The position numbers were made by a program, and so were the translations under genes. A DNA stretch of 43,406 nt from Candidatus Onthovivens merdipullorum (GTDB taxonomy: Bacteria; Bacillota_I; Bacilli_A; RFN20; CAG-826). Of this stretch, positions 1 through 43,406 are shown in pieces (the stretch's first letter is position 1; every line of letters begins with the position of its first letter). The stretch spans positions 1-43,406 of the forward strand of contig JADIMY010000086.1 in assembly GCA_017694345.1 (NCBI GenBank). The letters are read 5' to 3'. The notes beneath the pieces are model-generated. The model saw only the letters and a list, made by a program, of their open reading frames with translations, searched no databases and had not been told where the DNA came from.

Positions 1-94
1 TTTCATCTCTACTAAATTGGGAAATTGATTTATTTGAACATTTAAATTTCTTTACAGTTTCCAATCTTTCATAATCACTTTTGTATTTGCTCAT
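1..94 (-). CDS. Partial HTH protein, IS66 TnpA-like (MSKYKSDYERLETVKKFKCSNKSISQFSRDE...)
   Basis: ATG at 94 with GAGGTG RBS (101-106); frame is open to the window edge; 'F..S..S...F.R' pattern of transposase HTH ORFs. Not in the ORF track. Confidence 0.5.
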   Translation of the reverse strand, partial: MSKYKSDYERLETVKKFKCSNKSISQFSRDE

Positions 95-163
95 TTATAT
101 CACCTCGATGCTATTTTAAAATGAACAAATACTTTTGTTAGGGTGTTATTTATTTACGTTTAC
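1..163 (-). mobile_element. Probable left end of an IS66-family insertion sequence (runs off the window start)
   Basis: Minus strand from 163 reads GTAAACGTAAATAAATAACACCC, resembling the GTAAGCG-type terminal IR of IS66. A TnpA-like ORF starts about 70 bp inside it. Confidence 0.5.
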
Positions 164-203
164 GATAAAAAATTTGAATGGAATTTAAATTAATTTTAGT
201 ACT

Positions 204-242
204 AAAAAATTTAGAGCTAGTTGCAACCACGGTAACTAGCTC
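204..242 (-). terminator. Rho-independent terminator downstream of galT
   Basis: GAGCTAGTTGC/GTAACTAGCTC stem (214-242), followed on the minus strand by TAAATTTTTT. Confidence 0.7.
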
Positions 243-371
243 AAATTAATCATTAAGTACCATATTAGGTTATTCTTTAATTTTAAAAACTATTTTATTG
301 GCTTTAGGTGAATATTATTTGATTTCTTAAATTTTGTGTACGAATTTCAGTAAAAAATTAATCTTTAAATA

Positions 372-1916
372 CTACATAGCGGTTAAGCTGATGTTATTTA
401 AAAATTTCTCAAAACCTTGTTGACCTTTAGGAGTATCTTTAAAAACTGCAGTGTTTTCTAAGATATGGGTACAAGCATCGTTTACATAATCTATAACTAA
501 TTTATTAGCTTCCTCTTTTGTTATATATTTCTTTGCGTTAAATAACTTTTTAATCATATCTTTATGAACAAACAAATCGTTAGTTGGTTTATTTAAAGAT
601 GTTTCATCATATTTAGTTTTTCCACAAAGCATATCTTCTATTTCATTAAATTGTCTTTTTAACCTGCCAGGAAGAATGAATAACCCCATCGCTTCAATTA
701 AACCTATACTTTCTTTTTTAATATTGTGATATTCAGGGTGAACATGGAATATTCCATCAGGATATTTTTCGTTACAACGGTTATTTCTTAAAATGATTGT
801 AAATTTATAAATATCATTTTCTTTTCTTAAAATAGGGGAAACAGTGTTATGTGGAGTATTATCAGTGTGCGAAAGAATCTCATTATCTAAATCATCGTAA
901 TTTTCCCAAGTTTTTATTATTTTTTGAGCAAGTTTAATGACATTTTCTTTATTTTTACCATTAATTTGAATTGCACTATTATACCAATCTAAAATGCCTA
1001 ATTCTAAATCATTAAATTCACTAGAAGTAAAATGCTTTCTAATAGTAGCATAATGCATTGGCATTAAGTGAAGTCCGCCTTGAAAATGTTCATGATTTAA
1101 AATAGAACCGCCTATAATTGGAAGACAAGCATTACTTCCGATAAAGTAGTTAGGTAAATAATCGACAAAGTTGACTAATTTAATAGGCGTAGTTTCATCA
1201 ATTTTCATCGGATGATGATCTTCGTTAATAACTATACAATGCTCATTATAATATGCATAAGGAGAATATTGCATAAACCAGTTTTCGCCATTTAATTTAA
1301 GTTTAATTGTGCGTATATTTCTTCTAGCAGGATGAGTTAAAGTGCCTTCATACCCTTCATTTTCTTTACAAAGTAGACATAAAGGATATTTTTTATCTTG
1401 CTTAATTGTTAGTAGTTTTGCGGTATCTTTATTATTTTTTTCTGGTTTAGATAAGTTTATTGTAATTTCTAAGTATTTATTTGAATTAGTAGGTCTATAG
1501 GTCCACATTAAGTTTTTTTCAATAGCTGTTTTTTGAATATAATAATTAGCTATTGATAAATTAAATAAGTAGTCACAAGCTTTTTGTGGGCTTTCTTTTT
1601 TTAATTTAATAAATTCTTCATTAATTTTACTAGGTAATGGACTAAGTATTCCAAATATATCAACAATAAAAATGTCGAGATGTTCTTCATCAACTATTTT
1701 ATTTTCAAGTAAATATTCTTTTAATTTATTAACGATTAGATCAGGTCGATCTAAATCTTTAATATAAGATAAATCTAATTTTTCTCCTTCATAAGGAGAA
1801 TCAACCTTTAATTTTGAAAGTAAAACATTTTTAAAATAAATTTCATCAATTGGTGCTAAATCTAAATGGTCTTTAGCATATTCCATTAATTCTTCAATTA
1901 TTATTTTTCCATCCAT
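372..1916 (-). CDS. galT: Galactose-1-phosphate uridylyltransferase (type 2, Firmicutes)
   Basis: ITINLSKPEK, YPLCLLCKENEG, QYSPY.YYNEH, PIIGGSILNHEHFQGG and IGLIEAMGL motifs. Start moved to ATG 1916 (GGGGAAAAG upstream). Confidence 0.92.
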   Translation of the reverse strand: MDGKIIIEELMEYAKDHLDLAPIDEIYFKNVLLSKLKVDSPYEGEKLDLSYIKDLDRPDLIVNKLKEYLLENKIVDEEHLDIFIVDIFGILSPLPSKINEEFIKLKKESPQKACDYLFNLSIANYYIQKTAIEKNLMWTYRPTNSNKYLEITINLSKPEKNNKDTAKLLTIKQDKKYPLCLLCKENEGYEGTLTHPARRNIRTIKLKLNGENWFMQYSPYAYYNEHCIVINEDHHPMKIDETTPIKLVNFVDYLPNYFIGSNACLPIIGGSILNHEHFQGGLHLMPMHYATIRKHFTSSEFNDLELGILDWYNSAIQINGKNKENVIKLAQKIIKTWENYDDLDNEILSHTDNTPHNTVSPILRKENDIYKFTIILRNNRCNEKYPDGIFHVHPEYHNIKKESIGLIEAMGLFILPGRLKRQFNEIEDMLCGKTKYDETSLNKPTNDLFVHKDMIKKLFNAKKYITKEEANKLVIDYVNDACTHILENTAVFKDTPKGQQGFEKFLNNISLTAM

Positions 1917-1984
1917 AATTCTTTTCCCCATTAATATATTACCATAACTAGCGAACAATTACTTGAGCAATTCTTTTGGTTTTC

Positions 1985-2013
1985 TTGCTTTAAAAATATT
2001 ACTTTAATATAAT
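1985..2013 (+). promoter_or_regulatory. Sigma-A promoter of coaX-panT
   Basis: TTGCTT-17 bp-TATAAT. Confidence 0.7.
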
Positions 2014-2021
2014 TTAAGTCG

Positions 2022-2048
2022 TTCACGAGACCTTTTAGGCTTGTAGAG
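2022..2048 (+). ncRNA. pan RNA motif-like leader hairpin
   Basis: TTC-ACGAG(A)CC-TTTTA-GG-CTTGT(A)GAG hairpin with a bulged A on each strand, directly upstream of pantothenate genes and overlapping the RBS. Confidence 0.6.
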
Positions 2049-2057
2049 GAGGAAATT

Positions 2058-2813
2058 ATGATTTTAGTATGTGATCTTGGTAACACCATGATTAAATTTG
2101 GAGTCTACGATGGAGATAATTTATTAAATAATTTCTCGTTAAAGACTGATAAAAATAAAAGTAGTGATGAATATGGGGTATTACTTTATACTTTATTAAA
2201 AAATTGCCCAATTGATGGAGCGATTATTAGTAGTGTAGTGCCATCTTTAACTAAAAGTTTAAGCGAAGCAATTAAAAAAGTAACTGATGTTAATTCACTA
2301 ATTGTTTCAAAAAATATTAAGACTAAAATGCCTATTAAAATCGATAATCCTAATGAGCTAGGAAGCGATATGCTAATAGGAGCGGTTGGTGCATCTAAAT
2401 TATATAAAAATAGTATTTTAGTTGTTGATTTAGGAACTGCTAGTAAGATTTATGTAATCGATAAAAATAGTAATTTTATTGGTGGAATAATAAGTAGTGG
2501 ACTAATGACTAGTTTAAAAGCATTAGTGAATTCTACTAGTTTACTTTTAGAAGTTCCTTTAGTTTTTCCTAAAAAAGTAATTGGTAAAAATACTAAAGAT
2601 TGTATTCAAAGTGGATTATTAAATAGTGTAGTTTTTGAGATATTAGGTTTTAGTAAAGACTTTGAAAACGAACTAGGATATCCCTTAAAAAAAATAATTA
2701 CAGGCGGGTTTTGCAGGCTTTTTAAAGAAAAATTAATAGATTTTGAAGTTATCGAGAACTTGAATTTATTTGGTTTAAAAGAAATTTATAGGATGAATCA
2801 ATATGAGAAATAA
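2058..2813 (+). CDS. coaX: Type III pantothenate kinase
   Basis: DLGNT, SSVVP, ELGSD, DLGTA, GKNT..CIQSG and TGG motifs. Confidence 0.92.
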   Translation: MILVCDLGNTMIKFGVYDGDNLLNNFSLKTDKNKSSDEYGVLLYTLLKNCPIDGAIISSVVPSLTKSLSEAIKKVTDVNSLIVSKNIKTKMPIKIDNPNELGSDMLIGAVGASKLYKNSILVVDLGTASKIYVIDKNSNFIGGIISSGLMTSLKALVNSTSLLLEVPLVFPKKVIGKNTKDCIQSGLLNSVVFEILGFSKDFENELGYPLKKIITGGFCRLFKEKLIDFEVIENLNLFGLKEIYRMNQYEK

Positions 2814-3486
2814 AATTAGAATGATTGCCTATGATGCAATCTTAATAGCGATTATTATTTTATTTACTTTTGTAGATTATTTAGGATATATAAATTTAGG
2901 TGTAATCTCATTTACAACCATTCATATTATTGTTTTAATTGGAGCGAGCTTATTTGGATATAAAAGAGGAATGATTTATGGATTTATATTTGGATTATCA
3001 TCTTTACTTAAAGCTTTAAGCTACCCAGGAACAGCAAATTACTTTTTTATTAATCCTTTTGTAAGTATTTTACCTAGAGTTTTATTTGGATTTTTAGCTG
3101 GTTTAACTTTTGATTTATTTAAAAAATATTTTTCCCAAAAAACATTTAATATATTAGTTGCTCCAGCTTCTGGAGTTTTAACTTTTATTCATACTTTATT
3201 AACAATGCTATGTTTATATTTATTTGGTATTTTAGATCCATTTAAAATAAGTGCAGCACTTGGATTAACTCCTTTAATTGAAAATGGTGAAATTATGACT
3301 ACTTTAATTAGTTTTATTTCAATTGGTTCAGTTTGCGAAATTATTGCTGCAGCTTTACTTACAGGAGGAATTTATTTAATAATCTCTAAAAATTTTAAAA
3401 TTGGTCTAGTAAGCGAAGGAAATTTTAAAAGAAAAAATATTGAAACAAATAAAAATGTAGAAAAGCCAAATAGCATGGATAATTAA
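2803..3486 (+). CDS. panT: ECF transporter S-component, pantothenate (PanT-like)
   Basis: LGYI...SFT.IHI.V.IG, G..FG..SL and NPFVSILPR signatures; hydrophobic; overlaps coaX. Confidence 0.75.
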   Translation: MRNKIRMIAYDAILIAIIILFTFVDYLGYINLGVISFTTIHIIVLIGASLFGYKRGMIYGFIFGLSSLLKALSYPGTANYFFINPFVSILPRVLFGFLAGLTFDLFKKYFSQKTFNILVAPASGVLTFIHTLLTMLCLYLFGILDPFKISAALGLTPLIENGEIMTTLISFISIGSVCEIIAAALLTGGIYLIISKNFKIGLVSEGNFKRKNIETNKNVEKPNSMDN

Positions 3487-3541
3487 TAATTCTAAATGTA
3501 ATTTAGCTCAATTTTTATTATAATTTCTTCGAGGTAATTTT

Positions 3542-4906
3542 ATGGATATAAATTTTAAAAATTTAGTAAAAAAATACGAAGGCGAAAACTTAAAGACTTT
3601 AAAAGGATTAATAAAAATAAATAGTATTTATGATGAAAAAAGTGTTACTAAAGATAGTCCTTATGGAAAAGGCGTACAAAATGCTTTTAACTATGTGAAA
3701 GAAATTGCTTTAAAAGATGGATTTAAAGTTGATACTTGTGATGGACATTGTTTAGAGATTAGTTGTGGTGAAGGAAAAACTTTAGTAGGAATTTTTGCTC
3801 ATTTAGATACAGTACCTGTTAGTGGAAATTGGATGTATGATCCATTTGGTGGTGAAATTCACGACAATAAAATGTATGGAAGAGGAACAAGTGATGATAA
3901 AGGACCTGCAATTGCTGCTTATTATGCCTTAAAAGCTTTAAAAGACAACGATTTAATAAAAAATTACCGTGTAAAATTAGTTTTAGGTGGAGACGAAGAA
4001 AGAGGTTCATCTTGTTTAGAATATTATTTTAAAAATTTAAAAAAAGAAGAAGTAACTTATGGATTTACTCCTGATGGAGATTTTCCTTTAATTTATGGAG
4101 AAAAGGGTATAACAAATTATTGTGTTGAAGGAAAGATTTTTTTAGGACCTATTAAAGAGATTAACGCAGGAGTAGCTAGTAATAGTGTTATTGATAAAGC
4201 ACTTATAAAAACATTTGATAAAAAGAAATTATTAGATTATTTAGATAAACACCAAGATATTAAATTTGAAGTCTTAGAAGAAAACGATGATGAGATCACT
4301 ATTAATTTTATAGGCAAAAGTGCTCATGGTAGTGTCCCTCAACTTGGTATAAATAGTGGAATTATTGCTTTAGATACTTTAGGAAAGGCTTTTGATATTA
4401 AATTTTTAAAAGATTTAGCCAACGATTATAAAGATCCTTTTGGTAAAAATTTAAATCAATATTATAAAAGCGAGGAAATGGGAGAAACAACATATAATGT
4501 TGGTTTAATTTCTTATAAAGATGACTATTTTAAGATGACAGTTAATTTTAGATATCCTGAAATAGTGAGTTCTAAAAAGGTTATTGAAGAATTAAGTAAA
4601 GATAGTCCTTTGCCTATTAAAGTTTTAAGTGAATCTAGTTATTTATATTATCCACTTAATACCCCTTTTATTAAAACCCTTTACGAAGTATATGTTAAAG
4701 AAACTAATGATACAATTAATAAACCAATGACAATCGGTGGAGGAACTTATGCTAAAGAAGCAAAAAATATAGTTGCTTTTGGTAGTCACTTTGTTGGTAA
4801 AGAAGATCACATCCACGAAGAAAACGAAAAGATTGATTTAGAAGATTTATTTAATTCAATGAGTTTATATGCCCATGCAATTTATGCTTTAGGAAATCTT
4901 AAATGA
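3542..4906 (+). CDS. pepV: M20 family dipeptidase PepV
   Basis: AHLDTVP, GRG.SDDKGP, DEE, PDGDFP..GEKG, SAHG and GGGTYA motifs. Confidence 0.88.
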   Translation: MDINFKNLVKKYEGENLKTLKGLIKINSIYDEKSVTKDSPYGKGVQNAFNYVKEIALKDGFKVDTCDGHCLEISCGEGKTLVGIFAHLDTVPVSGNWMYDPFGGEIHDNKMYGRGTSDDKGPAIAAYYALKALKDNDLIKNYRVKLVLGGDEERGSSCLEYYFKNLKKEEVTYGFTPDGDFPLIYGEKGITNYCVEGKIFLGPIKEINAGVASNSVIDKALIKTFDKKKLLDYLDKHQDIKFEVLEENDDEITINFIGKSAHGSVPQLGINSGIIALDTLGKAFDIKFLKDLANDYKDPFGKNLNQYYKSEEMGETTYNVGLISYKDDYFKMTVNFRYPEIVSSKKVIEELSKDSPLPIKVLSESSYLYYPLNTPFIKTLYEVYVKETNDTINKPMTIGGGTYAKEAKNIVAFGSHFVGKEDHIHEENEKIDLEDLFNSMSLYAHAIYALGNLK

Positions 4907-5565
4907 GAGTAAAATATAACGAAAAAGCAGTTAGTTATTTAAACGAAAATTTAGAAAATAAATTGAGTTTTGAAGACTTTTTGAATGAAAAACATGACTT
5001 TTTATCTCAAAAAAAAGATTTTTATTTAGAAATCGGACCTGGAAAAGGAAAGTTTATAATAGACTTAGCAGCTCGCTATTTAAACTTAAATTTTATTGTC
5101 TGTGAAATAAATAAAACAATTGCAGGGTATTGTTTAAAAGCAGTTGATGAGAGCGATTTAAAAAATGTTAAAGTTTGTGACTTTGATTTTTATAAATTAG
5201 CTGGGGTTTTAAAAAAAGATTTTTTTAGTGGTATTTTTTTAAATTTTAGTGATCCTTGGCCTAAAAAAAGACATACAAAGAGAAGATTAACAAGTGATCA
5301 ATTTTTTAAAGAATACTTTAAGATTTTAAAATTAAATCACTATATATATTTTAAGTCTGACAATGATAGATTTTACGAATTTTCTTTAGAGCAAGCTAAA
5401 AAATTTAAATATGAAATAGTTTATAATAATCTTGATTATAAAGATGATGATTTATTTGATAGTAAAACAGAGTATGAAGAAAAGTTTTTACAAAAAGGTA
5501 TAAAAATTAAAAGGTTTATCGCTAAAAAAGTGGAGGATACAGTTGATGAAATTAACGAAAATTGA
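4903..5565 (+). CDS. trmB: tRNA (guanine-N7)-methyltransferase
   Basis: EIGPGKG, LNFSDPWPKKRH.KRRLT, FKSD and TEYEEKF motifs. Confidence 0.93.
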   Translation: MRVKYNEKAVSYLNENLENKLSFEDFLNEKHDFLSQKKDFYLEIGPGKGKFIIDLAARYLNLNFIVCEINKTIAGYCLKAVDESDLKNVKVCDFDFYKLAGVLKKDFFSGIFLNFSDPWPKKRHTKRRLTSDQFFKEYFKILKLNHYIYFKSDNDRFYEFSLEQAKKFKYEIVYNNLDYKDDDLFDSKTEYEEKFLQKGIKIKRFIAKKVEDTVDEINEN

Positions 5566-6619
5566 TGAAAGATATTTAAAAGATTTAACACAAATTATTG
5601 CTCCTAGTGGTGTTGAAAATGATATTGCAACCTATCTAATTTCTGAATTTAAAAAGATGAATTTAGAAATTATTAAAGATAACTTAGGGAGTGTTTTTGC
5701 TTTAAAAAAATCTAAAAATCCAAATGCTAAAAAAGTTATGCTTTGTGCTCATATGGATGAAGTAGGTTTTTATGTTAAAAATATCTTACAAAACGGAATG
5801 ATTAAAGTTGTGACGATTGGTGGTTTTAATTTATCAACTTTACCTAGTCAACGAGTCATCCTTGTTAATAAAAACGGAAAGAAATTTTATGGAATGGTCG
5901 ATGCTTTACCTCCACATCTATTAAATGGCGAGCAAAAAGGAATCAAAGAAGATGATTTATTATTTGATTTTGGCTTTAAATCAAAAGATGAAGTATTAAA
6001 TAACGATGTAAATATCGGTGATTTTATTGTTTGTGAAGGTGAATTTCATTATACATTTAATGAAGAATCAATAATTTCAAAAGCAATCGATGATCGAGCC
6101 GGTTTAAGCTTAATAATGTCATCATTAAATGAAATTCTTAATACTGATTTAGATTATGATTTATATATTGGAGGAACAGTTCAAGAAGAAGTTGGTTGTC
6201 GAGGAGCTTTAACTAGTTCTTATTTAATAAAACCAGATGTTGCAATTGTTGTAGATGTTTCTCCAGCTAGAGATTCTAGTAGTAGCGATGCTATAGGAAA
6301 ACTTGGTGAAGGAGTTTTAATTAGATATTTTGATCGAACAATGATTGCCAATAAAAAGTTACTCGATTTGCAAATTGAAGCTTGTAAAAATGTTAATGCT
6401 AAATATCAATATTTTGATAGTCCTGGTGGCACTGATGCTGGCTCGATTCATAAAAATTTAGGTGGAATCTTCACTTTAACTCATTGTATATGTGCTAGAA
6501 GTATTCATAGTGCTAGTACCTTATTTAGAGTTAGTGATTATTTAGCCGCAAAGAATTCTTTAATCGAATTACTAACTAATATTTTAAATTCTAATTTAAT
6601 CGAGGAGTTAAAAAAATAA
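5546..6619 (+). CDS. M42 family (glutamyl) aminopeptidase
   Basis: AHMDEVG, KAIDDR, QEEVG.RG, GGTDAG and R.IH motifs; GGAGG RBS. Confidence 0.9.
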   Translation: MKLTKIDERYLKDLTQIIAPSGVENDIATYLISEFKKMNLEIIKDNLGSVFALKKSKNPNAKKVMLCAHMDEVGFYVKNILQNGMIKVVTIGGFNLSTLPSQRVILVNKNGKKFYGMVDALPPHLLNGEQKGIKEDDLLFDFGFKSKDEVLNNDVNIGDFIVCEGEFHYTFNEESIISKAIDDRAGLSLIMSSLNEILNTDLDYDLYIGGTVQEEVGCRGALTSSYLIKPDVAIVVDVSPARDSSSSDAIGKLGEGVLIRYFDRTMIANKKLLDLQIEACKNVNAKYQYFDSPGGTDAGSIHKNLGGIFTLTHCICARSIHSASTLFRVSDYLAAKNSLIELLTNILNSNLIEELKK

Positions 6620-6620
6620 T

Positions 6621-7232
6621 ATGAATTATGGTTTATATTACAATAAAGAAAAATTAGGGGATATTTTATTTTTGATTATTGAAAGTAGCACTCATCCAAA
6701 TAAAATTTTAAAAAACGATGAATTTGTTTTACTTTATAAAGAAGAAAAATTAATTGGTATTAATTTTTTAAATATTTCAAATAAAGTTAATCTTAATACG
6801 ACTGGTTTAATTTCTTTGCCTAGTAAAGAATTAATAAATACATTAAATAAAATCCTTATATCTACAAATATTGTGATTCCTCAAAAAGAAAATAGCGGTT
6901 TTATTGTTTCAAAAATTATTGATATTGAGGAACATCCTGAAAGTGACCATCTCCATATTTGTAAAGTCGATTGTGGAGAGAAAGAACCTATACAAGTAGT
7001 TTGTGGCGGATATAACGCTAGACTTAATTTAAAAACTGTTTTAGCTAAGCCATATACTTTTATGCCAGATGGATCTGAGATTATTCCTTCTAAGTTATTA
7101 GGTATAGAAAGTTATGGAATGCTTTGTAGTGAAAAAGAGCTTCATTTAGATAAACTAGAATATAAAAGAGGAATCATTGAGCTTGATGAAGCTTATAGTA
7201 TCGGGGACGATTTTTTTAAAGTAATTCAATAA
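6621..7232 (+). CDS. ytpR: YtpR-like tRNA-binding OB-fold protein
   Basis: HPESDHLH.C.VD, VVCG..N and S.GMLCS..EL motifs; conserved position after the M42 gene. Confidence 0.82.
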   Translation: MNYGLYYNKEKLGDILFLIIESSTHPNKILKNDEFVLLYKEEKLIGINFLNISNKVNLNTTGLISLPSKELINTLNKILISTNIVIPQKENSGFIVSKIIDIEEHPESDHLHICKVDCGEKEPIQVVCGGYNARLNLKTVLAKPYTFMPDGSEIIPSKLLGIESYGMLCSEKELHLDKLEYKRGIIELDEAYSIGDDFFKVIQ

Positions 7233-7254
7233 AAATTTAAAAAAATTAAATTTA

Positions 7255-7290
7255 TACCCCCCACTACCCCTCAATTTTTTACCACTTGTA
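7255..7290 (+). promoter_or_regulatory. Putative regulatory region of the Tad-like operon (TACCCC x2, T-tract, TACCACTTGTA box)
   Basis: TACCCC at 7255 and 7265; TACCACTTGTA at 7280-7290 recurs at 15111-15121. Confidence 0.45.
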
Positions 7291-7307
7291 TATGTAAGGT
7301 GGTAAAG

Positions 7308-8345
7308 ATGAGAAAATTATTAATATTATTCACTTCATTATTAAGTCTAACTTCACTTGGATTCATAAAAAAGAATGCTTTAAGTAGTAAAAATTATACT
7401 GAAAAGACTTATAAAGCTCCTAGCTATTATCAAATTAAAAATTTTGTACATTCTTTTGATTCCAAAAATGAATATCTAGTAGGAGAAGTTCCTTTAACAA
7501 TAAAATTAATTAATACTCAATATTATGTTGGAATAAATTATATTGATAAAAATAATAAAGAAATAAATTTAATTGAAGAGACTGTTAGAGATAAAGTAAG
7601 TTCTTCAAATAAAAATTATACATTAGATTTTAAATTGCCTTTAGCTAATTTAAAAGCGAATAGTAAAATTACAATTTATATTGAAGCTCCTTTATTAAGA
7701 AATGAATTAGAGATTACTTATAATATTACAAACCCAAAAGAAATAATTGATTTAAGCGAGAATAATAAAATCTATTACAATTTTGAATATTTTAATAATA
7801 CTGGTAAAAATTACTTTTATGAAGTAGTTCCTACTAGTTTTATAGAATGCGAGAAAAATATTTTTTATTTCGATTATTTTTCTTTTAAAGATTTTTATAT
7901 TGAATCTAATTATAGTAATACACCAAATCCATATTTATATATTTACGATAAATCAACTTTGTTTTTGAATGTTTTTACAACCATGAGTGGGGAAAGTACT
8001 TCAAAAAAATTTACTCCTTTAATCTTAACTAAAGATGGAAATAAATATTATATAGGTTATAAAAATAAAATTTATTTAAATAAGAATAATAATATTATGT
8101 ATTTAAATAATTTAGGAAATTATATAGAAGTAGAAGATAGAATCTATATGCCTAGTAATTATTACTATACATATAAAGATTTTAAAATTGGAATTTACTT
8201 TAAAAATTTTTCCAGTTTTAAATATCGTTTAACTTATGAAATTGAAATTCATTTTGAAGAAAATTATCGAAAAGAAGATAGTGTAATTTATAAAGAATAT
8301 GGATATGTTACACAAGATGATGTTTTAGAAGGAGTAAAAGTATGA
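7308..8345 (+). CDS. Secreted or surface hypothetical protein, first gene of the Tad-like operon
   Basis: Signal-peptide-like N-terminus MRKLLILFTSLLSLTSLG; Tyr/Asn-rich; AAGGTGG RBS; overlaps the next gene. Confidence 0.6.
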   Translation: MRKLLILFTSLLSLTSLGFIKKNALSSKNYTEKTYKAPSYYQIKNFVHSFDSKNEYLVGEVPLTIKLINTQYYVGINYIDKNNKEINLIEETVRDKVSSSNKNYTLDFKLPLANLKANSKITIYIEAPLLRNELEITYNITNPKEIIDLSENNKIYYNFEYFNNTGKNYFYEVVPTSFIECEKNIFYFDYFSFKDFYIESNYSNTPNPYLYIYDKSTLFLNVFTTMSGESTSKKFTPLILTKDGNKYYIGYKNKIYLNKNNNIMYLNNLGNYIEVEDRIYMPSNYYYTYKDFKIGIYFKNFSSFKYRLTYEIEIHFEENYRKEDSVIYKEYGYVTQDDVLEGVKV

Positions 8346-8749
8346 ATGTATCAATATTTTTCTTTGTAACAGTAATATTTTTAACTTTATTTAATGGATT
8401 TAATATTGGAATAAAAGGAAACTATATTAGTAGAACTTTTATTGATTTACCTGTAAGTCTTATTAAATCTTGTGTTTTAGTAAATGAAGAATCATATGAT
8501 GAAAATTCTTCTTATTTTGATAAAAATAAGCTTGAAGAAAATGTTAAAGAATATCTTACGATAAACTTAAAAGAACATGTAGAATCATATAATTTATCGT
8601 TTTATTACTTTTATTATGATGAAAATTTGGATTTAATTTATGATTTAGGTAATTATCCAAAAAATGTGCAAATACATTTTAATGCTGATATTTATAAAAA
8701 CATCGATATTGACAAATATTTAGTATTTACAATGGAAGATTTATTTTAA
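8342..8749 (+). CDS. Hypothetical protein with N-terminal hydrophobic helix, possible minor pilin
   Basis: MNVSIFFFVTVIFLTLF, then a soluble domain; directly before the TadA gene. Confidence 0.45.
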   Translation: MNVSIFFFVTVIFLTLFNGFNIGIKGNYISRTFIDLPVSLIKSCVLVNEESYDENSSYFDKNKLEENVKEYLTINLKEHVESYNLSFYYFYYDENLDLIYDLGNYPKNVQIHFNADIYKNIDIDKYLVFTMEDLF

Positions 8750-8762
8750 AAAGGAAGAGATT

Positions 8763-9815
8763 ATGGAAAAAGAAAGACTTATTAATTTTATCGAAAATTC
8801 GTTTATTAAGGATTTATTAAATAATCCTAACATTACAGATGTATCTTATAATGGTGAAAATATCTTTTATCAAGATAATATGGTAGGTAGAGTTAAATCT
8901 AGTTTAGAAGTTACTCAAAAAGAAGTACTTGATTTTATCCGTCAAATCGCCAATTTAAGTGATAATCAATTTAGTTACACTGATCCGATTTTAGATATGT
9001 CGATTGGTCGCTATAGAATAAATGCGACACATATGGCAATTGCTAGAAAAAATAGAGCAAACGCAATTACCTTTTCAATTAGAATAGGCTATGATGAACT
9101 AAGAATTAAAGAAGATAATACTTTTATAAAAGATAAGGCAATTGATTTATTAAAATTATTTTTGAACCGAAATAAATCTATTGTTATAGGTGGTTTAACT
9201 AGTAGTGGTAAAACAGAATTTCAAAAATATTTAATCTCTAAACTTAAACCAGCTACTAGAGTAATTATTATTGATAATGTCGATGAATTAGATAGTGATT
9301 ATATTAATAAATCAATAGATTTACAAACTTGGTTAAATCTAGAAAAGTTTAAAAATATTAATTTTGATAATTTGATTAAAAATGCCCTAAGAAATAATCC
9401 TGATTATTTAATAGTAAGTGAAGCTCGAGGAGAAGAAATGCTTTCGATATTAAATAGTGCGATGAGCGGTCACCCAACGATTACAACATTACACTCTAAA
9501 GACATCTATTCAATGTATCATAGAATGACTAGATTATGTATGTTAAAAAATCAAAATCTAAAATTTAATGAAACTTTAGAAGACATTTTTGATCAATTTA
9601 AGCTTTTAATATATCTTAAAAAAGAGATTTCAAAAGATGGAAAAGTAATAAGATATGTCGATCAAATTGCGACAAATCGATTTAAAAATATAAGGCTATT
9701 ATTTAAATATCCTAATACTTATTATCAGATTCCTAACTCCATTAAATATGATTTAAATTTAAGCGATGAAGAATTTATAAGTTTTAAAACAAGATGGGAG
9801 AGTAATAATGCATAA
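8763..9815 (+). CDS. tadA: CpaF/TadA (VirB11-family) pilus assembly ATPase
   Basis: ITD...NG, FSIR, Walker A GLTSSGKT, LR.NPD...VSEARG.E and His box SGH...TTLH. Confidence 0.85.
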   Translation: MEKERLINFIENSFIKDLLNNPNITDVSYNGENIFYQDNMVGRVKSSLEVTQKEVLDFIRQIANLSDNQFSYTDPILDMSIGRYRINATHMAIARKNRANAITFSIRIGYDELRIKEDNTFIKDKAIDLLKLFLNRNKSIVIGGLTSSGKTEFQKYLISKLKPATRVIIIDNVDELDSDYINKSIDLQTWLNLEKFKNINFDNLIKNALRNNPDYLIVSEARGEEMLSILNSAMSGHPTITTLHSKDIYSMYHRMTRLCMLKNQNLKFNETLEDIFDQFKLLIYLKKEISKDGKVIRYVDQIATNRFKNIRLLFKYPNTYYQIPNSIKYDLNLSDEEFISFKTRWESNNA

Positions 9816-10599
9816 AAGGTTATTAGTATATTTAGTAATTATTCTTTTAACATCGTTTTTATACTATTTTTCTACTAATAATCTATTACTTTCTTTAATA
9901 GTAGGTGTTATTGGAATTTTATCTTTAATACTTATAGAAAATAAAATATTTAATTATTATAAAAAAGCTAAAAAGACCCATGAATGTATTCAGTTTATGA
10001 ATAACTTTATAATTACTTTATCGATAAATAAGAGTATTTTATCAACTTATGAAATATGTTCTAAATCTTTTTCTAAAGAATTAAAACAACAAGATAAATT
10101 ATTAAGTAATCTAGATGTTGAAACAAGAATTCATTATTTATCTAAATATTTTAATAATTCTACATATGAGGTGTTTATTAAACTGTTGGATCAATATATT
10201 TATAATGGTGGTGAAATTTTAAAAATATCGCAAATCTTATTATTTGATGCACGCCAACTTGAAGAAGATATCGATAATCAATATTTACTAATTATTAAGA
10301 AAATATTTGAATTTGGTAGTTTATGGCTGATTACTTTCATTATTTTGGTAATTATAAAATTTAGTTTAAACGATTATTTTCTTAAAATTAGTAATCTTGA
10401 TTACTTTAAATATGGATTACTTGGATTCTTTGGTTTCTTTTATATAAATACTATTTTCTTTGTATATAACGCTTTTAATTTAAATTTTGTTAAAGAAGTT
10501 GTTAAAGAAAATAATAAAAAGAAAGTTACTAAAACTAAAAAAGATAAAAAGGAGAAAATCAAGAATGTTAAAATTAAAAGAAAAAATGCTTTTAACTAA
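9808..10599 (+). CDS. TadB-like membrane platform protein
   Basis: Two N-terminal TMs, soluble domain with GG motif, two C-terminal TMs; follows the ATPase. Confidence 0.6.
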   Translation: MHKRLLVYLVIILLTSFLYYFSTNNLLLSLIVGVIGILSLILIENKIFNYYKKAKKTHECIQFMNNFIITLSINKSILSTYEICSKSFSKELKQQDKLLSNLDVETRIHYLSKYFNNSTYEVFIKLLDQYIYNGGEILKISQILLFDARQLEEDIDNQYLLIIKKIFEFGSLWLITFIILVIIKFSLNDYFLKISNLDYFKYGLLGFFGFFYINTIFFVYNAFNLNFVKEVVKENNKKKVTKTKKDKKEKIKNVKIKRKNAFN

Positions 10600-11227
10600 T
10601 AAAGATCCTAAAAAAGAGATTCTTAATAATGTGCTAATAAATGTCGTTATATTATTAGTTTCAATTACAACATATTTACTAACGAAAAACTTTATGTATT
10701 TTATATATTTTGGAGCAACTTTAATTTTATTTAATTTTTATTACTTTAGTCGATATGGAAGATCTTTAGGCAAAAATAATGAAGTATTAGTCGATGATTT
10801 TATTGATACATTTACTTATTTTAGAATCTATGTTTCTAATAACCGTAATGTCTACATGTCATTAAAAGAAATTAGTAATTATTCTTCTCCTTTTATAAAA
10901 GGAAAACTTAATGAACTATTAAATGATATTGATGAAGACAAATCTTTAAAACCATTTCTTAAGTTTGCAAGTTATTTTAATAACAGAAAAGTAGAAGAAG
11001 TAATGATAGCGATATATGAAATGATTGATGAAGGAAGTAACGAAAACTATATCAATCAGTTTATTCAAACCTTCATGGCTTTTAAACTTAGGGTTAATAA
11101 AAAAAGAGAAGATAAAAGAAATTCAAATATAAATTTATCAATTACTTTAAGTATTGTTGGAGTAGGTATCTTAATGATTCTAATAATGCTTGGCATTATA
11201 TCAATTTTAGGAGAAATAGTTGTATGA
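10565..11227 (+). CDS. TadC-like membrane platform protein
   Basis: Two TMs, T2SSF-like helical domain, C-terminal TM; AGGAG RBS before ATG 10565. Confidence 0.55.
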   Translation: MLKLKEKMLLTNKDPKKEILNNVLINVVILLVSITTYLLTKNFMYFIYFGATLILFNFYYFSRYGRSLGKNNEVLVDDFIDTFTYFRIYVSNNRNVYMSLKEISNYSSPFIKGKLNELLNDIDEDKSLKPFLKFASYFNNRKVEEVMIAIYEMIDEGSNENYINQFIQTFMAFKLRVNKKREDKRNSNINLSITLSIVGVGILMILIMLGIISILGEIVV

Positions 11228-11589
11228 GTAATAAATTAGCATTAATTTTATGTATTCCATTTATTTTATTCGTGTTCTTGTTTGGAGTAGATCTAGTAAT
11301 GATTCAAACAGTCTATACAAATTTAGATTCAATAAGTGAAACGATATCTTATAAGATTTCACAAAACGGGATTGATTCAAATGGGAATATTGATAAAAGT
11401 ATAGAACAATATCTATACGAAACAACAGGAGCGATTATAGTTTCTAACAACAATAATAAGGCTAATTTCTTAGAAGGTGACATCTTCGCCTATACGCTTT
11501 CTAAAGAATATCAACCAATATTATTGTCTAGTAAAACTATAACAATAAATATTGATCGATACGCAGTTATCGGAATTAATCATTCATAA
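11224..11589 (+). CDS. TadE-like pseudopilin
   Basis: LALILCIPFILFVFLFGVD resembles the TadE N-terminal helix; operon position. Confidence 0.5.
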   Translation: MSNKLALILCIPFILFVFLFGVDLVMIQTVYTNLDSISETISYKISQNGIDSNGNIDKSIEQYLYETTGAIIVSNNNNKANFLEGDIFAYTLSKEYQPILLSSKTITINIDRYAVIGINHS

Positions 11590-11602
11590 GGAGGTATTAA
11601 AC

Positions 11603-11779
11603 ATGGGTGAAATTAAAGGTCAATTATTAGGAATTGTATTAGTATTATCAATCTTTGGTATTGTAGCAACAGCTTTAACTACAGCATTTACAAATGTTAG
11701 CGACGATGTTGTTACCAAAATAGAAAGTTCAACAGAAATTACACCAGCTGCTCAAAATAACGATTTACTTAGCTTCTGA
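11603..11779 (+). CDS. Flp-like small major pilin candidate (58 aa)
   Basis: Strong AAGGAGG RBS; MGEIKGQ, then a hydrophobic helix and an amphipathic tail; last gene of the operon. Confidence 0.6.
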   Translation: MGEIKGQLLGIVLVLSIFGIVATALTTAFTNVSDDVVTKIESSTEITPAAQNNDLLSF

Positions 11780-11799
11780 GCTAAATAATTAATAGATGT

Positions 11800-11832
11800 A
11801 AAAAAATTAGGTTTATGGGGCCTAATTTTTTT
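11800..11832 (+). terminator. Terminator of the Tad-like operon (bidirectional form)
   Basis: AAAAAAATTAGGTTT-atg-GGGCCTAATTTTTTT. Confidence 0.8.
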
Positions 11833-11843
11833 GATTTATTTAA

Positions 11844-12242
11844 TATGAAGTAGATGAAGTAGCCACTACATTAATACGAAGCGATAAATATAATGCTTTA
11901 GGTAATAAAGAAAAAGCCGAATTGCTTAAAAAGTTATTCGATTATTATTTTGATTATGCAAAAAATATGACACTTAACTTAAACGAAGGTTCTAGATTTG
12001 TTAAAGCAATGACTTTAATTAATAATTTTGATATATCTAAATATTTATTTCTTAAAGGTGAAACAAAAGAAGAAAGCGTTAAAGAAGTTAATAAAATATT
12101 TATAACAAGAAACCAAAGATTATTTGCTTTATTTTTACTTGGGTATAATTTAACTAAAGAAAACAAACAAGTTCTATATCGATATTTAATTACTTTAGGA
12201 GTGAATAGGAATACTGTTAAAGAATGGGTTGGTATTGAATAA
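11844..12242 (+). pseudogene. 5'-truncated gene fragment, possibly the C-terminus of a large phage virion protein
   Basis: Frame is open from the stop at 11841 with no RBS-supported start; contains SDKYNALGNKEKAELLKKLFDYYFDYAK; lies next to a tRNA 3' end. Confidence 0.4.
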
Positions 12243-12348
12243 GCACAAAAAATAGTAGAAGTAACTAGCGTGTTACTAGTTTTTCTAATAATTGTTAAGA
12301 CATTTTTAAAAAGTATAAGGTTATTTTTATTTTTAAAATTTTGAAAAA

Positions 12349-12380
12349 GGCTTCCAAAAAGGCTTCCATAGGGGCTTCCA
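12349..12380. repeat. Three direct repeats GGCTTCCA at 12-bp spacing (integrase arm-site-like)
   Basis: Copies at 12349, 12361 and 12373, about 40 bp from the tRNA-Arg 3' end. Confidence 0.8.
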
Positions 12381-12384
12381 AAAA

Positions 12385-12409
12385 TAAAAAAGTTCGATTT
12401 AATCGAACT
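12385..12409 (-). terminator. Terminator after the tRNA cluster
   Basis: AGTTCGATT-T-AATCGAACT inverted repeat with a T-run on the minus strand. Confidence 0.65.
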
Positions 12410-12420
12410 AATTTGCAATT

Positions 12421-12497
12421 TGGCGCGCCTGACAGGAGTCGAACCCGTAACCTCTTGGTTCGTAGCCAAGCACTCTATCCAGTTGAGCTACAGGCGC
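12421..12497 (-). tRNA. tRNA-Arg (ACG)
   Basis: Cloverleaf; anticodon arm CTTGG-CTACGAA-CCAAG; GTTCGA T-loop; encoded CCA. Confidence 0.96.
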
Positions 12498-12504
12498 TTT
12501 AAAT

Positions 12505-12529
12505 AAAAAAAGATACTTTAGCGTATCTT
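12505..12529 (-). terminator. Terminator-like hairpin between tRNA-Pro and tRNA-Arg
   Basis: AAGATAC/GTATCTT stem with a T7 run on the minus strand. Confidence 0.5.
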
Positions 12530-12542
12530 GTATATTTAAGTT

Positions 12543-12619
12543 TGGTCGGGGCGACTGGATTTGAACCAGCGGCCTTCAGTTCCCAAAACTGACGCGATAC
12601 CAAGCTACGCTACGCCCCG
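12543..12619 (-). tRNA. tRNA-Pro (TGG)
   Basis: CGGGGCG acceptor; TCAGT-TTTGGGA-ACTGA anticodon arm; CCA. Confidence 0.96.
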
Positions 12620-12622
12620 AAA

Positions 12623-12699
12623 TGGTGACCTATACGGGATTCGAACCCATGAATGCATGCGTGAAAGGCATGTGAGTTAAGCCACTTCTCCAATAGGCC
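12623..12699 (-). tRNA. tRNA-Glu (TTC)
   Basis: CATGC-CTTTCAC-GCATG anticodon arm; CCA. Confidence 0.96.
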
Positions 12700-12701
12700 A
12701 A

Positions 12702-12776
12702 TGGCGCCAACTATAGGGCTCGAACCTACAACCGATCGGTTAACAGCCGATTGCTCTACCATTGAGCTAAGTTGGC
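12702..12776 (-). tRNA. tRNA-Asn (GTT)
   Basis: ATCGG-CTGTTAA-CCGAT anticodon arm; CCA. Confidence 0.96.
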
Positions 12777-12797
12777 GTTGCGCTTGAGCGCTTAATT

Positions 12798-12826
12798 AAT
12801 ATACCAAAACCATGATAATTAATCAA
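12798..12826 (-). promoter_or_regulatory. Sigma-A promoter of the tRNA cluster
   Basis: TTGATT-17 bp-TATATT with extended TG. Confidence 0.65.
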
Positions 12827-12838
12827 GATTTTTTTAAA

Positions 12839-13063
12839 TTATTTTAGCTTAGATTTTACAAGTCTTAATAAATCACCTAAATTTTTTAATTCTTGGGTTT
12901 CTTGAGGTTCAAATTTAATACCATAGGAATCTTCTAAGTCAAGAATAACTTCGACTACATCTAAAGAATCTAAACCTAGACTTGCTAAAGTAGCATTTTC
13001 ATCAATTTCAGCGATGTTTAATTTTTCTTTAATTTTTTCTTCTATTTCTTCATATTTAACCAT
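12839..13063 (-). CDS. acpP: Acyl carrier protein
   Basis: LGLDSLD phosphopantetheine motif; GAGG RBS before ATG 13063. Confidence 0.9.
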   Translation of the reverse strand: MVKYEEIEEKIKEKLNIAEIDENATLASLGLDSLDVVEVILDLEDSYGIKFEPQETQELKNLGDLLRLVKSKLK

Positions 13064-13224
13064 AAATTTACCTCGTTTTTGATATTTTAACATAAATTAA
13101 TTTTATAAAAAATATAATATTGCTTAATATTGATTGTGACAGTTAACAAAATATTTTTTGTGGAAATTATTTTTTACTATGATTTAGTCTTAATTTCCTT
13201 TACAATTAGTAAACAGGTGAACAT

Positions 13225-14847
13225 ATGGATAAATCAAAAATGAAGTTTATATTTGTGACTGGTGGAGTAGTTTCTAGTTTAGGAAAAGGAATTAGTGCTG
13301 CGTGTATTGGAAGATTATTGAAAAGAAGAGGTCTTCATATATTTTCTATTAAATTAGATCCATATTTAAATATTGATCCAGGAACAATGTCACCTTATCA
13401 ACATGGAGAAGTTTTTGTTACAAAAGATGGAGCAGAAACTGATTTAGATTTAGGCCATTATGAAAGAATTATTAACACTAGTTTGACTAAAGAAAGTAGT
13501 GTAACTAGCGGTAAAGTTTATCAAACCGTATTAGATAAAGAAAGAAAAGGGGAATATTTAGGAGCCACTATTCAAATTATTCCTCATATTACTAATGAAA
13601 TTAAAAAAAGATTATATGACGGATTTAACGCTAAAGGTGACACCGATGTTTGCATTGTTGAAATAGGCGGAACAGTAGGAGACATTGAATCTTTACCTTT
13701 TTTTGAAGCTATTAGGCAAATGCGTAGAGAACTTGGTTATGAAAATACTTTTTTTATGCATAATACTCTAGTCCCTTATCTAGAAACTAGTGGTGAAATA
13801 AAAACAAAACCAACTCAACATAGTGTTAAAGAACTAACTAGCTTAGGAATTCAACCTGATGCTATTTTACTTAGAAGCAAAAATTTAGTCGATAAAGCTT
13901 CTAGAAAGAAAGTCGCTTTATTTTGCAATGTCGATGATGAAGCAGTGATTAGCGTTAAAGATGTCGATATAATATACGAAGTTGCTTTAAATTTACAAAA
14001 ACAACATCTTGATGATTTAATTGTTAAACATATGAATCTAAAGTGTGAAGACACAGCTTATATGGACGATTATGTTAAACTTATTAGAAAAATTAAAAAT
14101 ATAAAAAAATCTATTAATATCGCTTTAGTTGGTAAATATGTTAAACTTCATGATGCTTATTTAAGTGTTCTTGAATCTTTAAAATATGCCGGATATGTTT
14201 ACGATCTTAATATCGATATTACATGGGTTGATAGTGAAGTTTTAGAGAGCGAAGATGCTAACGAAATTTTTAAGAATGTTGACGGAATCATTGTTCCAGG
14301 AGGATTCGGTAATCGAGGGATCGAAGGCAAAATTAAAGCAATTAAATACGCTAGAGAACACAATATTCCTTTTTTAGGTTTATGTTTAGGTATGCAATTA
14401 TCTTTAATTGAAATTGCTAGAGATGTAATTGGATATAAAGATGCTAATTCAACTGAATTTAATCCTGAAACAACTCACAAGATAATTGATTATTTGCCTA
14501 ATCAATATAAAGGAATCAAACTAGGCGGAACGATGAGACTTGGAGAATACGATTGTAAAATAATAAAGAACACCTTAGCTTATGCTTTATATAAAAAAGA
14601 AGATATTAGAGAAAGACATAGACATCGTTATGAATTTAATAGTGAGTATAAAAAAGATTTTGAAGATGTTGGAGTTGTTTTCAGTGGTTTTAATCCACAA
14701 ACTAAGTTATGTGAAATTATTGAGTATCCTAAAAATTCCTTTTTTATCGCTTGTCAATTTCACCCTGAATTTCAATCTCGACCTTTAAATCCTCATCCAT
14801 TATTTGTAGGTTTTATTGACGCAGCAAAGAAAGTAAAGTTAAATTAA
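13225..14847 (+). CDS. pyrG: CTP synthase
   Basis: GGVVSSLGKG, DPGTMSPYQHGE, KTKPTQHS, CLGMQ, RHRHRYE and QFHPE motifs. Confidence 0.98.
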   Translation: MDKSKMKFIFVTGGVVSSLGKGISAACIGRLLKRRGLHIFSIKLDPYLNIDPGTMSPYQHGEVFVTKDGAETDLDLGHYERIINTSLTKESSVTSGKVYQTVLDKERKGEYLGATIQIIPHITNEIKKRLYDGFNAKGDTDVCIVEIGGTVGDIESLPFFEAIRQMRRELGYENTFFMHNTLVPYLETSGEIKTKPTQHSVKELTSLGIQPDAILLRSKNLVDKASRKKVALFCNVDDEAVISVKDVDIIYEVALNLQKQHLDDLIVKHMNLKCEDTAYMDDYVKLIRKIKNIKKSINIALVGKYVKLHDAYLSVLESLKYAGYVYDLNIDITWVDSEVLESEDANEIFKNVDGIIVPGGFGNRGIEGKIKAIKYAREHNIPFLGLCLGMQLSLIEIARDVIGYKDANSTEFNPETTHKIIDYLPNQYKGIKLGGTMRLGEYDCKIIKNTLAYALYKKEDIRERHRHRYEFNSEYKKDFEDVGVVFSGFNPQTKLCEIIEYPKNSFFIACQFHPEFQSRPLNPHPLFVGFIDAAKKVKLN

Positions 14848-14853
14848 ATATAT

Positions 14854-14929
14854 GGGATAATAGCTCAGTTGGGAGAGCATATCGTTCGCAACGATAAGGT
14901 CGCGAGTTCGAGTCTCGTTTATTCCACCA
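14854..14929 (+). tRNA. tRNA-Ala (CGC)
   Basis: G3:U70 pair in the acceptor stem GGGATAA/TTATTCC; TATCG-TTCGCAA-CGATA anticodon arm; CCA. Confidence 0.93.
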
Positions 14930-14943
14930 TTAATGTAGATTAT

Positions 14944-14975
14944 GCCTGATTCCTTAATGGAGTTCAGGCTTTTTC
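14944..14975 (+). terminator. Terminator after pyrG-tRNA-Ala
   Basis: GCCTGATTCC...GGAGTTCAGGC followed by TTTTT. Confidence 0.75.
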
Positions 14976-15110
14976 TTTATTTACTAATAATAAACTTAAA
15001 AATATTGCCTCATTTGTCATTCAAAAAACCTCTAAAACTCAAATATTGTGACATTGTCAAAAAATTTAATAATAAAAATAAATATTTTTTGTCAATAAGT
15101 CTATTTTTGA

Positions 15111-15121
15111 TACCACTTGTA
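15111..15121 (+). promoter_or_regulatory. Second TACCACTTGTA box
   Basis: Identical to 7280-7290, 27 nt before the ATG and preceded by TCTATTTTT. Confidence 0.45.
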
Positions 15122-15137
15122 AGTAGGAGGTGAGAAA

Positions 15138-15737
15138 ATGTATTTTGATATCATTGTAAGTTTATTGGTATTAGTAATTTTTATTTTTACAGTTATAGTT
15201 TATTTAAACGGACTTAAAGTTGATAATAAAATTACTTCATTAGTGATTAAGGAATTTGATAATCGTGAATTTTATGAGAACTTCGATCTTGATGAAGATA
15301 TTAAAGTTTTATTTGAAAATAAAGATTATCAATTTTTAGTAAAGGAGCTTTATAAAAATAAAAGAATTACTTTTTCGTATGATGAATTAATTAAAAAAGT
15401 TAAAAAAACTAAGTTTAAAAATATTACAGTATGTGAAAAAGAATTTAATGATTTAATAGAAAGTTTGCTAAATAAAAAAGATTATTTACCGTTAAATACT
15501 TTTTGTGAAAAGATAAATTATGAACTGTTTAAATTAGAAAACTTTTCTTTTTATGCTTTGACTAATCCTAGTTTAAATGACTATTTATATCAAACTTATA
15601 AGAAAGAATTTATTAATCGAGTTTATAATCTTTCCTTTTTTATTAGTTCGATTGATGAAGATGAATTTAAATATAGTAATATTAGATTGCTTTATGAAAA
15701 ACGGATAAAAAGAAGAATATCTAAATCGTTCTTTTAA
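15138..15737 (+). CDS. Hypothetical protein with an N-terminal membrane anchor
   Basis: AGGAGGTG RBS; IIVSLLVLVIFIFTVIVYL TM segment. Confidence 0.65.
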   Translation: MYFDIIVSLLVLVIFIFTVIVYLNGLKVDNKITSLVIKEFDNREFYENFDLDEDIKVLFENKDYQFLVKELYKNKRITFSYDELIKKVKKTKFKNITVCEKEFNDLIESLLNKKDYLPLNTFCEKINYELFKLENFSFYALTNPSLNDYLYQTYKKEFINRVYNLSFFISSIDEDEFKYSNIRLLYEKRIKRRISKSFF

Positions 15738-15756
15738 AATTTTAAATTGAAGAAAA

Positions 15757-16698
15757 TTAAGACTGTTCGTTAAAATTTTTATTTAAAAACTCGATGATAA
15801 AAGCGTTACATTTTTTAGAAACATCTAAAAAAGGTCTTGTAACATTATAGACATGATTTGCTTCTAGACTATCTTCATAATAGTAGTCATAATTAAAACC
15901 ATTTTCTTTAAATATATTTAATAAATCATCGACTTGCTTATGAGTTAATTCGTCCCCTTTACTTCCGATGAGTAAGATTGGGATTGATTTATCAAAGAAA
16001 TTTAAAAAATAATGACCATCAGAAAACAAATAGTTTGGAGTAGATTTATAAAATTTGCCAAACAAATCTAAATTAAAATAACGCTGCAAAAATTTATTTA
16101 AAATCTTATTTTTTGGAGTAATAGGAATATTATGAATAAATGGAGCAGGGTGATTCAAGATTAAAGAATTAACTTTTATATCAATAGGTTTAATTGAATA
16201 AATATTACTTAAAAATTTAGAGTTATAAATACTTAATAAAAGTAAAGCAAGTTGTCCGCCAGCACTATCTCCACAAAAAGATATTTTATTTTTATTAATT
16301 GGTAAAGACTCACAATTTAAAATATATCTAATAGAAGAATCAATATCTATTAGCATATCGTTTAATGTTGCACCATCGATAAATAGTCTATAGGACATAG
16401 TTAGTACTATAAAACCGTTTCTTGCTATTTCCATCGCAAATAGACCATTTAAATCTTTATCTCCATAAAACCATCCACCACCATGAATATCAATAATTAA
16501 AGGATATTTTTTAACTAAATCAATATTTTTAGGTAAATAAATATTTAACCTGTGGTAAGGATTATTATCTTCGATATAAGAGTAAGTTTTAATTTCGATG
16601 TCTTTTACATCCTTTTGCATAGCGATGTATTTACTATCTCCATTTTTAATATCTATTTGAGCTTTTCTCAATAACTTTTTAAAAATTTTTCGAAACAT
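15757..16698 (-). CDS. Alpha/beta hydrolase (HSL-family esterase/lipase)
   Basis: HGGG oxyanion motif, GDSAG nucleophile elbow, C-terminal His. Confidence 0.88.
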   Translation of the reverse strand: MFRKIFKKLLRKAQIDIKNGDSKYIAMQKDVKDIEIKTYSYIEDNNPYHRLNIYLPKNIDLVKKYPLIIDIHGGGWFYGDKDLNGLFAMEIARNGFIVLTMSYRLFIDGATLNDMLIDIDSSIRYILNCESLPINKNKISFCGDSAGGQLALLLLSIYNSKFLSNIYSIKPIDIKVNSLILNHPAPFIHNIPITPKNKILNKFLQRYFNLDLFGKFYKSTPNYLFSDGHYFLNFFDKSIPILLIGSKGDELTHKQVDDLLNIFKENGFNYDYYYEDSLEANHVYNVTRPFLDVSKKCNAFIIEFLNKNFNEQS

Positions 16699-16765
16699 TT
16701 TTAATCCTCGATGGTTTTTATTATAATTTAAAGAAGTTAAAACTCATATAGTTTTTTGGAGGAAT

Positions 16766-17314
16766 ATGAAAGCACTTATTATATCGGATATACATGGTTC
16801 TAGTTATTATTTAAAAAAAGTGTTAGATAACGAATGTTATTTTGATAAACTCATCATTTTAGGAGATATATTATATCATGGTCCTAGAAATGATTTGCCT
16901 TATGGTTATAATCCTAAAGAAGTAATAAAGATTTTAAATAATTTAAAAACAAAAATCATTGCAGTTAAAGGAAATTGTGAGGCTTATGTTGATCAAATGG
17001 TTTTAGATTTTCCAATTTGTGAAAGCTCCTTTGTTTCAATGAATAATTTAGATTTATTTTTAACTCATGGACATTTAATAAATGAGGAACATCCAATTAG
17101 TTTACCTTATAAGACAATTGTTTTATACGGACATACGCACATTCATAAAATTAGTGAAGTAAATGGCAATACTTATTTAAATCCAGGAAGTGTTTCTTTA
17201 GCAAAAGGGGATAAAATTAATAGTTATGCTATATTAGAAAATAATAAAATTACAATTTATGATTTGAATAAAAATGTTTTAATGCAATATAGTCAAAGTA
17301 TTAAATATGAGTAA
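16766..17314 (+). CDS. YfcE/MJ0936-family metallo-phosphodiesterase
   Basis: SDIHG, GDILYHGPRN, GNC, GHTH and NPGS motifs. Confidence 0.9.
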   Translation: MKALIISDIHGSSYYLKKVLDNECYFDKLIILGDILYHGPRNDLPYGYNPKEVIKILNNLKTKIIAVKGNCEAYVDQMVLDFPICESSFVSMNNLDLFLTHGHLINEEHPISLPYKTIVLYGHTHIHKISEVNGNTYLNPGSVSLAKGDKINSYAILENNKITIYDLNKNVLMQYSQSIKYE

Positions 17315-17717
17315 ATATATAAAATGTGAAATTTCTAATATGTGTATGGTCTATAATGGCGACTATATTTTAGTAATAGACCGTAAAAAGAAAGATTGGC
17401 CTGGAATTAGTTTTCCTGGTGGACATCTTGAAGATAACGAATCTTTAACTCAATCTGTTATTAGAGAAGTAAAAGAAGAAACTGGTTTAGATATTTTTGA
17501 TCCTATTCTATGTGATATTAAAGAATGGCACTTAGAAGAAGGTGTTTTATATTTAGGTTTACTTTATAAAACCAATAAATTTAAAGGTGAAATTATTTCT
17601 AGTGAGGAAGGCAAAGTTTTTTGGATTAAAAAAGAAGAATTAAGTAAATATAAGTTATCTCAAGATTTTGAAGAATTATTTCATCTTATAGACGATAAGC
17701 AAATTACTTTAAAATAA
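17307..17717 (+). CDS. Nudix hydrolase (MutT-like)
   Basis: Nudix box GG...ES....REVKEETGL and SSEEG motif. Confidence 0.88.
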   Translation: MSKYIKCEISNMCMVYNGDYILVIDRKKKDWPGISFPGGHLEDNESLTQSVIREVKEETGLDIFDPILCDIKEWHLEEGVLYLGLLYKTNKFKGEIISSEEGKVFWIKKEELSKYKLSQDFEELFHLIDDKQITLK

Positions 17718-17754
17718 TGAAATTTTTCTTTATTGTTTTATTAGAGGTAAATAA

Positions 17755-18672
17755 ATGAAAGAGATATATGATTTAATTATTATCGGAGCTGGACCAAGCG
17801 GAGTTAGTGCAGCAATTTATAGTAATAGAAGCGGATTAAAAACTTTAGTAATTGAAAAAAATGCGATTGGTGGTCAAGTTATTAATGCTTATGAAATTGA
17901 AAACTATCCAGGTTTTCCTAAAGTTCATGGCTTTGATTTAGCTTTAAGTTTTAGTGAACAATTAAAATATAACGAAATTAAAGTAGAATATGATGAAGTA
18001 ATTAGTGTTATCAAACAAGAAGATGATATTTTTAAAATTATTACAAAATCAAGTAGAGAATTTTATTCGAAATATGTTGTATTAGCTTTAGGAAGCAATC
18101 CTAAAAAGTTAGGAATTAATAAAGAAGATGAATTTATTGGTAAAGGTGTTTCTTATTGTGCAACCTGTGATGGTGCTTTTTATCGAAACAAAGATGTAGC
18201 CGTAATTGGCGGAGGAAATAGTGCAATTACTGAAGCGATCTATTTATCCGAGATTACAAATAAAGTTTATGTAATTGTTAGAAATAAACTTAGAGCGGAT
18301 AATGTTGAAATAAGTAGAATGAAAAATAGAAAAAATATTGAAGTTTTAGAGGGTTTTCAAATAAAAGAGCTCCTTGGAAATGAAGTTTTAAATGGGGTTT
18401 TACTAACTAATAATGATGGGTCAATGATTAGAAAATTGGATGTATCAGGTATATTTATTTATATTGGTCAATTACCTCCTACTAAATTTTTGTCTAATTT
18501 AAATATTTTGAATAAAGATGGTTATATTGAAGTTAATGAACACTATGAAACAAAAGTTAAAAATTTATACGCAATAGGTGATGTTATACCAAAACATTTA
18601 AGACAAATTGTTAACGCTGTAAGTGATGGAGCTTTAGTAATAGATAACATTAAAAACATAAATAATTTTTAA
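17755..18672 (+). CDS. trxB: Thioredoxin-disulfide reductase
   Basis: GAGPSG, ENYPG, CATCDG and GGGNSA motifs. Confidence 0.93.
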   Translation: MKEIYDLIIIGAGPSGVSAAIYSNRSGLKTLVIEKNAIGGQVINAYEIENYPGFPKVHGFDLALSFSEQLKYNEIKVEYDEVISVIKQEDDIFKIITKSSREFYSKYVVLALGSNPKKLGINKEDEFIGKGVSYCATCDGAFYRNKDVAVIGGGNSAITEAIYLSEITNKVYVIVRNKLRADNVEISRMKNRKNIEVLEGFQIKELLGNEVLNGVLLTNNDGSMIRKLDVSGIFIYIGQLPPTKFLSNLNILNKDGYIEVNEHYETKVKNLYAIGDVIPKHLRQIVNAVSDGALVIDNIKNINNF

Positions 18673-18715
18673 TAAAATTCAGTGAAAATATTTTTGTATT
18701 GTTGGCTTTATTTTA

Positions 18716-18744
18716 TTGTCAATAACCCTTATAAAAAGTAAAAT
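18716..18744 (+). promoter_or_regulatory. Sigma-A promoter of the hydrogenase operon
   Basis: TTGTCA-17 bp-TAAAAT. Confidence 0.55.
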
Positions 18745-18767
18745 ATAAGGGTACTGGAGATTTTAAT

Positions 18768-19250
18768 ATGTATCTAAGAAAAGAAGCCAAAGATATGATA
18801 AAGGAAATTTGTAATCGTTATAAAGACGAACCAAGTCCTTTAATGCTTATTTTAAGTGACACACAAAAAGAATATGGTTATATTCCTTTAGAAGTTCAAG
18901 AAATTATTAGTGAAGAAACTGGAATTCCAGTTAGCGAAATTTATGGTGTTGTAACTTTTTATTCATTTTTTAGTTTAGTTCCCAAAGGAAGGTATGTTAT
19001 CGGAGTTTGTATTGGAACGGCTTGCTATGTTAAAGGTGGACAGAATGTTTTAGATAAATTTGGAGAATTACTTCATATAAAGCAAGGTCAAACTACAGAA
19101 GATGGATTGTTTACTTTAGATGGACTTAGATGTATTGGAGCTTGTGGTATTGCTCCTGCTATTTCGATAAATGGCAAAGTTTATCCAAAAGTAAAATTAG
19201 CTGATATTCCTAAAATTATTAAAGAATACCGTGAAAAGGAGATTGAATAA
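18768..19250 (+). CDS. hydC: [FeFe]-hydrogenase subunit gamma (NuoE-like, 2Fe-2S)
   Basis: GVVTFY, C.GTAC and CIGAC..AP motifs. Confidence 0.88.
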   Translation: MYLRKEAKDMIKEICNRYKDEPSPLMLILSDTQKEYGYIPLEVQEIISEETGIPVSEIYGVVTFYSFFSLVPKGRYVIGVCIGTACYVKGGQNVLDKFGELLHIKQGQTTEDGLFTLDGLRCIGACGIAPAISINGKVYPKVKLADIPKIIKEYREKEIE

Positions 19251-21127
19251 TGAAAGTTAAATCTATCCAAACTCTAAATGATTTAAATAAAAAAATTAAA
19301 TCTTGTGAAGAATGCGTAACTAAAAAATTTAATGGAGAAGATGGCAAAAGACATATCGTAGTTTGTGGTGGAACTGGATGTTTAAGCAGTGATTCTCAAT
19401 TAATAATCGATAATTTTAATAATCTTATTAAAAAGCATAAACTAGAAGATAAAGTTACTTGTAATGTTGTCGGATGTTTTGGTTTTTGTTCTCAAGGTCC
19501 ATTTGTAAAAATTTATCCTGAAGATACTTTATATCACGCTGTTAAACCAAGTGACTGCGAAAAGATTTTTGAAAGCGATATTTTAAATAATAAAATTGTC
19601 GAGGAACTTTTATATGAAGATCCTAATACTCACGAAAAAATAAAAAGACAAGATGATATTAATTTTTATAAAAAACAACTACGCATTGTTTTAAATGGTT
19701 GTGGGCAAATAAATCCTGAAATTATTGATGAAGCCTTAGGATTTGGTGCCTTTAAAGGTTTAATCAAAGCTTTATCCATGAAACGCCAAGATGTAATTAA
19801 TGAAGTTTTAAATAGCGGACTTAGAGGTAGAGGTGGAGCTGGTTTCTCAACGGGCAAAAAGTGGCAGTTTGCATACAATCAAGATAACAATACAAAATAT
19901 GTAGTTTGTAATGGAGATGAAGGTGACCCAGGTGCATTCATGGATCGTTCTATATTAGAGGGCAATCCAGTTAGTGTTATTGAGGGAATGATGATTGCTG
20001 GTTATGCAATCGGTGCTGAGAATGGTTATTTTTATGTTCGAGCTGAATATCCAATTGCTGTTAAAAGGTTACAAATTGCTATTAAAGAATTAGAAGAACT
20101 TGGCTTATTAGGCAAAAACATTTTAAATAGCGGATTTAACTTTAATGTTCATATTCGTTTAGGTGCTGGAGCCTTTGTTTGTGGAGAAGAAACAGCCTTA
20201 CTTAATTCTATTGAGGGAAAAAGAGGTATGCCTCGTCCTAGACCTCCTTTCCCAGCTGTTAAGGGTTTATGGGGTAAACCAACAATCATTAATAATGTTG
20301 AAACATTAGCTAATGTACCTTATATTTTAAGAATCGGCGCTGAAAAATTTGCAAGTATTGGGACTGAAAAATCTAAAGGAACAAAAGTTTTTGCATTGGG
20401 TGGTAAAGTTAAAAATGTCGGTTTAGTTGAAGTTCCTATGGGAACTACATTAAGAGAATTAATTTATGATATCGGAGGAGGTATTCCTAATAATAAGCGT
20501 TTCCAAGCTATTCAAACAGGTGGTCCTAGTGGTGGATGTTTAACTTTAAGTGAACTCGATACTCCAATTGACTTCGATAATTTAATTGCAAAAGGATCAA
20601 TGATGGGAAGTGGTGGTGCAATTGTTATGGACGAAGATAATTGTATGGTTGATGTTGCTAAATTTTATCTAGAGTTTATTTGTGATGAAAGCTGTGGCAA
20701 ATGTAGTCAATGTCGTATAGGAACAAAGAGATTATTAGAAATTCTTACTAAAGTTACTGATGGAAGAGCAACATTAGAAGATATTGATAAACTTGAATCT
20801 TTAAGCGAATCAATTCAAGTTGGTAGCTTATGTGGCTTAGGACAAACAGCACCTAACCCAGTAATTTCTACTCTTACGAAATTTAGAGATGTTTATCTTA
20901 GACATGTCGTTGATAAAAAGTGTGATGCTGGTGTATGTAAAAATTTAATTAGTTTTCATATCGATCCTAATAAATGTAAGAAGTGTAGTTTGTGTGCTAG
21001 AAACTGTCCAGTTAACGCTATAAGTGGTGTAGTTGGTAAAGAAGTATTTAAGATTGATAATAATAAATGTATTAAATGTGGAACTTGTATTAGTGCTTGT
21101 AAATTTAATGCAATTTATAAAAAGTGA
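19250..21127 (+). CDS. hydB: [FeFe]-hydrogenase subunit beta (NuoF-like, FMN/NADH-binding)
   Basis: GRGGAGF, NGDEGDPGAFMDR, GAGAFVCGEET and ESCGKC..CR motifs; C-terminal 2x[4Fe-4S] ferredoxin. Confidence 0.92.
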   Translation: MKVKSIQTLNDLNKKIKSCEECVTKKFNGEDGKRHIVVCGGTGCLSSDSQLIIDNFNNLIKKHKLEDKVTCNVVGCFGFCSQGPFVKIYPEDTLYHAVKPSDCEKIFESDILNNKIVEELLYEDPNTHEKIKRQDDINFYKKQLRIVLNGCGQINPEIIDEALGFGAFKGLIKALSMKRQDVINEVLNSGLRGRGGAGFSTGKKWQFAYNQDNNTKYVVCNGDEGDPGAFMDRSILEGNPVSVIEGMMIAGYAIGAENGYFYVRAEYPIAVKRLQIAIKELEELGLLGKNILNSGFNFNVHIRLGAGAFVCGEETALLNSIEGKRGMPRPRPPFPAVKGLWGKPTIINNVETLANVPYILRIGAEKFASIGTEKSKGTKVFALGGKVKNVGLVEVPMGTTLRELIYDIGGGIPNNKRFQAIQTGGPSGGCLTLSELDTPIDFDNLIAKGSMMGSGGAIVMDEDNCMVDVAKFYLEFICDESCGKCSQCRIGTKRLLEILTKVTDGRATLEDIDKLESLSESIQVGSLCGLGQTAPNPVISTLTKFRDVYLRHVVDKKCDAGVCKNLISFHIDPNKCKKCSLCARNCPVNAISGVVGKEVFKIDNNKCIKCGTCISACKFNAIYKK

Positions 21128-21135
21128 GAAGATAT

Positions 21136-22917
21136 ATGGCAAAAATTCAGATTTTTATAGAAAATAAACCTTATGTGGTTGAAGAAGGACTAACAATACT
21201 TGAAGCTTGCAAAATTTGCGGGTTTAATATTCCAAATTTATGTAGTTATCGAAATGGTGAATGTAGTGTGGCAAGTTGTCGTGTCTGTTTAGTTCATGTC
21301 GATGGAGAAAGAAGACTTGTTCCGAGTTGTGCTTATCCTATTAGAGAAGGGATACACATTTCAATAAATGATCCAAAAGCTGTCATTGCTAGAAGAACTA
21401 GTGTTGAGCTACTTTTATCTAATCATTATTATAATTGCCAAGCTTGTAGAAAAAACGGACAATGTGAATTACTAGAAGTTGCTAAAAGAGTTGGTGCTCG
21501 TCCTGAAATGTATGTTGGAGAAAAAACTAAAACAACATATGATGATTTAGCACCTAGTTTAGTAAGAGACACATCAAAATGTGTTTTATGTGGTCGCTGT
21601 ATTGAAGCTTGTAAAAAGACCCAAGGTATTGGAATTTTAGGATTTGAAAATCGTGGATTTAATACTATCGTAGGACCAAGTGAAAATCGCTCTTTTGCTA
21701 ATGTTCCTTGCATTCAATGCGGACAATGTACATTAGTTTGTCCTACTGGAGCATTAATGGAACATAATGAAATAGATAAATTAGATAAAGCATTCCAAGA
21801 TGGAAAATATGTTATAGTTCAAACTGCTCCTGCGGTAAGGGCAGCAATTGGCGAAGAATTTGGTGAAAAAATTGGAACTAGAGTAACTGGCAAAATGGTT
21901 GCTGCATTACATCGTCTTGGATTTTATAGAGTTTTTGATACTAATTTTGCAGCTGATTTAACGATAACTGAAGAAGCTAATGAATTTATTCAAAGAATTA
22001 CATCACATCGACCAGGTCCAATGATTACAAGCTGTTCTCCAGGTTGGATTAATTATATTGAATATTATTACCCAGATTTATTACCACATTTATCAAGCTG
22101 CAAATCTCCTCATGAAATGATGGGAGCTATTATTAAATCTTACTTTGCAGAAAAGCATAATATAGATCGTTCACAAATTTGTGTAGTTTCAGTTATGCCT
22201 TGCACTGCTAAAAAATATGAAAAAGAAAGACCTGCAAACAGTGTAGATGGAATTAGTGATGTTGATGTTGTTTTAACTACTAGAGAATTTGCACAATTAA
22301 TTAAAAGAGCTGGTATCGTATGGAAAAAATTACCTGATGAAGAATTCGATGATGATTTAATAGGTGATTATAGTGGAGCTGGTGCAATTTTTGGTGTTAC
22401 TGGGGGAGTTATGGAAGCAGCTATAAGAACTGCTTATCATATTTTAACTAATGAAGAGCTTGAACCTATTGAATTCACTCCTTGTAGAGGTTTAGAAGGT
22501 ATTAAAGAAGCAAGTTTAAAAATTGGTGGACAAACTTATAATTTTGCGATGTGTAGTGGTATGAAAAATGCTAAAGTTATTTTAGAGCAAATTAAAAATA
22601 ACGAATGCAAATACGATTTTGTAGAAGTTATGGGTTGCCCAGGTGGATGTATTAATGGTGGTGGTCAACCATATGTTATTCCTTTATTTTTGCCTAATGA
22701 AGATGATGATATACAAGATACTTACATTAAGAAAAGAGCCGAAGCACTTTATGATGAAGACCGTGCAAGAAAAGTGCGTAGATCCCACTTGAATCCTGAC
22801 ATTATTAAATTATATAAAGATTATTTAGGAGAATATGGTTCACCTAAAGCCCATAAGTTACTACATACAACTTATAATTATCATCGTGAAAAATATCCTG
22901 ATTTAAATAAAGATTAA
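21136..22917 (+). CDS. hydA: [FeFe]-hydrogenase catalytic subunit (group A3-type)
   Basis: H-cluster motifs TSCSPGW, MPCTAKKYE and EVMGCPGGCINGGG; N-terminal 2Fe-2S, His-ligated and 2x4Fe-4S domains. Confidence 0.93.
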   Translation: MAKIQIFIENKPYVVEEGLTILEACKICGFNIPNLCSYRNGECSVASCRVCLVHVDGERRLVPSCAYPIREGIHISINDPKAVIARRTSVELLLSNHYYNCQACRKNGQCELLEVAKRVGARPEMYVGEKTKTTYDDLAPSLVRDTSKCVLCGRCIEACKKTQGIGILGFENRGFNTIVGPSENRSFANVPCIQCGQCTLVCPTGALMEHNEIDKLDKAFQDGKYVIVQTAPAVRAAIGEEFGEKIGTRVTGKMVAALHRLGFYRVFDTNFAADLTITEEANEFIQRITSHRPGPMITSCSPGWINYIEYYYPDLLPHLSSCKSPHEMMGAIIKSYFAEKHNIDRSQICVVSVMPCTAKKYEKERPANSVDGISDVDVVLTTREFAQLIKRAGIVWKKLPDEEFDDDLIGDYSGAGAIFGVTGGVMEAAIRTAYHILTNEELEPIEFTPCRGLEGIKEASLKIGGQTYNFAMCSGMKNAKVILEQIKNNECKYDFVEVMGCPGGCINGGGQPYVIPLFLPNEDDDIQDTYIKKRAEALYDEDRARKVRRSHLNPDIIKLYKDYLGEYGSPKAHKLLHTTYNYHREKYPDLNKD

Positions 22918-22969
22918 AAGAAGATTTTACTAATATAATGAAGTTACGATTTGAAAGTGAGGTGATTTA

Positions 22970-24595
22970 ATGTTTTTTACCAATAAATATAAAAAAGATC
23001 TGAAGGAAATTGAAGGGAAATATGAGTACCATCATTCTTTACTTAGTGGTGAAATTCAACAAAACATTTCTAAAATTGATTCTATATCTAGAACTAACCT
23101 TTTATATTGTGATATTCATACGAGTTATTTTAAGCGCTACAAAGAAATTAGAGATGATTATGATTCACTTGTTCATGATATCATTGAACAATTAAAAGAA
23201 TACCTTTATTCAAATCGCTTTAAAGAATTTAAAGCTTATAAAAAAGAAAATGCACAATTTATTAATAACTATTGTGATTTAACTGATAAGTTATCAAATG
23301 ATCTTCTCGATATATTAAAGCCTGAAGAAGAAGCTCGCCAAACAATTTTGGAATTAAAAGAAAATTTTCGAGAAGTAAAATCAACTTTTAATAATAAAGA
23401 AATGGAATTAAGTTATTTATCTAATTCTTTTCAATCTGTATTTGATAAAATTGAAGCGAATTTTGATAAATACGAAAGTCTTTTAGAAAGTGCATCATAT
23501 GACGATGCTAAAGAAATTGTCACGGAAATTGAAAAAGTCTTGCCAGCACTTATTAAAATTATCAATAAGACCCCAGAATATCTAAATGAAGTTTTAAACA
23601 TATTGCCTAATGAAATTGATGATATTACTAAGCAATATAAGGAATTAATTTTGAAAGGATTATCTCTTAAAACTTTCGATATCGAAGGAGCTTTAAGCGA
23701 GATTAAAAGTGAGATAGAAGATGTTAAAAACTCTTTAAGATCTTTAAGTATTAATAAAGTAGAAAGAAAGATTGTTAATATTCATAATGAACTAGATGAT
23801 ATTAAGTCAAAATTCGTCGAAGAAGAAGAATCAAAAAATAAATTTGAACAAAACATTAATTCTGTTTCATCAAATTTTTTAAATTTAGAAAAAGAATATG
23901 TAAAAATTTCATCCCAAATCGAAAAAATCGAAAAAATATATATCGTAGATGATGTTCATAAAAATGAATACTTATCAATAAAATCTAAGCTTGATGAAGT
24001 CAGCAAAGATAAAAGAAAGCTCGAAACTTATGTTAATTCTATTGAAACTACACCATATAAAATTTTGTATGGAAAAATGAGTGATCTTTCAAATGGTACT
24101 AAAGATTTAGAAACAAAAATTAATAGTTTTAATGCATATATCCATAGTTTAAAAAATGATGCTGAAAAAGTATATAGCCTTATTAACGGTTTATATTTAA
24201 AAATAAAAAAATATGAGAGTTTTATTCGTGATTTTAATAATGACGATTTTTATAATAAATTTAAAAATAAATTTACCTCAGTATACAAAACAATGGACGA
24301 TATTAGTGCTATCATTAATAAAACTCCTATTGATGTAAGCAAGATTAACCTATTAAGCAATGATTTAACTACAAATTCTAATCTTCTATTTAAAGAAATT
24401 GATGAACTTTTACATTATAAAGAGTTAGCAACTGAAACGATTCTTGAAGGAAATTTAAATAGAACAAAATTTGCTGATGTCAATGCATTACTAGAACAGG
24501 CTGAAAGTTTTTATGATGATTTTGAATTTAAAAAAGCCTATGAGACATCCTTTAACGCTATTGAAAAAATAAATCATCGAAATGGGCTAAATTAA
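22970..24595 (+). CDS. ezrA: Septation ring formation regulator EzrA-like protein
   Basis: All-helical, about 540 aa; C-terminal GN..R...AE..Y..F.F..A pattern; ezrA-iscS-thiI synteny. Confidence 0.72.
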   Translation: MFFTNKYKKDLKEIEGKYEYHHSLLSGEIQQNISKIDSISRTNLLYCDIHTSYFKRYKEIRDDYDSLVHDIIEQLKEYLYSNRFKEFKAYKKENAQFINNYCDLTDKLSNDLLDILKPEEEARQTILELKENFREVKSTFNNKEMELSYLSNSFQSVFDKIEANFDKYESLLESASYDDAKEIVTEIEKVLPALIKIINKTPEYLNEVLNILPNEIDDITKQYKELILKGLSLKTFDIEGALSEIKSEIEDVKNSLRSLSINKVERKIVNIHNELDDIKSKFVEEEESKNKFEQNINSVSSNFLNLEKEYVKISSQIEKIEKIYIVDDVHKNEYLSIKSKLDEVSKDKRKLETYVNSIETTPYKILYGKMSDLSNGTKDLETKINSFNAYIHSLKNDAEKVYSLINGLYLKIKKYESFIRDFNNDDFYNKFKNKFTSVYKTMDDISAIINKTPIDVSKINLLSNDLTTNSNLLFKEIDELLHYKELATETILEGNLNRTKFADVNALLEQAESFYDDFEFKKAYETSFNAIEKINHRNGLN

Positions 24596-24598
24596 ATT

Positions 24599-25732
24599 AT
24601 GATTTATTTTGATAATGCTGCTACGACGCCTGTCGATAAAGATGTTTTAGAATGCTATAACAAGAATGTTTTTCGCTATTTTGCTAATCCTAGTTCGATT
24701 CATTATTTAGGAATAGAAGCTTTTAATGTTATTGAAAAAACAAAAACTGACATTTTAAAAAAATTAAAATTAGATCCAAATTTATATCAAATTATTTTTA
24801 CAAGCAGTGCAACTGAAAGTAATAACCTTGCAATTCTAGGCTATTCTTTAAGAAATCATAATAGAGGCAACACAATTGTTACTACTAAAATTGAGCATGC
24901 CAGCGTTTTAGAAGTCTTTAAAATTTTAGAAGAAAAATATAAATTTAATGTTAGATATCTTAATGTTGATGAAAATGGTAAGTTTATAGACGAGGAAATT
25001 AATGAGTATATAAATGATGATACAATATTGGTCTCTTTATCTAGAGTTAATAACGAACTTGGTCTTATTTTAGATTCACAAAAAATAAAAAAAAGAGTTG
25101 ATGAATTTCCTAAGTGTGTTCTGCACTTAGATTTAGCTCAAACAATTGGTAAAGCTGAATTAAATTTTGATTTTGGAGATTTAGCTACCATCTCATCTCA
25201 TAAAATACATGGTTTAAAAAGTATTGCCTGTTTAATTAAGAAAAAGAAAATTAATTTAGAGCCATTATTATATGGTGGTGGACAAGAATATGGCTTAAGA
25301 AGCTCAACAATGGACACTGCTTTAATTTTGTCTTTCAAGTTAGCAATTGATAAAATCATTGATAATTTTAGTAAAAACACTCTAAAAGTCCAATATTTTT
25401 TTGATTTTTTAAAATGTGAATTGTTAAAAATAGATGAAATAATTCTTCATACTTATAAAAATCAGTCGCCGTATATTTTAAATTTTTCTTTAAAAACAAA
25501 AAAAGCCAGTGTTGTTGTCGAAGCCTTGTCTAATTTAGAAATATATGTTAGTAGCGTCAGTGCCTGTTCTAGTAAGCGTGAAGAACCTTCTCATGTTTTA
25601 TTAGGACTAAATAAATCGTTAGATGAAGCAAAAAATTCTATCCGTTTATCTTTTTCGCATTTAAATACAATTGATGAAGCTAGGATTTTTGTTACAAAAT
25701 TAAAAGAAATAATAGCTAAGATAAGGAGTTAA
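24599..25732 (+). CDS. iscS: Cysteine desulfurase (IscS/NifZ-type)
   Basis: YFDNAATT, NPSS.H, ATESNN, EH.SV, SSHK.HG and SACSS motifs. Confidence 0.9.
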   Translation: MIYFDNAATTPVDKDVLECYNKNVFRYFANPSSIHYLGIEAFNVIEKTKTDILKKLKLDPNLYQIIFTSSATESNNLAILGYSLRNHNRGNTIVTTKIEHASVLEVFKILEEKYKFNVRYLNVDENGKFIDEEINEYINDDTILVSLSRVNNELGLILDSQKIKKRVDEFPKCVLHLDLAQTIGKAELNFDFGDLATISSHKIHGLKSIACLIKKKKINLEPLLYGGGQEYGLRSSTMDTALILSFKLAIDKIIDNFSKNTLKVQYFFDFLKCELLKIDEIILHTYKNQSPYILNFSLKTKKASVVVEALSNLEIYVSSVSACSSKREEPSHVLLGLNKSLDEAKNSIRLSFSHLNTIDEARIFVTKLKEIIAKIRS

Positions 25733-25736
25733 TCTT

Positions 25737-26909
25737 ATGGAATACAATGTCATAATAATTAGATTTGGAGAAATGTCTACAAAAGGAAAAAATCGTAAAG
25801 ATTTTATTTTTAAGCTTGCTAAATCTATTAAAAGGAATCTACTTGGATTTAATAAAATTTATACGATGGATGTTAGACACGATCACATCTATTTATACAT
25901 TAATAATATAGAAGAGTTTGATTACACTCCTTTAACCAACATAAGTGGTATAAATAGTTTTTCTCTTGCTAAAAAAGTTGAAGTATTCGAACTTGAAGAT
26001 TTAGTTAATTATGGATTTGATTTTATTAAAGAAGAAAATGGGAATACCTTCAAAGTCCATGCTCGTAGAATTGATAAATCGTTTCCTTATAGTAGCGATG
26101 AAATAAATAGAGCTATTGCTTCAAAAGTCTTAAAAAACACTACTCTAAAAGTTGATGTGCACAATCCAGATATTCTTTTATCAATTGAAATTAGAAGTGA
26201 TGGAGCTTACTTTTTTACTAAAACAATTAAGGGAATTGGGGGTTATCCAATTGGTAGTACTGGAAGAATTTTAATGATGCTTAGCGGAGGAATTGATTCT
26301 CCAGTCGCAACTTATTTATTAATGAAAAGAGGAGTTGAAGTTTCTTGTGTTCATTTTTCAAGTCCACCTTATACCAGCCAAGGAGTAATTATTAAATTAA
26401 AAGATATCCTAGAAAAATTAAATCTATATCAAGAAAAAATTAATTTATACATTGTACCTTTTACTAAAATACAAGAAAAAATATATGAAATTAGTCCTGA
26501 AGGCTATCCAATAACTATAATGCGTAGAATGATGTATCGACTTGCTTCAAAATTAGCTAATAAACTTCATATTGTTGCTTTAGCAGCTGGAGAATCTATA
26601 GGTCAAGTAGCAAGTCAGACTCTAGAAAGCTTAAGGGCTATTAACGAAGTAACTAATCTTCCTATAATTAGACCTTTGTCGACTTATGATAAAATCCAAA
26701 TTATTGATATATCTAAAAAAATTGAAACTTATGACATTTCAATTAGACCATATGAAGATTGTTGCACGATTTTTACTAATAAAAATCCTAAAACAAAACC
26801 TCATCTTGAGGAGTGCCGCAAAATCGAAGAGAAATTCGATTTTGAACCACTTTTAGATGAGGCTATTGAAAATATTAATAAAGTTGTGATAGAACAAGAA
26901 ACTAATTAG
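25737..26909 (+). CDS. thiI: tRNA 4-thiouridine synthase
   Basis: E..TKG.NR, THUMP domain, SGGIDS, GESIGQVASQT and EDCC motifs. Confidence 0.93.
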   Translation: MEYNVIIIRFGEMSTKGKNRKDFIFKLAKSIKRNLLGFNKIYTMDVRHDHIYLYINNIEEFDYTPLTNISGINSFSLAKKVEVFELEDLVNYGFDFIKEENGNTFKVHARRIDKSFPYSSDEINRAIASKVLKNTTLKVDVHNPDILLSIEIRSDGAYFFTKTIKGIGGYPIGSTGRILMMLSGGIDSPVATYLLMKRGVEVSCVHFSSPPYTSQGVIIKLKDILEKLNLYQEKINLYIVPFTKIQEKIYEISPEGYPITIMRRMMYRLASKLANKLHIVALAAGESIGQVASQTLESLRAINEVTNLPIIRPLSTYDKIQIIDISKKIETYDISIRPYEDCCTIFTNKNPKTKPHLEECRKIEEKFDFEPLLDEAIENINKVVIEQETN

Positions 26910-28834
26910 ATTTCTTTAGGGTTAACTAATAAAGTCTTTTCTTCGATTTCTTTTTTAAGTAAAGTGATAAATTCATCAATCGATACAGTAATTTGATCTT
27001 TTGAACTATATCTACGATAAGTAACACTATTATTGTTAACTTCGTTATCCCCGATAACTACAGAGTAAGGAATTTTGTTAATTTGTGCTAGTCTCATTCG
27101 ATAGCCTAGTTTTTCGTTTGACTCATCAAGTTCGACTCTTAAATTAGCATTTTCAAGATGTTCTTTTAGTTTTTTAGCAAAATCTAAATGTAAGTTATTA
27201 TTTACTGGCAATAAAGAAACTTGAACAGGAGCAATCCAAAGAGGAAAAGCGCCGGCAAAATTTTCAGTTATAATTCCTAAAAATCTTTCAAAAGAACCTA
27301 AAACAGCACGGTGAAGCATAACTGGTCTAACTTTTTCACCTTTTTCGTTAATGTAAGTGCAGTCAAATCTCTCAGGTAAATTCATATCAAGTTGGATAGT
27401 CCCACATTGCCAAACTCTACCCATGCAATCTTTCAATTTAAAGTCTAATTTCGGACCATAAAAAGCCCCATCACCTGGATTAATTTTAAATTCTTTTCCA
27501 CTAGCTAAACAAGCATCACTGAGTATTTTTTCCGATTCATTCCAAATTTCAATATCACCAATATAACCTTCTTCAGGTCTAGTTGATAACACGATACTAT
27601 AATCAAGGCCAAATAAAGAGTAAGTTTGGTCATATAATTTTAATAATCTTTGAATTTCAGATTGAAGTTGTTCACGAGTGCAGAAAATATGTGCATCATC
27701 TTGTGTAAAACATCTAACTCTAAATAAGCCATTTAATGCCCCGCTTGCTTCGTGTCTATGAACTAAACCGAGTTCAGCATATCTTATAGGCAAATCACGA
27801 TATGAATGAAGTTCGTTATTATAAACTAAAATAGCACCAGGACAATTCATTGGTTTAATTGCGTAATCTTTATTGTCTATTTTTGTAGTATACATGTTTT
27901 GTTTATAGTGATCCCAGTGGCCACTAGTTTCCCATAATTCTTTAGAAAGAATCATTGGAGTTTTAATAATTTTGTAACCTTCTTTATCGTGAATATCGTT
28001 CCACCAATATTCGATTTGTCTTCTTAACATGAGACCTTTAGGTAAATAAAAAGGAAATCCTGGACCATATTCACTAAACATAAATAAGCCGAGTTCTTTT
28101 CCAATTTTACGATGGTCTCTCTTTTTAGCTTCGTCTTTTAAATGTAAATAATTTTCTAAATCTTCTTTAGTAAAGAAAGAAGTACCATAAATTCTTGTAA
28201 GTTGTTTATTTTTAGAATCACCTCTCCAATAAGCACCAGCTAAATTTTCAAGTTTGAAATTTTTAATATATCCTGTTGAAGGTAGATGTGGTCCTTTGCA
28301 TAAATCAACAAAATCTCCTTGTCTATATATGGAGATATCTTCATCGTCAGGGAACTCTTTAATAATTTCAACTTTATAAGGATTATTTTTGAATAGTTCT
28401 AGAGCTTTTTCTTTTGATATATCTTCTCTTTTAATATATTGATTTTTCTTGACGAGATTTTTCATTTCTTTTTCAATTTTAGGTAAATCCTCTTCTTTTA
28501 AAATAGTGTTGCCAAAATCAATATCGTAATAAAAACCATTTTCGATAGAAGGACCAATAGCAAATAGTGCATTTGGATATAAAATAGAAATTGCCTCAGC
28601 AAGTAAATGGGCTGTTGAATGGTTTAATAAATCTTTAGCTTCTTCACTTTGACTAGTTATTAATTCAAATTTTCCATCACTTTCAATTGGATGATATAAA
28701 TCAAAGAGCTTATCATTTAATTTATATGCAAGAGCCTCTTTTGCAAGCGATTGAGAAATTTTACTTGCTATATCGTGACCATTTTCGCCTTTTTCAATTA
28801 ATATTTTTTTACCATCTTTTAATTCTAATTCCAT
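26906..28834 (-). CDS. thrS: Threonine--tRNA ligase
   Basis: HSTAH, DLC.GPH, RDHRK, KPMNCP, FTQDD and AFYGPK motifs. Confidence 0.98.
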   Translation of the reverse strand: MELELKDGKKILIEKGENGHDIASKISQSLAKEALAYKLNDKLFDLYHPIESDGKFELITSQSEEAKDLLNHSTAHLLAEAISILYPNALFAIGPSIENGFYYDIDFGNTILKEEDLPKIEKEMKNLVKKNQYIKREDISKEKALELFKNNPYKVEIIKEFPDDEDISIYRQGDFVDLCKGPHLPSTGYIKNFKLENLAGAYWRGDSKNKQLTRIYGTSFFTKEDLENYLHLKDEAKKRDHRKIGKELGLFMFSEYGPGFPFYLPKGLMLRRQIEYWWNDIHDKEGYKIIKTPMILSKELWETSGHWDHYKQNMYTTKIDNKDYAIKPMNCPGAILVYNNELHSYRDLPIRYAELGLVHRHEASGALNGLFRVRCFTQDDAHIFCTREQLQSEIQRLLKLYDQTYSLFGLDYSIVLSTRPEEGYIGDIEIWNESEKILSDACLASGKEFKINPGDGAFYGPKLDFKLKDCMGRVWQCGTIQLDMNLPERFDCTYINEKGEKVRPVMLHRAVLGSFERFLGIITENFAGAFPLWIAPVQVSLLPVNNNLHLDFAKKLKEHLENANLRVELDESNEKLGYRMRLAQINKIPYSVVIGDNEVNNNSVTYRRYSSKDQITVSIDEFITLLKKEIEEKTLLVNPKEI

Positions 28835-28852
28835 ATTAATCTCCTTTAAATT

Positions 28853-29077
28853 AAAAAATCCTTAGACAAATAAGTCTAAGGACGCTTGTTTCACGCGGTA
28901 CCACCTTAGTTATAACTAAAGAGTTATCACTTCATTAAATTGATTAATTACGTTAATCATTCGTTAAGTTACCTTAAGTGCTCCAAAGTGGTATTGTTTA
29001 ATTCTTTTTAAGAAACTTTCACCAATTTGTTTCTTTCTCTAATAAAAGATAGTTAAACAACTTGTCTTTTTCAACGC
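28853..29077 (-). ncRNA. Thr T-box riboswitch leader
   Basis: T-box AAGGTGGTACCGCG (28894-28907); stem I with AGAGA/GGTGAA loops; ACC specifier (28990-28992); terminator TCCTTAGAC/GTCTAAGGA with T-run. Confidence 0.92.
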
Positions 29078-29405
29078 AATGATATCATATAACTATAACT
29101 AATTTTTGTAAATTAATATTTTTTTCTTAATTTTAAAAATTAAAAAAACACCTAAGATTTAAAGACTTTTCAGTAAAAAAATAGATTTATATTTTTTAGG
29201 TATTAATGTTTTTTCTTTACTAAACTTGAGATTTATTGTTTGAAATATAAATCATGTTGTGACTATTTAGGTAAAATTTATTTATTAAATAATATGATTT
29301 CATAAACAATTTATTTCGAGGAAAATATATTTTGCTTAACAAAATTAATCATTTAAATTTAATTTTCTAAGAAAGTATTTATAATATTAAACGGAGGTAA
29401 TAATT

Positions 29406-30776
29406 ATGTATTCAAAGAATGCTTGGAATAAATATGAAGGTAAATCTTTAGATGAATTAATGAAATTTAATGAAGATTACAAAGAATTTTTATCGAATGG
29501 TAAAACTGAAAGATTGTGTGTTAGAAACGCACTTGAACTTGCTAAAGCTAAAGGTTTTAAAGAACTTGAAAAAGCTAAAAGTATTAAACCAGGTGATAAA
29601 CTTTATTCTATTAATCGAGGAAAAAACATTGTTTTATATGTAATTGGTAAAGAAAATGTTAAAGAAGGAATTAATGTTTTAGGAGCTCATATTGATTCTC
29701 CTCGCACTGATATAAAACAAAATCCACTTTATGAATCAACTGATTTTGCTTTACTAGATACTCATTACTATGGTGGGGTAAAGAAATATCAATGGGTTAC
29801 TATTCCATTAGCTTTACATGGTGTAGTTTGTAAAAAGGATGGAACAACTGTTGAAATTCATATTGGAGAAAAAGAAGAGGATCCTATTTTCTGTATAACT
29901 GATTTATTAATACATTTAAGTGGAGAACAATTAACTAAGACAGCTAATAAAGTTATAGAAGGTGAAAACCTCGATGTAACAATTGGTAGTATTCCTTTAA
30001 AAGGTGAAGAAAAAGAACCAGTTAAGAAAAATATCTTAAAAATATTAAAGGAAACTTATGGCATTGAGGAAGAAGATTTCTTAAGTGCTGAAATTGAGGT
30101 AGTTCCTAGTGGAAAAGCTCGTGATTTAGGACTTGATAGAAGTATGGTTGCAGGTTATGGACAAGATGATAGAGTTTGTGCATATACTTCCTTAAGAGCA
30201 ATCTTAGATTTAAACGAAATTCCTAATAAAACAGCTTGCTGTATTTTAGTTGATAAAGAAGAAATTGGTAGTGTTGGAGCAACTGGAGCTTGCTCAAATT
30301 ATTTTATAAATACGATCGCAGAATTACTTGCTTTAGAAGGCAATGGTACTGATTTAAAATTAAGAAGAACATTAACTAAATCGAATATGCTTTCAAGCGA
30401 TGTAAGTGCAGGTGTTGATCCACTTTATTTAGGTGTAAATGAACTAAAAAATAGCTGTTATTTAGGTAAAGGTATTGTTTTTAATAAATATACTGGTAGT
30501 AGAGGAAAAAGTGGATGTAATGATGCTGCTCCTGAATTTATTGCTAAACTTAGAAAGATGCTTGATGATAATGATGTAAATTATCAAACAGCTGAATTAG
30601 GCAAAGTTGATCAAGGTGGTGGAGGAACTATCGCTTATATTTTAGCTAATCAAAATATGAATGTAATTGATGCTGGTGTTGGTGTTTTAAATATGCATGC
30701 TCCTTTAGAAATTACTTCAAAAGTTGATGTCTATGAAGCTTATAAGGCTTATAAAGTCTTCTTATTAAACGCTTAA
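29406..30776 (+). CDS. M18 family aminopeptidase
   Basis: KTER, AHIDSPR, HYYGGVKKYQW, QDDR, DKEEIGS, GGGGTIA and MHAP.E motifs. Confidence 0.92.
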   Translation: MYSKNAWNKYEGKSLDELMKFNEDYKEFLSNGKTERLCVRNALELAKAKGFKELEKAKSIKPGDKLYSINRGKNIVLYVIGKENVKEGINVLGAHIDSPRTDIKQNPLYESTDFALLDTHYYGGVKKYQWVTIPLALHGVVCKKDGTTVEIHIGEKEEDPIFCITDLLIHLSGEQLTKTANKVIEGENLDVTIGSIPLKGEEKEPVKKNILKILKETYGIEEEDFLSAEIEVVPSGKARDLGLDRSMVAGYGQDDRVCAYTSLRAILDLNEIPNKTACCILVDKEEIGSVGATGACSNYFINTIAELLALEGNGTDLKLRRTLTKSNMLSSDVSAGVDPLYLGVNELKNSCYLGKGIVFNKYTGSRGKSGCNDAAPEFIAKLRKMLDDNDVNYQTAELGKVDQGGGGTIAYILANQNMNVIDAGVGVLNMHAPLEITSKVDVYEAYKAYKVFLLNA

Positions 30777-30800
30777 CTAAATTTAAATTAGCATTTGTTT

Positions 30801-30830
30801 AAAAATAGGTCTTCTTTGACCTATTTTTTT
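30801..30830 (+). terminator. Terminator after the M18 peptidase gene
   Basis: AAAAATAGGTC-ttcttt-GACCTATTTTTTT. Confidence 0.85.
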
Positions 30831-30877
30831 ATGTATTTTATTTTTAAAACGAGTTTTAAATCAATATAATATTTTAT

Positions 30878-31429
30878 ATGAAAAGTTTGATTATTTTTAA
30901 AACAAATACTGGATTTAGTAAGCGTTATGCTGAAATGCTTTCTAGAAGAGTTGTACCTTCAGAAATAAAAGACATTAGAAAAGTACATCTAAAAGATTTA
31001 AGGGATTGTGATCATATCTTTTTTATTGGTCCATTAAGAAATAATGTTATTTTAGGACTAAATAAATTTTTAAAGTTTTATGAACACATAAAAGATAAAA
31101 ACATTTATATTATTGCTAATGGAATAGAACCATATAGCGAAGAGAAAAAAGAAAATGTTATTTTTGCTAATGGATTAGATTTATACCATATTCGTCTATA
31201 TTTTGTTAGTGGTGGAATAGATATTTCAAAAATGTCTCCTTTAAAAAGAAAAATGTTTCAAGTTGGCATAAAAATGGCTGCAAAAAAAGAAAATATCGGG
31301 GAAGATTTGATAAAACAAAGATTTGAAACACCTATTGATTTAATTAATTCTTCTAATTTAGATCGAGTTGTTGAAGTGTATCATAGGCTTAATGTAATTT
31401 CTCCTACTGATGGAAAGGAAGATAAATAG
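30878..31429 (+). CDS. Flavodoxin-domain protein
   Basis: IIF.T.TGFS.RYA N-terminal loop and F..GG.D...M pattern. Confidence 0.65.
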   Translation: MKSLIIFKTNTGFSKRYAEMLSRRVVPSEIKDIRKVHLKDLRDCDHIFFIGPLRNNVILGLNKFLKFYEHIKDKNIYIIANGIEPYSEEKKENVIFANGLDLYHIRLYFVSGGIDISKMSPLKRKMFQVGIKMAAKKENIGEDLIKQRFETPIDLINSSNLDRVVEVYHRLNVISPTDGKEDK

Positions 31430-31430
31430 A

Positions 31431-33653
31431 ATGGAAAAATTATTTTCTTGTAATAATATGCATTGTGCGGCTTGTAAAGGTAATATTGAAAGAGCTTTAA
31501 GTAAGTTACCTGGAGTAATTTCTTCAGAAGCTAATTCAATTACTTCAAGTGTTAAAGTTATCACTAATAAAGAAGTTAGTGATGAAGACATTATAAAATG
31601 CTGTAAAGAAGCTGGATATAATTTAGAAGTTATTGAAGATGATGAATCTTTGATAGTTAAAAAAGAAAGTTCGAAAGGCTTAATAATTAGGATAATTATT
31701 GGAATTATTTTATTAATTCCTCTTTTATATTTAGGGATGGGCGTTATGTATGAAAATGCTATTCCAGAATTTTTAAAATCTCCGGTTTATGTAAGTTCTT
31801 ATGTTCAACTTGGTTTAACTTTAATAATTATCGGTTTATTTTTTAATTATTATATTAGCGGAGCTAAAGCCCTAATTAAACTTTCTCCTAATATGGATTC
31901 ACTTGTCTTTTTAGGCAGTTTATTTTCTTTATTATATAGCATTTATTTAATCATTACTTTTACAATCGATCCTTCAATTCCTTATACTCATACACATATT
32001 TATTTAGATAGTAGTGCAATGATTTTAGTTATTGTAAGTATTGGAAAATTAATTGAGAATTTATCAAAAAGGAAAGCAAAAAATACAATTAGTGAACTTT
32101 TAAAACTTAGACCAAAAACAGCTCATTTAGTTAAAGGTGGAGCGATTATTGATGTTGACACTAAATTTTTAAAGAAAAACGATATTATATTAGTTAAACC
32201 TGGAGAAACTATTTCTTCTGATGGTATGGTTGTTAGTGGAATTAGTAGTGTTGATGAATCTTTAATTAGTGGTGAAAGTCTACCGGTAAATAAAGAAGAA
32301 GACTCTGAAGTTATCGGTGGATCGATTAATGGTGAAGGTACTTTAAAAGTTTTAATTACTAAAGAAAAGAAAGATAATGTCTTAAGTAAAATTATATCTT
32401 TAGTAATGGAAGCTAGTAATATGAATACAAAGCTTACAAGAAAAATCGACATTGTAAGTAGATATTTTGTTCCTATCGTTATTTTCTTATCAATTTTAAC
32501 TTTTGTTCTTTGGATTAGTATTGATCCAACACATGATTTTAACAATGCTTTTAGTTTTGGTGTTGGTGTTATGGTAATTTCTTGCCCTTGTGCACTTGGA
32601 CTAGCCACTCCTATATCACTACTTGTTGGATCATCGATTTTTGCAAAAAATGGAATACTTGTTAATAAAAGTGAAGCTATTGAAAAATTAAAAGATGTTG
32701 ATACCATTGTTTTAGACAAAACTAATACAATTACTAAAGGCGAATTAGAAGTTGAAAAGGCGAGTATTTTCACAAAAAGCCTGCAAATCCTTGATGAAAT
32801 TTATACTTTAGAAAAATATTCCAGTCACCCTTTAGCTAAGGGAATCGTAAATTATTTAAGTAAAAGTAAAATAAGTGAGAATTTTATTTCAAGTGGAGTT
32901 GAGCCAGGTAAAGGAATTTATGGCAGTTTCAAAGATGAGAAATTATATATTGGTAACATAAGTTATTTAAAGTCATTACAACAAAATATCGATAATAAAA
33001 TCCTTGATGAAATTGAAAACGAAAATAAAAACGGTTTATTGCCATTAATAGCTTTTAATGAAAATGAAATTTATTCTGTATTTTATTTAAAAGATAAAAT
33101 AAAGGATAATGCTAAAGAGTTTATTAGTGAAGCAAAAAAACATTTTAAAAGAATAATTTTATTAACTGGAGATAATAAAATTATCGCTAGTAAGATAGCT
33201 TTAGAAGCAGGTATTGAAGAAGTTATTAGTGAAGTTTTACCAATGGATAAAGATAAAGTAATTAGTAAACTTCAAGAAGAAGGTCATAAAGTAATTATGG
33301 TTGGCGATGGGGTAAATGATTCAATCGCATTAAACCGTGCTGATGTGGGAATAGGTATAGCTAAAGGTAGCGATATAGCTTTAAGTAGTAGTGATTTTAT
33401 TTTAATGAGAAATAATTTATTTGATATTATTAATATATTGAATATTTCTAAAAAAATTAGAAACAATATTACTTTAAACCTTTTCTGGGCATTTATTTAT
33501 AATATTATTTGTATTCCTATTGCTGCTGGATGTTTTGCTAGTTTAGGAGTTAAACTCGAGCCAATGTATTGCTCAATGCTTATGGCTTTAAGTAGTGTTA
33601 CAGTTTGCTTAAATTCTTTAACTTTATTCTTAACTACAAGAAGAAAAAAATAG
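31431..33653 (+). CDS. copA: Cu(+)-translocating P1B-type ATPase
   Basis: MHCAAC metal-binding domain; SGES, CPCALGLA, DKTNT (variant), HP, GDGVND, YN and M..SS motifs. Confidence 0.88.
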   Translation: MEKLFSCNNMHCAACKGNIERALSKLPGVISSEANSITSSVKVITNKEVSDEDIIKCCKEAGYNLEVIEDDESLIVKKESSKGLIIRIIIGIILLIPLLYLGMGVMYENAIPEFLKSPVYVSSYVQLGLTLIIIGLFFNYYISGAKALIKLSPNMDSLVFLGSLFSLLYSIYLIITFTIDPSIPYTHTHIYLDSSAMILVIVSIGKLIENLSKRKAKNTISELLKLRPKTAHLVKGGAIIDVDTKFLKKNDIILVKPGETISSDGMVVSGISSVDESLISGESLPVNKEEDSEVIGGSINGEGTLKVLITKEKKDNVLSKIISLVMEASNMNTKLTRKIDIVSRYFVPIVIFLSILTFVLWISIDPTHDFNNAFSFGVGVMVISCPCALGLATPISLLVGSSIFAKNGILVNKSEAIEKLKDVDTIVLDKTNTITKGELEVEKASIFTKSLQILDEIYTLEKYSSHPLAKGIVNYLSKSKISENFISSGVEPGKGIYGSFKDEKLYIGNISYLKSLQQNIDNKILDEIENENKNGLLPLIAFNENEIYSVFYLKDKIKDNAKEFISEAKKHFKRIILLTGDNKIIASKIALEAGIEEVISEVLPMDKDKVISKLQEEGHKVIMVGDGVNDSIALNRADVGIGIAKGSDIALSSSDFILMRNNLFDIINILNISKKIRNNITLNLFWAFIYNIICIPIAAGCFASLGVKLEPMYCSMLMALSSVTVCLNSLTLFLTTRRKK

Positions 33654-33687
33654 ATTTTATAGGTAAAAATATTTACAATATTTAAAT

Positions 33688-34146
33688 ATGGTAAAAGAAG
33701 GAATTAAGATTTTAGTAACCAATAAAAAAGCTCACTTTAATTACTTTCTAAGTGATTTTTTAGAAACCGGAATTTCGTTAATGGGAACAGAGATTAAATC
33801 TATTCGTAATCATAATGTCAGTATCAATGATGCTTATGTTGTGATTAAGGATAATGAAGCTTATATCTTAAATATGAATATAGCCCCATATGAAAAGGGA
33901 ACCATTTATAATCATGATCCACTTAGAAGTCGAAAATTATTACTCCATAAAAAAGAAATACTTAAATTATCTCAAAAAATACAAAAAGAAGGTTACACAA
34001 TTATTCCAACAAAAGTTTATTTAAAAAAAGGACGCTGCAAAATTGAAATTGCTTTAGGAAAAGGGAAAAAATTTTACGATAAAAGAGAAGCTATAAAGCA
34101 AAGAGATGATGAGCGTAATATGGCAAAAGCTATAAAAAGAGGGTAA
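33688..34146 (+). CDS. smpB: SsrA-binding protein
   Basis: NKKA...Y, G.EIKSIR, R.RKLLLHK and GKK.YDKR motifs. Confidence 0.96.
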   Translation: MVKEGIKILVTNKKAHFNYFLSDFLETGISLMGTEIKSIRNHNVSINDAYVVIKDNEAYILNMNIAPYEKGTIYNHDPLRSRKLLLHKKEILKLSQKIQKEGYTIIPTKVYLKKGRCKIEIALGKGKKFYDKREAIKQRDDERNMAKAIKRG

Positions 34147-34964
34147 TGGTGCGAAGTTTAACAATTTATCACAAAATATGTTTTTGTGCTTTATTTATCG
34201 CTTTAACTATTATTTTATCGCGCTTTTTTTCTTTACCTGGTTTATTTGGTTTACCATTTTTAAAAATCTCATTCGCTAATAGTGTCGTATTATTTTCTAG
34301 TTTTTATTTAGGGCCACTACGGGGATTAATTGTTGGAGGAGCAAGTGATTGTTTAGGAGCAATATTATTTCCTCAAGGTGGTGGTTTTAATCCTTTATAC
34401 ACTATACCAGCTTTACTTACTGGATTATTTCCTTTTTTATTTTATAAATTTTTAAATTTTTCAAAATTAGAGAAGAAGATTCCTTTTGTTTTAATTTTTA
34501 TTCTATCTTTTTTCTCTTTATTTACCATGTTTTATTTTATTTTTAATGATTATTTAATAAGTGGTAGTAAATCTTATTATATAGATTTATGGCAAAAAAT
34601 AGTTTTAGTTTTGTTAGCTTTTATATTGAGCATCCTTTATATTGTCACAATTATTTATATAAAATATAAGTTCAAAGATAAAAAAGTAAATAAGAACTAT
34701 AATATTTATTCTCTAGCGACTTCAATGTTTTTAACTTATTTTTTGATTAAGATACCAATTGGTAGCTTAATTATGACTTTTTTATTGAATTATTCATTTT
34801 TATTTATATTCTTTTTAAGGCTATTAACTGGATTTTTTACATGTATTGTTCATAGTATTATCGTAATAGTTGCGCTTAATGTTAGTAGTCAATTTAATAT
34901 GAGAAGTGCTATTAATGAAGATCATTATTTTTCAAGGACTACTTTATGGAAAAAGAAAAATTAA
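34146..34964 (+). CDS. ECF S-component, folate (FolT-like)
   Basis: ALFIAL.IIL.R, KISF, GP..G...G..SD and F.P..T pattern; multi-TM. Confidence 0.65.
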   Translation: MVRSLTIYHKICFCALFIALTIILSRFFSLPGLFGLPFLKISFANSVVLFSSFYLGPLRGLIVGGASDCLGAILFPQGGGFNPLYTIPALLTGLFPFLFYKFLNFSKLEKKIPFVLIFILSFFSLFTMFYFIFNDYLISGSKSYYIDLWQKIVLVLLAFILSILYIVTIIYIKYKFKDKKVNKNYNIYSLATSMFLTYFLIKIPIGSLIMTFLLNYSFLFIFFLRLLTGFFTCIVHSIIVIVALNVSSQFNMRSAINEDHYFSRTTLWKKKN

Positions 34965-35110
34965 AGAAAATAATAAAAATTATTTTAATTGTTGTAGTAG
35001 TATTAGTTATTGTTACTGCAATTATTTTAATAATTATTGGTTTATTACCAAATGATAACGGTACGATAAGTGATATATGTACTGGCGATAGTTGTACAGT
35101 TGGTGGCTAA
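34946..35110 (+). CDS. Small single-TM protein (54 aa) with C-terminal CTGDSC
   Basis: AAGGA RBS; MEKEKLKKIIKIILIVVVVLVIVTAIILIIIGLLPNDNGTISDICTGDSCTVGG; below the ORF-track cutoff. Confidence 0.7.
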   Translation: MEKEKLKKIIKIILIVVVVLVIVTAIILIIIGLLPNDNGTISDICTGDSCTVGG

Positions 35111-35922
35111 TTTTTAAGTTTATCTAAATCCATTTTATATACTTTAATTGCATTTAAATACATTAACTTTTCATAGTCAATTTTATTTAAGCGTATTTTA
35201 TTTTTAAAATAATCTAAATATATTTCTTCATTTAAAGTTTTATCACCATCTATTGGATTATCAGTTCCAAATAAAACACGGTCCATCAAATTCTCTTCTT
35301 TAAGGTTTTTAATAAAACTTATATTGACCCAAGCTGTATCAATATATAAATTAGAGTATTTTTTTAATAGTTCAATAGTCTCTAGATGATCTGATTCTAA
35401 AATAGCATGAGCGGCAATAAAATTAATATCTTTATAAAGTGAACAGACCTCACATAAATATTTAATTTGACTATATTTATCTAAAGCAGTATGAACTAAA
35501 ATAGGATAATTAAATTTTCTTGCGATATTTAAATAAGGTGCAAGTCGAGGGTCTGAGATTCTTAATCTAGAAGTATAAGGATGAAATTTTAAGCCATAGA
35601 AAAAATCTCTATGTTTTTCTAAAAAAGTCTCTAATTCTTGACTATTTTTTTCAGTATGTGGTCGAATCCATATTAAAGGAAGTAGTGATTTATTTTCTTT
35701 TACAATACTTAAAAGTTTTTTTGAAGCACTAAGTTGAGGAATTAATTTATTAAATCTATTAGGTTCTTTAAATTCAGATCCATCAAAAGAAACAATAGAA
35801 AAATCGATATTATGATTTTTCATTGAAGTAAGTAGTGTGTTTAAAGATGTATTTAAAGTAGGCCAATAACCTAGATGAGTGTGAGCATCAATTATGTATT
35901 TACTTTTTTTCTTTATTTTCAA
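35107..35922 (-). CDS. Amidohydrolase-family metallohydrolase
   Basis: IDAHTH, GLKFHP, VHT, AH, DT and FGTD.P motifs. Confidence 0.85.
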   Translation of the reverse strand: MKIKKKSKYIIDAHTHLGYWPTLNTSLNTLLTSMKNHNIDFSIVSFDGSEFKEPNRFNKLIPQLSASKKLLSIVKENKSLLPLIWIRPHTEKNSQELETFLEKHRDFFYGLKFHPYTSRLRISDPRLAPYLNIARKFNYPILVHTALDKYSQIKYLCEVCSLYKDINFIAAHAILESDHLETIELLKKYSNLYIDTAWVNISFIKNLKEENLMDRVLFGTDNPIDGDKTLNEEIYLDYFKNKIRLNKIDYEKLMYLNAIKVYKMDLDKLKN

Positions 35923-36742
35923 GTAAAATCACTTTTCCTTTTTCATTGTATGTTTTTAATATACGATTACTAAATGCTTTATTTGTATTTACAAATTGAG
36001 TGAGTGTTCCGTTTTCTTTAGTAAAAGTATTTAAATTAGTCGTCGCTTCAAATTTATTTTGTGAGCCTAAGGGTACAAAAGAAATATCGACATCTTTAGG
36101 TTTATTTAATATTAAATTACGAATAATTTTATCTTTATTTAAATCAACATATTGTCTATAAACATCAAGATTTTTATCCAGTTTAGTAGCCTTTTTAGTA
36201 TTTGCTTCGCCTATAGATCTAAAACCTAAAATTAAAAATCTAACTAAAGCGACAACAGCTAAAATAGCAGTTAACCAAATCATCGCTGCTTTAAAAGCCA
36301 CTTCAAGATTATCTTGACTAAATCCAATTAAAATCATTGTATTCCAAATTAATTGAAGATTATCTTTATAAATTGCAACATAGTAGAAAATTGCTAATGA
36401 GATATAAAAGATTACTCCATCAACTACAATAAGTAATATATCAATGATAGGAAAAATTCTTTTTCTAATGAGCATTAATAATAGAATAATTACTCCAAAA
36501 ATTGCACAAAGAATAGGAATAACTAATAGTATTAAAGCGTATACATTAAAATTTGATTGGAAAACATGTTGCAGAGTTCCAATTGTGATAAATTTTAAAT
36601 TATTTAGACCAAATAAACCGCTTGTATTTGGGGTTATAAGTTGTGAATAGTCATATTCAAAAGTAAAAACGATAGCAACTAAAGTAGCAATTGACCAAAA
36701 TGCTGCTTGAATAAATTTAAAAATAATTTTTATTTTCTTCAT
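35900..36742 (-). CDS. Hypothetical membrane protein (about 4 TMs)
   Basis: Four hydrophobic segments plus a soluble tail; overlaps the amidohydrolase gene. Confidence 0.6.
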   Translation of the reverse strand: MKKIKIIFKFIQAAFWSIATLVAIVFTFEYDYSQLITPNTSGLFGLNNLKFITIGTLQHVFQSNFNVYALILLVIPILCAIFGVIILLLMLIRKRIFPIIDILLIVVDGVIFYISLAIFYYVAIYKDNLQLIWNTMILIGFSQDNLEVAFKAAMIWLTAILAVVALVRFLILGFRSIGEANTKKATKLDKNLDVYRQYVDLNKDKIIRNLILNKPKDVDISFVPLGSQNKFEATTNLNTFTKENGTLTQFVNTNKAFSNRILKTYNEKGKVILLENKEKK

Positions 36743-36816
36743 AAGATAATTTTACTCAAATATTTTACTTTTTTCTATATTTATTATTTAATTTATATGT
36801 TAAAAAGAGGTATTTT

Positions 36817-38016
36817 ATGAATATTTTAGAGAGATTTAAGAAATATATCGCAATTGATACAATGAGTGATGATAATTCAAATTCAATTCCTTCAACTAAT
36901 ACTCAATTAGAATTTGGTAAAATCTTAGTTAATGATTTAAAAGAAATCGGATTAGATAATGCATATCAAGATGAATATGGGTATATTTATGGAAAAATTG
37001 ATGTTCAAAAAGAGAAAACAATTGGTTTAATTGCTCATATGGACACATCTAGTGCTTTTAAGGGTGGAGTTAAAAATACTTTATTAATAAAAAATTATGA
37101 AGGACAAGAAGTGACTTTAGAAAGTAACGATAAATTAAATATTGAGGGGTTTCCAGTTTTACATGATGTAATAGGTGATGATTTACTTTTTACCGATGGA
37201 AAGCATCTTTTAGGAGGTGACGATAAAGCCGGTATTGTCATTATTTTTGAAATTTTGCAATATTTTTTAAAACATAAAGAAGAACTAAATTACAATTTAG
37301 CTATTTGTTTTACTGTAGATGAAGAAATCGGGCGAGGACCTTTAAAATTTGAAACTAAAAAAATGGGAGCAGATGTTGCTTTTACTTTAGATGGAGAATC
37401 GATTTATGAAGCAAACATTGAAAACTTTAATGCTTCTAAAGCTGAAGTAATAATTGAAGGAATCAATGTACATCCAGGCAGTGCAAAAGATCTAATGGTT
37501 AACTCAATTTTATGTGCAATGGAATTTAATAATTTATTACCAAAAGATATGATACCTGAAAAAACTTCTGATCACGAAGGTTTTATTCATTTAGAAGAAA
37601 TTAAAGGTGATGTAAATAAAACTACTTTATCTTATATAATAAGAGATCACGATGAAAAACTTCTAGAAATGAAAAAAGAAATGTTAATAAAAGCAAAAGA
37701 CGAAATTTTAAAAAGACATCCAAAAGCAAAAATTTCTTTAAGTATCGTGGATGAATATAAAAATATGTTTAATTACTTTTTAAGTCATCGAGAAGCAATC
37801 GATTTAATTAATAAAGCTTATCTTATATCGAACAAAAAATTATCATATACACCAATTAGAGGAGGAACAGATGGAGCAACAATTACTTATATGGGACTAC
37901 CATGTCCTAATTTAGGTGTTGGTGATTTTAATCCTCATGGTAAATATGAATTTGTCTCAATTACACAAATGGGAGAAATGGTTAATATTGTCAAAAACCT
38001 TTTAAAACTGAAATAA
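36817..38016 (+). CDS. pepT: Peptidase T
   Basis: AHMDT, LGGDDKAG, DEEIG.G, ENFNA, HPG.AK and PIRGGTDG motifs. Confidence 0.94.
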   Translation: MNILERFKKYIAIDTMSDDNSNSIPSTNTQLEFGKILVNDLKEIGLDNAYQDEYGYIYGKIDVQKEKTIGLIAHMDTSSAFKGGVKNTLLIKNYEGQEVTLESNDKLNIEGFPVLHDVIGDDLLFTDGKHLLGGDDKAGIVIIFEILQYFLKHKEELNYNLAICFTVDEEIGRGPLKFETKKMGADVAFTLDGESIYEANIENFNASKAEVIIEGINVHPGSAKDLMVNSILCAMEFNNLLPKDMIPEKTSDHEGFIHLEEIKGDVNKTTLSYIIRDHDEKLLEMKKEMLIKAKDEILKRHPKAKISLSIVDEYKNMFNYFLSHREAIDLINKAYLISNKKLSYTPIRGGTDGATITYMGLPCPNLGVGDFNPHGKYEFVSITQMGEMVNIVKNLLKLK

Positions 38017-38027
38017 AATTTTTGATT

Positions 38028-38435
38028 TTATTCTTTTTCTGAATTGAAATATAAGTAATTAATTATAGATTTTCTAGTAATAATTCCAATGAAATTTTTT
38101 TGATCATCGAGTACTGGAACAAAGTTTTGGTTAATTGCTAAAGCGATAAGGCTACTCATTTCAGTATTTGAAGGAATAGGAAGATAATCCTTATGTCTAG
38201 AAACTTCCATTATTGAAATATCATCAAATTCACTAATATCTTCAAAAGGATGATTTTTTAAATAATAAAGTAAATCACCTTCACTTATTGATCCTATATA
38301 TTTTCCATCTTTACTTAAGATTGGAATAACTTGATAACGATGATATTCGATTGTTTCTAAGGCTTGTCTTATGCTCATACTATCTAGACAATATTTGATT
38401 AATTTCTTTGGTGTCAAAAAATACAAAACATTCAT
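38028..38435 (-). CDS. CBS-domain protein
   Basis: IPI....G.Y.G.ISEGD and NFVPV.DD...FIGIITR motifs. Confidence 0.88.
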   Translation of the reverse strand: MNVLYFLTPKKLIKYCLDSMSIRQALETIEYHRYQVIPILSKDGKYIGSISEGDLLYYLKNHPFEDISEFDDISIMEVSRHKDYLPIPSNTEMSSLIALAINQNFVPVLDDQKNFIGIITRKSIINYLYFNSEKE

Positions 38436-38498
38436 ATTTTTATTATAACATAGTAATAAATAGTGTAAAATGATTTAGGTTAAAAAGGTGATTGAAGT

Positions 38499-38966
38499 AT
38501 GGATAGAATAAGTTGGGACGAATATTTTATGGGTATAGCCCTACTAAGTGCAAAAAGAAGTAAAGATCCTTCTACACAAGTTGGAGCTTGTATTGTAGAT
38601 GACGAAAATAAAGTTGTCTCCATTGGTTATAATGGAATGCCTAGACATTGTGATGACAATAAATTAACTTGGGAAAAAGGTGAAGACTTAGATAATAAAT
38701 ATCTTTATGTTTGTCACGCTGAATTTAACGCTATTTTAAACACCCGTAGTGGTAGTAGTTTAAAAGGAACAAGAATTTATGTTACTTTATTTCCTTGTAA
38801 TGAATGTGCAAAAGCTATTATTCAAGTCGGGATTAAAGAAGTCATCTATCTAAGCGATAAATATGAAAATCAACTTTCAACTCGTGCTAGTAAAAAATTA
38901 TTAGATGTCGCTGGGATAAAATATCATCAATATAAAGGTAGATACACTAAAGTAGAATTAGATTAA
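38499..38966 (+). CDS. dCMP deaminase
   Basis: WDEYFM, RSKDP.TQVG, HAE.NAI and FPCNEC motifs. Confidence 0.92.
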   Translation: MDRISWDEYFMGIALLSAKRSKDPSTQVGACIVDDENKVVSIGYNGMPRHCDDNKLTWEKGEDLDNKYLYVCHAEFNAILNTRSGSSLKGTRIYVTLFPCNECAKAIIQVGIKEVIYLSDKYENQLSTRASKKLLDVAGIKYHQYKGRYTKVELD

Positions 38967-39802
38967 TGAACGAAGCATTACGACTTGAGCATATTTATTT
39001 TGGTTATGAAGAAGATTTAGACACTTTAATTGATGTTTCTTTTAGTGTCAAAAAAGGAGATTATGTTACTTTAATTGGGCATAACGGAAGTGGTAAATCG
39101 ACACTTGCTAAAATAATTTCTTTTTTATTAAATCCAAATAGCGGAAAGATATTTATTAACGAAGAAGAAATTAATTCTAATGATGAAAATAAATTAAAGA
39201 ATATTAGAAAAATTATTGGAATAGTATTTCAAAACCCTGACAATCAATTTATCGGGTCAACTGTTGAAGATGATATTGCTTTTGGTTTAGAGAATCGAAA
39301 CACTGATGTAAAAAAAATGAAAGAACTAGTCTATGAATATGCTAAAAAAGTAAATATGGACAAATTTTTAAATAAAGAGCCTAGTGAACTTAGTGGTGGA
39401 CAAAAGCAAAGAGTAGCTATTGCTGGAATTTTAGCACTTAATTTAAAAATTATTATTTTTGATGAAGCAACAAGTATGTTAGATCCTGAAGGTGTTGAAG
39501 ATATAAAAAGATTAATTTTTGAGATGAGAGAAAAAGACCCTACCTTAACATTTATCTCAATAACTCACGATATAGAAGAAGCTTATTTAAGTGATTATTG
39601 TATCGTTTTAAATAAGGGAAAAATTTTAAAAGAAGGAAAACCTTTTGAAGTATTTCAAAATGAAGAACTAATATCTTCAACTGGATTAGATATTCCTTTT
39701 GTTTTAAAAGTAAAAAATGCTTTAAAAGATAATGGCATTGAAATTAGTGAAAATATTAAAACAATTGATGAACTTGGTGAATATATATGCAAATTGAAAT
39801 AA
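38966..39802 (+). CDS. ecfA1: ECF transporter ATPase EcfA1
   Basis: GHNGSGKS, FQNPDNQF, LSGGQKQR and DEATSMLDP motifs. Confidence 0.93.
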   Translation: MNEALRLEHIYFGYEEDLDTLIDVSFSVKKGDYVTLIGHNGSGKSTLAKIISFLLNPNSGKIFINEEEINSNDENKLKNIRKIIGIVFQNPDNQFIGSTVEDDIAFGLENRNTDVKKMKELVYEYAKKVNMDKFLNKEPSELSGGQKQRVAIAGILALNLKIIIFDEATSMLDPEGVEDIKRLIFEMREKDPTLTFISITHDIEEAYLSDYCIVLNKGKILKEGKPFEVFQNEELISSTGLDIPFVLKVKNALKDNGIEISENIKTIDELGEYICKLK

Positions 39803-40686
39803 ATGATATTTATTTTACATATAATAAAAAAAGATATGATGAATTCGAAGCTTTAAAAGGTGTATCTTTAAATATTAATAAAGGAGAATTCGTCTCTTTA
39901 GTAGGAAAAACTGGTAGTGGAAAATCAACTTTGATTCAGATGCTAAATGGCTTACTTTTGCCAACTAAAGGCTATGTAAAGGTCGATGATTTTATTATTA
40001 CTTCTGATAAAAAACTTAAAAAGAATTTATTAAGAAACGCTTCTAAAGAAATAAAAGATTTAAATAAAAAAAGTTATTTATTAAGAAAAAAAGTTGGCAT
40101 TGTTTTTCAATTTCCTGAATACCAACTTTTTGAAGAAACTGTTTTAAAAGATGTAATGTTTGGTCCAATAAACTTTAAAGTTGAAGAAAATTTAGCTAAA
40201 GAGAAGGCAATTAATGCCTTACATAGTGTTGGGATTAATGATTCTTATTTTGCAAGAAGTCCCTTTGAACTTAGTGGTGGAGAAAAAAGGCGAGTTGCAA
40301 TTGCTGGAATTTTAGCTAGTGACCCTGAAATTTTAGTTCTTGATGAACCAACAGCTGGTCTAGATCCAAATGGAAAAAAAGAGATTATGAATTTAGTTAA
40401 GAACATTCATAGCCAGGGTAAGACTATTATTTTAGTAACTCACGATATGGATGTAATTATGAATTATGTCGATAAGGTTTTTGTTATGAACGATGGTAAA
40501 TTAATCGAAGAGACCAGCCCTATAGATTTATTTAATAAAGAAAATATAAATATGTGTTCTTTAGAAATTCCTACATTCTATAAATTTAAAAAAATATTAA
40601 AAAAACATGGGTTTTGCAAGGATTTAAAAGAAATTAATGACTTTTCTTCATTAATTAAATGTATTTCGGAGAGCTTAAATGAGTAA
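39787..40686 (+). CDS. ecfA2: ECF transporter ATPase EcfA2
   Basis: GKTGSGKS, FQFPEYQLFEET, SPFELSGG and DEPTAGLDP motifs. Confidence 0.93.
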   Translation: MQIEINDIYFTYNKKRYDEFEALKGVSLNINKGEFVSLVGKTGSGKSTLIQMLNGLLLPTKGYVKVDDFIITSDKKLKKNLLRNASKEIKDLNKKSYLLRKKVGIVFQFPEYQLFEETVLKDVMFGPINFKVEENLAKEKAINALHSVGINDSYFARSPFELSGGEKRRVAIAGILASDPEILVLDEPTAGLDPNGKKEIMNLVKNIHSQGKTIILVTHDMDVIMNYVDKVFVMNDGKLIEETSPIDLFNKENINMCSLEIPTFYKFKKILKKHGFCKDLKEINDFSSLIKCISESLNE

Positions 40687-41563
40687 TATTTTTGGAAAAT
40701 TTACACATTACAATACAATAATTCATAAATGTGATCCACGCATCAAAATATTTGGTTTAATTTTGATCATGGTCATCTGTTTTTTACCATATGGCAATAA
40801 CTATATGAACCAGCTTTTAATTTTGGCTGTTCTCGGTCTATTTATTTTTTTAACAATGATAATTGCTAAAATTAATTTTCTTGATTTATTTAAGTCATTA
40901 AAGATGATTTGGTTTATGGCAATATTTCTTTTAATCATTAATGTTTTTATTCCTTATGGTAACAATGAACATCCAATGATTATATTTAGTAATGGCTATA
41001 CTTTATACTGGGAAGGTTTACTTAATACCTTTATGGTTTTATTTAGACTTATTTTAATGATTGCTTTAACAATGATACTAACTTCAACGACCTCTCCAAT
41101 GGATATTACATATGGTTTTGAATGGTTTATGATGCCTTTAAAACTTATAAAATTTCCTACACAAGTAGTAGCGATGACGATGTCTTTAGCTTTAAGATTT
41201 ATTCCTACTTTATTAGAAGAAGCTAACCGCATTATGAAAGCTCAAAAAAGTAGAGGTGTTGATTATCAACATGGTTTTCTAATGAAAAAACTTAAATCTA
41301 TAACAACTTTAATTATTCCTTTACTGATAAGTTGTTTTTCTATAAGTGATGATTTAAGTTTAGCAATGGAAGCTAGAGGTTATGATCCTTATAGTAAAAG
41401 AAGTCGATATAGAATATTAAAATTTTCACATTATGATTTAATTGTCATTATTGTTTTATTATTAATTGTTTCATTTTTTATTTTTATAGCAGTTATTTCT
41501 AATCATTATGGCATCAATATTATTGAAACTCTATTTCCTTTGACTAAAGGAGTGACTTTTTAA
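40679..41563 (+). CDS. ecfT: ECF transporter T-component
   Basis: DPR.K, ALRFIP, AQ.SRG and AMEARGY motifs. Confidence 0.92.
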   Translation: MSNIFGKFTHYNTIIHKCDPRIKIFGLILIMVICFLPYGNNYMNQLLILAVLGLFIFLTMIIAKINFLDLFKSLKMIWFMAIFLLIINVFIPYGNNEHPMIIFSNGYTLYWEGLLNTFMVLFRLILMIALTMILTSTTSPMDITYGFEWFMMPLKLIKFPTQVVAMTMSLALRFIPTLLEEANRIMKAQKSRGVDYQHGFLMKKLKSITTLIIPLLISCFSISDDLSLAMEARGYDPYSKRSRYRILKFSHYDLIVIIVLLLIVSFFIFIAVISNHYGINIIETLFPLTKGVTF

Positions 41564-42285
41564 TGAATTTGAAGATGATTTTTTCTTATAAGGGTAGTAA
41601 TTATTATGGCTATGCTAAGCAACCAAATAAAATTACAATTCAAGGAATTATTGAAGAAAATTTGAATAAAATTTTTCAAGAAAAAATTACTATATTTGCT
41701 AGTGGTAGAACAGATAAATGGGTACACGCTATTAATCAAGTAGCTAATTTTCATATTAATAAAGATATAGAAACTAATAGTCTTACTTATAAATTAAATA
41801 AGTTATTACCTAATGATATTTATATTAAAAATATAGAAGTAGTCGATGAAGAGTTTAATAGTAGACTTAGTGCTAAAAGTAAAACATATTTATATTTAAT
41901 TAATTCTAAATATTCTCCTTTTTTTGAGGATTTAAGTTTAAATTACGAATTTAATAATCTTGAGTTAGTTGAAAAAGGAATGAAATTATTTTCAGGTAAA
42001 CATAATTTTAAAAATTTTACTGGTAAAAAGCTTGATGCTCTAAATTTTATTAGAGAGATTTTCTTTTTTAATCTAGAAAAGAAAGATGATTTTTATCTAT
42101 TTAAAATTAATGGTAATGGATTTATGACTTATATGGTTAGAAAGATAATTGCTACTTTAATTGAACTTGATAAAGGAAATATTTCTATAGAATTTATTAA
42201 AGATTCTTTAAATAAAGAAAATAGAGATATCGTAACTTATACCGCTTCACCTAAAGGATTGTATTTATATGATGTTTTATATTAA
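41563..42285 (+). CDS. truA: tRNA pseudouridine(38-40) synthase
   Basis: SGRTD..VHA, F...MVR and A...GL.L motifs; ecf-truA synteny. Confidence 0.92.
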   Translation: MNLKMIFSYKGSNYYGYAKQPNKITIQGIIEENLNKIFQEKITIFASGRTDKWVHAINQVANFHINKDIETNSLTYKLNKLLPNDIYIKNIEVVDEEFNSRLSAKSKTYLYLINSKYSPFFEDLSLNYEFNNLELVEKGMKLFSGKHNFKNFTGKKLDALNFIREIFFFNLEKKDDFYLFKINGNGFMTYMVRKIIATLIELDKGNISIEFIKDSLNKENRDIVTYTASPKGLYLYDVLY

Positions 42286-42324
42286 AAACCATTTAGATCT
42301 CAACTATTTTTAAGGAAATTATGT

Positions 42325-43406
42325 ATGGAAAGAAAATTTGAAACAGGTGTTTTATTACATATTTCTTCTTTACCAGGAAGATATGGAATTGGTCAAATTG
42401 GACAAAATGCTTATAATTTTATTGATTTTTTAAGTGAAGCTGGTTTTACTTATTGGGAGATTCTTCCTTTAAATCAAACAAGTTTTAGTAATTCTCCTTA
42501 TCAAACTTTATCTGCTTTTGGACTAAATCAATATTTTATTGATTATGATTTACTTGTTAAAGATGGTCTATTAAATAGTAGAGACTTTCAAGGAATTAAA
42601 TTTTTTGATGATGCTAGAAAGGCTAATTTTCAAAAAATATTTGCTAATTCTGATAAACTACTATTTAGGGCTTATAAAAGATTTAATAAAAATAACATAG
42701 ATTTTATTAAGTTTAAATCAAATAATTTTTATTTATCTTATGCAATGTATATGGCTCTAAAAAAGAAAAATGATAACAAAGCATGGTATGATTTTCGACT
42801 AGAAGAACGCTATTTTAACGAAGATTTACAAGAAGAAATATTGTCTAATAATAGTGAAATTGTTGATTATTACTTATTTTTACAATTTATCTTTAATAAG
42901 CAATGGAATGCTTTACATGAATATGCAAAAAGAAAAAATATAAAGATTATTGGCGAAATTCCCCATTTTTTAGACTTTGACAGTGCTTCAGTTTTTACAA
43001 ATAGTGAAGAATTTATGCTAAATAAGTTTAATTTAATGGATGTTGTAGCTGGTTTTCCACCTGATGAATTTACAAAATTTGGTCAAAGATGGGGAGAGCC
43101 TTTATATGATTGGAATTATATGAAATCAACTCACTATAAATGGTGGAAAAAAAGAATTCATCAAGCTTTAGATTTATTTGATTATGTTAAAATAAATCAT
43201 TTTTCAGGCTTTTATAAAGTTTATGGAATTCCTTTTAAAGAAAAATCAAATAAAGAAGGCAAATTTTATTTTGGACCAGGACTTGAACTTTTTAAAGAAT
43301 TTAAAGATGCTCCAATATTAGCTAGTGATCTAGGAGTTTATGATAAAGATGTAGAAAAATTTGTAAAAAGTACAGGGTATACTACATTAAAAACAACTTT
43401 ATTATC
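42325..43406 (+). CDS. malQ: GH77 4-alpha-glucanotransferase homolog (partial, catalytic residues substituted)
   Basis: GVLLHISSLP..YGIG, W.ILP, SPY and G.PPD.F...GQ.WG.PLYDW motifs; frame is open to the window end. Confidence 0.85.
   Translation, partial: MERKFETGVLLHISSLPGRYGIGQIGQNAYNFIDFLSEAGFTYWEILPLNQTSFSNSPYQTLSAFGLNQYFIDYDLLVKDGLLNSRDFQGIKFFDDARKANFQKIFANSDKLLFRAYKRFNKNNIDFIKFKSNNFYLSYAMYMALKKKNDNKAWYDFRLEERYFNEDLQEEILSNNSEIVDYYLFLQFIFNKQWNALHEYAKRKNIKIIGEIPHFLDFDSASVFTNSEEFMLNKFNLMDVVAGFPPDEFTKFGQRWGEPLYDWNYMKSTHYKWWKKRIHQALDLFDYVKINHFSGFYKVYGIPFKEKSNKEGKFYFGPGLELFKEFKDAPILASDLGVYDKDVEKFVKSTGYTTLKTTLL

Follow-up and report, generated by a model that had tools for sequence, protein, structure and literature searches.

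A bipartite box upstream of a pilus-like operon marks a probable competence regulon in Candidatus Onthovivens merdipullorum

Results

Within the window, by which we mean the whole 43,406-nucleotide stretch of DNA analysed here, the 11-mer TACCACTTGTA at 7280 forms the 3' end of an oriented two-part element of about 45 nt, AAATTTATACCCCCCACTA-N14(13)-ACCACTTGTAT, that we call the com-box. From its motif, copy number, orientation and spacing, the genes behind it, its conservation with species-specific drift and the hairpins predicted around it together with their statistics, we infer a promoter, a transcription start, a factor that reads it and a role in insulation. The com-box probably acts as a competence-regulon promoter, recognised by an alternative sigma-70-family factor (possibly of the ECF type) and carrying insulation against read-through. 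The 11-mer would then be part of the −10 region, and the factor would switch on DNA-uptake and recombination genes together, namely those for a secreted nuclease and an ABC transporter, the pilus operon, comEA-comEC, comFA, recA, radC and ssb, along with a few unknowns. The candidate reader is a 176-aa ECF-type sigma paired with a 380-aa membrane protein.

The 11-mer occurs exactly at 7280-7290 (site 1) and 15111-15121 (site 2) on the plus strand, as the first-pass annotation of the window had stated, and no other copy was found in the window at up to one mismatch. Also in agreement with that annotation, each copy begins close to its gene, 28 nt 5' of the ATG at site 1 (7308) and 27 nt 5' of it at site 2 (15138), and the SD follows directly (AAGGTGG at 7296-7302 for site 1). 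The T-tract that was said to precede each copy abuts the 11-mer at site 1 (TCAATTTTT, 7271-7279), whereas at site 2 TCTATTTTT (15100-15108) is separated from it by GA, and the two tracts are therefore offset by 2 nt. Taken together within the window, the two sites are no better than chance, since 11 of 100 dinucleotide shuffles reach at least two matches at up to one mismatch. In the genome (1,459,482 bases, 27% GC, 86% complete) there are six exact copies, against about 0.8 expected by arithmetic from base composition. Four of these are portions of a far longer conserved element, and the remaining two are site 2 and an intragenic antisense site on contig C110.

That longer element is the com-box, which upstream of the operon spans 7246..7291 on the plus strand (nhmmer E 1.1e-10). 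It consists of an AT-rich upstream part (7246-7256), a C-run with the −35-like box CCCCCCACTA (7257-7266), a 14-nt spacer that includes the T-tract (7267-7280) and the −10-like box ACCACTTGTAT (7281-7291), and it begins 14 nt past the stop codon of a co-directional gene (6621-7232). The C-rich box had been missed earlier, when the signal was likened to a ComX-type T-tract with an 8-mer; evidently, it is bipartite. A genome search with nhmmer gave 12 strong copies, this one included (E <= 3.9e-5; the next match reached only E 1.4), and the pattern CCCCCAC-N17-19-ACTTGTAT was found 12 times compared with none for the reversed control. All 12 strong boxes are intergenic and oriented toward the downstream ORF, and all have ACCACTTGTAT or ACTACTTGTAT, with an invariant final T in CTTGTAT. 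CAC and CTTGTAT are separated by 20 nt in nine copies and by 19 nt in three, and the spacer from CCCACTA to ACCAC is correspondingly N14 in nine and N13 in three. In eight copies the 3' end of the box is 16-19 nt from the start codon; the rpsF-ssb, C77, C102 and C128 boxes lie 45-196 nt from it, without an adjacent SD. Eight boxes start −4 to +14 nt relative to the stop codon of a co-directional ORF. A lack of positional enrichment genome-wide, which had been named as grounds for refutation, was thus not borne out, as the box is multi-copy, oriented and positionally fixed.

According to Pfam, the strong boxes precede ComEA (HHH_3, SLBB) with ComEC (Competence), RecA with RNase Y, RadC, S6-SSB-S18 (rpsF-ssb-rpsR), an Endonuclease_1 operon, an ABC/FtsX transporter, an AAA-ATPase with PDDEXK_9 and an SDH protease, in addition to the window's pilus operon with its T2SSE ATPase. 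Boxes without the C-run were found upstream of a 385-aa CxxC helicase, which from its sequence we read as ComFA-like, and of a C39 peptidase. The genome scan proposed in the first-pass annotation as support for a competence regulon therefore returned comEA-comEC, radC, ssb and the ComFA-like gene, and also recA and the pilus operon, while for dprA a box was found in the sister species G018.

The pilus-like operon (7308..12242, plus strand; ORF calls, Pfam) starts with a 345-aa secreted or lipoprotein-like protein and a 135-aa ORF (both ORF calls), followed on the same strand by a T2SSE-family ATPase (8763-9815; PF00437, 1.3e-19, above cut-off), two membrane proteins (9808-10599 and 10487-11227), small hydrophobic ORFs (11224-11589 and 11552-11779) and a further ORF (11922-12242). 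The best partial NCBIfam matches of the ATPase were VirB11, TadA and ComGA, all under their own cut-offs, with the former two models fitting better than ComGA, and the operon gave a faint T2SSF match (E 0.085). Homologues of its first gene occur in 3 of the 30 genus genomes, with the box upstream in each.

A CTTGTAT-like box is located just 5' of the SD of recA in most of the 30 same-genus genomes. The four closest relatives each have 7-9 distinct CCCCC-N19-23-CTTGTW sites, compared with 0-2 reversed-control matches, preceding recA, comEA, dprA, rpsF, the ABC transporter, the C39 peptidase, a 60-aa ORF and the pilus operon. In each of five species that are more distant, TCTTGTAT-N1-8-GGAG occurs 3-8 times (controls 0-2), and each has its own upstream box, which resembles a sigma-A −10 (TATAAT, GATAAT, AATAAT) and is placed about 21 nt 5' of TCTTGTAT. 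Across relatives the spacing of the two boxes is kept while their sequences drift; the −10 region contains CGTC, CGAC or CGTTC in G011, G024, G045, G007 and G041 but not in G000, and CTTGTAA was seen in boxes of one sister species. Since species-specific versions precede orthologous genes, the absence of upstream conservation, also foreseen as a possible refutation, was not observed.

In any transcript that begins upstream of the window's com-box, the SD is predicted to be buried in a hairpin (7276..7308, plus strand; MFE −12.9 kcal/mol, z −2.64, 4 of 200 shuffles folding as well), with a 5' arm at 7276-7287 (T-tract and ACCACTT) and a 3' arm at 7297-7308 (SD AGGTGG and flank). Eight leaders had a mean MFE of −14.4 kcal/mol compared with −7.2 kcal/mol in 604 background genes (Mann-Whitney p 1.7e-5), and a box folds better with its own SD than in swapped pairs (permutation p 0.00015). 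Among the 34 sites of relatives, 16 fold better than at least 95% of shuffles and 18 have no significant hairpin, and at recA of two distant species no hairpin was found. Taken together, folding predicts SD-burying hairpins at about half of the boxes. The paired 5' arm is the C-run at some loci and the T-tract with ACC at others, and hence no single RNA structure is conserved. Pairing between a C-run and a G-rich SD is partly expected from composition.

The finding that 8 of the 12 boxes abut a co-directional upstream gene suggests insulation against read-through. As most boxes directly follow such a gene, read-through transcripts carry the box; in this RNA the C-rich or ACC part would pair with the G-rich SD and block translation, while transcripts begun at the box would lack the 5' arm and hence be translated.

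Concerning the reader, the sigma repertoire of the assembly (PF04542, PF08281, PF04545 and a custom HMM) consists of RpoD and one ECF-type sigma of 176 aa with regions 2 and 4 only (TIGR02937, 65.3 bits vs. a cut-off of 42.9), and that of G013 (94% complete) is the same. The suggested search for an alternative sigma was in this respect successful, but no factor of ComX or SigH type was found with these general sigma models in the 86%-complete genome. The sigma gene overlaps the gene for a 380-aa membrane protein that has no family match; its position and a hydrophobic stretch that, by our reading of the sequence, spans the membrane suggest that it is anti-sigma-like. The sigma's own promoter, CCAATAA-N14-TCGTA, has the same architecture as the CCCACTA-N14-ACCAC com-box, and of 18 orthologous loci 17 have a spacing of exactly 14. 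The com-box itself is absent upstream of the sigma gene and the sequences differ (CCAATAA...TCGTAATTTAT vs. CCCACTA...ACCACTTGTAT), and the com-boxes of G000 and G013 have lost a CG that is retained in the promoter of the sigma gene, so that two different readers fit as well as one. Clear orthologues of the sigma (44-60% identity) are found in only 17 of the 30 genus genomes. G021 (94% complete) has three boxes, yet only RpoD by PF04542, and G007 and G020 have boxes but only a small sigma of 27-28% identity. With a genome that is 86% complete, the true factor could be missing from the assembly. The ECF-type sigma is the best candidate.

The hairpins raise the question of whether the element is instead a transcribed 5'-leader riboregulator, in which the hairpin closes the SD and a competence-specific RNA-binding protein or small RNA opens it by recognising the C-rich arm together with the loop CUUGUAU, which is conserved, the genes being co-transcribed with the upstream gene or expressed from an AT-rich −10 just upstream. 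Phage Mu Com works on mom mRNA in such a hairpin-opening manner. The statistical significance of the SD-occluding hairpins, the fixed box-to-SD distance, the sigma-A-like −10 in the upstream box of the distant species and the eight boxes that, by abutting a co-directional gene, leave no space for a separate promoter would all fit. Nevertheless, we consider a riboregulator unlikely, because four of the 12 boxes (rpsF-ssb, C77, C102 and C128) lie 45-196 nt from the start without an adjacent SD, about half of the relatives' sites have no significant hairpin, the 5' arm is not constant, and the strict 19-20 nt spacing of the two boxes and the CGTC are features of DNA recognition by a sigma factor. 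The distant boxes of rpsF-ssb, C77 and C102 and the CGTC in the −10 region of several species argue for a promoter rather than a leader, although the −10-like box ends just 3-5 nt 5' of the SD, which leaves room for a very short leader only and counts against our model. Alternatively, the boxes could be the binding site of a dedicated non-sigma activator, either a membrane-anchored XRE-type regulator or a protein of unknown family, that recruits RpoD-RNA polymerase to the TATAnn after CTTG as a weak −10. In every copy the bases after CTTG are indeed TAT(A/G)nn, several copies having TATAAT or TATAGT there, and CCACT is present in both boxes, 21 nt or two helical turns apart, like the direct-repeat sites of ComE and AgrA; moreover, G021 has boxes with no alternative sigma detected, and membrane-anchored XRE proteins are encoded in the genome. 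On the other hand, such a −10 would place the start inside or past the SD, conserved 3-5 nt downstream, the last T of the hexamer is not conserved, the second CCACT "repeat" is not kept in relatives, where CTTGTAT alone is, and a search of the 86%-complete genome for ComK (PF06338) yielded nothing at E <= 1. An activator therefore seems improbable as well.

The promoter reading accounts for site 1, and whether it extends to site 2 is a separate matter. Site 2 is a partial or hybrid box (15092..15121, plus strand) with TCAATAA (15092-15098), a 13-nt spacer and ACCACTTGTAA (15112-15122), upstream of a 199-aa orphan with an N-terminal transmembrane helix (15138..15737, plus strand; ORF calls) whose strong SD, AGGAGGTG (15125-15132, plus strand), is located 5 nt 5' of the ATG. 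The orphan had no family match in Pfam or NCBIfam and no homologues in the 30 same-genus genomes or in JGI metagenome contigs, and a set of 5.8 billion proteins, searched at near lengths, held only its own 99% cluster. The first-pass annotation had placed both genes in one possibly competence-like regulon; this is supported for site 1, but the orphan's copy has no C-rich box and scores as noise under the full model (nhmmer E 46, rank 31). The chance that the match is a coincidence, the orphan using an ordinary promoter, is only slightly below even. Site 2 lacks the C-run present in all 12 strong members and has A where they have the final T of CTTGTAT, no significant hairpin was predicted (z −0.33), about 0.8 chance 11-mers are expected genome-wide and two non-family copies were seen, and no orthologues of the orphan were found. 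A sigma-70-like candidate, TTGTGA-16-AATAAT (15046..15073, plus strand; 9/12 matches), could serve the orphan instead; the seven sigma-70-like sites in the region do not exceed shuffles (mean 7.1). Conversely, site 2 is arranged like a true member, being in the sense orientation with the end of CTTGTAA 16 nt 5' of the ATG and an SD behind it. It has retained the ACCA flank specific to the species, the C-run is also missing at genuine regulon genes (ComFA-like, C39), and CTTGTAA is found in boxes of a sister species. Site 2 also carries CAATAA, the core of the sigma's own −35, in register, and both non-family exact 11-mers have it exactly 17 nt 5' of CTTGTA; at that single offset it occurs in 2 of 71 CACTTGTA sites, with a CAATAA frequency of 8.5e-4 per position. 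A weak, C-run-less promoter of the com-box class and a chance match are thus about equally likely.

A more far-reaching version of the promoter model, which we put forward as a tentative possibility, is that in this gut lineage, which looks wall-less, competence is switched on by an ECF-type sigma/anti-sigma pair in response to a signal at the membrane and that the fast-drifting, species-specific box is itself the anti-SD arm. Competence genes wedged in right after housekeeping genes would then yield protein only from RNA initiated within the box, the promoter would possibly double as a weak terminator where a U-run follows, and site 2 would be a C-run-less member that places a species-specific membrane orphan under the switch.

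Discussion

To our knowledge, no regulator or promoter has been described for this lineage. The com-box would provide a regulon map, open to testing, of natural transformation in an uncultured chicken-gut lineage with a reduced genome, and it makes DNA uptake there a concrete hypothesis. The map names the genes that would be co-switched, including unknowns, a secreted nuclease, an ABC transporter and a C39 peptidase, as well as a candidate master regulator, and it makes visible how fast the promoters of a whole regulon drift between sister species. A promoter-embedded anti-SD arm, if real, would be a compact read-through insulation for tightly packed genes that could be reused in design.

Streptococcal ComX (sigma-X), a dedicated alternative sigma, controls a late-competence set of comEA/EC, comF, dprA, ssb, recA, radC and the pilus operon through the cin-box, with the 8-bp consensus TACGAATA at about −10. 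The com-box resembles this cin-box/com-box system in being a short box near the starts of late competence genes with a T-rich stretch upstream. In contrast, ACCACTTGTAT is unrelated to TACGAATA, the cin-box is absent from 12 of 12 copies, the C-rich −35-like box is strong and strictly spaced, and no ComX-like sigma was found with general sigma models in the 86%-complete genome. For the transposase of IS10, "fold-back inhibition" leaves read-through RNA, which holds a complement of the RBS, untranslated, while RNA from the transposase's own promoter is without the complement; here, the putative anti-SD would be built into the promoter or spacer of a cellular regulon of about a dozen loci. ECF (group 4) promoters have an AAC-type −35 and a CGT-type −10, and the sigmas can share operons with anti-sigmas, as for B. 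subtilis SigW, SigX and SigM. In line with this are the two short boxes at fixed spacing, the CGTC in several species, the overlap of the sigma gene with a membrane-protein gene and the conserved, autoregulatory-looking promoter before the sigma gene, though this is not the com-box itself; the −35 is however CCCCCCACTA and not AAC-type, and the −10 CG is lost in G000. We know of no ECF sigma that controls competence.

Sigma-20 (MG428) of M. genitalium, an ECF-like group-4 sigma of a wall-less organism whose genome is small and low in GC, has a recombination regulon (PMC4446450). Its promoter is TTGTCA-N18/19-ATTWAT (TTGGCR-N18/19-ATTYAT in M. pneumoniae), ending 15-17 nt before the ATG of recA, MG_390 (ABC transporter), MG_220, MG_414 and MG_525, and targets or candidates include recA and a ComEC/Rec2-like gene (PMC4446450). 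The com-box is likewise bipartite, differs between sister species, ends close to the ATG and has recA and ComEC among its genes. Its N18/19 hexamers are CCACTA and TTGTAT rather than TTGTCA and ATTWAT, while in the sigma's own promoter, CAATAA-N19-ATTTAT, the −10 fits the ATTWAT given there and the −35 does not. Unlike the sigma-20 promoter, the com-box is found with strong SDs and a full DNA-uptake set, comprising comEA-comEC, the ComFA-like gene, the pilus operon and, in G018, dprA.

A bipartite element upstream of competence genes

The 11-mer TACCACTTGTA is present twice on the forward strand of the window, at 7280-7290 upstream of the pilus operon (site 1) and at 15111-15121 upstream of the gene for a 199-aa orphan protein (site 2), and no third copy was found there when up to one mismatch was allowed. 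The copies begin 28 nt before the ATG at 7308 and 27 nt before the ATG at 15138, with a Shine-Dalgarno sequence (SD) directly 3' of each. Site 1 is adjoined by TCAATTTTT, whereas at site 2 the bases GA separate TCTATTTTT from the 11-mer, which puts the T-tracts of the two sites 2 nt out of register. Shuffling of this 43-kb AT-rich sequence gave at least two matches in 11 of 100 cases, and the pair is unremarkable within the window. The window is contig C65 of an assembly (G000; 1.46 Mb, 137 contigs, 27% GC, 86% complete) that contains six exact copies, as compared to about 0.8 expected by our own arithmetic from base composition, and four of the six are part of a far longer conserved element, here called the com-box.

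The com-box, which includes site 1, has the consensus AAATTTATACCCCCCACTA - 14 nt - ACCACTTGTAT, with a spacer of 13 nt in three copies and usually a T-tract at the 3' end of the spacer. Searching G000 with the two-box pattern gave 12 family members and one false match; CCCCCAC-N17-19-ACTTGTAT matched 12 copies and its reversed control none. A profile made from the 12 copies recovered all of these with E-values between 3.6e-11 and 3.9e-5; the next match had an E of 1.4. The distance from box end to start codon is 16-19 nt in 8 of the 12 copies, with the SD in between, and 45, 59, 141 and 196 nt in the remaining four. A mobile or REP-like repeat was rejected as an explanation, since the copies are oriented, intergenic and at a fixed distance to gene starts; it is also contradicted by sites before orthologous genes of other species and by the absence of terminal repeats.

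Genes downstream of the boxes were identified by Pfam and ORF maps. They encode ComEA and ComEC (C113), RecA and RNase Y (C25), a 61-aa membrane ORF and RadC (C137), S6-SSB-S18 (C29), two lipoproteins and Endonuclease_1 (C57), an ABC/FtsX transporter (C4), an AAA-ATPase with PDDEXK_9 (C128), an SDH-type protease (C77), an unknown 172-aa protein (C102), a 7-codon mini-ORF followed by a Big_3 lipoprotein (C93) and the pilus operon of the window (C65); on C106 the box is followed by the contig end. The sole recognisable product of the window operon is a T2SSE-family ATPase (PF00437 above cut-off). Among NCBIfam models it comes closest to VirB11, TadA and ComGA, by partial matches that are each below the respective cut-off. 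Three weaker copies, with the C-run missing or displaced, lie upstream of a 385-aa CxxC helicase, which we read by its sequence as probably ComFA-like, a C39 peptidase and a PDDEXK pseudogene fragment. The dprA gene is at a contig end and its upstream region is missing from the assembly. The first-pass annotation had proposed the 11-mer as a promoter of a possibly competence-like regulon, to be looked for upstream of further competence genes, and comEA-comEC, recA, radC, ssb, the ComFA-like gene and the window operon are indeed found behind com-box copies.

The complete com-box at C93:25013-25130 (L013), whose SD is GGGGGG, has only the 7-codon ORF (MMILDGT, stop) directly behind it. The Big_3 lipoprotein gene begins 83 nt past the box, and the arrangement may reflect a gene start that has decayed or a mini-ORF within a leader. 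At C1:29195-29700 (L001) a degenerate com-box (TATACCTCATACTACC...ACCATTTGTAC) lies upstream of an 11-codon ORF. The fragment downstream of this ORF appears by its sequence to be PDDEXK_9-like and resembles a pseudogene derived from the AAA-ATPase/PDDEXK gene on C128, where the box is intact.

Conservation and drift of the box in the genus

The exact two-box pattern of G000 had no match in 40 relatives. We dropped non-conservation as a reading of this result, since the boxes drift species by species. Upstream of recA in 30 genomes of the genus (RecA 61-77% identical) a CTTGTAT-like box is found 3-6 nt before the SD in most, and the four closest relatives have a C-run about 20 nt upstream of it as well. 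Each of these four has 7-9 distinct CCCCC-N19-23-CTTGTW sites (reversed control 0-2) with species-specific flanks (ACGACTTGTA, CCTACTTGTA, TACTACTTGTA and GCG[AT]CTTGTA), which precede recA, comEA, dprA, rpsF, an ABC transporter, a C39 peptidase and a 60-aa ORF; all three of the four that have the pilus operon carry a site before it. Five more distant species contain 3-8 copies each of TCTTGTAT-N1-8-GGAG (controls 0-2), and each has its own uniform upstream box, e.g. AGTGAATAAT in 8/8 copies of G041. The genes that follow, identified from N-terminal sequences only, are recA, comEA-like, C39-like and the 60-aa ORF. Among 31 genomes, CTTGTAT with SD and ATG was above control in about half. For site 1, genome-wide positional enrichment and conservation in orthologous upstream regions were thus both found, in line with the earlier proposal.

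One clade of the genus (G012, G016, G017, G005; L053, L054, L055, L057) has TTCCCCCCCTATTAATAGTG or TTCCCTAC.TATAA.TAGTG instead of CTTGTAT upstream of recA. The same genomes have no clear orthologue of the alternative sigma factor encoded on C16 of G000, and regulator and box may have been replaced as a pair.

Candidate readers of the com-box

We read the com-box as a putative bipartite promoter of the sigma-70 family, because the two boxes have a fixed distance and an AT-rich upstream part, they drift together within species at constant spacing, CGTC is found in the -10 region of several species, and four copies are far from any SD. Sigma-70 promoter scans around sites 1 and 2 gave nothing above shuffles. 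Besides RpoD, one alternative sigma factor was found in the G000 assembly, of 176 aa and ECF type (TIGR02937, 65 bits). An HMM made from the full set of small sigmas in the genus matched the C16 gene alone in G000, and the 94% complete G013 has the same two-sigma repertoire. The sigma gene (C16:5669-6199; L015, L069; region C16:5626-7405) overlaps by 14 nt with the gene of a 380-aa membrane protein (C16:6186-7328), which has one membrane-spanning stretch by our own sequence reading and for which no family was found.

A com-box is absent upstream of the sigma gene. Instead, the motif C[CA]AA[TC]A[ATC]-N14-T[CT]GT[ACT], mostly CCAATAA-N14-TCGTA, is present as its putative own promoter in 17 of 18 orthologous loci, with a spacing of always 14. 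A second CCAATAA-N14-TCGTA copy on C16, at 7335, precedes two lipoprotein genes (7398-8291 and 8392-9729) and probably drives them. Written as CCCACTA-N14-ACCAC, the com-box equals this motif in architecture and register and is different in sequence, which fits either two classes of promoter read by a single sigma or two readers related to each other. We consider it about equally probable that the ECF sigma is the com-box reader and that it is not. Against the assignment, no more than 17 of the 30 genomes of the genus have a clear orthologue of the C16 sigma, RpoD was the only sigma found in G021 (94% complete), a genome with boxes, and the small sigmas of G007 and G020 show only 27-28% identity.

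Other regulators were also considered. ComK was not found in G000, and weak region-4 matches were rejected, as by our own reading of the ORF sequences they are YlxM-like, XRE, LacI or HNH proteins. The second sigma type of G024 was rejected as reader, since its occurrence in the genus is sporadic and only 3 of 30 genomes have a clear orthologue. No family was found for the 172-aa protein of C102, and the idea of a hidden sigma was dropped. The 192-aa and 206-aa frames at C111:3093-3668 and C125:7995-8612 (minus strand) read by sequence as probable HTH regulators of the XRE type, each with a hydrophobic membrane stretch at the C-terminal end, and are candidate membrane-anchored regulators for which no link to the box is known. 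In some species of the genus the housekeeping sigma is duplicated in tandem: G007 (C10:25482-27047, ~450 aa each) and G017 (C6:35630-37736, 424 and 384 aa) have two adjacent full-length RpoD-like genes.

Predicted SD-occluding hairpins

The box in G000 has a stretch complementary to the SD and its flanks, either the C-run or the T-tract-ACC part. Eight G000 leaders had a mean of -14.4 kcal/mol, and 604 gene starts taken as background had -7.2 (Mann-Whitney p 1.7e-5); an MFE of -12 or lower with the SD fully paired was seen in 4/8 leaders vs. 2.5% of background. Own box with own SD gave -12.9 and swapped combinations -10.7 (permutation p 0.00015); the hairpin at site 1 had a z of -2.64. Of 34 sites in nine relatives, 16 outdid 95% or more of the shuffles made of the upstream part, with stems of up to 12 bp (e.g. 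AAAATACCTCCT with AGGAGGTATTTT in G007), and in the distant species G045 and G020 no significant hairpin was found at recA.

The pairing could also suggest a leader riboregulator that is opened by a trans factor, but this explanation fits poorly with the four SD-distant box copies and with the lack of a single conserved structure. We favour a promoter that carries the anti-SD arm. In G000, 8/12 boxes start between -4 and +14 nt relative to the stop of an ORF in the same direction, and therefore read-through transcripts must be common. Such transcripts would contain the 5' arm and thereby be translationally silent, and transcripts initiated at the box would be without it. This proposed silencing resembles the fold-back inhibition of IS10 in its mode of action.

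Site 2 and the orphan gene

Several features count against membership of site 2 in the regulon: it has no C-run, ranks 31st under the full profile (E 46), has A as the last base of the box where 12/12 members have T, and shows no significant hairpin (z -0.33). A sigma-70-like candidate 40 nt upstream, in a scan not above shuffles, also counts against it. The 199-aa product is membrane-anchored and a true orphan, as no homologues were found in 30 genus genomes, in JGI metagenome contigs or in the near-length class of a large protein set beyond a 99% cluster, and site 2 therefore has no comparable orthologous upstream region. In favour of membership, the species-specific ACCACTTGTA is retained, and the box-to-ATG distance of 16 nt is the geometry of the com-box family. 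The ComFA-like gene, apparently a true member though without a C-run, counts toward membership of site 2. So does TCAATAA 13 nt upstream of ACCAC at site 2, which matches the sigma's own promoter in -35 core and in register. Just one further exact 11-mer copy is outside the family; it lies antisense within a gene on C110 and has CAATAA at the same offset. Of the 71 CACTTGTA sites, two thus have it there, and the expectation for a single offset is about 0.06. Overall, membership of site 2 in the regulon is close to evenly balanced.

The only cluster matching the orphan (99% identity) is given as 211 aa, 12 residues beyond the window ORF (15138-15737), and the in-frame stretch upstream of the ORF contains a stop codon; the difference may come from another strain's variant or from a start that was called elsewhere. 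Directly 3' of the CTP synthase gene (13225-14847), an inverted repeat GCCTGA...TCAGGC and then TTTTT (14944-14975) resembles an intrinsic terminator with a 14-nt loop; a terminator scan with a loop limit of 8 did not call it.

Relation to known competence regulons

Boxes of competence sigma regulons are a known kind, as for ComX, SigH and sigma-20. New are the lineage (uncultured gut Bacilli), the box itself and its rapid drift from species to species, and possibly control by an ECF sigma/anti-sigma pair; an anti-SD arm built into the promoter would be new as well. In a contig scan with RecA, the closest titled match came, at 76% identity, from a MAG named 'uncultured Bacilli bacterium'. Among sequencing runs, a search found 14 of DNA, mainly from chicken-gut metagenomes, and none of RNA. 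The literature surveyed by titles and abstract starts held no competence regulon or promoter for the lineage, though one may exist in print. The ECF-like sigma-20 of M. genitalium is described with the promoter TTGTCA-N18/19-ATTWAT, which in M. pneumoniae becomes TTGGCR-N18/19-ATTYAT; at recA, an ABC transporter gene and other targets the promoter's end is 15-17 nt away from the ATG on its upstream side (PMC4446450). M. genitalium sigma-20 is the closest documented parallel to the com-box system.

Follow-up and report, generated by a model that had tools for sequence, protein, structure and literature searches.

What kind of machine is encoded by seven tightly coupled genes that lie in the chromosome of an uncultured gut bacterium, Candidatus Onthovivens merdipullorum, when a single one of them, an ATPase gene, can be placed in a curated protein family? 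The genes (g1 to g7) form an operon at 7308–11779 on the plus strand of the window, the 43,406-nucleotide stretch of DNA that was analysed, and an earlier note had described them as a minimal Tad-like pilus operon, a stripped-down and lineage-specific filament for adhesion or DNA uptake. All seven ORFs were recovered at the positions proposed there, and they are coupled as claimed, by overlaps of 4, 8, 35 and 4 nt or else by 13-nt gaps. An intrinsic terminator at 11791–11840 on the plus strand (hairpin of −16.2 kcal/mol, z = −4.1, then a U-run) closes the operon, again as the note had read it; 0 of 200 shuffles folded as well, and a simple terminator scan did not list this hairpin. The surroundings are indeed housekeeping genes, with TrmB, an M42 aminopeptidase and YtpR upstream and four tRNAs, ACP and CTP synthase downstream. 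The view that the genes other than the ATPase gene are too divergent to name also held, as the ATPase alone passes a curated family cut-off (Pfam T2SSE, 70.6 bits vs 24.9) and no Pfam or NCBIfam family was found above cut-off for g1, g2 and g4–g7.

The ATPase, g3 (8763–9815, plus strand; 350 aa), belongs to the VirB11/TadA/FlaI branch of the T2SSE superfamily (Pfam T2SSE E = 1.3e-19), with intact Walker A (144), Asp box (171), Walker B (216) and His box (236) motifs, and it is the sole T2SSE ATPase above cut-off in its own genome, an assembly that is 86% complete and in 137 contigs. Its NCBIfam matches (VirB11, 112 bits; TadA-family, 88.9; TrbB, 84.4; FlaI, 82.4; ComGA, 66.7) all fall far under their cut-offs (300 for ComGA), and its PDB profile matches are led by HP0525 (3.2e-26) and archaeal GspE (7.8e-26), followed by CpaF (2.7e-18) and FlaI (1.5e-17). 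In a tree that contained no archaeal sequences, g3 does not fall within the clade that the TadA/CpaF and VirB11/TrbB references form, and hence apart from the P-type VirB11/TrbB enzymes with which a grouping would have spoken against a filament; its clade joins that of Gram-positive plasmid ATPases (SH-aLRT 99). The nearest named relatives are ‘VirB11-like’ ATPases of conjugative plasmids (pXO2/pAW63 type, E. faecium and pXO1). By analogy with its superfamily, g3 would be the motor of the proposed machine.

The two following genes, g4 (9808–10599, plus strand; 263 aa) and g5 (10565–11227, plus strand; 220 aa), encode polytopic paralogues (hhalign probability 94%, E = 1.3e-7). The ORF listing places the g5 start upstream, at a TTG at 10487; the start was set at 10565 because it aligns with those of 36 relatives. 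With its Lys-rich C-terminal tail and TadB/TadC-like architecture, g4 is weakly similar to PilC (hhalign E = 0.008), and no Pfam family was found for it. Comparison of g5 with seven PilC proteins of order relatives gave an hhalign E value of 4.7e-5 (probability 68%), with 222 columns aligned to the second half of T2SSF, against about 0.55 for the controls g2 and g6. In the ESM Atlas, a ‘T2SS F family’ cluster matches g5 with a feature score of 0.97, and clusters with PF00482 in 89% and 60% of their members reach TM values of 0.70–0.71, while Pfam T2SSF matches the g5 family weakly (3 of 37 members, best 0.0012) and a profile search of 5.8 billion proteins returned own-family matches alone, none with a Pfam domain. 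Assignment to T2SSF thus rests on one moderate profile–profile match, weak Pfam matches and Atlas look-alikes, a similarity that is weak but consistent and that suggests T2SSF-like platform proteins for both genes. The combination that the earlier note named as refuting its reading, an ATPase grouped with conjugative VirB11 and membrane proteins devoid of the T2SSF fold, was not observed.

The last gene, g7 (11603–11779, plus strand; 58 aa; AAGGAGG 8 nt upstream), begins M-G-E-I-K-G and then Q, followed by a hydrophobic helix of ~22 residues and an acidic, variable tail, often with a terminal Phe or Tyr. The family start is M-S-E-I-K-G, then Gln; E-[ILV]-K-G-[QN] is present in 184/184 distinct members, exactly six residues precede the Gln in 178 of the 184, and M1, E3, K5, G6, Q7 and F18 are invariant. 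A Lys-Gly junction followed by Gln is known from Methanococcus EppA substrates. Glu at +5 and the Flp motif are both lacking, Pfam gives no Flp or pilin match for g7, and none of the 600 relatives returned by a profile search carries a Pfam domain. The N-terminal helix is its most conserved part, as it is in pilins that polymerise, and by its architecture g7 is a pilin candidate. A similar six-residue polar start is found in g6 (11224–11589, plus strand; 121 aa), a DUF4320/TadE-F-like protein with one hydrophobic helix, whose N-terminal motif M-S-x-K-L-G/A recurs in 65 of 68 sequences and whose D23 and D35 are invariant. Pfam matches within the g6 family are weak (TadF in 2/34 members, DUF4320 in 1/34), and we regard g6 as a candidate minor pilin.

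At the 5' end, g1 (7308–8345, plus strand; ATG start preceded by AAGGTGG; a GTG at 7299 is an alternative) encodes a fast-evolving, Tyr/Asn/Lys-rich protein of 345 aa with an acidic C-terminal tail. Its N-terminus is hydrophobic in 20 aligned positional orthologues, indicating a secreted or N-terminally anchored protein, and no match was found in the PDB or the ESM Atlas. BLAST recovers g1 in 35 of 80 loci, and a 370–385-aa gene whose 3' end overlaps the g2 start forms further BLAST clusters of 23, 18, 11, 6 and 5 loci; g1 may be a filament-associated surface protein or adhesin. The g2 product (8342–8749, plus strand; 135 aa) is anchored by a single TM helix at its N-terminus and combines a beta-rich domain with a G-x-x-I-N-R motif; it has no family and no PDB match, and could be minor-pilin-like or an assembly factor.

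The order g2–g7 recurs, far above chance, in 80 loci of other genomes, with g4 present in 78 of them, g2 in 70 and g5, g6 and g7 in 72 each, the missing genes lying mostly at contig ends. Of the 72 family genomes with a completeness of 90% or more, 69 encode the ATPase, and they span 21 of 22 genera; dN/dS values of 0.09–0.48 indicate purifying selection on all seven genes (g1, 0.38–0.48, the operon maximum; g2, 0.24–0.30; g7, 0.17–0.22). A gmk-like gene lies upstream in 62/80 loci, and the annotated flanking families of the 80 loci yielded no integrase, relaxase or T4SS gene. The operon thus belongs to the chromosomal core of the lineage and has been kept vertically.

The prepilin peptidase presents a different picture. 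The search for A24 peptidases gave 0 candidates in the bacterium's own genome, also with an HMM built from six order relatives (best E = 0.35), and the enzyme exceeds its cut-off in 1/36 genus genomes and 3/72 family genomes. Of the 69 family genomes with the operon, 66 yielded no such enzyme, so that the lack of TadV noted earlier for the operon now extends genome-wide and, in those 66, family-wide. Where relatives do have it, A24 sits apart, in a canonical cluster with minor pilins, PilD, PilC and PilB (neighbourhood inspected in seven genomes from a sample of 60 relatives). As passages of PMC13705601 and PMC4471445 describe the accepted minimal core of type IV filaments (T4F), it includes a class III peptidase; a T4F lacking one contradicts that core, which makes ‘not a filament’ and ‘undetected peptidase’ live options. 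With no A24 peptidase in these genomes, g7 would be either assembled uncleaved or trimmed by some non-A24 enzyme. The unusual point is that nearly a whole family lacks a peptidase deemed necessary for all type IV filament machines.

With Tad (type IVc, Flp) systems the operon shares a single ATPase of bifunctional type from the TadA/VirB11/FlaI branch, two platform paralogues of one domain each directly 3' of it, as TadB/TadC, a TadE/F-like small protein, a ~60-aa pilin of helix plus short tail, and the absence of PilT, PilM, PilN and PilO. It differs in that g3 is shorter than TadA/CpaF (450–489 aa) and outside their reference clade, the G/XXXXEY Flp motif is missing from g7, the genome has no TadV, and TadZ, RcpC/CpaB and a secretin are missing from the operon. 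The stripped-down filament anatomy recognized in the earlier note (an ATPase and a pair of platform-like paralogues, together with a pseudopilin-like protein and a small one that is pilin-like) and the lack of a TadZ-like gene therefore stand, but ‘Tad-like’ holds for minimal T4F anatomy and not for membership: judged from its sequence, this is not a canonical Tad system. Divergent Gram-positive tad-like loci retain tadV and tadZ in the parts of Imam et al. 2011 (PMC3244431) that describe them. Archaeal type IV pili (Epd-like) likewise have a minimal gene set and pilins without Glu at +5, and 2oap, the archaeal GspE structure, scores with the g3 profile on a par with VirB11; by contrast, according to sections of PMC13705601, archaeal systems have a single platform protein with two domains and invariably a class III peptidase. 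The ComG pseudopilus of Bacilli is also a monoderm T4F, yet it has one ComGB-type two-domain platform where the operon has two single-domain proteins, and its ComGC-type prepilins (G then FTLxE) and ComC peptidase are absent from the bacterium's own genome; they form a separate canonical cluster in the seven order genomes examined.

We consider it probable that these seven genes specify a minimal T4F machine that represents a distinct branch, as yet without a name; its most likely use would be attachment to gut surfaces. A hexameric g3 ATPase under a platform of g4 and g5 would lift g7 out of the membrane at the expense of ATP, and g7 would stack through the hydrophobic helix at its N-terminus into a thin filament of Flp size that g6, and perhaps g2, may prime or cap, with the secreted g1 displayed on or beside it. 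MurG was not found, so that this single-membrane cell is probably wall-less and would not need a secretin or wall-spanning parts. DNA capture upstream of ComEA/ComEC would be the second most likely use, and the same machine could serve as a competence pseudopilus that replaces ComG and passes DNA to ComEA/ComEC, in the manner of the Tad/Flp pili of Micrococcus luteus, a reading that we hold possible but clearly less probable. The genome has the combination that the earlier note had suggested looking for, with adjacent ComEA and ComEC, DprA, and neither a ComGA-like ATPase nor a ComG system or second T2SSE ATPase found, and Tad/Flp-dependent DNA uptake has precedents in what parts of PMC4322843 and PMC8513845 report. 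However, when 24 genomes from other families of the order were compared, 20 had ComEC irrespective of the operon, and 12 of the 24 showed neither a g3-type nor a PilB/ComGA-like ATPase; ComEC is thus independent of the operon, and their co-occurrence gives no support for DNA uptake. A pseudopilus may moreover be dispensable for DNA access in a wall-less cell, and surface interaction would better account for the rapid evolution of g1 and the variability of the pilin tails. It seems unlikely that the ATPase and platform export or display g1 or other proteins in a T2SS-like manner, through a short pseudopilus or none and with g7 as a membrane subunit. The missing peptidase, the lack of Glu at +5 in g7 and the constant position of g1 as first gene are consistent with this, as is the membership of T2SS pseudopili in the same superfamily (in portions of PMC6668835), but g1 carries its own Sec-type N-terminus, which in a single-membrane cell makes a special exporter unnecessary, and the conservation profile of g7 is that of polymerising pilins.

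Slightly less likely still is a domesticated or stand-alone Gram-positive conjugative T4SS module that would cooperate with a T4SS from another locus in mating-pair formation or DNA transfer, although the best named homologues do lie on conjugative plasmids (E. faecium, pXO2, pXO1). The ATPase, g4, g5 and g6 have collinear counterparts on plasmids (pAW63/pXO2 CDS 19–23, as given in part of PMC1196294, and E. faecium pA10290_P3), which contradicts the lineage-specific origin supposed in the earlier note. The plasmid modules run from a ~130-aa TM protein through the ATPase, proteins of ~275 and ~255 aa and a 120-aa DUF4320 protein to a small TM protein. The g4 HMM matches the gene directly 3' of the ATPase (E. 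faecium plasmid, 3e-6; pXO2, 1.3e-5; G186, 2.7e-7), the g6 HMM matches the collinear DUF4320-annotated gene on both plasmids (4.2e-6 and 9.2e-9), and g2 weakly matches the gene preceding the ATPase on the E. faecium plasmid (E = 0.054); the plasmid membrane proteins, like g4 and g5, have no Pfam T2SSF match. In G186 a sister-clade ATPase lies beside VirB6- and VirB4-like genes, and the bacterium's own genome has an ICE-like contig with a VirB3/4-like gene. Yet the plasmid modules are embedded in T4SS sets (TrbC/VirB2-, VirD4- and VirB4-like genes, the first two adjoining), whereas the operon is chromosomal and independent of VirB4, which has a homologue in 2/72 family genomes against 69/72 for the operon; VirD4 was not found by PF02534 or by BLAST with plasmid proteins, and no T4SS gene lies in the window. 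The g7 HMM found no homologue in the plasmid modules, whose small TM proteins lack the M-S-E-I-K-G-Q start, and the plasmid ATPases (443–471 aa) have a ~100-aa N-terminal extension that g3 lacks. That the closest homologous modules reside in conjugative elements, not in adhesion loci, counts against the filament reading preferred here.

The seven plus-strand genes of the pilus-like operon (g1 to g7, 7308–11779) are tightly packed, with overlaps of 4, 8, 35 and 4 nt between neighbors and 13-nt gaps elsewhere. They encode, in order, a 345-aa protein with a hydrophobic N-terminus (g1, starting at 7308), a 135-aa protein with a single N-terminal transmembrane (TM) helix (g2), a 350-aa ATPase (g3), proteins of 263 aa (g4), 220 aa (g5, from the ATG at 10565, a start chosen by alignment with relatives) and 121 aa (g6), and a 58-aa pilin candidate (g7, ending at 11779) with AAGGAGG upstream. 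The 3′ end of the operon is a hairpin of −16.2 kcal/mol followed by a U-run (z = −4.1; none of 200 shuffles was as good). TrmB, an M42 aminopeptidase and YtpR lie upstream, and four tRNA genes, ACP and CTP synthase downstream, in a source MAG of 1.46 Mb (137 contigs, 86% complete, 1.7% contamination, G+C ∼26%). The earlier note's description of the operon was thus correct in each point checked (open reading frames, junctions, terminator and housekeeping flanks). Between the terminator and the tRNA cluster, two overlapping family-less ORFs, 11922–12242 (+) and 11954–12469 (−), are possibly not genes; the former (106 aa) has no NCBIfam match.

The g3 protein matches Pfam T2SSE at 70.6 bits (cut-off 24.9, E = 1.3e-19) with the Walker A, Walker B, Asp box and His box all intact, as expected for a hexameric T2SSE-family ATPase. 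All of its NCBIfam scores fall below the respective cut-offs: 112 bits for VirB11 (249.95), 84.4 for TrbB (304.55), 88.9 for the TadA family (373) and 66.7 for ComGA (300), with a match to FlaI also far below cut-off. Against PDB sequences, the g3 family profile ranks HP0525 VirB11 (3.2e-26), a VirB11-like protein (4.2e-26) and the archaeal GspE 2oap (7.8e-26) above CpaF (2.7e-18) and FlaI (1.5e-17). Quick maximum-likelihood trees (LG+G4, with SH-aLRT only, without bootstraps) that included two TadA and three T4SS references, none of them archaeal or from Gram-positive Tad systems, recovered the ATPases of the window's family as their own clade (SH-aLRT 98–99). When the tree was rooted on four PilB proteins, the proteobacterial VirB11/TrbB and TadA/CpaF references came together (94), and the window family fell into a separate 48-row clade (99) that also contains an unnamed sister clade and the ATPase clade of the pXO2 and E. 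faecium plasmids. As this placement is outside both reference groups, g3 clusters with neither P-type VirB11 nor TadA. When 53 outgroup ATPases were compared with NCBIfam at E 1e-60, just one, an odd 1156-aa protein, received a name, so the tree's unnamed clades remain unnamed. A defense or phage reading was dropped, as PADLOC gave no credible match and PHROGs matched only g3, with families of unknown function; 2.9 million viral contigs yielded a single relative.

The two membrane proteins encoded directly after the ATPase, g4 and g5, are paralogous (hhalign probability 94%, E = 1.3e-7), a layout that matches that of TadB and TadC; the T2SSF similarity lies mainly with g5, to which g4 is tied by paralogy. 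When compared with PilC of seven relatives, g5 aligned over 222 columns in the second T2SSF half (hhalign E = 4.7e-5, probability 68%), g4 reached E = 0.008, and the controls g2 and g6 remained at E ∼0.55. In the ESM Atlas, g5 adjoins ‘T2SS F family’ clusters (feature score 0.97), with TM 0.70–0.71 to clusters that have PF00482 in 89% and 60% of their members. Pfam T2SSF itself matches the g5 family weakly, in 3 of 37 members (13.5 bits versus a cut-off of 25.2). A search of a 5.8-billion-protein set with the g5 profile recovered only proteins of its own family, without Pfam domains, and therefore gave no bridge to T2SSF. Together, these results moderately support g4 and g5 as putative TadB/TadC-like platform proteins.

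In the pilin candidate g7, the motif E-[ILV]-K-G-[QN] is present in 184/184 distinct family members, with exactly six residues, mostly M-S-E-I-K-G, before the Gln in 178 of them. The Gly is followed by Q-L-L-G-I-V, then a hydrophobic helix of ∼22 residues and a variable acidic tail that ends in Phe or Tyr in 119/184. Type IVa pilins have a leader of the same length. Type IV filament (T4F) pilins usually carry Glu at +5; g7 has a six-residue polar start, a small residue at −1 (Gly, or Ala in f8, the second family of the order that carries the ATPase) and the helix, but has Ile or Val at +5 and lacks the Flp Tyr at +6. By these features, g7 would be built like a small type IV pilin. The g7 profile finds 600 proteins, nearly all unnamed and none carrying a Pfam domain. 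In 65 of 68 sequences, g6 begins with M-[SGA]-x-[KN]-[LIVFM]-[GAS], which resembles the g7 start; its family has weak Pfam matches to TadF (2/34 members) and DUF4320 (1/34). No family over cut-off and no PDB relative was found for g1 or g2, nor any ESM Atlas look-alike for g1; searches of PDB sequences with profiles of g1, g2, g4, g5 and g6 returned no match below E 0.2, and hhalign detected no relationship among g1, g2, g6 and g7. Six of the seven proteins, having no family match above a curated cut-off, thus define new families.

The operon is a real, conserved unit. An ATPase profile search of the GTDB collection found g3 relatives in 302 species-level genomes, and among the best 80 loci of this set, g2 is present in 70, g4 in 78, and g5, g6 and g7 in 72 each, always in the same order, with absences largely at contig ends. 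BLAST detects g1 in 35 of the 80 loci, and a 370–385-aa gene whose end overlaps the g2 start forms further BLAST clusters of 23, 18, 11, 6 and 5 loci, indicating that the position of g1 is kept while its sequence evolves fast. Relative to two relatives, dN/dS ranges from 0.09 to 0.48 across g1 to g7 and is highest for g1, figures that are rough because dS is saturated. A guanylate-kinase-like gene lies upstream in 62 of the 80 loci, CNNM/CorC transporters and thymidine kinase also flank the operon in many, ACP is downstream in 18, and the window's own upstream genes are common to the nearest locus only. No integrase, relaxase or T4SS gene occurs among the annotated flanking families of the 80 loci.

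Across 150 sampled genomes of the order (RFN20), each at least 90% complete, the g3 ATPase is present in 69 of the 72 genomes of the window's family, representing 21 of 22 genera, and in 8/8 genomes of f8; it is absent from the three other families (0/8, 0/30 and 0/24). The family-wide presence, shared flanks and lack of mobility genes among the annotated flanking families identify the operon as a vertically inherited chromosomal trait, not mobile-element cargo. Hosts of the operon loci are labeled uncultured Bacilli, Mollicutes, Erysipelotrichaceae or Candidatus Onthovivens. Five copies (L014, L015, L018, L021 and L067) lie in bins labeled Slackia, Parabacteroides, Acutalibacteraceae, Lachnospiraceae and Oscillospiraceae, on short contigs and with ATPases 46–60% identical to that of the window; these are likely to be mis-binned contigs rather than transfers. 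One in-frame TGA each was noted in the ATPase frame of three family genomes (G093:C11, G144:C78 and G135:C1), which could reflect TGA recoding in some members or sequencing errors; the window uses TGA as a stop, as in g7. The sequencing runs containing the stretch are 14 DNA runs from four studies (eight chicken gut metagenome, four metagenome and two synthetic metagenome), with no RNA run listed.

Among plasmid proteins, g3 best matches ATPases of an E. faecium plasmid (31.8% identical across 95% of the query), of pXO2-type plasmids and of pXO1, all annotated as ‘CpaF/VirB11 family’ or ‘T2SS/T4P/T4SS family’. On the E. faecium and pXO2-type plasmids, the gene order is a 119–140-aa TM protein, the ATPase, two membrane proteins of 249–277 aa, a 120-aa DUF4320 protein and a 48-aa TM protein, so that the ATPase, the two membrane paralogues and the DUF4320 gene of the pXO2/pAW63-type module are collinear with the operon in the window. 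HMMs of the operon proteins match at the corresponding positions of the two plasmids, with E-values calculated for a small ORF set: 7e-65 and 6e-52 for the ATPase, 3e-6 and 1.3e-5 for g4, 1.6e-5 and 1.4e-5 for g5, and 4.2e-6 and 9.2e-9 for g6 (to the DUF4320-annotated genes). The plasmid homologues of g4 and g5 likewise have no Pfam T2SSF match. TrbC/VirB2-like genes follow the module on both plasmids, with an annotated VirD4-like gene further downstream on the E. faecium plasmid. By similarity and gene order, the operon is a homologue of a so far unexplained module that Gram-positive conjugative plasmids carry. On pAW63, the ATPase has been called VirB11 and its neighbors conserved hypothetical proteins (PMC1196294, in part), and such a plasmid block of ‘VirB11 + hypothetical proteins’ has been taken as a T4SS ATPase with unknown neighbors (PMC1196294 and PMC9673590, each in part); the collinear homology offers a testable reading for that block on pAW63/pXO2-type and enterococcal conjugative plasmids. 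The set on pXO1 (L099, 3884–8471) differs from the pXO2-type module and is more Tad-like, comprising an AAA_31 TadZ-like ATPase, a CpaF/VirB11 ATPase, a 310-aa protein with a weak T2SSF match (0.014) and two proteins of 67–68 aa.

A sister-clade ATPase in a Bacilli genome (G186) sits between g6-, g4- and g5-like genes and VirB6- and VirB4-like genes. In the window's own genome, a 16.6-kb contig (C87, L124) resembles part of an integrative conjugative element (79–5065 and onward), with an 8-TM, 727-aa VirB6-like ORF, a 927-aa VirB3/4-like ORF with 27% identity to the G186 VirB4-like protein, and a Dam-like methylase ORF (labeled by eye). Within the window's family, 2 of 72 genomes have the VirB4-like protein, versus 69 of 72 for the operon; it is present in 8/8 genomes of another family of the order, where six have two copies, in tandem in at least five. 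No VirD4 was detected in the window's own genome, either with PF02534 or by comparison with plasmid proteins, and the 43-kb window contains no VirB4, VirD4 or mating-pair gene. The rarity of VirB4 in the family and the lack of a VirD4 match argue that the chromosomal operon is independent of a T4SS.

These comparisons bear on which known system, if any, the operon belongs to. For a P-type T4SS, g3 is below the VirB11 and TrbB equivalog cut-offs, is outside the clade of the three T4SS references, and is not encoded with VirB4 or VirD4; the grouping with conjugative VirB11 that the earlier note had named as counting against a pilus was therefore not observed. That note's own preference, a stripped-down Tad system, survives as a putative Tad-like way of working, with paralogous platform-like proteins behind the ATPase. 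It does not survive as an assignment: by phylogeny, g3 lies outside the TadA/CpaF clade (two TadA references, quick tree search), g7 has neither the Flp G/XXXXEY motif nor a Pfam match, and none of the seven operon proteins matches AAA_31, CbiA or A24 (the class III prepilin peptidase), the domains sought for TadZ and TadV, with TadZ sought in the operon only. For ComG, the operon lacks a ComGA equivalog and pilins in which G is followed by FTLxE, and the genome lacks an A24 (ComC-type) peptidase. Within the wider T4F superfamily core, g3 provides the ATPase and the A24 peptidase is missing from the window's own genome. We consequently describe the operon as a putative new variation on type IV filament machinery.

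Loci that have no peptidase of their own (MSH) are stated to sit in genomes with one elsewhere (PMC6668835, in part). In the window's genome (86% complete), PF01478 returned no candidates, versus a match in 12 of 14 control genomes, and an HMM made from A24 peptidases of the order (six sequences) reached at best E = 0.35 against its six-frame ORFs. Within the genus, the ATPase is present in 27 of 36 genomes and an A24 peptidase exceeds the cut-off in one; among the 72 family genomes at least 90% complete, three have A24 over cut-off, all with the ATPase, leaving 66 of 69 operon-bearing genomes without it. The earlier note's failure to recognize a TadV thus extends from the operon to the family. 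Matches to A24 below cut-off in three relatives (G008, G090 and G093) proved to be unrelated ORFs that the A24 HMM of the order does not recognize (three of four such matches inspected). In a first sample of 60 relatives, A24 exceeded the cut-off in seven genomes (G010, G038, G039, G040, G048, G049 and G054), each with a PilB/ComGA-like ATPase on the same contig. These regions (L107–L113) are canonical type IV pilus clusters, with minor pilins (K-K-G then F-T-L-V-E), PilD, PilC of ∼402 aa and PilB of ∼560 aa, and a large pilin after the cluster in the one locus with a long enough flank; they are a separate system, sporadic in the order and independent of the g1–g7 operon.

Prepilin peptidase is regarded as part of the universal T4F core (PMC4471445 and PMC13705601, each in part), and described bacterial and archaeal T4F are held to need A24, so a family-wide system without it implies either a new mode of pilin maturation or use, or a new peptidase class. 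Phrase searches of the literature gave no report of a peptidase-less pilus system, and searches on DUF4320, RFN20 pili and peptidase-less pili gave no description of this one. That the machine truly works without a prepilin peptidase is a tentative proposal, about which we are rather more doubtful than confident. Under it, a minimal N-terminus fixed at six residues, M-S-E-I-K-G, would have evolved in g7 (and g6). These residues might be retained after maturation, with the invariant Glu3 and Lys5 replacing the charge pairing of Glu5 with the N-terminal amine; otherwise, they might be removed by a protease of non-A24 class. If true, the ‘universal’ four-part T4F core would be reduced to three across an entire family of probably wall-less gut Bacilli, and the ‘VirB11’ modules of Gram-positive conjugative plasmids may also be pilus-building modules for mating.

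For function, the earlier note had offered adhesion or DNA uptake. The com gene content that it proposed to look for fits uptake: ComEA and ComEC are adjacent in the window's genome, DprA is present and no ComGA was found. Against this, ComEC occurs in 20 of the 24 genomes from other families of the order, whether or not they carry the operon, and 12 of those 24 show neither a g3-type nor a PilB-like ATPase. Furthermore, a search for MurG (TIGR01133) gave no match in the window's genome (86% complete), suggesting that the cell is probably wall-less, which would lessen the need for a pseudopilus to reach DNA; the organism may be peptidoglycan-deficient, as described for some families of related orders (PMC10868615). 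The fast-evolving secreted g1 and the variable g7 tails point to surface interaction. Together with ComEC occurring with or without the operon and the probably wall-less cell, they lead us to infer attachment as the first-ranked function and DNA uptake as the second. The operon would then bear on attachment or DNA uptake in reduced gut symbionts, as a conserved putative filament operon and core trait in a probably wall-less relative of the Mollicutes, a group that has served as a T4P-free negative set (PMC3244431, in part). Elsewhere in the window, 38499–38966 encodes a ComEB-like dCMP deaminase (91 bits, below cut-off) with weak likeness to anti-phage dCTP deaminases, and 18768–22917 encodes NuoE-like and NuoF-like proteins and a group A6 NADH-dependent [FeFe] hydrogenase (801.8 bits versus a cut-off of 765), which looks like an electron-bifurcating hydrogenase operon.
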